Source: Cereibacter sphaeroides 2.4.1 (GTDB taxonomy: Bacteria > Pseudomonadota > Alphaproteobacteria > Rhodobacterales > Rhodobacteraceae). From it: a stretch of 32,000 bases of DNA. The translations under genes were made by a program, and so were the position numbers. The DNA lies in the NCBI RefSeq assembly GCF_000012905.2, contig NC_007493.2, forward strand, positions 240,001-272,000. Reading direction: 5' to 3'. Shown piece after piece: positions 1-32,000 of the stretch (the stretch's first letter is position 1; every line of letters begins with the position of its first letter). A model generated the notes under the pieces. That model was not told the DNA's origin. It did not search any database and saw only the letters and a list, made by a program, of their open reading frames with translations.

Positions 1-479
1 GGGCGATCCATCTGCCGGAGGGGATCTACTTTCCGGTTGTCGGCGCGGTTCTCATCCTGTCCGCCCTTCAGATGGCCCGCGCCGCGATCCTGAGCCCGGG
101 GGTCGGTCCGGCAGTGGTCGGCCGCCCGCCCTTCGCCGCAGCCCTGGCCACGGGGGCGGTCATAGGGTTCGTCTCGGGGACCACCGGCACGGGTGGCGGG
201 GTCTTCCTTGCCCCGATCATCCTGACGATGAAGTGGGGATCGGCGCGGCAAACGGCAGCCACGACAGCAGTTTACAACCTCATCAACTCCTCTGCGGCCC
301 TGCTTGGGACTTACGCCGCCTGGGACCAGGCTCCCTCGGCGCTTCCCGTTTGGCTGGTCGCCGTCGCTGTCGGTGGGACCATCGGCGCCTATATCGGGAG
401 CCGCTATCTGTCTGACCGCTGGCTCCGCGGGACGCTGTCGGTCCTGCTCCTGATGTCGGGCATCAAGCTGATCTGGTGA
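1..479 (+). CDS. TauE/SafE (DUF81) family sulfite-exporter-like membrane permease, C-terminal part (5' end outside window)
   Basis: The frame of ORF 72..479 stays open back to base 3 (AIHLPEGIYFPVVGAVLILSALQ...). The protein is hydrophobic and multi-TM, with a GTGGGVFLAPIIL-type glycine-rich helix typical of TauE/SafE. Stop TGA at 477-479. Confidence 0.75.
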   Translation, partial: AIHLPEGIYFPVVGAVLILSALQMARAAILSPGVGPAVVGRPPFAAALATGAVIGFVSGTTGTGGGVFLAPIILTMKWGSARQTAATTAVYNLINSSAALLGTYAAWDQAPSALPVWLVAVAVGGTIGAYIGSRYLSDRWLRGTLSVLLLMSGIKLIW

Positions 480-489
480 GGAGGTGCCC

Positions 490-1449
490 TCAGCTCCGGG
501 CGAGCGCTGCCGCGGCTGCGGCGCGGGCGGCGAAGGCGCGGCTGGGGCTGCGGGGCTTCGGCGCGGTGCGGGCGGTAAGACGGGCGTAGAAGGCGGCTCG
601 GGTCTCGCTGCGGTCGGCGAGGCCGCGGCGGATGGCCGCGGGGGCGCGGAAGGTCGCGCCGCCGTCCTGCGGATCGTCTGTCACGCTGAGGCGGGCGGCG
701 AGCTCGGCCGCCGGGATGGCGCGGCCGGTGGAGACGGCAGCGTGGAAGGCGGCCTCGGCCTCGTCGAGGCTGCGCTGGAGCTCGGCGCGGCCGGCTTCGG
801 TCGAGGCGTCCGGGCGCTTGGCGCGGGCGTGGCGGGAGCTCATCTCGAAGATCTGCGCGCCGTTGGCACCCGGCTGGACGTGGGCCGCGGCGGTCAGCGC
901 GATGCCGATGGAGCCCGCCACCGCGCCCGGCGTCATCACGATCTCGGAGGCCTGCGAGGCGAGCCAATAGGCGGCGGACGCGGCCAGTGGCGAGACGAGG
1001 GCATGGACCGGCTTCACGGCGGCCGCGGTGGCGATGGCCTCGGCCGCGGCCTCGATCCCGCAGACGAGGCCGCCGGGGCTGTCGATCTCGAGCACGATGG
1101 CGGCGGCATCCTCGCTGGCGGCGAGGTGGGCCAGCGTCTCGGCCAGACCATGGTAGGTGGCCCAGCCGAACCAGCGCTCGTACTGCGCCATGTTCGGCGT
1201 GAGGATCCCGCGCACCGGCACCACCGCGAGGCCGCGCGCGACGGTGAAGCGGTCGGGGACGGTCGGGCCGGCCGTTGGCCCGTGCGCGAGGGCGGCGGGC
1301 TCGGTTGCGGCCGACAGGATGCTCTCGGAGGGGGCCGATCCGCCGACACCGCCTTCCGGAATGGCGAGGGCGAGGAGGGGCGCCGCGAGATCCTCGGCCA
1401 GCGCCATGGGCTGCAGGGGGCCGAAGAGGCTGGCGAGCGTGCGGGTCAT
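490..1449 (-). CDS. S49 (SppA/ClpP-fold) family peptidase, phage prohead protease/scaffold-like
   Basis: 319 aa. The motifs ...AAIVLEIDSPGG...PVHALVSPLAASAAYWLASQASEIVMTPGAVAGSIG... are typical of S49 head-maturation proteases. ATG at 1449 overlaps the portal stop (ATGA), indicating translational coupling. Confidence 0.8.
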   Translation of the reverse strand: MTRTLASLFGPLQPMALAEDLAAPLLALAIPEGGVGGSAPSESILSAATEPAALAHGPTAGPTVPDRFTVARGLAVVPVRGILTPNMAQYERWFGWATYHGLAETLAHLAASEDAAAIVLEIDSPGGLVCGIEAAAEAIATAAAVKPVHALVSPLAASAAYWLASQASEIVMTPGAVAGSIGIALTAAAHVQPGANGAQIFEMSSRHARAKRPDASTEAGRAELQRSLDEAEAAFHAAVSTGRAIPAAELAARLSVTDDPQDGGATFRAPAAIRRGLADRSETRAAFYARLTARTAPKPRSPSRAFAARAAAAAALARS

Positions 1450-2714
1450 GGGTCTGTCTCCTCGCTGCGGGTCATGTTCGGCGCCGGGTTCAGCCGGTCG
1501 CCGCCCTCGATCGGATCGTAGCCGTCGATGCGCCTGGCCTCGTTCGGGGTCAGGATCGGGCCGCCCACCGCCTTGGCGAGCGCCTCGAATCTCTCCTTGG
1601 TTGTCGGCCGGAGCAGGGCCCCGAAGTCATGGCGGAAGAAGAGGCCCGCCCGCCGCTCGGCCTCGGTCAGCACGCCGAGCGCGAGCTGGTCCTCGACCTG
1701 TTTCGCCCAATGGAGGAGGCAGTCGGTCAGATAGTCGATGGCCTGCTGCTCGCCATTGGCCTTCACCCCGTATTCCATCATCTGAAGCTTCGCCGGCGGC
1801 ACCCGGTAGATCGCCGCGATCTGCTCGCGGTCGAACTTGCGGCTCCCGAGCAGCTCCTGATCGGCAGCCTTCATGTCGAGCGTCTGCACATCCTCGCCCT
1901 CGCCGAGGATCGGGAAGCCCTCGACCTCCGGCGCGCGGAGGGCCGCGGCCACCCGGCGGGCGCTCCTGACGCGGGCCTCGTCATCCTCATAATCGTCGCG
2001 GAGCCGGATCACGGCGCGGGCGGTGACGCCCGAGGCCGCACGGGCCGCGGACTCCTGGCCCGCGAGCGCGAGGCCCACGCTCTCGGCCGCGACCTCGAGC
2101 GGGCTGCGGCCCGTCCAGCCGTCCTCGGCCATGTAGCGCAGATGGATCATGGCGCGGGCGGGGGCGCGGCGGCGGAGGCCCGCGCCGTCCTCGAAGTCGT
2201 AGAACCGCTCTCGGCCGGCGCGGAGCACGCTGCAGCCGGACTGGCGCACCAGATCGATCAGCTCGAGCTCGCCCGCCCCGTCGCGCGGCGCCCAGGCGAA
2301 GGCATTGCCGCGGAGGGTGAAGGCGTACCCCAGCGCGAAGCGGACCACCGAGGCCGCCACGCCGGGCGCGGCTTCCACATTGAGAAGATAGGGCGCGGCA
2401 TGGTCCCGCACCCGGACCTCGCGGCCGTCGCCGCTGCGCTGGAAGAGCTTCAGCGGCACCTTCGCGAGATCGCCCGCGATGACGGCGCAGCAGGCATAGA
2501 CCGTGGCATGGCGCTGCGCCACCTCGGCCGAGACGCGGGGCAGGGTGCGGATCCGGCTCGCGCCGCCCGAGCTCCAGCCGACCTCCTGCAGCCAGGGCCT
2601 CGGCACGGCCGTGCCGCTCGCCTCGGCCGCGGCCTGCGGCGCCGTCACGGGCGGCTCGGTGCGGACGGAGGCGCCCGCCATTCGCGAAGCGCCAAATCGC
2701 GGCCATCTGCTCAT
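1446..2714 (-). CDS. Phage portal protein (HK97-family-like)
   Basis: The ORF 1446..2735 sequence (VSAEVAQRHATVYACCAVIAGDLAKVPLKLF...YRVPPAKLQMMEYG...) resembles HK97-type portals. Preferred start is ATG 2714, preceded by AAAGGAAGGA with a 5-nt spacer. The track start at 2735 is a TTG. Confidence 0.85.
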   Translation of the reverse strand: MSRWPRFGASRMAGASVRTEPPVTAPQAAAEASGTAVPRPWLQEVGWSSGGASRIRTLPRVSAEVAQRHATVYACCAVIAGDLAKVPLKLFQRSGDGREVRVRDHAAPYLLNVEAAPGVAASVVRFALGYAFTLRGNAFAWAPRDGAGELELIDLVRQSGCSVLRAGRERFYDFEDGAGLRRRAPARAMIHLRYMAEDGWTGRSPLEVAAESVGLALAGQESAARAASGVTARAVIRLRDDYEDDEARVRSARRVAAALRAPEVEGFPILGEGEDVQTLDMKAADQELLGSRKFDREQIAAIYRVPPAKLQMMEYGVKANGEQQAIDYLTDCLLHWAKQVEDQLALGVLTEAERRAGLFFRHDFGALLRPTTKERFEALAKAVGGPILTPNEARRIDGYDPIEGGDRLNPAPNMTRSEETDP

Positions 2715-2794
2715 GCCGGTCCTTCCTTTCGCCAAGCGATCCGGCGGGAGCGCCTGCTCATTGTGTTCCGTGGTGCCGGTGGGCAGACTCTATG

Positions 2795-2823
2795 TTCCTG
2801 CGAGCCCTTTGCGGACGGTCGCA
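2795..2823 (-). terminator. Hairpin just downstream of the EamA stop (CCTGCGA-N15-TCGCAGG); possible terminator or insulator of the cargo cassette
   Basis: 7-bp inverted repeat read directly from the sequence. There is no U-tract, so an intrinsic-terminator function is uncertain. Confidence 0.2.
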
Positions 2824-2827
2824 GGTG

Positions 2828-3700
2828 TCAGCCTGCCGAGAGCAGGATGACTCCCGCTATCAGCACGGCACATCCCACCAGGCGCCACCGGCCAACTGCT
2901 TCGCGCAGGATCAACATGCCCAGAAGCGCCCCCACCATCATCGACATCTCGCGCATCGGGGCGACAAGGCTGAGCGGGGCGCCACCCGTCAGAGCGGCCA
3001 GCACGAGGATGTAGGAGAGCGGAGACAGAAGGCCCACTCCGATCGCGGCCCCCCAGTGCCCGCGCATCGCGCTCAGGGCGCGGCGAGGGTCAGCGATCAC
3101 CAGCGGCAGCAGCAGGAAAAACCGGAGCAGGTTCGAGAACCAGTCGAGCACCACCGGCGCGATGCCGAGCGCTGTCACCGCGAAGGCGTCGACCACCGTG
3201 TAGCTCGCGATCAGGCCGCCCGTTGCGGTGCCCCAGCGGACCCCGGCCTGCCCGCCGGGGCGCGTGAAGGCGGCCAGGCTGCCTCGGGTGGCGATCAGCA
3301 GGATCCCCGCGACGACCAGGGCCAGACCGATCAGACCGGTGCCGGAGGGTGTCTCGCCGAGGATCAGGAACGCCCCGAGGGTCGAGAGCATCGGCCCCGT
3401 CCCTCGCGCCACGGGATAGACCACCGACAGATCGGCCACCTGATAACCGCGCTGCAGGCACAGGCTGTAGGCCAGATGGATCAGTCCGCTGAGCAGCACG
3501 AACCCGATGCCCGTCCAGGTCCAGATGATGCCGTCGTGTATCAGCAGATACAGCACCCATGGCGCGTAGGCCACGCAGGCGATCAGGTTGTAGGCGAAGA
3601 CGAAGACCGGCCCGACCGATGCGGCCGTCTTGGCGAGCAGGTTCCAGCTGGCATGTATGAAGGATGCGAGAACGACAAGAAGCAGCGAGGCAAGCGTCAT
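2828..3700 (-). CDS. EamA/DMT-superfamily transporter (about 10 TM), cargo gene inside the phage packaging module
   Basis: 290 aa from ATG 3700, with RBS AAGGGGG 5 nt upstream. The protein is hydrophobic throughout and has the two-repeat EamA-like architecture (...SWNLLAK...VYPVARGTGPMLSTLGAFLILGE... / ...LVAPMREMSMMVGALLGMLILRE...). The 41 codons upstream in the track ORF are Arg/Gly-rich non-coding leader. Confidence 0.85.
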   Translation of the reverse strand: MTLASLLLVVLASFIHASWNLLAKTAASVGPVFVFAYNLIACVAYAPWVLYLLIHDGIIWTWTGIGFVLLSGLIHLAYSLCLQRGYQVADLSVVYPVARGTGPMLSTLGAFLILGETPSGTGLIGLALVVAGILLIATRGSLAAFTRPGGQAGVRWGTATGGLIASYTVVDAFAVTALGIAPVVLDWFSNLLRFFLLLPLVIADPRRALSAMRGHWGAAIGVGLLSPLSYILVLAALTGGAPLSLVAPMREMSMMVGALLGMLILREAVGRWRLVGCAVLIAGVILLSAG

Positions 3701-3741
3701 TGAGACCCCCTTATGCGCCCATCGGCGCGGTTGATCTCGAC

Positions 3742-3842
3742 GTCTCCTCCCCTGGGCTTTTGTCCCTTGGGTGCTGGCCCGGAGAACTCCCCCGGTCTCT
3801 GCAACGCTCGGTCCTGCGGCCAAAGGCCCGGAACCCTAGTTG
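3742..3842 (-). promoter_or_regulatory. Candidate ykkC-yxkD family riboswitch aptamer (guanidine-I or a ykkC subtype-2 variant) in the 5' leader of the EamA transporter
   Basis: Minus-strand RNA: ACUAGGGUUCCGG (3840-3828), then a GGCC-UUU-GGCC hairpin, then GGACCGAGCG (3814-3805), then a variable hairpin, then GGGACAAAAGCCCAGGGGAG (3766-3747). These match, in order and spacing, the conserved cores I recall for ykkC (CUAGGGUUCCG / GGUCCGAGAG / GGGAUAAAAGCCCGGGAGA). It lies 41 nt upstream of the start codon. No covariance-model score was computed. Confidence 0.65.
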
Positions 3843-3861
3843 CCACTCAGTCGATGCAGTT

Positions 3862-3891
3862 ATGCTAACCACTATCGACCAGCGGCATCAA
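3862..3891 (-). promoter_or_regulatory. Possible sigma70-type promoter for the riboswitch-EamA transcript
   Basis: Minus strand reads TTGATG (3891-3886), an 18-nt spacer, then TAGCAT (3867-3862). It sits in a locally AT-richer stretch about 20 nt upstream of the aptamer. Pattern match only. Confidence 0.25.
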
Positions 3892-4018
3892 TATGCGACT
3901 GGCAGCTTTGTCCGCAATGCCGCCTCCGGGCAGAGTGATCCGGAGATCTCGCCAGGAGCCTTGGCCGTTCCGCCCGTCCCGAGGGCCGCCATTCCCGAAG
4001 CGCGAGCGGCGCCCCCGC

Positions 4019-5677
4019 TCACGCCGTCTCCACCTCCCTTGCGCGGCGGCGGCCTTCGGCGGCTTCGGCGCGCCCCAGGGCCATGATCGCGGCCACCGCC
4101 GGGTCGATCCGGCCCTTCGAGCGCGCCTTGTTCGGCTTGATGTTCTCGGCCGCATCCTCGTCGCGGTGGACGTTGCCCACCGCCCAGGCCAGCACCGGAT
4201 TGCCGGCGTGGCGGATCCGGCCCTTCGCCACCGCCTCCTCGAACCGCTTCATCGGCGAGGACATCGAGCCGTAGCCCTGCCCGTGCTCGACCAGCGGGAA
4301 GCGGCGCTTCAGGAGCTCCTTCGCCATGTATTTCATGCCCCAGCGGTCGTAGGCGAGCTCGCGCAGGTCGAACCGCGCCCGGATCGTCTCCAGCCGCTCG
4401 ATCACCTGATCCTCGTCGATCACCCCGCCGGAATGGACCTCGAGCCAGCCGGCATCGCGCCAGGCGACATATTCGCGCTTCTCCTTCTGCGCCCGCGCGA
4501 TGAAGCCCTTCGGCCCCTCGGGCAGGAAGGAATAGGCCAGGAGATAGATCTGGCCGTCCTTCGGCACGGCGACCGAGATCGCCGTGAGGTCGGTGGTCTT
4601 CGAGAGATCGAGGCCGACCCAAGCGGGCAGCCCGTAGAGCGGCCGCGGGTCGAACGGCTCGGCGCCCCGGTCCCAGACGTCGCGGGCGATCCAGGTCTGG
4701 GCGCCTTCCGTCCAGAGGTTCATGTGCAGCCGGCGGAAGTTCGGCATCTTGCCCGAGATGACCGTGGCCTCGCGGTACATCTCGCCGAACCGTTCTTCCG
4801 AGAAGGCCACGCCGAGGTTCGGGTTCGCCATCTTCCAGAAGCGCGGATCGGCCACGTCGCAGTCGGGCGGGGGCTCGGCCACATAGGCGAAGAAGCTGTC
4901 GTCGCTGACCGTGCCCCGCACCACCTCCTCGGCATAGTCCCGCATCTCGCCGCAGAGGCTCGCGCGGTCGGCGCCGGCGGTGGTGATCGCCCAGTCGATG
5001 GGCTGGGCGCGGGCGATCATCGAGTTCGTGAGCACCTCGGCAAGCTCGCGGTCGGTCCAGCGGTGGACCTCGTCGCGGGCGGCGAAGTGCGGGTTGATCC
5101 CGTCCGAGCTGTTGCCGTCGCGCGAGAGGCAGGCGATCAGCCCCTCGGTCGCCGGCACCTCGATGGAGGTGCGCCAGACCTGCATCAGGGCCGAGAGATG
5201 CGGCGAGGCGCGGATCATGCGCTTGAGCTCGCGGAAGAGGAGCCCGGCCTGGTCGCGCGTGGTGGCGGCGCAATAGCCCTGCGGCGCCGCCTCCCGGTCG
5301 AAGAGCGCGGTGAAGAGGGCGGGCACCGCCGTGTCGGTGGTCTTGCCGTTCTTCTTGGCCACCTGATGGTAGGTGGTGCGGAAGCGGCGGAGGCCGCCTT
5401 CCTTCTTCCAGCCGAAGACCGAACCATGGCGGAAGGCCTGCCAGGGGCGGAGCGTGAGCGGCCGCCCGGCGAGCGGCCCGGTCGTGTGCTGGATCAGCTC
5501 GGCGAAGTTCAGGACCCGGCTCGCGGCCTTGCAGTCGAACCAGAGGCCGCGGTCGCGCCCGGTCTCGAGGTCGGTCAGGTGGCGCAGGCAGGCGAGCCGC
5601 ACCAGGTCTCCGGCGGTCTCGCGGCCCTCGACCACATCGAGCGCATAGCGCGAGACCGGATGGTCAATCGGCTCCAT
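4019..5677 (-). CDS. terL: Phage terminase large subunit (Terminase_1 family)
   Basis: 552 aa. It has a Walker-A-like VAKKNGKTT, and its length and N-terminal ATPase plus C-terminal nuclease layout are typical of TerL. It overlaps the terS stop by 14 nt. Confidence 0.9.
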   Translation of the reverse strand: MEPIDHPVSRYALDVVEGRETAGDLVRLACLRHLTDLETGRDRGLWFDCKAASRVLNFAELIQHTTGPLAGRPLTLRPWQAFRHGSVFGWKKEGGLRRFRTTYHQVAKKNGKTTDTAVPALFTALFDREAAPQGYCAATTRDQAGLLFRELKRMIRASPHLSALMQVWRTSIEVPATEGLIACLSRDGNSSDGINPHFAARDEVHRWTDRELAEVLTNSMIARAQPIDWAITTAGADRASLCGEMRDYAEEVVRGTVSDDSFFAYVAEPPPDCDVADPRFWKMANPNLGVAFSEERFGEMYREATVISGKMPNFRRLHMNLWTEGAQTWIARDVWDRGAEPFDPRPLYGLPAWVGLDLSKTTDLTAISVAVPKDGQIYLLAYSFLPEGPKGFIARAQKEKREYVAWRDAGWLEVHSGGVIDEDQVIERLETIRARFDLRELAYDRWGMKYMAKELLKRRFPLVEHGQGYGSMSSPMKRFEEAVAKGRIRHAGNPVLAWAVGNVHRDEDAAENIKPNKARSKGRIDPAVAAIMALGRAEAAEGRRRAREVETA

Positions 5678-6101
5678 CGAGGGTCTTCAGGATCTCGTCG
5701 AAGAGGTCGCCCTGTCCGGTGACGCGGACGCGGGCCTCGTCGACCGGCGTGAGGCCGAAGCGGGCGGCGAGCTGGTTCATGACGGCGATGGCATCCTGCC
5801 GCTGGCCCCAGACGGCGCGCTTCTTCTGCTGGCGGCCGTTGCGGGTCTCGACCTCGTACCAGCTGCCGAAGGCCGCGATGTCGCCGGTGAAGCGGATGAC
5901 ATCGGCCACGGCCTCGCAATAGACCGCGAACGGATCCTCGAAGGCGGGCTCGAGCCGCTTCTTCGCCACCAGCACCGGGGCGAGCCGGTCCCAGACCTCG
6001 CGGCCTTCCGCGCTCATCCAGCCCGGAGCCTCCGGCACGGGCGCCGCGAGATCGCCCTTCATCGGGATGACGTTCGAGACCTTCGGCTTCTGCCCGCGCA
6101 T
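5664..6101 (-). CDS. terS: Phage terminase small subunit, P27 family
   Basis: 145 aa from ATG 6101 (RBS AAGGA). MRGQKPKVSNV...W..LAPVL...AVYCEAVAD...LAARFGLTPVDEARV fits the P27-family TerS pattern. The longer track ORF (to 6311) is an Arg-rich extension without an RBS. Confidence 0.8.
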   Translation of the reverse strand: MRGQKPKVSNVIPMKGDLAAPVPEAPGWMSAEGREVWDRLAPVLVAKKRLEPAFEDPFAVYCEAVADVIRFTGDIAAFGSWYEVETRNGRQQKKRAVWGQRQDAIAVMNQLAARFGLTPVDEARVRVTGQGDLFDEILKTLDGAD

Positions 6102-6365
6102 CGTGACTGTCCTTGTTCTGTGGGCTGCGCCCGTGCCGGCCCGATCCTCGCCGCATCGGCGGCCGGATCGGGGGCGCCGGGATCGGCGGCCCATCATGTC
6201 TGTTGTGCGCCGCGCGGAGCGGGGGCTCGCGGCCATCGGCTCGTCGTGGATCCGCTGGGGCGGGGGCAGGGGCGGCGGGCAGGTCTCCCGCTTCCTCTCA
6301 TCCCTCTGCACGGTGGGCTTTTTTTGCCAATTCGCCGTGCGTGAAAAGGAAGGTTCGAGCGCCGG

Positions 6366-6779
6366 TTACCTGGCCGACCCCTCCGATTTTGCGATGCCCC
6401 CCGGTGGGTGGAACACCTCGCGCGCGGTCTTGCGGCTGTGGCAGGGCCGGCAGAGCGGCTGCCAGTTGGCCCGGTCCCACATCAGGCCGGGATCGCCGCG
6501 GTGCGGCCGGATGTGGTCGACCTCGGCCGCCGCCACCACGAGCCCGAGCCCCGCGCAGTCGGCGCAGAGCGGATGGGCCGCGAGGAACCGCGCCCGTGCC
6601 CGCCGCCAGCGGCCGGTGGCATAGAAGGCCGCGCCCGCCTGCGCCGCGGCGCCCGCCTTGGCGCGAGCCTTCCGGCTGCGAGCCCGCGCCTCCGCCTCGG
6701 CGGCATGGTCGGCGCAGTGTGCCTGGCCGGCCGGCGCGAGCTCCTCGCAGCCGGGCGCGCAGCAGAGTTTGCGGATCAA
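6366..6779 (-). CDS. Phage-associated HNH endonuclease
   Basis: It has Cys-rich zinc-finger-like motifs (CCAPGC...HCADH; CADCAG) and the HNH core EVDHIRPHRGDPGLMWDRANWQPLCRPCHSRKT. Proposed start is TTG 6779 with GGAG 7 nt upstream. The upstream part of the track ORF overlaps the neighbouring gene. An HNH gene next to terS/terL is the classic cos-phage arrangement. Confidence 0.75.
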   Translation of the reverse strand: MIRKLCCAPGCEELAPAGQAHCADHAAEAEARARSRKARAKAGAAAQAGAAFYATGRWRRARARFLAAHPLCADCAGLGLVVAAAEVDHIRPHRGDPGLMWDRANWQPLCRPCHSRKTAREVFHPPGGIAKSEGSAR

Positions 6780-6796
6780 GGGGAGGCTCCAAAGCG

Positions 6797-6831
6797 AAGC
6801 GCCCGGAGAGCTTGGGGCTCGCCGGGCGCTT
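6797..6831 (-). terminator. Perfect 10-bp stem hairpin (AAGCGCCCGG-N15-CCGGGCGCTT) between the 6883 gene and HNH
   Basis: Read directly. On the minus strand it is followed by CGCUUUGG, a weak U tract. It could be a terminator, attenuator or RNA-processing structure. Confidence 0.3.
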
Positions 6832-6882
6832 GTCTTCGATGATGGCAATCTGCCGAATTGTTTGGGGCAGGTCAAGCCGCTC

Positions 6883-7422
6883 TCAGCGCCACGCCTCGGA
6901 GAGCGCGTCCAGGCCTCGCTGAAGGCGGTCGAGCTGCCGTGCCTCGGATCGGCTGTCCACACGTCCCGGCATGCCACGGAGCGACTGATCGTCCAGAACG
7001 ACATGTTGAATGACGGGCCGAGCAAACGTCGGGACCAACTCCCACATGCGGAAGAACTTCCGCCGCCGATCCACCTGAGCCACCTGCGGATCCTGATCGC
7101 CGCTCATATCGACGCGGACGATGGCGGCCAGCGGATCGCGGGCGGGCATGCCCGAGGCCGCCTCGAAGAGCTCGGCCGCGATGTTGGCCTGCTCGACCGA
7201 GAGCTTGCCCTGCCGGTGATAGCGCCCGACCCAGGTCTCGCGCCTCGTGCGGATCACCCTGTTCGGGTTGCTCTTCTTGCCCGTCTTCGGATCGACCTCG
7301 GCCGCCTCCTCGATCCGCTTGCCCGCGATCTGTGCGGGCGTCAGCGGCCCCAGATCCCACGGCGCGAGCTTCAGGCTCACCAGCTTCGCCTTCATGGCCT
7401 TGCGGCCCTTCGCGCCCCTCAT
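6883..7422 (-). CDS. Hypothetical phage protein (possibly DUF6456-like / HTH-containing)
   Basis: High-GC3 ORF with ATG 7422 preceded by AAGGACAGGGG. Its pattern (..LSVEQANIAAELFEAA.. ; C-terminal ..VVLDDQSLRGM...QLDRLQRGLDALSEAW) is reminiscent of DUF6456 proteins. That assignment comes from memory only. Confidence 0.55.
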   Translation of the reverse strand: MRGAKGRKAMKAKLVSLKLAPWDLGPLTPAQIAGKRIEEAAEVDPKTGKKSNPNRVIRTRRETWVGRYHRQGKLSVEQANIAAELFEAASGMPARDPLAAIVRVDMSGDQDPQVAQVDRRRKFFRMWELVPTFARPVIQHVVLDDQSLRGMPGRVDSRSEARQLDRLQRGLDALSEAWR

Positions 7423-7576
7423 GCGGCACCCCTGTCCTTGTTCTTGTTGTTTTTGCTGTCCGCTCGTCCGCACCGGCTCTGCCCGCCGCATGTCCACCGC
7501 TCTGCCGATCATGCCGACGTCTCCCTCTGCACCGCGCTCCTGCCCGGCCGGACCGCCGTCTTCTTCCCGAGCCCGA

Positions 7577-8149
7577 TCATGCTGCCGCCCCTTCCTTGCG
7601 GCCGCGGCCGGCGTCCACCAGCGCGCGGGCCTGGGCCCGGTCGCGGAGATAGAGCTCGAGCCAGTCGCGATCCTCCCGGCTCGCGGTCTCCCGGTCGATC
7701 CGGTCGCGGATCAGCTCGCAGCGCCGGGCATTGTCCTGCGCCTGGTCGCGGATCTCGCGCAGGTCCATCGCGAGCGGCGGGCGCGGGTGTTTGAGCAGCC
7801 AGCGGTAGAGTTCGACCAGATGCCCGCCCGCTTCCGCCTTCGGTCCCTCGACCGAGGCGAGCCAGCTCGACACCAGCCGCCGCTCCGCCGGCGGCGGCTC
7901 CTCGATGGCGCGCGCGAACTGCCGGATCAGCACCTCGGACGGCCAGACCCCATCCGCCGCGCTGTCGATCAGCACCTCGGCCAAGGTCATCAGGTTCTCC
8001 GCCCCCATGTAGCCCAGCTGCTCGCAGAGCCGCGCCATCGCCGCCTCGTGCGCCGCGGCGGCCGTGCCGCGCCGCCTCACCATCCCGGCCTGCTCCAGCC
8101 GGTCCACCACCAGCGCCTTCACCCGCGCCCGCTCCTCTGCCTTCGTCAT
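7577..8149 (-). CDS. Hypothetical phage protein
   Basis: The ORF 7577..8191 has high GC3. Preferred start is ATG 8149 (GAAAGGG then 6 nt). ATG 8155 is also possible. I recognise no family. Confidence 0.55.
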   Translation of the reverse strand: MTKAEERARVKALVVDRLEQAGMVRRRGTAAAAHEAAMARLCEQLGYMGAENLMTLAEVLIDSAADGVWPSEVLIRQFARAIEEPPPAERRLVSSWLASVEGPKAEAGGHLVELYRWLLKHPRPPLAMDLREIRDQAQDNARRCELIRDRIDRETASREDRDWLELYLRDRAQARALVDAGRGRKEGAAA

Positions 8150-8221
8150 GGCCATCCCTTTCTCAGCCAGCCACGCCTGCCGTCTCGCCACCGCCCGATC
8201 TTCTCACCCCTGCAGAAGGGA

Positions 8222-8358
8222 TGTTTTGTCAGGTTCTGTTTTGTGGGGTCCTGTCCTGTCCTGTCCTGTAGGGCAATCACAGTTCCGGGCCTATGAGATC
8301 ACTGCAATCTCACAGTGATTAACTGTTACGATTGCAGTGATAACTGTGATTAACAGTG
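8222..8358. repeat. AT-rich repeat cluster: TGTTTTGT x2, (CCTGT)x4, nested inverted repeats and CAGTGAT(T)AAC iteron-like repeats
   Basis: - TGTTTTGT at 8222-8229 and 8237-8244.
- (CCTGT)4 at 8250-8269.
- Outer inverted repeat AATCACAGTT 8275-8284 / AACTGTGATT 8342-8351.
- Inner 12-bp inverted repeat ATCACTGCAATC 8298-8309 / GATTGCAGTGAT 8330-8341.
- GTGATTAAC at 8315-8323 and 8346-8354, with variant GTGATAAC at 8337-8344. Confidence 0.8.
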
Positions 8359-8363
8359 TTAAG

Positions 8364-9053
8364 TCATGTCAGCTGAACGACCTTCGGCCCGCCGCGCGTC
8401 GCCTCGAACGCGGCCCGCACGTTGTCGGAGGTGATGAAGAGATCGCGCTGGCCCAGCCATTCGGCAATCTCGTTCACCACGTCCGGGCTCTCGGCCGCGC
8501 GGCCGCATTTGATCTCGACGAGCTTCCTGCGGACGCGGGTCCGCGCCATCGCCTTGGAGCCTTCCGTCCGCGCCTGATCGCGCCCGCGCTTCCTGCGGTG
8601 CATGTCGCGGGCAATCCCCGCGATCATCACATGGCCGAGCCGGCGGTTGCCCGGCGCCTCCTCCTGGTTCGAGATATGGGTCTCGCGCCAGCCGTAGAGC
8701 GCGCCCTCGCGCGCCGCCCGCCAGCTCTCGAGATCGGCGCCGTAGCCCGCGAGGCGGGCGAGCTCGAGATCGTCGTCGGGCAGCGTCCCGGCCGGGTCCT
8801 GCCGGAAGGCCTCGCACCAGAGGAGGAGGGCGGTGCCGATGTCCGCCCGCCGGTTCTCGGCCAGCGCCCGGGCGACGAAGCGGGAGGTGAGGAGGCGGTT
8901 GATGTGCAAGGGCACCCATTCGTGGCTCGAGAGCGTGTCGCCGAAGGCCAGCGGATATTCCCAGAAATCGCCGACGATCTCGGTCGGAGGATCGGTCTCG
9001 GTCAGTCGGTCATGCGGCACGGGCACCTCCCGCGGCGCGTCGGAAGCGGTCAC
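8364..9053 (-). CDS. DUF1376 (YdaU-like) domain phage protein, likely replication-associated
   Basis: 229 aa. The N-terminal FWEYPLAFGDTLSSHEWVPLHINRLLTS...ALLLWCEAFRQDPAGTLPDDDLELARLAG resembles the DUF1376 pattern found in alphaproteobacterial prophages. Assignment from memory. Confidence 0.55.
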   Translation of the reverse strand: MTASDAPREVPVPHDRLTETDPPTEIVGDFWEYPLAFGDTLSSHEWVPLHINRLLTSRFVARALAENRRADIGTALLLWCEAFRQDPAGTLPDDDLELARLAGYGADLESWRAAREGALYGWRETHISNQEEAPGNRRLGHVMIAGIARDMHRRKRGRDQARTEGSKAMARTRVRRKLVEIKCGRAAESPDVVNEIAEWLGQRDLFITSDNVRAAFEATRGGPKVVQLT

Positions 9054-9059
9054 GCTTCG

Positions 9060-9611
9060 TCATGGCAGGCCTCCATAGATGAAGACGGGCACCTGGGCTG
9101 TGAGGGCGGATGCGACCTCGTGCCGGATGCCGGTGGAGTCTGACCAGCCGCGGATCTCGGGGACCACGACGGCGGCGCAGACGGTGAGAAGGGGGCGGCA
9201 CCAGTCCTCCCAGAGGACGGGGTTGAACGGGTCAATCCAAAGCCTGGGGAACATGGTGGCATGGAGCGCGGCGGCCGAGAGCTCCACCGGCGAGATCGCC
9301 GTGACGCCCACCTCGAGGAGCCGCGCGACCTCGCGCGCCGCCTCGGCCATGGCCGCTTCCGACTGATCCCGCGACCAGCGGCCGTCCGGGCCGACCGCGC
9401 GGAGCGTGTAAGGGCTCGCCAGATAGACCGGCCGCCCCCAGCGCGCGTGCCGCGCGACGAGCGCCGGATCGGCATGCCACCGCAGCAGATCCGCCCGGCC
9501 TGCAGGATGGCGTCGCAGCGCGGTCCACCCGTTCGATCGAAAAGCGCCGGAGGCCGCAGCCCCCGGCGAAGTGGCCGCGTCCTGTACAGGCAAGGGCGCG
9601 GCGGCGGTCAC
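9060..9611 (-). CDS. DUF1937-like (nucleoside 2-deoxyribosyltransferase-fold) phage protein
   Basis: The core VYLASPYTL...AMAEAAREVARLLEVGVTAISPV...VVVPEIRGWSDSTGIRHEVASALTAQVPVFIY is typical of DUF1937. The start is uncertain. GTG 9611 (GGAG 6 nt upstream, GTGA overlap with the upstream stop) gives an unusually long low-complexity N-terminus of about 60 aa. An out-of-frame ATG at 9475 followed by a G-run could indicate an indel. Confidence 0.55.
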   Translation of the reverse strand: MTAAAPLPVQDAATSPGAAASGAFRSNGWTALRRHPAGRADLLRWHADPALVARHARWGRPVYLASPYTLRAVGPDGRWSRDQSEAAMAEAAREVARLLEVGVTAISPVELSAAALHATMFPRLWIDPFNPVLWEDWCRPLLTVCAAVVVPEIRGWSDSTGIRHEVASALTAQVPVFIYGGLP

Positions 9612-9799
9612 AGAAGGCTCCCGAGAGCGGTGAGCAGTGCCCAGACGCCCCAAGCGATGAGGGAGGATCCGATGATGACGGACGGCACGAGCCACCAGCA
9701 GGAGGGGAGAGGGAGGCACGCAAAACCGCAACAGCCGGCTTGCGGTTCTTCACGGTGGCGCTCCTCAGGTTGCCCGGCATCGCGAAGCCTGAATGTCAT
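9608..9799 (-). CDS. Small Cys/Trp-rich single-pass membrane protein (63 aa), unknown function
   Basis: ATG 9799 has GGAGA 5 nt upstream. The C-terminal TM segment is WWLVPSVIIGSSLIAWGVWALLTALGSLL. GC3 is high in the TM half. The stop overlaps the next gene's GTG (GTGA). The longer 129-aa track ORF overlaps the Cro-like gene out of frame. Confidence 0.45.
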   Translation of the reverse strand: MTFRLRDAGQPEERHREEPQAGCCGFACLPLPSCWWLVPSVIIGSSLIAWGVWALLTALGSLL

Positions 9800-9815
9800 G
9801 TGTTTCTCCATGCTT

Positions 9816-10058
9816 TCAGCCGAACTTCGCCGGTAGCTCATGCTGAGCGGCAGCCAGCACTGCCGCGATATTCGGCCAGGAAGAGATCGGTACTGCTCCG
9901 CCTGTCGCCACGGCGATCCGCGTTGCCACATCGAGGCTTGGCAATCTGGAACCTTCGAGCAGACAGTGCAGGTGCGGCCTTGAAATGCCGAACTCATCGG
10001 CCCATTGGGACCGGGATTTCTCGGGTCGGCCCTTGATGTAATCGGACAGGATGCTCAT
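9816..10058 (-). CDS. Cro/YdaS-like HTH DNA-binding protein (first gene of the leftward operon)
   Basis: 80 aa from ATG 10058. ...SQWADEFGISRPHLHCLLEGSRLPSLDVATRIAVATGGAVPISSW is a typical Cro/YdaS-type HTH. It is divergent from the XRE repressor gene. Confidence 0.7.
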   Translation of the reverse strand: MSILSDYIKGRPEKSRSQWADEFGISRPHLHCLLEGSRLPSLDVATRIAVATGGAVPISSWPNIAAVLAAAQHELPAKFG

Positions 10059-10068
10059 GTCGCTGGTC

Positions 10069-10084
10069 GTCACACATTGCGACA
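10069..10084. promoter_or_regulatory. Operator-like site O1 (GTCACACATTGCGACA) in the cro-like/XRE divergent intergenic region
   Basis: It matches the 16-mer repeated at 10638-10653 and 10671-10686 at 15 of 16 positions. It is a pseudo-palindrome GTCnCA-N3-TGnGAC. It lies 11 nt from the cro-like ATG, just downstream of a perfect minus-strand TTGACA (10094-10089), and contains a plus-strand TTGCGA. Confidence 0.5.
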
Positions 10085-10162
10085 GGGCTGTCAATGAGTA
10101 TCAGGGCTGGTTGTCGCCATTCCGGGCGAGCTTTCGGGGTATGGGCGTTCTATACCAAACCT

Positions 10163-10456
10163 ATGGCCCTGCGGATCAAACAGTTACGGGAAGCTCGCGG
10201 CTGGACTCAGGAAGTCCTGGCTGCCCGTTCAGGGATGTCGCGGTCACAACTCGCGATGATTGAGCGCGAGACGCGGCCCGCCAACACAATCCGCCTCAAT
10301 GCGATTGCCGGGGCACTGGGCGTCTCTACGGAAGACTTGTTCGAAAGCAACCCGCGAGAGCGTGCTTTACTTGAGCTTATTCGCCTGCTTCCGAGCGAGG
10401 ATGTCGAAGCGTTGATACGCGTTGCTGAAGGCCTTGCGGCGAAGTCGCAAGCCTAA
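10163..10456 (+). CDS. XRE-family HTH transcriptional regulator (CI-like repressor, no S24 peptidase domain)
   Basis: 97 aa from ATG 10163. LRIKQLREARGWTQEVLAARSGMSRSQLAMIERETRPANTIRLNAIAGALGVSTEDLF is a canonical HTH_3/XRE domain. The preceding 23 codons of the track ORF lack coding character. Confidence 0.8.
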   Translation: MALRIKQLREARGWTQEVLAARSGMSRSQLAMIERETRPANTIRLNAIAGALGVSTEDLFESNPRERALLELIRLLPSEDVEALIRVAEGLAAKSQA

Positions 10457-10635
10457 GGACCAGCTTCTCGAACATGATCAGGTCATCCTCCCCCATGCGG
10501 CGGATGGCTAGGATCATGCGCTGCTTCCACTCTTCCGACAACAAATCAACCCCTTGCGGTTCCTGTTGCGTTCTATCTGCGCCGCGAGGTCCGTCCTTGT
10601 CAACGCCACGTTGACCTCAGGGTAAGGCTTCATGA

Positions 10636-10688
10636 GCGTCACATATTGCGACATACGGACTTGACGCAAGTGTCGCAATATGTGACGC
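10636..10688. promoter_or_regulatory. Perfect 18-bp inverted repeat (operators O2/O3) flanking a 17-bp spacer, upstream of the rightward small-ORF operon
   Basis: GCGTCACATATTGCGACA (10636-10653) and its exact reverse complement (10671-10688). The spacer contains TTGACG (10661-10666). On the minus strand TTGCGA-N17-TATGTC can be read across the repeat. Confidence 0.6.
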
Positions 10689-10740
10689 ATGGCTAGTGAG
10701 GCGCGACAGTCCCGCGCCCTTGGCTACGACGGAGAGATTC

Positions 10741-10926
10741 GTGCAATCCCCTGACTTCATTGCTCACCAGCACTACGGCATCGGCGTCCTGACGCCCGGC
10801 CAGAAGCTGCATCTGCAGCTGCGGCTGCGCTCGGCGCATGTGTCGCTCGCAAGCGCTATCGCCGCCGGCAAGTACCTCTCGGACATTGAGGACGAGCCGA
10901 CGGACCGGCGGAGGATGCTGTCGTGA
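10741..10926 (+). CDS. Hypothetical small phage protein (61 aa)
   Basis: High GC3. GTG 10741 is preceded by GGAGAG with a 4-nt spacer. The stop overlaps the next start (GTGA). An alternative upstream GTG at 10696 has no RBS. Confidence 0.5.
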   Translation: MQSPDFIAHQHYGIGVLTPGQKLHLQLRLRSAHVSLASAIAAGKYLSDIEDEPTDRRRMLS

Positions 10927-11120
10927 CCGCCACCGCCATCCGCTACCCGGCCGCAGCGCCGGTTGCCCGCTTTGCCCTCCTCGACCTGACCGAGCCCCAG
11001 CTGCGCCGGTTGCTCGCGGCGGCCGAGGCGGGGCTCCCGCAGCTCGACGCCGCCGACGACGAGACCGATGCCGAGCTCGCCGCGATCCTCGGCCAGGCGC
11101 GGGAGGCGCTCGGAGCATGA
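10923..11120 (+). CDS. Hypothetical small acidic phage protein (65 aa)
   Basis: Very high GC3. It has a GTGA overlap with the upstream ORF and an ATGA overlap with the downstream ORF, forming a translationally coupled chain. Confidence 0.55.
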   Translation: MTATAIRYPAAAPVARFALLDLTEPQLRRLLAAAEAGLPQLDAADDETDAELAAILGQAREALGA

Positions 11121-11449
11121 GCCGGATCCTGCCCCTCACGCCCCGCGATCTGAATGCTGCGCGCCATCGTGCCGAGCACGCGCCGACGCCCGAGATCCGC
11201 GAGGCCGCCAGCCGGCTCCTGACGGAACACGAGCTGGCCGTCGCCACCGGCCGCCCGCTGCACCGCGCCCGGCCGCGGCCCGCCTTCCGGACGAGCAGAC
11301 CGAGCCCGCTCGGGCCGAACCTCACCGGCTTTCTGGTGGGCGCGCTCGCGCTCCTCGGCTTCCTGTTCGTCGCCACCGTGCTCTGGGCCCATGTCACCGA
11401 CGTGGCCGAGACCATGCGCCAGCAGGCCAGCGCCATGCGGGGCATGTGA
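11117..11449 (+). CDS. Hypothetical membrane-anchored phage protein (110 aa)
   Basis: ATG 11117. One predicted TM helix (GFLVGALALLGFLFVATVLWA). High GC3. The stop TGA (11447-11449) abuts the ATG of the next gene. Confidence 0.55.
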   Translation: MSRILPLTPRDLNAARHRAEHAPTPEIREAASRLLTEHELAVATGRPLHRARPRPAFRTSRPSPLGPNLTGFLVGALALLGFLFVATVLWAHVTDVAETMRQQASAMRGM

Positions 11450-11844
11450 TGGAGGCCGCCCCGCATCCCGCGCCGCGCCCCGGGCCCGTTCCGGTCGAGA
11501 GCCTCGATGCGGCCGATCTCGACCGCATGGCCGCGGCCATCGACAGCGGCCGGATCCGCAAGCCGCCCATGAAGGAGACCCCGGCGGACCGCGCCGTGGC
11601 CGAGGCCGCCTATCAGGTCGCGGCCGACGAGCTGCGGCAGTTCATCGAGCGCTACGAGCAGCTCGAGGCCGAGAAGAAGGAGATCGGCGGCCAGCAGAAG
11701 GAGCTGATGGCCGAGGCGAAGGGCCGGGGCTACGCGCCGAAGATCCTCAGGATGATCGTGGCGCTCCGCAAGCGCACCCCCGACGACATCGCCGAGGAGG
11801 AGACCCTCCTCGCGCTCTACAAGGCCGCGCTCGGCATGGCCTGA
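11449..11844 (+). CDS. DUF2312 (UPF0335) domain protein
   Basis: The C-terminal LRQFIERYEQLEAEKKEIGGQQKELMAEAKGRGYAPKILRMIVALRKRTPDDIAEEETLLALYKAALGM matches the highly conserved DUF2312 core. The N-terminal extension and the start (ATG 11449) are less certain. Confidence 0.75.
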   Translation: MEAAPHPAPRPGPVPVESLDAADLDRMAAAIDSGRIRKPPMKETPADRAVAEAAYQVAADELRQFIERYEQLEAEKKEIGGQQKELMAEAKGRGYAPKILRMIVALRKRTPDDIAEEETLLALYKAALGMA

Positions 11845-11966
11845 CGCACCCCGGCGCGGCGGGCGATCCGCGCAGCTTCCGTTCAATCCGCCCGGCGCCT
11901 CTTTCGCGCAGGGCCCTGTCCCGCGCTCCGGCGCGCCGGAGAAGATTTGCATGAAGGGCATCCCGC

Positions 11967-13785
11967 ATGGCTAAGGACTTCATCTCCCGAGGCGATCTGC
12001 GCCTCATCCCGCTCGCCGAGCTCCGGCTCTCGCCGCTCAACAGCCGGCAGGAGATCGCGGCCGAGGAGGTCGAGGCCATGGCCGAGAGCCTCGCCGTGGC
12101 GGGGCTTCTCCAGAACCTCATCGGCCATCTGACGCCCCAAGGCATCGAGATCGTGGGCGGCGGCACCCGGCTCCGCGCGCTGCAGCGCCTCGCGGCCGAG
12201 GGCTGGAGCCGGCATGCGGATCTCATTCCGATAGATCCGGTGCCGGTGAAGGTGACGGCCGACCTGCAGGAAGCGGTGGCCTGGGCCGGCACCGAGAACA
12301 GCGCGCGCTCGGCGCTGCACCCGGCCGACGAGGTCCGCGCCTATGCCGCGATGCGCGAGCGGGGCGCTAGCCTGTCGCGGATCGCGCGCAGCTTTGCCCG
12401 CTCCGAGGCTCATGTCGAGCGGCGGCTGAAGCTCGCGGACCTGCCGGCCGAGGCGCTGGCGGCGCTCCGCGCGAACGAGATCTCGCTCGAGATGGCGAAG
12501 GCGCTGACGTTCGCCCCGAGCGGCGAGCGCTGCCTCGAAGTTCTCGCGTCGGTGCGGGGCCGCGACGTGCGGCCCGAGCAGGTGCGGCGCGAGCTCACAC
12601 CCGGCACCGTGCCCTCGACCGACCGGCGGGCGGTCTTCGTGGGGCTCGAGGCCTATCTCGCCGCCGGTGGAACCTCTCAGCGCGATCTCTTCGCCGACCG
12701 GACGCTGCTGGAGGACGAGGCGCTCCTCGACCGGCTCTTCGCCGAGAAGGGCGCGGCCGAGGCCGAGCGGATCCGCGCGGAAGAGGGCTGGGAATGGGCG
12801 ACATGGGTGCCGGAGGAATATGTCTCCTGGACCGTCACGCAGAAGCTGGTGCGTCTCTACGCCCGGCCGGGGAAGCTCTCGGAAGGAGAGGAAGCGGAGC
12901 TCGCGGCGCTCGAGGAGCGCGAGGCCGACGACACCCTCGACGAGCCCGGCCGCGCGCGGCTGGCCGAGCTCGAGGCCCGGCGCGAGGGGGGCTTCACCGA
13001 CGCGCAGCGCGCCTCGGCCGGGATCTTCGTCTATTGCAGCAGCCGGGACGGGCTCTCGGTCGAGCGGGCCTATCAGCAGCCGCGGCGGTTCCGCGCGGCG
13101 CGGCCGAGCTGGCACCCGACCTGCCGCAGTCGCTGATCGAGGACCTGCATCGGATCCGGCTCGGGGCGCTGCAGGCGCGGCTGATGGACCAGTCCGAGCT
13201 CATGCTCGACCTTCTCGCCTGGTCCCTCGGCGGCGGCCTCAGGCCCTGGGCGCGCCCGCTCGCGATCTCACCCACCGACCAGCCCATCGTGCCGGAGAAG
13301 GGCGAAGGCACCAGCTACCCGCCGCGGCTGGCGGCACGGCTCGAGCCGAATGCGAGCTTCGGCCCGACGGCACCCCGGCCGAGTTCGAGGCTTCCGGGGC
13401 GCAGGGGAAGAAACACCGCAACCAGATCCTGACCGAGGCCCTCGCGCGGACTTTCTGCACCGGCAGCTCCGGCCTCTCGGCCGCGCTCGCGCGCCAGCTC
13501 GGGGTCGAGGTGCGCCGGATCTGGACGCCCACCGCCCAGGGATTTCTCGGCCGCTGCAGCGCGGGCTATCTCGACCGGCTCTGGAATGAGCTCGTGCCGG
13601 CGGCCGAGGCGGAGCCAGCTCATCAGAGCTTCAACAAGCTGAAGAAGGGGGAGAAGGCGAAGCGCCTCGAGGCGCTCTTCGCCGATCCCGACACCCGCGA
13701 GGCCCTTGGCCTCAGCCGCGAGGACTGCGCGAAGATCGACGCGTGGGTGCCGGCCGAGCTCGGCTGGCCGGAGGGCGAGGAATGA
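11967..13785 (+). pseudogene. ParB/Srx N-terminal-domain (ParB-like nuclease/partition) protein gene split over three reading frames by two frameshifts
   Basis: - Frame 0, 11967 to about 13082: ParBc domain with ..IEIVGGGTRLRALQRL.. through ..GIFVYCSSRDGLSVERAYQQP.
- Frame 2, about 13100-13340: coding-like continuation ..LPQSLIEDLHRIRLGALQARLMDQSELMLDLLAWSL...
- Frame 1, about 13366-13785: ..DGTPAEFEASGAQGKKHRNQILTEAL...KKGEKAKRLEALFADPDTREALGLSREDCAKIDAWVP.
- The repaired length would be about 606 aa.
- The frameshifts could instead be sequencing errors in GC runs. Confidence 0.65.
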
Positions 13786-13860
13786 GCAGGGCACAGGAAG
13801 AATTGCGCGCGACGCCGCCGGTGGGCGGGCCGTGCTGGCTCGGAGGAAGGGGAAAGGACG

Positions 13861-14103
13861 ATGAGCGCTAGGCGATCCCTAACTTTCGCGCCGCGGCTTC
13901 TCGGCGCGGCCGAGGCGGCGGCCTATCTGGGCGTGAGCGCGACAACGCTCCGTGGCCTTGACCTGCCGCGGCGGGTGCTGGGCGGGCGGCGGCTGTATGA
14001 CAGGCTCGATCTTGACGCCTTCGCCTCGGACCTGCCGGTTGAGGGGGAGACTTTCGAATCGGAGGTGGAGCTGTGCGACCGCCATTTCGGGATGCAGGCG
14101 TGA
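13861..14103 (+). CDS. Excisionase/AlpA-type helix-turn-helix DNA-binding protein
   Basis: 80 aa. LLGAAEAAAYLGVSATTLRGLDLPRRVLGGRRLYDRLDLDAF is a typical HTH_17/excisionase pattern. Strong RBS GGAAGGGGAAAGGA. It lies directly upstream of the integrase with a GTGA overlap. Confidence 0.7.
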   Translation: MSARRSLTFAPRLLGAAEAAAYLGVSATTLRGLDLPRRVLGGRRLYDRLDLDAFASDLPVEGETFESEVELCDRHFGMQA

Positions 14104-15161
14104 AGCTGCCCCGGGTGCAGCGCATCCGGCGTGGCGACCGGGTGCTCTGCTATCATCGGCCGACCGGAACCCGGTTGCCGGATCTGCCCGAGACCCATCC
14201 CGACTTCATCGCGGCTTGGGCCAAGGCCGAGGCCTCGAAGCCAGATCTGGCGCCGCCCGTTGCGGACAAGTCGGTCGCGAAGGTCGTGCGAGCGCTCCGC
14301 GCGTCGAAGAGGTGGAAGGGGTTTGCCGCGAGCTATCGGCTGAACTTGCGCTTCCATCTCGAGCGAATCGAGACGGAGCACGGCGCCCTGCCGCTGCGGG
14401 GCCTGCGGCAGAAGCATGTCGAGATGGATCTCGGCAAGCTCGATCCGAACCCGCGCAATGTGTCGCTGAAATGCTGGCGGCTCATCTTCGCGCAGGCCAA
14501 GGCGGACGGGATCATCGAGAGCGACCCGAGCCACGAGATCGGAAAGATCGTGACGAAATCGCCCGGCCACGTCGCGTGGACGACGGCCGAGGTGGCGGCC
14601 TTCCGGGCGCGGTGGGCGGTGGGGACGCGCCAGCGCGCAGCCTTCGAGCTGCTCGCCTGGACCGGCTGCCGCGTCTCGGACGCTTGCCGCATGACGCGCA
14701 CCCATCTCGGCAGCGACGGGCTCATGACCTTCCGCCAGCAGAAGACCGGAGGGCCCGCCTATGTGCCCTGGACCTGCGCGCTCCCCTCGTGGGCGCTCCG
14801 GTGGGAAGAGGAGCGCGAGACGGTGCGCGCAGCGGTGATGGCCACGGCCGGCTTCACCCTGCTTGAGACGAGCTACGGGAAGGCGCGGTCGGTGAAGGGT
14901 CTGTCGAACTTCATCACCGCTGCCGCGGCCGAGGCGGGGATCGAGGGGCGCACGCCGCACGGCTTGCGCAAATTCCGGCTCACGGCCATCGCGGAAGCGG
15001 GCGGTCCTGCCCATGCGATCATGGCCTGGGGCGGGCATGCGAGCCTCTCAGAAGCCGAGGCTTACACCCGCGCCGCCAGCCGGCGCGGCCTCGTGATGGG
15101 GCCGGAACAAGAACGGAACGATGTAAACGACCCCGGAAATTCCTGTAAACGCGCCAAATAG
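14100..15161 (+). CDS. int: Tyrosine recombinase / phage integrase
   Basis: Catalytic-domain landmarks are WTGCRVSDACRM (Arg), HGLRKFRLT (His-x-x-Arg) and WGGHASLSEAEAYTR (His...Tyr). The start is placed at GTG 14100, overlapping the xis stop. The track start GTG 14073 is also possible. It ends 30 bp from the 3' end of tRNA-Arg. Confidence 0.85.
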   Translation: MKLPRVQRIRRGDRVLCYHRPTGTRLPDLPETHPDFIAAWAKAEASKPDLAPPVADKSVAKVVRALRASKRWKGFAASYRLNLRFHLERIETEHGALPLRGLRQKHVEMDLGKLDPNPRNVSLKCWRLIFAQAKADGIIESDPSHEIGKIVTKSPGHVAWTTAEVAAFRARWAVGTRQRAAFELLAWTGCRVSDACRMTRTHLGSDGLMTFRQQKTGGPAYVPWTCALPSWALRWEEERETVRAAVMATAGFTLLETSYGKARSVKGLSNFITAAAAEAGIEGRTPHGLRKFRLTAIAEAGGPAHAIMAWGGHASLSEAEAYTRAASRRGLVMGPEQERNDVNDPGNSCKRAK

Positions 15162-15191
15162 GTGCGCAATTTCAAGGGTTTGCGGGAGACA

Positions 15192-15267
15192 TGGTGACCC
15201 CGGCAGGACTTGAACCTGCAACCTATCCCTTAGGAGGGGATCGCTCTATCCGTTGAGCTACGGGGCC
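15192..15267 (-). tRNA. tRNA-Arg (anticodon CCU)
   Basis: The minus strand folds as a 76-nt cloverleaf.
- Sequence: GGCCCCG-TA-GCTC-AACGGATA-GAGC-G-ATCCC-CTCCTAA-GGGAT-AGGTT-GCAGG-TTCAAGT-CCTGC-CGGGGTC-A-CCA.
- Acceptor stem is 7 bp with one G-U pair.
- T-loop is TTCAAGT.
- Anticodon loop CT-CCT-AA gives CCU (Arg).
- The 3' CCA is encoded. Confidence 0.9.
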
Positions 15268-15288
15268 GAGAACCACTCGGGCCTGCCC

Positions 15289-15317
15289 TTAATGCGGCCA
15301 ATCGGCGCCTCTTGCAA
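15289..15317 (-). promoter_or_regulatory. Possible promoter of tRNA-Arg
   Basis: Minus strand reads TTGCAA (15317-15312), a 17-nt spacer, then CATTAA (15294-15289), about 21 nt upstream of the mature tRNA 5' end. Pattern match only. Confidence 0.3.
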
Positions 15318-15565
15318 GGTGCGAGGAACGGCTCTGCGGAGGGAATGGCTGCGCTAGGGAGGGGAGAGCTGGGGGAGTGACTCTTGGCCCACCACTCCCC
15401 CATGGGTCCATCGCGTCCGTCTTGGAGAGCTTGCACGACGCTCAGGATCAGAAAGGCCGAAGTGTTCGGCCGTTATCGCTAACATGGCACAGCCAGAGGC
15501 CTTGGACAAGCCCCCGCAATGAGGTTAACAAGAAAACGTAAGGTCATTATGCAAGAGATGTTTCC

Positions 15566-16603
15566 GTGGCGAAAGAGCCGTCCTCCGCCCTGCAGCGACG
15601 TCCCCTGACATTGCGCGACGTCTCCGACGCGTCGGGTGTCTCCGAGATGACCGTGAGCCGGGTGCTGCGGAATCGGGGCGACGTGTCGGGAGCCACGCGC
15701 GAGCGGGTGCTGGCCGCCGCGCGCGAGCTGGGCTATGTGCCGAACCGCATCGCCGGGGCGCTCGCGAGCCAGCGGGTGAACCTCGTCGCGGTCATCATCC
15801 CCTCCCTGTCCAACATGGTCTTTCCCGAGGTGCTGACCGGCGTCTCGGAAGTGCTCGAGGACACGGGCCTGCAGCCGGTGGTGGGGGTGACCAACTATTC
15901 GCCCGAACGCGAGGAGAAGGTGCTCTACGAGATGCTCTCGTGGCGCCCGTCGGGGATCATCATCGCAGGGCTCGAGCGGAGCCATGCGGCGCGGGCCATG
16001 CTGGAGAATGCGGGCATCCCCATCGTCGAGATCATGGATGTGGACGGCACGCCGGTCGACAATGCAGTGGGGATCTCGCACCGCCGCGCGGGGCGGCACA
16101 TGGCCGAGGCGATCGTGGCCGCGGGATACCGGCGCATCGGGTTCCTCGGCACGATGATGCCCTACGACCACCGCGCCCGGAAGCGGCTGGAAGGGTTCGA
16201 GAGCGCCCTGATCGCGGCGGGCCTGACGGTCGAGGACCGCGAATTCTACTCGGGCGGCTCGGCGCTTCTGAAGGGGCGGGAGATGACCGAGACCATTCTC
16301 TCGCGCTCGCCCGACCTCGACTTCCTCTACTACTCGAACGACCTGATCGGCGCGGGGGGCCTCCTGTGGTGCCTCAACCACGCGATCGAGGTGCCCGAGA
16401 AGGTGGGGCTTGCGGGGTTCAACGGCGTGGAGCTGGTGCAGGGGCTGCCCTGTCACCTCGCCACGATGGACGCCTGCAGGCTCGAGATCGGGCGCAAGGC
16501 GGCCGAGATCGTCGCAGGCAAGCGCGCGGACGGGGCCATGTCGGGGCTGGTGATCGAGTTGGAGCCGAAGCTCGAACCGGGCGACACGATCCGCCGGCGC
16601 TGA
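15566..16603 (+). CDS. LacI-family transcriptional regulator
   Basis: N-terminal HTH TLRDVSDASGVSEMTVSRVLRNRGDVSGATRERVLAAARELGYVPN, followed by a periplasmic-binding-protein-like sugar-binding fold. GTG start at 15566. Confidence 0.85.
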   Translation: MAKEPSSALQRRPLTLRDVSDASGVSEMTVSRVLRNRGDVSGATRERVLAAARELGYVPNRIAGALASQRVNLVAVIIPSLSNMVFPEVLTGVSEVLEDTGLQPVVGVTNYSPEREEKVLYEMLSWRPSGIIIAGLERSHAARAMLENAGIPIVEIMDVDGTPVDNAVGISHRRAGRHMAEAIVAAGYRRIGFLGTMMPYDHRARKRLEGFESALIAAGLTVEDREFYSGGSALLKGREMTETILSRSPDLDFLYYSNDLIGAGGLLWCLNHAIEVPEKVGLAGFNGVELVQGLPCHLATMDACRLEIGRKAAEIVAGKRADGAMSGLVIELEPKLEPGDTIRRR

Positions 16604-16609
16604 GGCGCC

Positions 16610-17062
16610 TCAGGCGAAGATCGTGACCGCGAGACAGGCCAGCACGACGGCGGTCAGCAGCAGCCGGAGCCGCATCCACCATTCCGGCGCGAGCCCCTGG
16701 CTCCAGAAGGTCCAGTCGAGCGCGAGCAGGCCCGCAAAGCCCGCGGCCAGATAGATCGCGGCCGAGGTCGGGCCGCCGCCCACGAAGAAGAAGGCCCAGA
16801 GCGCCGGGATCACCGACAGGCCGTAGCCGATGGCCGCCTCGCGCCCGCTGGTCCGTGTGGCGAAGCCCCAGAGCACGCCCGACATGAAGGATAGGATCAC
16901 CGTGCCATAGGCGAGGCCCGCATAGGGGCCCACGAAGCGCGGCCCGAGCGTGGTCGCCGCCCAGTCGCCCAAGGCCGGGCGCAGCTCGGTCAGCGCGCTC
17001 CAGAGGAAGGGCAGGAGCCCGGCCAGGCCGAGCAGCAGGGCGGAACGGGGGATGCGGGTCAT
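16610..17062 (-). CDS. DUF3429 family membrane protein
   Basis: 150 aa with four hydrophobic helices. ...LLGLAGLLPF...YGTVILSFMSGVLWG... matches my recollection of DUF3429. An ATGA overlap couples it to the upstream LysE gene. Confidence 0.7.
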   Translation of the reverse strand: MTRIPRSALLLGLAGLLPFLWSALTELRPALGDWAATTLGPRFVGPYAGLAYGTVILSFMSGVLWGFATRTSGREAAIGYGLSVIPALWAFFFVGGGPTSAAIYLAAGFAGLLALDWTFWSQGLAPEWWMRLRLLLTAVVLACLAVTIFA

Positions 17063-17667
17063 GTGCGCTCGAAGGCGAGCCGGGCGCCGAGCCCGGCGAA
17101 GGAGGCGGCGAAGAGGCGCCGGAGCCAGGTGACAAGGCGGGGGCTGGACAGCACCGCGCCGCGCGACAGGGCGGCCAGCGCCACATAGCCGAGGAAGGTG
17201 GCGGCGGTCATGGCGGTGAAGCCGAGGCCCAGCTCGATCAGCAGGCGCGGGGCCTCGGGGCTGCCTGCCGGGATGAACTGCGGCAGGAAGGCCATGAAGA
17301 AGAGCGGCAGCTTCGGATTGAGCAGGTTCAGAAGGATGCCGCGCCGCACGATCCGGGCCGCAGGTTCGGGCGCCGCCGCCTCGAGACGGAGGCCGCCACG
17401 CTCCTGCAGCGTCGCCCAGGCCATCCAGAGGAGATAGGCCACGCCCGCGATCTTCAGGCCCTGGAACAGGACGGCGCTGGCATGCAGGACGGCCGCGAGG
17501 CCCGCCATGGCCGCGACCAGATGGACGCCGGTTGCCAGAGTGCAGCCGAGAACCGCCAGAAGCCCGGCGCGGATGCCGCCGCCGAGCGTGGCCGAGAGCG
17601 TGTAGAGAACGCCGATCCCCGGAGCCGCGCAGACGATGAAAGCGGTCAGCAGGAACTCGGGGCTCAT
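17059..17667 (-). CDS. LysE/RhtB family amino-acid efflux translocator
   Basis: 202 aa. The N-terminal LLTAFIVCAAPGIGVLYTLSATL and ...LNPKLPLFFMAFLPQFI are LysE-family hallmarks. Confidence 0.85.
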   Translation of the reverse strand: MSPEFLLTAFIVCAAPGIGVLYTLSATLGGGIRAGLLAVLGCTLATGVHLVAAMAGLAAVLHASAVLFQGLKIAGVAYLLWMAWATLQERGGLRLEAAAPEPAARIVRRGILLNLLNPKLPLFFMAFLPQFIPAGSPEAPRLLIELGLGFTAMTAATFLGYVALAALSRGAVLSSPRLVTWLRRLFAASFAGLGARLAFERT

Positions 17668-17677
17668 GGTCGGGGCC

Positions 17678-18637
17678 TCACGGAGTCTCGGCAGGCTCGC
17701 GCAGGATGCGCGGCACCTTGAACTCGACGCGCTCCTTCACGGTCTCGACGGCCTCGACGGTCGTGTCGAACCGGGCGCGGAAGGCGGCGATAACCTCGTC
17801 CACCAGCACTTCCGGGGCCGAGGCGCCGGCGGCCACGCCGACGGCGGTTGCGCCCTGCAGCGCCTCCCAGTCGATATCGGTGGCGCGCTGCACGAGCTGC
17901 GCCACGCGGCAGCCGGCGGCGCGGCCCACTTCCACCAGCCGCTTCGAGTTCGAGGAATTCGGCGCCCCGATCACCAGTAGCGCGTCGATCCGGCCCGCAA
18001 TGGCCTTGACCGCGCCCTGACGGTTGGTCGTGGCGTAGCAGATGTCTTCCTTGCGCGGGATCGCGATGGCCGGGAATCGCTCGCGCAGCGCAGCCACGAT
18101 GGCGGCCGTGTCGTCGATCGAGAGCGTGGTCTGGGTGATATAGGCCAGCCGCTCGGGATCCCGCACTTCGAGTCCCGCCACATCCTCCACCGTCTCGACC
18201 AGCAGGACCTCGCCCTCTGGCAGCTGACCCATGGTGCCGACGGTCTCGGGATGACCTGCGTGACCGATCATGATCATCTGCAACCCGTTCTCGTGGTGCC
18301 GCTCGGCCTCGAGATGGACCTTGCTGACCAGCGGGCAGGTGGCATCGACATAGACCATGTTCCGCCGCTCGGCCTCCGCCGGGATCGCCTTCGGCACGCC
18401 GTGGGCCGAGAAGATCACCGGCCGGTCGGTCGGCGCCTCGTCCAGCTCCTCGACGAAGACCGCGCCCATGTCGCGCAGCCTGTCGACGACGAACTTGTTG
18501 TGCACGATCTCGTGCCGGACATAGACGGGAGCGCCCCATTTCTCGAGCGCCATCTCGACGATCTTGATCGCGCGGTCCACGCCCGCGCAGAAGCCCCGGG
18601 GGGCGGCCAGATAGAGGGTGAGGGGAGGCATGGTCAT
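17678..18637 (-). CDS. ispH: 4-hydroxy-3-methylbut-2-enyl diphosphate reductase
   Basis: 319 aa from ATG 18637. [21 protein letters not shown]...[10 protein letters not shown]...[11 protein letters not shown]...HPE...NSSNS are canonical IspH/LytB motifs. The upstream 40 codons of the track ORF were rejected. Confidence 0.9.
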
Positions 18638-18787
18638 GGGCCGGCTCTCTTCGTCCTGTGCAGCCCAGAGGTATTCCGATCGGTGGCTCAGGTCCAGACC
18701 CGCAGGCGCATCCGCCTCAGGATGCCGCACGTTCCGCGCAGGTCTGCGCCGGAGCATGACGGGCTGGAGTTCCTTGGCTTCCGAGCG

Positions 18788-19360
18788 TCACTTCGCCTCG
18801 ACGGCGATCTCTTCACGCTCTACCCGCGGCTCTCGCGGAGGGCGACCGATGACCTCCCGCAGTTCGTCGAGCTCGATGAAATTGTCAGCCTGCCTGCGGA
18901 GTTCGTCGGCGATCATGGGCGGCTGGCTGCGGATCGTCGAGACCACCGAGACGCGCACACCCTGCCGCTGAAGGCTCTCGACCAGCGGACGGAAATCGCC
19001 GTCGCCCGAGAACAGCACGATGTGATCGACCCGCGGCGCAAGTTCCATCGCATCGACCGTCAGCTCGATGTCCATGTTGCCCTTGACCTTGCGGCGTCCC
19101 TGGCTGTCGGTGTATTCCTTGGCCGGCTTCGTGACCATGGTGAAGCCGTTGTAATGCAGCCAGTCCACCAAGGGGCGTATGGGCGAGTAGTCGTCGTTTT
19201 CGAGAAGTGCAGTGTAATAGAACGCCCTCAGCAGCTTGCCGCGGCGCATGAACTCCTGGCGCAGCAGCTTGTAATCAATGTCGAACCCCAGTGCCTTGGC
19301 TGCGGCGTAGAGGTTCGATCCGTCGATGAACAGCGCCAGCCGTTCGTCTTTGTAGAACAT
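18788..19360 (-). CDS. NYN-domain (LabA/DUF88-like) protein
   Basis: LALFIDGSNLYAAAKALGFDIDYKLL...VLFSGDGDFRPLVESLQRQGVRVSVV is the typical NYN/LabA pattern. Its position next to folK-rpoZ fits my recollection of alphaproteobacterial gene order. Confidence 0.8.
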   Translation of the reverse strand: MFYKDERLALFIDGSNLYAAAKALGFDIDYKLLRQEFMRRGKLLRAFYYTALLENDDYSPIRPLVDWLHYNGFTMVTKPAKEYTDSQGRRKVKGNMDIELTVDAMELAPRVDHIVLFSGDGDFRPLVESLQRQGVRVSVVSTIRSQPPMIADELRRQADNFIELDELREVIGRPPREPRVEREEIAVEAK

Positions 19361-19501
19361 TATCCTTGTCCCCTGCGAGAACCCTTGCCCCGGTCAATCT
19401 GCTGTCATCGAGAATAGATTTCGGTAAGCGAAAATGACTAGGGGTCGGATATCAGTGTAATACATCTACCGGCAAGCGGGCCTCATCAGAAACTTATACC
19501 A

Positions 19502-20086
19502 TTGGACAGGCCACCTGGAAAGCAAGCTCTGGTTGCACTCGGATCGAACATGCCATCTGCGGGAAGGTTCCCGGAGGGCAACGTTTCCGAGGCGATTTCT
19601 GCGGTTGCGAGCGCATTTCAAGCCCCATTTCGGGTGAGCAGGCTGTTCAAAACGCCCTTTTTTCCCGCGGGCGCAGCCCCTGATTTTGTCAATGCGGCCA
19701 TGGCTCTGCACCTTACGGATGATGTCGATCCCCGCAAGATCCTCGCACGGCTGCACGAGATCGAGGCGGATTTTGGCCGATCCCGGTCGCACAGATGGGC
19801 CGACCGGACGCTCGACCTCGATCTCATCGCCCTGGATGATTCGGTCTGGCCCGACGCCGACACCCAGGAGCGGTGGAGGCACCTTCCTCCCGAGGAGCAG
19901 GCCCGCCGCACGCCGGACGGGCTCATATTGCCGCACCCCCGACTTCAGGACCGGGCCTTCGTGCTCGTCCCGCTGGCCGACGTGGCGCCCGACTGGCGCC
20001 ATCCGCTGCTTGGCCTGACGGTGAGAGAGATGCTCGCGGCGCTGCCCGAGGCGGAGCGGGCCGCTGCCGTGCCGCTCGAGGCTTGA
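19502..20086 (+). CDS. folK: 2-amino-4-hydroxy-6-hydroxymethyldihydropteridine diphosphokinase
   Basis: ALVALGSN...FVNAAMAL...[26 protein letters not shown]...[23 protein letters not shown] are HPPK motifs. The start is uncertain: the track start at 19502 is a TTG without an obvious RBS. Confidence 0.8.
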
Positions 20087-20104
20087 GGATCAGGGATTCC
20101 GCCC

Positions 20105-20133
20105 TTGTCAAGAGGCGGGGCGGCCGTTACATA
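20105..20133 (+). promoter_or_regulatory. Candidate sigma70-type promoter for rpoZ-spoT
   Basis: TTGTCA (20105-20110), a 17-nt spacer, then TACATA (20128-20133), 38 nt upstream of the rpoZ ATG. Pattern match only. Confidence 0.3.
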
Positions 20134-20170
20134 GGCCGCTCCATGCCCCCTGTCCGAAACGGAGACTCCC

Positions 20171-20524
20171 ATGGCCCGCGTGACGGTTGAAGACTGCGTT
20201 GACAAGGTCCCGAACCGGTTCGAGCTGGTGATGCTGGCTGCCCATCGGGCACGCGAGATCGCCTCGGGCTCGTCGCTGACCATCGACCGCGACAATGACA
20301 AGAACCCTGTCGTGGCGCTGCGCGAGATCGCGGAAGAGACCCAGAGCGCCGAGTCGCTGCGCGAGCGCATGATCGAGAGCCACCAGACCCAGATCGAGGT
20401 GGACGAGCCGGAAGAGGATCAGATGGCGCTGCTCATGGGCAGCGAGGTCGACCGCCCGGTGCAGGACGACATGTCCGAAGAGAAGCTGCTGCGTGCGCTC
20501 ATGGAAGCGCAGGGGCAGAACTGA
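20171..20524 (+). CDS. rpoZ: DNA-directed RNA polymerase subunit omega
   Basis: [30 protein letters not shown]... is the canonical RpoZ N-terminus. RBS GGAGA. An acidic C-terminal tail as in alphaproteobacterial RpoZ. Confidence 0.95.
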
Positions 20525-20554
20525 TTTATTGTTGAACCTGTTGCGGCCGGGGCC

Positions 20555-22672
20555 ATGATCGACGTCGAAGACCTGATCGCCCTGGTCCGCAACTACAACC
20601 CGCGCACCAATGCCGACCTGATCCGCCGGGCCTATGCCTACGGCCGGCAGATGCACGAGGGCCAGTTCCGCCACTCGGGCGAGCCCTACTTCACCCATCC
20701 AGTCGCCGTCGCCGCCATCCTGACCGAGCAGCGGCTCGATGACGCGACCATCGTGACGGCGCTGTTGCACGACACGATCGAGGACACGAAGTCCACCTAC
20801 ACCGAAGTCGCCCGTCTCTTCGGCGAGGATATCGCCGAGCTGGTGAACGGGGTCACGAAGCTCACCAACCTCGAGCTCTCCTCGGCGCAATCCAAGCAGG
20901 CCGAGAATTTCCGCAAGCTGTTCATGGCGATGTCGAAGGATCTGCGGGTGATCCTCGTGAAGCTCGCCGACCGCCTGCACAATATGCGCACCATCAAGTC
21001 GATGCGCCCCGAGAAGCAGGCCCAGAAGGCGCGCGAGACGATGGAGATCTTCGCGCCGCTCGCGGGCCGCATGGGGATGCAGTGGATGCGCGAGGAGCTG
21101 GAAGACCTCGCCTTCCGCGTCCTGAACCCCGAGGCGCGCAACTCGATCATCCGCCGCTTCATCACGCTCCAGCGCGAGACGGGCGATGTGGTCCACAAGA
21201 TCACCGCCGACATCCGGCTGGAGCTGGAAAAGGCGCAGATCGAGGCCGACGTCTACGGACGGGCCAAGAAGCCTTACTCGATCTGGCGCAAGATGCAGGA
21301 GAAGGATCTGGCCTTCTCGCGTCTCTCCGACATCTACGGCTTCCGCGTCATCTGCAAGGATGTGGCCGACTGCTACCGCATCCTCGGCGTGATCCACCAG
21401 CGTTGGCGCGCGGTGCCGGGGCGGTTCAAGGACTATATCAGCCAGCCCAAGTCGAACGGCTACCGCTCGATCCACACGACGGTCTCGGGGCGCGACGGCA
21501 AGCGGGTCGAGGTGCAGATCCGCACCCGCCAGATGCACGAGGTGGCCGAGGCCGGCGTGGCCGCGCACTGGAGCTACCGCGAGGGCGTGCGCGTCCACAA
21601 CCCGTTCGCCGTCGATCCCGCCCGCTGGATCGCGAGCCTGACCGAACGGCTGGACGAGGACGACCATGACGAGTTCATGGAGAACGTGAAGCTCGAGATG
21701 TACACCGACCAGGTGTTCTGCTTCACGCCGAAGGGCGACGTGATCCAGCTGCCGCGGGGGGCGACGCCGCTCGATTTCGCCTATGCGATCCACACCCGCA
21801 TCGGCCATTCCACCGTCTCGGCCAAGGTCGACGGCATCCGCGTGCCGCTCTGGACCCGGCTGAAGAACGGCCAGTCGGTCGAGATCATCACCGCCGAGGG
21901 GCAGCGCCCGCAGGCCTCCTGGATCGACATCGTGACGACGGGGCGGGCCAAGGCCGCGATCCGGCGCAGCCTGCGCGAGGAGGACCGGGGCCGCTTCGTG
22001 AAGCTCGGGCAGGAACTCGTGCGCGCGGCCTTCGACCATGTGGGGCGCAAGGCCACCGACAAGGCGCTTAGGACGGCGGCGAAGATGCTGGGCCTCTCGG
22101 ACGAGACCGAGCTTCTGGCGCAGCTGGGCTCTGCCGAGCTGACCGCGCGCAAGGTGGTCGAGACCCTTTATCCCGAACTCGTGCGCTCGAGCGGGCCCGA
22201 GGTCGACATGCAGCGCCCGGTGGTCGGCCTGTCCGACGATCAGCAGTTCCGTCGCGCCAAATGCTGCCAGCCGGTGCCGGGCGAGCGGATCGTGGGCATC
22301 ACCTACCGCGGGCAGGGCGTGGTCATCCATGCCATCGACTGCCCGGCCCTCGAGGAGTTCGAGGAACAGCCCTCGCGCTGGATCGACCTGCACTGGCACG
22401 CCGGGCGCCATGCGCCTGTCCACACCGTGACGCTCGATCTCACGATTTCGAACGATGCGGGCGTTCTGGGACGGATCTGCACCTTGATCGGAGAGCAGAA
22501 GGCCAATATCTCGGACCTGAGGTTCACCGATCGCAAGCCCGACTTCTATCGCCTTCTGGTCGATGTGGATCTGTGCGATGTCGAACATCTGCACACGCTG
22601 ATGACCGCCCTCGAAGCCGAGACGGATGTGGCGCAGATATCCCGGCACCGCGATCTGAGCAGGAAACCCTGA
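20555..22672 (+). CDS. spoT: Bifunctional (p)ppGpp synthetase/hydrolase (RelA/SpoT homologue)
   Basis: 705 aa. It has the HD hydrolase domain (HPVAVA...LLHDTIEDT), the synthetase domain (GRAKKPYSIWRKM...YRSIHT), TGS (VFCFTPKGDVIQLPRGATPLDFAYAIHT) and a C-terminal ACT-like domain. Confidence 0.95.
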   Translation: MIDVEDLIALVRNYNPRTNADLIRRAYAYGRQMHEGQFRHSGEPYFTHPVAVAAILTEQRLDDATIVTALLHDTIEDTKSTYTEVARLFGEDIAELVNGVTKLTNLELSSAQSKQAENFRKLFMAMSKDLRVILVKLADRLHNMRTIKSMRPEKQAQKARETMEIFAPLAGRMGMQWMREELEDLAFRVLNPEARNSIIRRFITLQRETGDVVHKITADIRLELEKAQIEADVYGRAKKPYSIWRKMQEKDLAFSRLSDIYGFRVICKDVADCYRILGVIHQRWRAVPGRFKDYISQPKSNGYRSIHTTVSGRDGKRVEVQIRTRQMHEVAEAGVAAHWSYREGVRVHNPFAVDPARWIASLTERLDEDDHDEFMENVKLEMYTDQVFCFTPKGDVIQLPRGATPLDFAYAIHTRIGHSTVSAKVDGIRVPLWTRLKNGQSVEIITAEGQRPQASWIDIVTTGRAKAAIRRSLREEDRGRFVKLGQELVRAAFDHVGRKATDKALRTAAKMLGLSDETELLAQLGSAELTARKVVETLYPELVRSSGPEVDMQRPVVGLSDDQQFRRAKCCQPVPGERIVGITYRGQGVVIHAIDCPALEEFEEQPSRWIDLHWHAGRHAPVHTVTLDLTISNDAGVLGRICTLIGEQKANISDLRFTDRKPDFYRLLVDVDLCDVEHLHTLMTALEAETDVAQISRHRDLSRKP

Positions 22673-22688
22673 CCGGCAGGGAGAGGAA

Positions 22689-23345
22689 GTGGTCTTCAAG
22701 CGGCGCAACCCACGCACCTGGCGGCAGATCGCCCAGGAATCCGTGTGGCCCCGCGGCGGCTGGTCCCGTGCCGCCCAGTATGTGAAGCACCGCCTGACCC
22801 GCCTGCCCGACGAGCCGCACCGGATCGCGCGCGGCGTCTTCGCGGGCGTCTTCATCTCCTTCACGCCCTTCTTCGGCTTCCACCTCATCGGCGGCGCGCT
22901 GCTGGGCTGGATCCTGCGCGGCAACATTCTGGCCGCGCTGCTGGCGACCTTCGTGGGCAACCCCGTGACGATGCCCGTCATCGCGCTTGTCTCGGTCGAG
23001 ATCGGCCACTGGATGCTCGGCATCGACGTGCCGCTGAACATCGTCAACATCTTCAAGGCCTTCTCCGACGCGGGCACCGAGCTCTGGGCGAACTTCCTCG
23101 CCATCTTCAGCGACGAACCCGCGCGCTGGAGCAACCTCGGGCGGTTCTTCGAGACCATCTACCTGCCCTATCTGGTGGGCGGGATCCTTCCGGGGCTTGC
23201 GGTGAGCTACGGCTTCTACCACCTGACCATCCCGGTGATCCGCGCCTATCAGAAGCTCCGCGCGATGCGGGTGCAGGCGCGCCGGGCCCGCGAGCGCCGC
23301 CGCGCCGGTGCGGAGGCGGATGACGCGGGCGCGGGAAGCCAATAG
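22689..23345 (+). CDS. DUF2062 domain membrane protein
   Basis: GTG 22689 with RBS GGGAGAGGAA. ...HRIARGVFAGVFISFTPFFGFHLIGGALLGWILRGNILAALLATFVGNPVT... is the DUF2062 core. Confidence 0.8.
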   Translation: MVFKRRNPRTWRQIAQESVWPRGGWSRAAQYVKHRLTRLPDEPHRIARGVFAGVFISFTPFFGFHLIGGALLGWILRGNILAALLATFVGNPVTMPVIALVSVEIGHWMLGIDVPLNIVNIFKAFSDAGTELWANFLAIFSDEPARWSNLGRFFETIYLPYLVGGILPGLAVSYGFYHLTIPVIRAYQKLRAMRVQARRARERRRAGAEADDAGAGSQ

Positions 23346-23381
23346 GATGGGCGAAACTTCTTGGAAACGGGCGGACGCGCG

Positions 23382-24140
23382 ATGAAACCTTTGGGCCGGC
23401 TGCGGCTGGGCGTGAACATTGACCATGTGGCGACGGTGCGGAATGCGCGCGGGACCTCCTATCCCGATCCGCTGCGCGCGGGGCTTCTGGCCGAGGCGGC
23501 CGGCGCCGACGGCATCACCGCCCACCTGCGCGAGGATCGCCGCCACATCCGCGACGAGGACATCACCGCCCTCATGCAGGGGCTGCGCGTGCCGCTGAAC
23601 CTCGAGATGGCGACCACGCCCGAGATGCAGGCCATCGCGCTGCGCCACAAGCCGCACGCCGTCTGCCTCGTGCCCGAGCGGCGCGAGGAGCGCACGACCG
23701 AGGGCGGCATCGACGTGGCGGGCGACATCGGGCGGCTGAAGGATTTCGTGGCCCCTCTGCGCGCGGCGGGCTGCCGCGTGTCGATGTTCATCGGCCACGA
23801 CGTGCGCCAGATCGAGGCCTCGGCCGAGATCGGCGCGGCGGTGGTCGAGCTGCACACCGGCCATTACTGCGACCTTGTGGCGGAAGGCCGCACCGCCGAG
23901 GCCGCGCGCGAGCTGGAAGCCCTGCGCGAGGGGGCGGCGCTCGCCCATTCGCTGGGCCTCGAGGTCCATGCCGGCCACGGGATCAGTTACGACACGGTGG
24001 CCGAGATCGCCGCCTTCCCGCAGGTGATGGAGCTCAACATCGGCCATTTCCTGATCGGCGAGGCGATCTTCCGCGGCCTCGGCAGCGCCATCGAGGGAAT
24101 GCGGCGACGCATGGATGCGGCGCGCGAGGCCGCAGCTTGA
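23382..24140 (+). CDS. pdxJ: Pyridoxine 5'-phosphate synthase
   Basis: 252 aa from ATG 23382. [16 protein letters not shown]...[12 protein letters not shown]...LNLEMA...VCLVPE...VELHTG...HAGHG are PdxJ signatures. Confidence 0.9.
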
Positions 24141-24171
24141 GCAAAGCCGGAGCGGGCAGGGGGGCAGGGCG

Positions 24172-24585
24172 ATGATCCTCGGGATCGGCACCGACCTCGC
24201 CAACATCGACCGGATGGAGAAGACGCTCGCCCGCTTCGGCGAGCGTTTCCGCAATCGCGTCTTCACGCCGCTCGAACAGGCCAAGGCCGAGCGGCGGGCG
24301 GATGTGGCGGGCACCTATGCGAAGCGATGGGCCGCGAAGGAGGCCTGCTCGAAGGCGCTCGGCACCGGGCTGCGCATGGGCATCGCCTGGAAGGACATGA
24401 GCGTGGCGAACCTCGAGACCGGCCAGCCCGTCATGCGGCTGACCGGCTGGGCAGCCGAACGGCTCGCCTCCATGACGCCGCCGGGCCACGAGGCGGTCGT
24501 CCATGTCAGCCTGACCGACGATCATCCCTGGGCGCAGGCCTTCGTCGTGATCGAGGCGCGGCCGCGCGCGGCCCCGCCAGCTTGA
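24172..24585 (+). CDS. acpS: Holo-[acyl-carrier-protein] synthase
   Basis: 137 aa from ATG 24172. MILGIGTDL...FTP.E...[14 protein letters not shown]... is canonical AcpS. Confidence 0.9.
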
Positions 24586-24656
24586 CTCATCCCGCACCGG
24601 CGCGCATGAAGCGCCGGATTGGGCGGCCGGCCCGCAAACAGACAGGCAGTGTGACC

Positions 24657-25445
24657 ATGGCCAGCAAGGCGAAATCCGAAGGCGGCATCCTCGAGACGAT
24701 CAAGACCATCGTCTATGCGCTGCTGATCGCGGGCGTGTTCCGCACGCTCTTCTTCCAGCCGTTCTGGATCCCGTCGGGCTCGATGAAGGACACGCTGCTG
24801 ATCGGCGACTTCCTCTTCGTCAACAAGATGGCCTACGGCTATTCGCAATATTCCTGCCCCTTCGGCATCTGCCCCTTCTCGGGCCGCATCCTCGGCTCCG
24901 AGCCCGAGCGAGGCGACGTGGTGGTGTTCCGCCACCCGGTCAATGGGTCGGACTTCATCAAGCGGCTGATCGGCCTGCCGGGCGATACGGTGCAGATGCG
25001 GAACGGCGTGCTCTATCTCAACGGACAGGAAGTCCCGCAGGCGCCCGACGGCACCTTCGAAGAGACCTACGAGCAGCAGGGCCCGATGGGCAACCTGCCG
25101 CGCTGCGAGAACGGTCCCGTGGGCGAGGGCGGCATCTGCACCAAGAGCCGCTTCACCGAGACGCTGCCGGGCGGCCGCACCCATGATGTGCTGAACATCG
25201 ACACCAACGGCTTCGGCGACAATACCGACGTCTTCACCGTGCCCGCCGGCCACTATTTCTTCATGGGCGACAACCGCGACAACAGCCAGGACAGCCGCTA
25301 TGGCCAGGCCGTGGGCGGCGTGGGCTTCGTTCCGGCCGAGAATCTCATCGGGCGCGCCGACCGGATCATGTTCTCCTCGGCCGGCCGCTCGATGCTCTAT
25401 TTCTGGACCTGGCGCGCCGACCGCTTCTTCAAGGCGATCGAGTGA
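24657..25445 (+). CDS. lepB: Signal peptidase I
   Basis: 262 aa from ATG 24657. It has an N-terminal TM helix, the catalytic-Ser box [11 protein letters not shown], the KRLIGLPGD box and [12 protein letters not shown]. Confidence 0.9.
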
Positions 25446-26131
25446 AACTGTCTGCCGACCTGAAGGCCTTCGAAGGCCGGATCGGGCATCAGTTCCGCGA
25501 GCCCGAGCGTCTCCTGCGTGCCGTCACCCATTCCTCGCTGTCCTCCGTCACCCGGTCGGACAACCAGCGGCTCGAGTTCCTGGGCGACCGCGTTCTGGGC
25601 CTCGTGATGGCCGAGGCGCTGCTCGCAGCCGACCGCGCCGCCTCCGAGGGCCAGCTCGCGCCGCGCTTCAACGCGCTCGTGCGCAAGGAGACCTGCGCCG
25701 CCGTCGCCCGCGAGGTGGCTCTGGGCGACGTGCTGAAGCTCGGCCGCTCCGAGATGATGTCGGGCGGGCGCCGCAAGGAGGCTCTGCTCGGCGACGCTCT
25801 GGAAGCGGTGATCGCCGCGGTCTATCTGGATGCGGGGTTCGAGGCGGCACGGCAGCTCGTGCTCCGGCTCTGGGGCGCGCGGATCGCTCAGGTCGAGCGG
25901 GATGCCCGCGACGCCAAGACGGCGCTGCAGGAATGGGCGCAGGCGCGGGGCCTGCCGCCGCCGACCTACGAGGCGGTGGATCGATCCGGCCCGGACCATG
26001 CGCCGATCTTCACGGTCGAGGTGCGCCTCGGCAACGGCGAGACGGACAGGGCTGCGGCGGGCACCAAGCGGGTGGCGGAACAGGCGGCGGCGCGGGCGCT
26101 TCTCGCGCGGATGGAGGCGAGACATGACTGA
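25442..26131 (+). CDS. rnc: Ribonuclease III
   Basis: GTG 25442 overlaps the lepB stop (GTGA). It has the signature [15 protein letters not shown] and a C-terminal dsRBD ([19 protein letters not shown]...[15 protein letters not shown]). Confidence 0.9.
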
Positions 26132-27038
26132 GACCACACGCGCGGGCTTCGTGGCGCTCATCGGCGAACCCAACGCCGGAAAATCGACCCTCCTGAACCG
26201 CATGGTCGGGGCCAAGGTCTCGATCGTGACCCACAAGGTCCAGACCACGCGCGCGCGTATCCGCGGCGTCGCGATGGAAGGTCAGGCCCAGATCGTCTTC
26301 GTGGACACGCCGGGCCTCTTCCGCCCGCGCCGGAGGCTCGACCGTGCCATGGTCGCGGCCGCCTGGGGCGGCGCCGCCGACGCCGACGTGATCGTGCTGC
26401 TCGTCGAGGCCCACCGCGGCCTGACCGAGGGCACGCAGGCCATCATCGACGCGATGCGCGACCGCATCCCGCAGGGCCAGACCGTGGCGCTCGCCATCAA
26501 CAAGATCGACCGGGTGAAGGCCGAGGTGCTGCTCGGCCTCGCGCAGGAGCTGAACGGGGCCTTCCCCTTCGCCGAGACCTTCATGATCTCGGCCGAGAAG
26601 GGCCACGGGGTCGAGAAGCTGCGCCGCTGGCTGGCGGGCATCCTGCCCGAGGGCCCCTGGTTCTATCCCGAGGACCAGATCGCCGACGTGCCGATGCGCG
26701 CCATCGCCGCAGAGATCACGCGCGAGAAACTGACCCTGCGCCTGCACGAAGAACTGCCCTACCAGCTCACCGTCGAGACCGAGGCCTGGGAGGACCGGCC
26801 GGACGGCTCCACCCGCATCGACCAGGTGGTCTATGTCGCCCGCGACGGCCACAAGGGCATCGTGCTCGGCAACAAGGGCGAGACGATCAAGCAGATCGGC
26901 CAGGCCGCGCGCGCCGAGATCGCGACCTTCCTCGAACGGCCGGTCCATCTCTTCCTGCAGGTCCGGGTGCGCCCGAACTGGCTCGAAGAGCCCGAGCGCT
27001 ATTCCGAGATGGGCCTCGACTTCAAGGACGGCGACTGA
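26124..27038 (+). CDS. era: GTPase Era
   Basis: 304 aa from ATG 26124, overlapping the rnc stop. G1 [10 protein letters not shown]3 DTPG, G4 NKID, and a C-terminal KH domain (..[22 protein letters not shown]..). Confidence 0.9.
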
Positions 27039-27059
27039 GATGGCCGCCGCGGCCCGCCG

Positions 27060-27395
27060 ATGAGCGCGCGCCTGACGGCGGACTTCTGGGTCCGCGCCTA
27101 TCTGACCCGCCTGCGGCTGGCCGACATCCCGGCCTTCGTCACCGCCCGGGGCGATGCCACCGCCGGCGCCGTGCTGGTCAAATGCGCCACACTCGACGGG
27201 CAGGCCCGCGCCTTCCAGCGCTCCTTCGACCTGATGACGGGCGCCCGCGCCTGGGTGCCGCTCGCCGAAGGCCCCGAGGCCGATGTGGATGCGGCCATTG
27301 CCCGCCAGCGCCGCTTCGATCCCGACCTCTGGGTGATCGAGCTCGAGGACCGGCAGGGCCGCACGCTTCTCGACGAGCCGGGCCTCTCCGAGTGA
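27060..27395 (+). CDS. DUF1491 family protein
   Basis: 111 aa. LTADFWVRAYLTRLRLADIPAFVTARGDATAGAVLVK... matches my recollection of DUF1491. Its position between era and recO fits my recollection of alphaproteobacterial gene order. Confidence 0.7.
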   Translation: MSARLTADFWVRAYLTRLRLADIPAFVTARGDATAGAVLVKCATLDGQARAFQRSFDLMTGARAWVPLAEGPEADVDAAIARQRRFDPDLWVIELEDRQGRTLLDEPGLSE

Positions 27396-27431
27396 CTGGA
27401 CGGCCGGCCCGCGGCGCGGGATAGTCGCTCC

Positions 27432-28151
27432 ATGATGGAATGGCGGGACGAGGGCGCGCTCCTCTCGGTGCGGCGGCACGGCGAGAGCTCGGCGATCATC
27501 GAGGTCTTCACGGCCGCGCATGGCCGCCATGCAGGCGTTGTCCGCGGCGGCGCCTCGCGGAAGATCGCGCCCATCCTGCAGCCCGGCGCGCAGCTCGACC
27601 TGACCTGGAAGGCGCGGCTCGACGAGCATATGGGCGCCTTCACTGTCGAGCCGCTGCGCAGCCGCACCGCCCTTTTGGGCGACCGGCTGGGCCTCGCGGG
27701 CCTCAACGCGATCTGTGCCATGCTGCATGTGACCCTGCCCGAGCGCGAGCCGCACTCCACGCTCTGGCAGGAGAGCATGGTGCTGCTGGATGCGCTCGAC
27801 CGGCCGGGCTGGCCGCCCGCCTATCTCCGCTGGGAGATGCGTCTCTTGGAGGAGACCGGCTTCGGCCTCGACCTCACCCGCTGCGCCGTCACGGGCAGCC
27901 GCGAGGATCTGGCCTTCGTCAGCCCGAAGACCGGCCGCGCCGTCAGCAGCGGGGCCGCGGGCGGCTGGGCCGACCGGCTGTTCCCGCTGCCGCTGGCGCT
28001 GCTGGGGCAGGGGCCTGCCTCGGCCGAGGAAGTGCGGCAGGGCCTTGCCATCACCGGCCATTTCCTCGGCCGCGAGCTCGCGCCCCTGCTGAACGGGCGG
28101 CCGCTGCCCGAGGCGCGCGCCCGGCTGATGGAGCTTCTGGCCCGCGCCTGA
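27432..28151 (+). CDS. recO: DNA repair protein RecO
   Basis: 239 aa. [46 protein letters not shown]... is a typical RecO N-terminal OB-fold sequence. The position after era fits the conserved order. Confidence 0.85.
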
Positions 28152-28157
28152 GGCCGT

Positions 28158-28180
28158 GCCATCCGCGCTTCGCGAATGGC
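28158..28180. terminator. Hairpin between convergent recO and the acyl-CoA dehydrogenase gene (possible bidirectional terminator)
   Basis: GCCATCCGCG-CTT-CGCGAATGGC: a 10-bp stem with one mismatch and a 3-nt loop. No clear U tract. Confidence 0.3.
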
Positions 28181-28190
28181 AGGCGGCCCG

Positions 28191-29858
28191 TCAGTCCAGC
28201 AGCCGCCGCGCGATCACCTGCGCCTGGATCTCGGCCGCCCCCTCGAAGATGTTGAGGATGCGCGCATCGCAGAGGATCCGGCTGATCTGATATTCCAGCG
28301 CGAAGCCGTTTCCGCCATGGATCTGCAGCGCATTGTCGGCCGCGGCCCAGGCCACCCGGGCACCCAGGAGCTTCGCCATCCCGGCCTCGAGGTCGCAGCG
28401 CTGGCCGTGATCCTTCTCCCAGGCGGAATGGTAGGTCAGCTGCCGCGCCACCATGATCTCGACCGCCATCATGGCAAGCTTGCCCGCCACGCGCGGAAAT
28501 TCGATCAGCGCCTTGCCGAACTGCTTGCGCTCCTCGGCATATTGCATCCCCACCTCGAGCGCATTCTGCGCCACGCCGATGGCGCGGGCGGCGGTCTGGA
28601 TCCGCGCGCTCTCGAAGGTCTGCATGAGCTGCTTGAAGCCCTGCCCCTCGACGCCGCCCAGAAGGTTCTCGGCCTTCACGCGGAAGCCGTCGAAGCCGAT
28701 CTCATATTCCTTCATGCCGCGGTAGCCCAGCACCTCGATCTCGCCGCCGGTCATGCCGGGCGTCGGGAACGGATCCGCGTCGGTCCCCGGCACCTTCTCG
28801 GCGAGGAACATCGACAGGCCCCGGTAATCGGTCGTCTCGAGGTCGGTGCGGGCAAGGAGCGTCATCACATGGGTGCGCGCGGCATGGGTGATCCAGGTCT
28901 TGTTGCCATGGACCACCCATTCGTCGCCGTCCTTCACCGCGCGCGTCCGCAGGCTGCCCAGATCCGATCCGGTGTTCGGCTCGGTGAAGACGGCGGTCGG
29001 CAGGATCTCCCCGCTCGCAAGCTTCGGCAGCCAGGCCGCCTTCTGCGCATCGGTGCCGCCGCAGAGGATCAGCTCCGCCGCGATCTCGGACCGGGTCCCG
29101 AGCGAGCCCACGCCGATATAGCCGCGCGACAGCTCCTCCGAGACCACGACCATCGAGGCCTTCGACAGGCCGAAGCCGCCGAACTCCTCCGGGATCGTCA
29201 GGCCGAAGACGCCCATCTCGGCCAGAGCCTCCACGATCTCCATCGGGATCAGCTCGTCGCGCATGTGCCAGCCATGGGCGTGCGGGGCCACCCGCTCGTC
29301 CGCGAAACGGCGGAACTGGTCGCGGATCATCTCGAGCTCCTCGTCGAGGCCCGAGGCGCCGAAGGTGGCCCGCCCGTGGTTGTCGCGCATCAGCGCCACC
29401 AGCCGCGCCCGCGCGGCGGGCGTATTGCCCGCCTGGATGAGCCGCCGCACCGCCTCGCCCGGATGGCCGAGCTCGATCCCAATATCCTGCACCCGCGCCG
29501 TCTCGGTCTGGCTCATCGGGATGCCGCCGCGGATCTGCGCGAGATATTCCCCGAAGGCGATCTGCAGGATCAGCGCCTCCATCTCGCCGAACCGCCCCTC
29601 GGTCTCGAGCCGCCCGGCCCAGGCCCGCATCTGCCGGAGCGACTCGACATAAGTCGCGAGCCAGGAGAGCGCGTGCGCCGCAAACTGCTCCTCTTCCAGC
29701 GCCTTCGAAGAGACCTTGCCGTCGGTCGTCACCCGCTCCTTCAGCGCGCTCCGCGCCGTCTCGAACAGCGCCTCGACCTCGGGCAGAGCGTCGGAAGCAA
29801 GCGTCAGAAGATCCCCGAGCAGCGGCTGCCCGGTCATGGTCGATCCGTCCTTCGGCAT
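28191..29858 (-). CDS. Long-form acyl-CoA dehydrogenase family protein (about 555 aa)
   Basis: ATG 29858 has GAGGAG 7 nt upstream. The ACAD middle and C-terminal domains are recognisable (..TEPNTGSDLGSLRTRA..WITHA.. ; ..IHGGNGFALEYQISRILCDARILNIFEGAAEIQ..), with an N-terminal extension of about 170 aa. Confidence 0.85.
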   Translation of the reverse strand: MPKDGSTMTGQPLLGDLLTLASDALPEVEALFETARSALKERVTTDGKVSSKALEEEQFAAHALSWLATYVESLRQMRAWAGRLETEGRFGEMEALILQIAFGEYLAQIRGGIPMSQTETARVQDIGIELGHPGEAVRRLIQAGNTPAARARLVALMRDNHGRATFGASGLDEELEMIRDQFRRFADERVAPHAHGWHMRDELIPMEIVEALAEMGVFGLTIPEEFGGFGLSKASMVVVSEELSRGYIGVGSLGTRSEIAAELILCGGTDAQKAAWLPKLASGEILPTAVFTEPNTGSDLGSLRTRAVKDGDEWVVHGNKTWITHAARTHVMTLLARTDLETTDYRGLSMFLAEKVPGTDADPFPTPGMTGGEIEVLGYRGMKEYEIGFDGFRVKAENLLGGVEGQGFKQLMQTFESARIQTAARAIGVAQNALEVGMQYAEERKQFGKALIEFPRVAGKLAMMAVEIMVARQLTYHSAWEKDHGQRCDLEAGMAKLLGARVAWAAADNALQIHGGNGFALEYQISRILCDARILNIFEGAAEIQAQVIARRLLD

Positions 29859-30530
29859 GGCGTGACTCCTCATTCTGCAACTGCGACGTCCTAGCCATTT
29901 TGCAGTCGCAGCGCAACAAAAATTCACGATAGCGCCACAAGTCGCATGAATATGTCTCAGAGATTAATGCGCTTCCAAAAGAGCGCAGGGCCGCGCAGCT
30001 CCGTCTGACGGATGGCTGACGCTCCCGTCGACTGGGTCTCGTGGCGCGTCAGGCAGCAGCTCCTTGGAATCGCAAGCGCGGTCTCGCTCTCTCCGCAGGA
30101 CACTGATCCGCCGCGCGCGCTCTGCCCTGCCCGCTCAGCCGGGAATGACCGCGGCCAGATGTCCGGTTGCGCTGCGCTCTCAATTCGATGTGGCGGTCAT
30201 CGTGCCTGCCGGTTTCTCGAACCGTGTCAGGGCTCCTGCTCCCGAACCCGACACGACCCCGGGCCGTGGTTACACGCGTCCGCCCAGGCCCCGGACGGGC
30301 ACCACAGGCGTCGCAGACAGTCCGATCGGCGATCGGCACCTCGAAAAGTCCCGGTCGGAACCGGCCTCGAGGTCCAGCCCTCATGAGGCTCGAGACGTGC
30401 GGCTTTCCTCGCCGCCGCGGACGGTGCCCCGACCTGCTGGACAGCCATGTTCAGACCGATCGCGCTCTCACCCGCTCGGGGCTCTCATCGCCGCAGCGGT
30501 CTTTCACTCTGCCCAAATATCCTCGGGGGT

Positions 30531-30551
30531 CCGGGGGCAGACAGCCCCCGG
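30531..30551 (-). terminator. GC-rich hairpin downstream of the pckA stop (CCGGGGGC-AGACA-GCCCCCGG)
   Basis: Perfect 8-bp stem and 5-nt loop, 22 nt after the pckA stop. The downstream tail is only weakly U-rich (..GAGGAUAUUUGGG). Confidence 0.35.
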
Positions 30552-30572
30552 AGGTCGCCGCCGGGACCGGCC

Positions 30573-32000
30573 TCAGCCGATCGCGGCCGCCTTCACATCC
30601 GCATCGATGAAGGGGACATATTGCGCGAAGTTGTTGGCGAACATCTCCACCAGCTTCTTCGCCTGCTGATCGTAGGCCGCCGGATCGGCCCAGGTCGAGC
30701 GCGGATCGAGCAGCTTCGCATCTACCCCATGCAGGTCCACCGGCACCTCGAAGCCGAAGTTCGGATCGCGGCGGAACTGAACGCCCGAGAGCGAGCCGTC
30801 GAGCGCCGCGGTCAGCAGCGCGCGGGTGGCCTTGATCGGCATCCGCTTGCCGGTGCCGTAGGCGCCGCCGGTCCAGCCGGTGTTCACGAGCCAGCAGGTC
30901 GCGCCGTGCTTGGCGATCTTCTCCTGCAGGAGCTTGCCGTAGACCTCGGGACGACGGGGCATGAAGGGCGCGCCGAAGCAGGTCGAGAAGGTCGGCTGCG
31001 GCTCGGTCACGCCGCGTTCGGTGCCGGCCACCTTCGAGGTGAAGCCCGACAGGAAGTGATACATGGCCTGCGCGGGCGTCAGCCGCGCGATGGGCGGCAG
31101 CACGCCGAAGGCGTCGCAGGTCAGCATGATGACGTTCTTCGGATGCCCGCCGAGCCCGCTCTCGGACGCGTTCGAGATATAGTCGAGCGGATAGGCGCAG
31201 CGCGTGTTCGCCGTCAGGCTGTCGTCGTTGAAGTCGAGCTCGAGCGTCTCTTCGTCATAGACCATGTTCTCGACCACGGTCGCGAATTTCGAGGTCGTGG
31301 CATAGATCTCGGGTTCGGCTTCGGCCGAGAGATTGATCGTCTTGGCGTAGCAGCCGCCCTCGAAGTTGAACGTCCCCCGGTCCGACCAGCCGTGCTCGTC
31401 GTCGCCGATCAGCGTGCGGGAGGGATCGGCCGAGAGCGTGGTCTTGCCGGTGCCGGAGAGCCCGAAGAACACTGCCGCATCGTCCGTGTCGCCGAGCGCG
31501 TGGTTGGCCGAGCAGTGCATCGCCATGACGCCCTTGCCGGGCAGGATGTAGTTCAGCAGCGTGAAGACCGACTTCTTGTTCTCGCCGGCATATTCGGTGT
31601 TGGCGATCAGGATCAGCTTGCGCTCGAAGTTGAGCACGATCACCGTGTCGGTGCGGCAGCCGTGGCGCTCGGGGTCGGCCTTGAAGGACGGGCAGTTGAT
31701 GACCGTCCAGTCGGGCACGAAGCTGTCGAGCTCGGCGCGCTCGGGGCGGCGCAGCATGTGGCGGATGAAGAGGCCGTGCCAGGCGAGCTCGGTCACCATC
31801 CGCACGTCGAGGCGCAGCTCGGGGTCGGCGCCGGCGAACAGGTCCTGCACGAAGTAGGTGCGGCCCTTCATGTGCTCGAGCATGTCGGCATGGAGCCGGT
31901 CGAAGGCGGCCGGATCCATGGGAGCGTTGTTTTCCCACCAGATCGTGTCTTCCACCGACGGCGTGCGCACGACGAACTTGTCCTTGGGCGAGCGGCCCGT
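30573..32000 (-). CDS. pckA: Phosphoenolpyruvate carboxykinase (ATP), N-terminus outside window
   Basis: The frame stays open to the window edge ([22 protein letters not shown]...). Kinase-1a motif [21 protein letters not shown], and the C-terminal ..[14 protein letters not shown]. The GTG at 31970 in the track is internal. Confidence 0.9.

Follow-up and report, generated by a model that had tools for sequence, protein, structure and literature searches.

The window analysed here, a 32,000-nt stretch of the Cereibacter sphaeroides 2.4.1 genome, contains an HK97-like prophage integrated beside tRNA-Arg. The phage module is contiguous and complete in its order, with terS and terL followed by portal, protease, capsid and tail genes; the protease is of the S49 family, an integrase is present and the tRNA-Arg gene is adjacent. 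Pfam searches of the window identify the ATPase and nuclease domains of TerL (TerL_ATPase and TerL_nuclease, 4019-5677, minus strand) and, downstream, the portal gene (Phage_portal, 242.6 bits, 1446-2714, minus strand), and searches with terL recovered 73 related viral loci. The two genes are 1304 bp apart, which, together with the Pfam identity of both flanks, bears out the separation of about 1.28 kb claimed in an earlier note made from the sequence letters of this DNA. Between them, and on the same minus strand, lie an EamA transporter gene and, in the 318-bp intergenic region that separates it from terL, a ykkC-type RNA.

The transporter gene (2828-3700, minus strand) encodes a phn_DUF6-like protein of 290 aa from the EamA/DMT group with two EamA repeats. 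The Pfam EamA model matches in two stretches (56.5 bits against a cut-off of 28.2), and the top NCBIfam match, TIGR03340 (phn_DUF6), scores 115 bits, under its cut-off of 288 bits. A hydropathy scan yielded 15 overlapping hydrophobic windows that we read as roughly 10 transmembrane segments; the two Pfam stretches and this compatible, if approximate, number agree with the earlier description of a roughly 10-TM EamA transporter. The protein is identical to ABA77794.1 of C. sphaeroides ATCC 17023 and shares 70-97% identity with its homologues. The open reading frame is full-length, and comparison with chromosomal copies gives dN/dS values of 0.085-0.15, which mostly reflect the chromosomal lineages and do not prove selection on the phage copy itself.

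About 155 nt of the spacer upstream of the gene (3855-3701) form a conserved leader, the stretch from 4018 to 3901 being phage DNA outside it. The same leader, 79-96% conserved, precedes 76 of 80 EamA homologues in other genomes. The three ykkC-like sequence blocks reported in the earlier note all lie at the positions given there (ACUAGGGUUCCGG at 3840-3828, GGACCGAGCG at 3814-3805 and GGGACAAAAGCCCAGGGGAG at 3766-3747), and the GGCC-UUU-GGCC hairpin between the first two is present as well. At the Rfam gathering threshold no riboswitch family matches the window. Under permissive filters, RF00442 aligns over its full length (model positions 1-107) to 3747-3850 of the minus strand at 44.6 bits (E = 6e-7); the Rfam check proposed in the note was thus borne out with respect to the full-length alignment and failed with respect to the score, which lies under the gathering value of 63 bits. 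The leader also gives weak matches to the P37 and Chlorobi-1 families (E = 0.41 and 6), which we attribute to chance.

A leave-one-out covariance model (R1), built from the 76 EamA-associated leaders with the window excluded, scores the window at 137.3 bits (E = 5.7e-41, positions 1-124). Across the resulting set of 77 leaders, 99.5% of the cells of the ykkC fold are paired and 11 pairs show compensatory change; none of 500 shuffles reaches the real pairing, and sliding the partners lowers it to 31-46%. The window deviates from the family consensus at a single one of 108 conserved columns. The stability of the fold computed from the single sequence does not differ significantly from that of shuffles (z = -0.63). 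Taken together, leader conservation, covariation and the leave-one-out model indicate that the RF00442 match reflects far more than chance, and they uphold the proposal of a ykkC-family riboswitch-like RNA ahead of a DMT/EamA gene.

The predicted aptamer, including conserved 5' and 3' extensions around the RF00442 core, spans 3733-3855 (minus strand) and has the P1/P1a/P1b/P2/P3 architecture of guanidine-I. P1 (3843-3839 with 3805-3801) bounds an element at 3801-3843 that encloses a UAGGGUU internal loop, P1a and a variable P1b (GGGCC-UUU-GGCC). Among the 77 leaders, three of the five P1 pairs and three of the six P1a/P1b pairs are changed on both sides, one of the latter occurring as GC in 48, AU in 22 and GU in 6 leaders. 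The P2 hairpin (CCGGGG ... CUCCGG, 3779-3795) has four of six pairs changed on both sides, including one found as CG (34 leaders), GC (27) or UA (13). The element at 3754-3773 consists of CACCC and P3 (GGG-ACAAAAG-CCC), a GC pair of which has AU and CG variants. Finally, UCGAC (3850-3854) can pair with GUCGA (3741-3737) in a helix, P0, that would close the aptamer. The P0 strands are paired in 99.7% of cells, the variants being U-G, G-U and U-G wobbles plus one mismatch; because this includes no double compensatory change, we treat P0 as a putative helix. Its precedent is the add-on helix known from ppGpp and PRPP riboswitches, which is described in PMC6031431 and attributed in PMC10043782 to Peselis and Serganov (2018).

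With respect to the class of this RNA, the informative positions are those in and around the ligand pocket. At 3806 the leader has C, within CCGAGCG, where the guanidine-I consensus CCGAGAG has the discriminator A (A46 in the numbering of Reiss, A38 in D. dadantii); PMC6031431 gives the residue at this position (C49 in its numbering) as separating subtype 2 from guanidine aptamers. Moreover, CACCC at 3773-3769 takes the place of the guanidine-I pocket sequence CACGG (ACGR), and the equivalent of G67 (D. dadantii), which forms the pocket floor in guanidine-I, is C; subtype 2 is described as having a pyrimidine there (PMC5340920). C3806 and CACCC are invariant in the 77 leaders. Subtype 2d of ykkC, an orphan riboswitch candidate class reviewed in PMC7266159 and still termed orphan in 2023 (PMC9881157), is found upstream of EamA (phn_DUF6) or TauE/SafE transporter genes, according to PMC7266159 and PMC5912903. 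The ykkC scaffold, a pyrimidine discriminator and an EamA gene immediately downstream are all combined in the present leader. Candidates of this subtype were reportedly presented by Nelson in 2017 and by Sherlock in 2018 and 2019. Since the discriminator and pocket nucleotides are changed and the downstream gene encodes an EamA protein, we assign the leader as a ykkC subtype-2d candidate, an assignment made through published descriptions of discriminator and gene association. The Rfam 15 search of the window matched no separate subtype-2d family. The earlier note was right to leave the ligand subtype unassigned, but it called the EamA target unusual, whereas published subtype 2d is defined by having EamA, first named phn_DUF6, as its downstream gene (PMC7266159; PMC5912903). 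Since earlier publications cover both this RNA class and its association with EamA, the element is not in itself a novelty.

Downstream of the aptamer core lies an expression platform that comprises a putative switching sequence, GUCGAGAUC (3733-3741, minus strand), which could serve either as the 3' strand of P0 or as an anti-SD/anti-AUG strand, a hairpin (GCGCC-GAU-GGGCGC, 3715-3728), and the Shine-Dalgarno sequence AAGGGGG (3712-3706), which is followed by a spacer and the EamA AUG (3700-3698), the whole initiation region covering 3698-3712. The hairpin varies in length and sequence, is present in nearly all leaders and forms in the minimum-energy fold. The earlier note had drawn attention to GGUCUC next to the start codon, the coordinates of which are 3707-3702 rather than 3708-3703, and had offered two partners for it. 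Of these, GAGACC (3799-3794) is broken in 28 plus 8 of the 77 leaders and GAGAC (3746-3742) in 15 of 77, whereas GAGAUC (3738-3733) holds better, with 99.4% of cells paired and one pair found as UG (66 leaders), UA (8) or CG (3). Furthermore, in 76 of 76 leaders the adjoining GUC pairs with the G of the AUG together with codon 2. The minimum-energy fold (-71.0 kcal/mol) contains the anti-SD helix and keeps the initiation region paired from the 3' part of the Shine-Dalgarno sequence through the spacer to the AUG. Forcing P0 frees the Shine-Dalgarno sequence and AUG at -61.8 kcal/mol; relative to the OFF fold this costs about 9 kcal/mol, which would need to be offset by ligand binding, tertiary contacts or co-transcriptional folding. 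Both helices are near-invariant, with conservation and wobble-compatible single changes in place of double compensatory changes.

An SD/AUG-sequestering helix that competes with the closing helix P0 is the likely expression platform, as judged from pairing conservation and modelled folds, and the translational control suggested in the earlier note is the most likely mode, given that this helix is conserved and present in the minimum-energy fold. We envisage a translational ON switch. In the ligand-free state, GUCGAGAUC (3741-3733) would pair with GGUCUC-AAU-GAC (3707-3696), which would bury everything from the 3' end of the Shine-Dalgarno sequence through the spacer to the AUG; once ligand binds, P0 (UCGAC 3854-3850 with GUCGA 3741-3737) would close the aptamer and, because it takes the same strand as the anti-SD helix, free the ribosome-binding site. 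The outcome would likely be inducible export of a small toxic metabolite. The ykkC-family classes characterized so far are ON switches (PMC6031431).

The unit also appears to have its own promoter. A sigma-70-type candidate at 3863-3891 (minus strand) consists of a -35 box TTGATG (3891-3886), a 17-nt spacer and a -10 box TTAGCA (3868-3863), the latter about 7 nt upstream of AUCGAC. The pattern TTGnnn-N16-18-nTAnnn-N5-9-ATCGAC is found at 71 of the 77 homologous loci, where shuffles predict 0.5, with TTGA peaking at -36/-35 and YTAR at -13/-12 across the loci; a scan with the strict E. coli sigma-70 consensus found no promoter on either strand. From this motif conservation we predict that the cassette has an active promoter of its own, through which it could be expressed in a lysogen as lysogenic conversion. 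Of the three terminator-like sites returned by a terminator scan, none is a minus-strand site in the interval from the EamA stop (2828) to the portal start (2714), which holds just a stem, CCUGCGA...UCGCAGG, lacking a U tract. Given the late-gene orientation and the absence of a detected terminator upstream, the cassette is probably transcribed during lytic growth too.

The borders of the cassette, comprising the predicted promoter, leader and EamA gene (2784-3900, minus strand), follow from homology breakpoints and are each fixed to within about 15 bp. Homology to sister phages stops at about 3901 on the terL side and restarts at about 2783 on the portal side, while the chromosomal homologues L003, L007 and L013 align from 3916, 3909 and 3906 to 2814, 2805 and 2798, respectively. 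GC content is 0.663 over positions 3001-4000 as against 0.70-0.73 in the flanks. At 13 loci with 99-100% TerL identity, terL and portal are 640-1290 bp apart with other genes inside (GNAT, glyoxalase, RES, GFA, beta-lactamase-fold or unassigned genes), and sister prophages (99% TerL identity) carry at least seven alternative cargoes in this same slot; in phages with TerL identity of 83% or less, terL directly adjoins portal. Chromosomal copies of the promoter-leader-EamA unit are present in phage-free neighborhoods of other Cereibacter strains, and terL or portal was found within 4 kb of the EamA homologue at none of 80 loci. The neighbors are unrelated between the sampled genomes, and among them we detected no shared chromosomal gene that would hint at the ligand.

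Phage morons, in the usage of Hendrix and colleagues, are cargo genes of lysogenic conversion. The insertion described here separates genes that adjoin in related phages, and the content of the slot varies among close relatives. We consider it probable, at roughly 75%, that a self-contained host gene unit, made up of a promoter, a ykkC subtype-2d leader and a phn_DUF6-like EamA gene, was captured as a moron of this prophage. The phage-cargo proposal of the earlier note is thereby sustained, with the units of relatives at other, phage-free loci and different genes at the junction of sister prophages; it had also called the location inside a phage packaging operon unusual, and the phage placement is indeed the only unusual aspect.

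The prophage carries a second transporter cargo, in the protease/capsid slot: the C-terminal part of a TauE/SafE-family gene (72-479, plus strand), which is complete (247 aa) in the loci L155 and L156 and, among the sister phages, is found in L081 only. TauE/SafE is the other gene family tied to subtype 2d (PMC7266159; PMC5912903), and the presence of EamA and TauE in one prophage could hint at a phage selected for export against one chemical stress. Neither RF00442 nor R1 detects a riboswitch ahead of the prophage TauE gene, nor was one found ahead of four TauE homologues, whose leaders do not align. A strict scan for the leader motif in IMG/VR gave no match, and neither IMG/VR nor the deposited phage collection searched yielded another phage with a subtype-2d RNA. 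EamA relatives were likewise absent from IMG/VR, and a megablast search of the terL-portal module against deposited phages returned nothing. A tblastn search of deposited phages with the EamA protein gave only four matches of about 31-36% identity, to two Salmonella draft contigs (515-582 kb) and two short, unannotated phage-named records (1.6 and 3.3 kb).

Alternatively, the cassette could be a neutral hitch-hiker in a recombination hotspot, of no use to phage or lysogen and perhaps not expressed. That sister phages hold unrelated cargo in the slot points to frequent illegitimate exchange more than to specific selection; apart from the four distant EamA matches, the cassette has no relative in IMG/VR or among deposited phages, and all sampled chromosomal copies differ from the phage copy by 6-7%. 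We nevertheless regard this as unlikely. The reading frame is full-length with low dN/dS values, subject to their mostly chromosomal origin; the promoter boxes and the Shine-Dalgarno sequence are intact, as are 107 of the 108 conserved columns of the leader; and the identical protein recurs in the same prophage arrangement in many assemblies, including complete genomes.

Another reading would see in the conserved leader a structured regulatory RNA that responds to a protein, temperature or ions rather than to a small molecule, subtype 2d being no true riboswitch. The class has remained orphan since 2017-2018 despite attention (PMC7266159; PMC9881157, 2023), and we found no report of a subtype-2d ligand in the literature searched. 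This is rendered improbable by the fact that all other subtypes on the scaffold bind guanidine, ppGpp, PRPP or NDPs (PMC7266159) and that the nucleotides that differ surround the known ligand pocket (PMC5912903). Moreover, the leader is kept in unrelated contexts with no conserved neighbor among those sampled, which speaks against a nearby gene for a dedicated protein partner.

Slightly less probable still is the leading idea of the earlier note, namely a divergent guanidine-I riboswitch in which guanidinium switches on a guanidine exporter. RF00442 is the only matching Rfam family, the match is full-length, the fold is held in common, and the target belongs to the DMT superfamily, as do guanidine exporters; furthermore, PMC5912903 describes 2d as the subtype nearest to guanidine-I and suggests a small, charged, toxic, guanidine-like ligand. 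However, the score falls short of the gathering value, and C3806 and the C at the guanidinium-stacking G67-equivalent, invariant throughout the 77 leaders, do not fit a guanidine pocket as PMC6031431 and PMC5340920 portray it. In addition, PMC6003355 reports that guanidine failed to bind the subtype 2 RNAs studied there, and no guanidine carboxylase or Gdx gene occurs among the sampled neighbors. The guanidine-I framing is therefore set aside, which corrects a plausible mis-annotation. As for a host gene at its native position with phage genes decayed around it, the existence of chromosomal copies in other Cereibacter strains would be its one point of support, and it is effectively refuted by the contiguous, completely ordered phage module, the precise breaks in phage homology at the cassette edges, the other genes that sister phages hold at this junction and the different, phage-free neighborhoods of the chromosomal copies.

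Under the preferred reading, that of a captured host unit, an orphan riboswitch class travels on a temperate phage, with its promoter and gene, as one complete unit. The phage copy may in addition be a working ligand-gated efflux module, which would render lysogens inducibly tolerant to a toxic metabolite, although we hold this only tentatively. The cassette resides in C. sphaeroides 2.4.1, a genetically tractable and widely used type strain; it is missing from near-isogenic sister prophages, which differ in this slot alone. If the proposal is correct, this natural presence/absence contrast and the P0/anti-SD model could reveal the ligand of the last orphan ykkC class, and the alignment of 77 leaders offers a testable switch model for subtype 2d in which a closing helix is opposed to an SD/AUG-sequestering helix.

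Compared with known systems, the leader shares with ykkC subtype 2d the P1, P1a, P1b, P2 and P3 fold, the pyrimidine discriminator, the altered pocket, the position directly upstream of an EamA (phn_DUF6-type) gene and a proteobacterial host; it differs in its location, a prophage head-gene module in place of a chromosomal locus. Its 5' (AUCGAC) and 3' (GUCGAGAUC) extensions could both close the aptamer and supply the switching strand; the available portion of PMC5912903 mentions such extensions for subtypes 2a-2c and not for 2d. With guanidine-I (RF00442, subtype 1) it has in common the overall architecture, most of the tertiary-contact nucleotides (CUAGGGUUCCG, GGACCGAG and an A-rich P3 loop), the ON-switch logic proposed here and an efflux-type downstream gene, whereas the change of A to C at 3806 and of CACGG to CACCC, the sub-gathering score and the gene association set it apart. 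The ppGpp and PRPP riboswitches (subtypes 2a and 2b) likewise share the scaffold, the pyrimidine discriminator and, as far as the predicted P0 is concerned, an add-on closing helix formed by conserved sequence that precedes P1 and follows P3. Those classes are found in Firmicutes, where they regulate genes of amino-acid or purine biosynthesis, mostly through transcription termination, whereas the present leader belongs to an alphaproteobacterium, probably acts by SD/AUG sequestration, precedes a transporter gene and has a 12-nt linker between P3 and the closing helix.

As in other phage morons, an extra gene with its own predicted promoter and a GC content below that of the flanks stands between otherwise adjoining genes, in a slot with content that varies among sister phages. 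Unlike these, the cassette has no clear terminator in the region scanned, and its cargo has a riboswitch-class leader, so that expression would depend on a ligand. Phage-borne riboswitches are described as rare, an example being the glutamine riboswitches of marine phages (PMC9004378). In those cases, too, a phage genome carries a metabolite-sensing RNA class; the phages concerned are lytic and the riboswitches are tied to phage functions, whereas here a temperate phage appears to carry a complete host-type promoter-riboswitch-transporter unit.

The structural genes of the prophage lie in a window of 69% GC that also holds a tyrosine integrase gene (14073-15161, +) adjoining a tRNA-Arg(CCT) gene (15192-15267). 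They read on the minus strand through the terminase small subunit gene terS (5664-6311), terL (4019-5677), a 318-bp spacer, a gene for a 290-aa EamA-family protein (2828-3700), the portal gene (1446-2714) and an S49 protease gene (490-1449). The EamA protein, which is ABA77794.1 from strain 2.4.1 (C. sphaeroides ATCC 17023), scores above the Pfam EamA cut-off, and its top NCBIfam match is TIGR03340 (phn_DUF6), yet under the trusted cut-off of that model. An earlier note, made from the sequence alone, had seen in the spacer three blocks resembling the conserved cores of the ykkC riboswitch family, and this observation is correct, because on reading the sequence all three sit exactly where they had been placed.

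With respect to the class of this RNA, a search of the whole window at Rfam gathering thresholds returns a single match, the tRNA, and no riboswitch. Under permissive filters, however, the guanidine-I (ykkC-yxkD) model RF00442 aligns over its full length (positions 1-107) to 3747-3850 (-) in the segment 3650-4050, with 44.6 bits (E = 6e-7) against a gathering score of 63 bits, so that the check proposed earlier fails on score and succeeds on alignment. In this alignment, the guanidine-I consensus CCGAGAG reads CCGAGCG in the leader, with C at 3806, and the CACGG directly 5' of P3 reads CACCC (3773-3769). Subtype 2 RNAs retain the ykkC fold with changed pocket nucleotides: the adenosine conserved in guanidine-I (A46 as numbered by Reiss, A38 in D. 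dadantii) gives way to a pyrimidine, C49, the residue used to separate the two, and the G67-equivalent position is likewise a pyrimidine (PMC6031431, PMC5340920). Both of these pocket features are present in the window leader. Given these features and the EamA/phn_DUF6-like gene downstream, the leader RNA is best placed, from its sequence, among the riboswitch candidates of ykkC subtype 2d, followed by the target gene canonical for that subtype. The guanidine-I reading with an unusual target, as originally framed, shares the full-length RF00442 alignment but is rejected on the score below gathering, on C3806 and CACCC, which fit subtype 2, and on the EamA gene, which is the expected rather than an unusual target of subtype 2d. 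The broader claim of a ykkC-family RNA ahead of a transporter gene is borne out by the RF00442 alignment together with the Pfam EamA match. No ligand has been assigned to subtype 2d (PMC7266159, PMC5912903), which in 2023 was still an orphan model (PMC9881157), and the literature searched yielded no ligand for it since then.

Scanning one genome per species yielded 274 EamA relatives, and the best 80 of these loci (70-97% identity, mostly Alphaproteobacteria) were used for comparison. Directly 5' of the start codon, 76 of the 80 carry a leader of ~155 nt that is 76-96% identical to window 3857-3701, and upstream of it conservation stops among the 80 loci. RNAalifold applied to the alignment of 77 leaders recovered P1, P1a/P1b, P2 and P3. 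When the ykkC structure was imposed explicitly on the same 77 leaders, standard pairs occupied 99.5% of cells, with two-sided changes at 11 pairs (79 cells); none of 500 column shuffles matched any of five measures for this structure, and pairing fell to 31-46% once the 3' partners were displaced by 1-3 columns. A covariance model trained solely on the 76 chromosomal leaders, the window copy being excluded, gave a single strong, full-length match in the 32-kb window, at 3733-3855 (-) (137.3 bits, E = 5.7e-41), and the window leader departs from the consensus at only 1 of 108 columns with at least 90% conservation. The folding energy of the single sequence is no different from that of shuffles (z = -0.63); the support for a structured RNA is thus comparative, not thermodynamic. 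Two further matches were judged to be due to chance, namely one of the same model inside a ParB-like ORF (12786-12899, +; 11.6 bits, E = 0.068) and one of the Rfam P37 sRNA model over the cassette promoter (3849-3895, -; 18.3 bits, E = 0.41).

Four of the 80 loci, from Sphingomonas and Bradyrhizobium (L049, L055, L067 and L078), have neither the motif nor a covariance-model match upstream of EamA (at ~4001), which indicates that the transporter can exist without the riboswitch candidate. An Ancylobacter MAG contig (L065) contains two subtype-2d aptamers, 56-180 (-) and 3845-3969 (+), of 139.7 bits each, inverted relative to each other and ~3.7 kb apart, as if the riboswitch-gene unit had been duplicated or inverted.

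Conserved flanks extend beyond the Rfam core, with AUCGAC (3855-3850) upstream and GGAGAC-GUCGAGAUCAACC downstream, and the strand GUCGAGAUC (3741-3733) is common to two alternative helices. The first, P0, closes the aptamer by pairing UCGAC (3854-3850) with GUCGA (3741-3737); across the 77 leaders 99.7% of its cells are paired, its variants being wobble-compatible only. The second pairs GAGAUC (3738-3733) with GGUCUC (3707-3702), is 99.4% paired, with one pair alternating between U-G, U-A and C-G, and is lengthened in 76 of 76 leaders by pairing of GUC (3741-3739) with the G of AUG and positions 1-2 of codon 2. Pairing of GGUCUC with the two partners previously proposed is less conserved than with GAGAUC, being lost in 28 + 8 sequences for GAGACC (3799-3794) and in 15 for GAGAC (3746-3742). 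In the minimum-energy fold of the window leader (-71.0 kcal/mol) this second, anti-SD/anti-AUG (OFF) helix forms and hides the 3' portion of the SD together with the spacer and the AUG; with P0 forced (-61.8 kcal/mol) the same elements are free. Since a terminator scan detected no hairpin followed by a U tract within the leader, translational control, as had been suggested, is the likelier mode. Competition between P0 and the anti-SD helix would then constitute an ON switch, although switching is not proven by covariation because both helices are almost invariant. Such a switch would fit the characterised ykkC classes, which act as ON switches (PMC6031431), and P0 has an analogue in the helix added on in the ppGpp and PRPP classes (PMC6031431; Peselis & Serganov 2018, as cited in PMC10043782).

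The breakpoints of the cassette are sharp. Phage homology stops at ~3901 (3928, 3990 or 4011 in some sister phages) and resumes at 2783 or 2763, and chromosomal homology spans 3916/3909/3906 to 2814/2805/2798. Just downstream of the terL-side breakpoint lies a promoter-like -35 box TTGATG (3891-3886, -), followed after a 17-nt spacer by a -10 box TTAGCA (3868-3863, -); 71 of 77 loci have this pair equally far from AUCGAC, versus 0.5 expected by chance. An inverted repeat 3' of the EamA stop codon (CCUGCGA...UCGCAGG; 2791-2825, -) spans the cassette/phage boundary and has no U tract. A terminator for the cassette was not found; in view of its sharp edges, its own promoter boxes and the variable junction, the cassette otherwise has most of what defines a moron.

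None of the 80 loci has TerL, portal, TerS or S49 protease genes within 4 kb of the EamA homologue, and the neighbours vary by genome (ilvC/dnaE, a T2SS-type ATPase, SDR/ABC1 kinase, NDH-2, LprI/DUF2059). In other C. sphaeroides strains the unit occupies ordinary chromosomal loci, such as LprI-EamA-DUF2059-rplU-rpmA-obg, with aptamers of 134-146 bits and DNA 92.5-94% identical to the window cassette. In Rhodobacter sp. NSM (L001) the chromosomal unit lies ~1.2 kb from a gene with the Pfam domain Rcc01698_C (1900-2757, -), which takes its name from a protein encoded in the Rhodobacter gene-transfer-agent (GTA) cluster; the native locus there may lie beside a GTA-type cluster.

Among 73 viral loci with TerL relatives, those with TerL identity of up to 83% have a terL-portal distance of 20-130 bp, with L127 as the sole exception. 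In the 13 loci with 99-100% TerL identity the gap is 640-1290 bp, and none holds EamA. The slot in these sisters accommodates at least seven unrelated cargo types (L081-L090, L138, L139, L141, L144), including a GNAT acetyltransferase, a glyoxalase/VOC protein, a RES-domain protein, a GFA-family protein, a beta-lactamase-fold protein and an unknown 255-aa protein with a putative signal peptide at its N-terminus. Other genes at the junction in sister phages, homologues in phage-free neighbourhoods and sharp breakpoints together uphold the interpretation of the cassette as phage cargo. EamA may be expressed in the lysogen, and the host may benefit from the cassette.

Between the S49 protease and major capsid genes of the same prophage, on the strand opposite to the head genes, lies a TauE/SafE-family gene, whose C-terminal part is in the window (72-479, +) and which is complete at 247 aa in L155/L156 (11222-11965, -). 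Besides EamA, TauE is the other gene family tied to ykkC subtype 2d. Neither RF00442 nor our covariance model detected a ykkC-like RNA upstream of the window gene, and none precedes four TauE homologues, which sit among mobile-element genes (T4SS/conjugation, integrases, IS66, phage-like replication); the TauE leaders do not align past a promoter-like motif. Because TauE occurs in only one sister phage (L081) and the protease-capsid gap varies (~660-1130 bp in sisters versus ~160 bp in distant relatives), this is a second variable cargo slot, and the head-gene module has two cargo hotspots, terL-portal and protease-capsid.

Across the assembly collection, 174 blocks record the identical EamA protein, and the terS-terL-EamA-portal-protease context was found in 10 of 10 places among the matches listed, which include three contigs of 3.19-3.84 Mb. 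In one complete genome with the same prophage (L154, CP047031.1), terL is called at 596 aa (6022-7812), the portal gene (8987-10215) comes as two ORFs of 242 and 167 aa, and the TauE gene is shorter, which looks like frameshifts or strain-specific prophage decay. A strict motif scan of IMG/VR gave 0 matches to the unit, and EamA relatives were likewise absent from IMG/VR; the deposited phage genomes contained no match to the terL-portal module and no close EamA homologue.

Thus, the leader RNA is a further member of a known, still orphan class of riboswitch candidates. Riboswitches on phages are described as rare, with precedent (PMC9004378); what is unusual here is the presence of a whole promoter-riboswitch-gene unit on a temperate phage of a model organism, in a hypervariable terL-portal slot.
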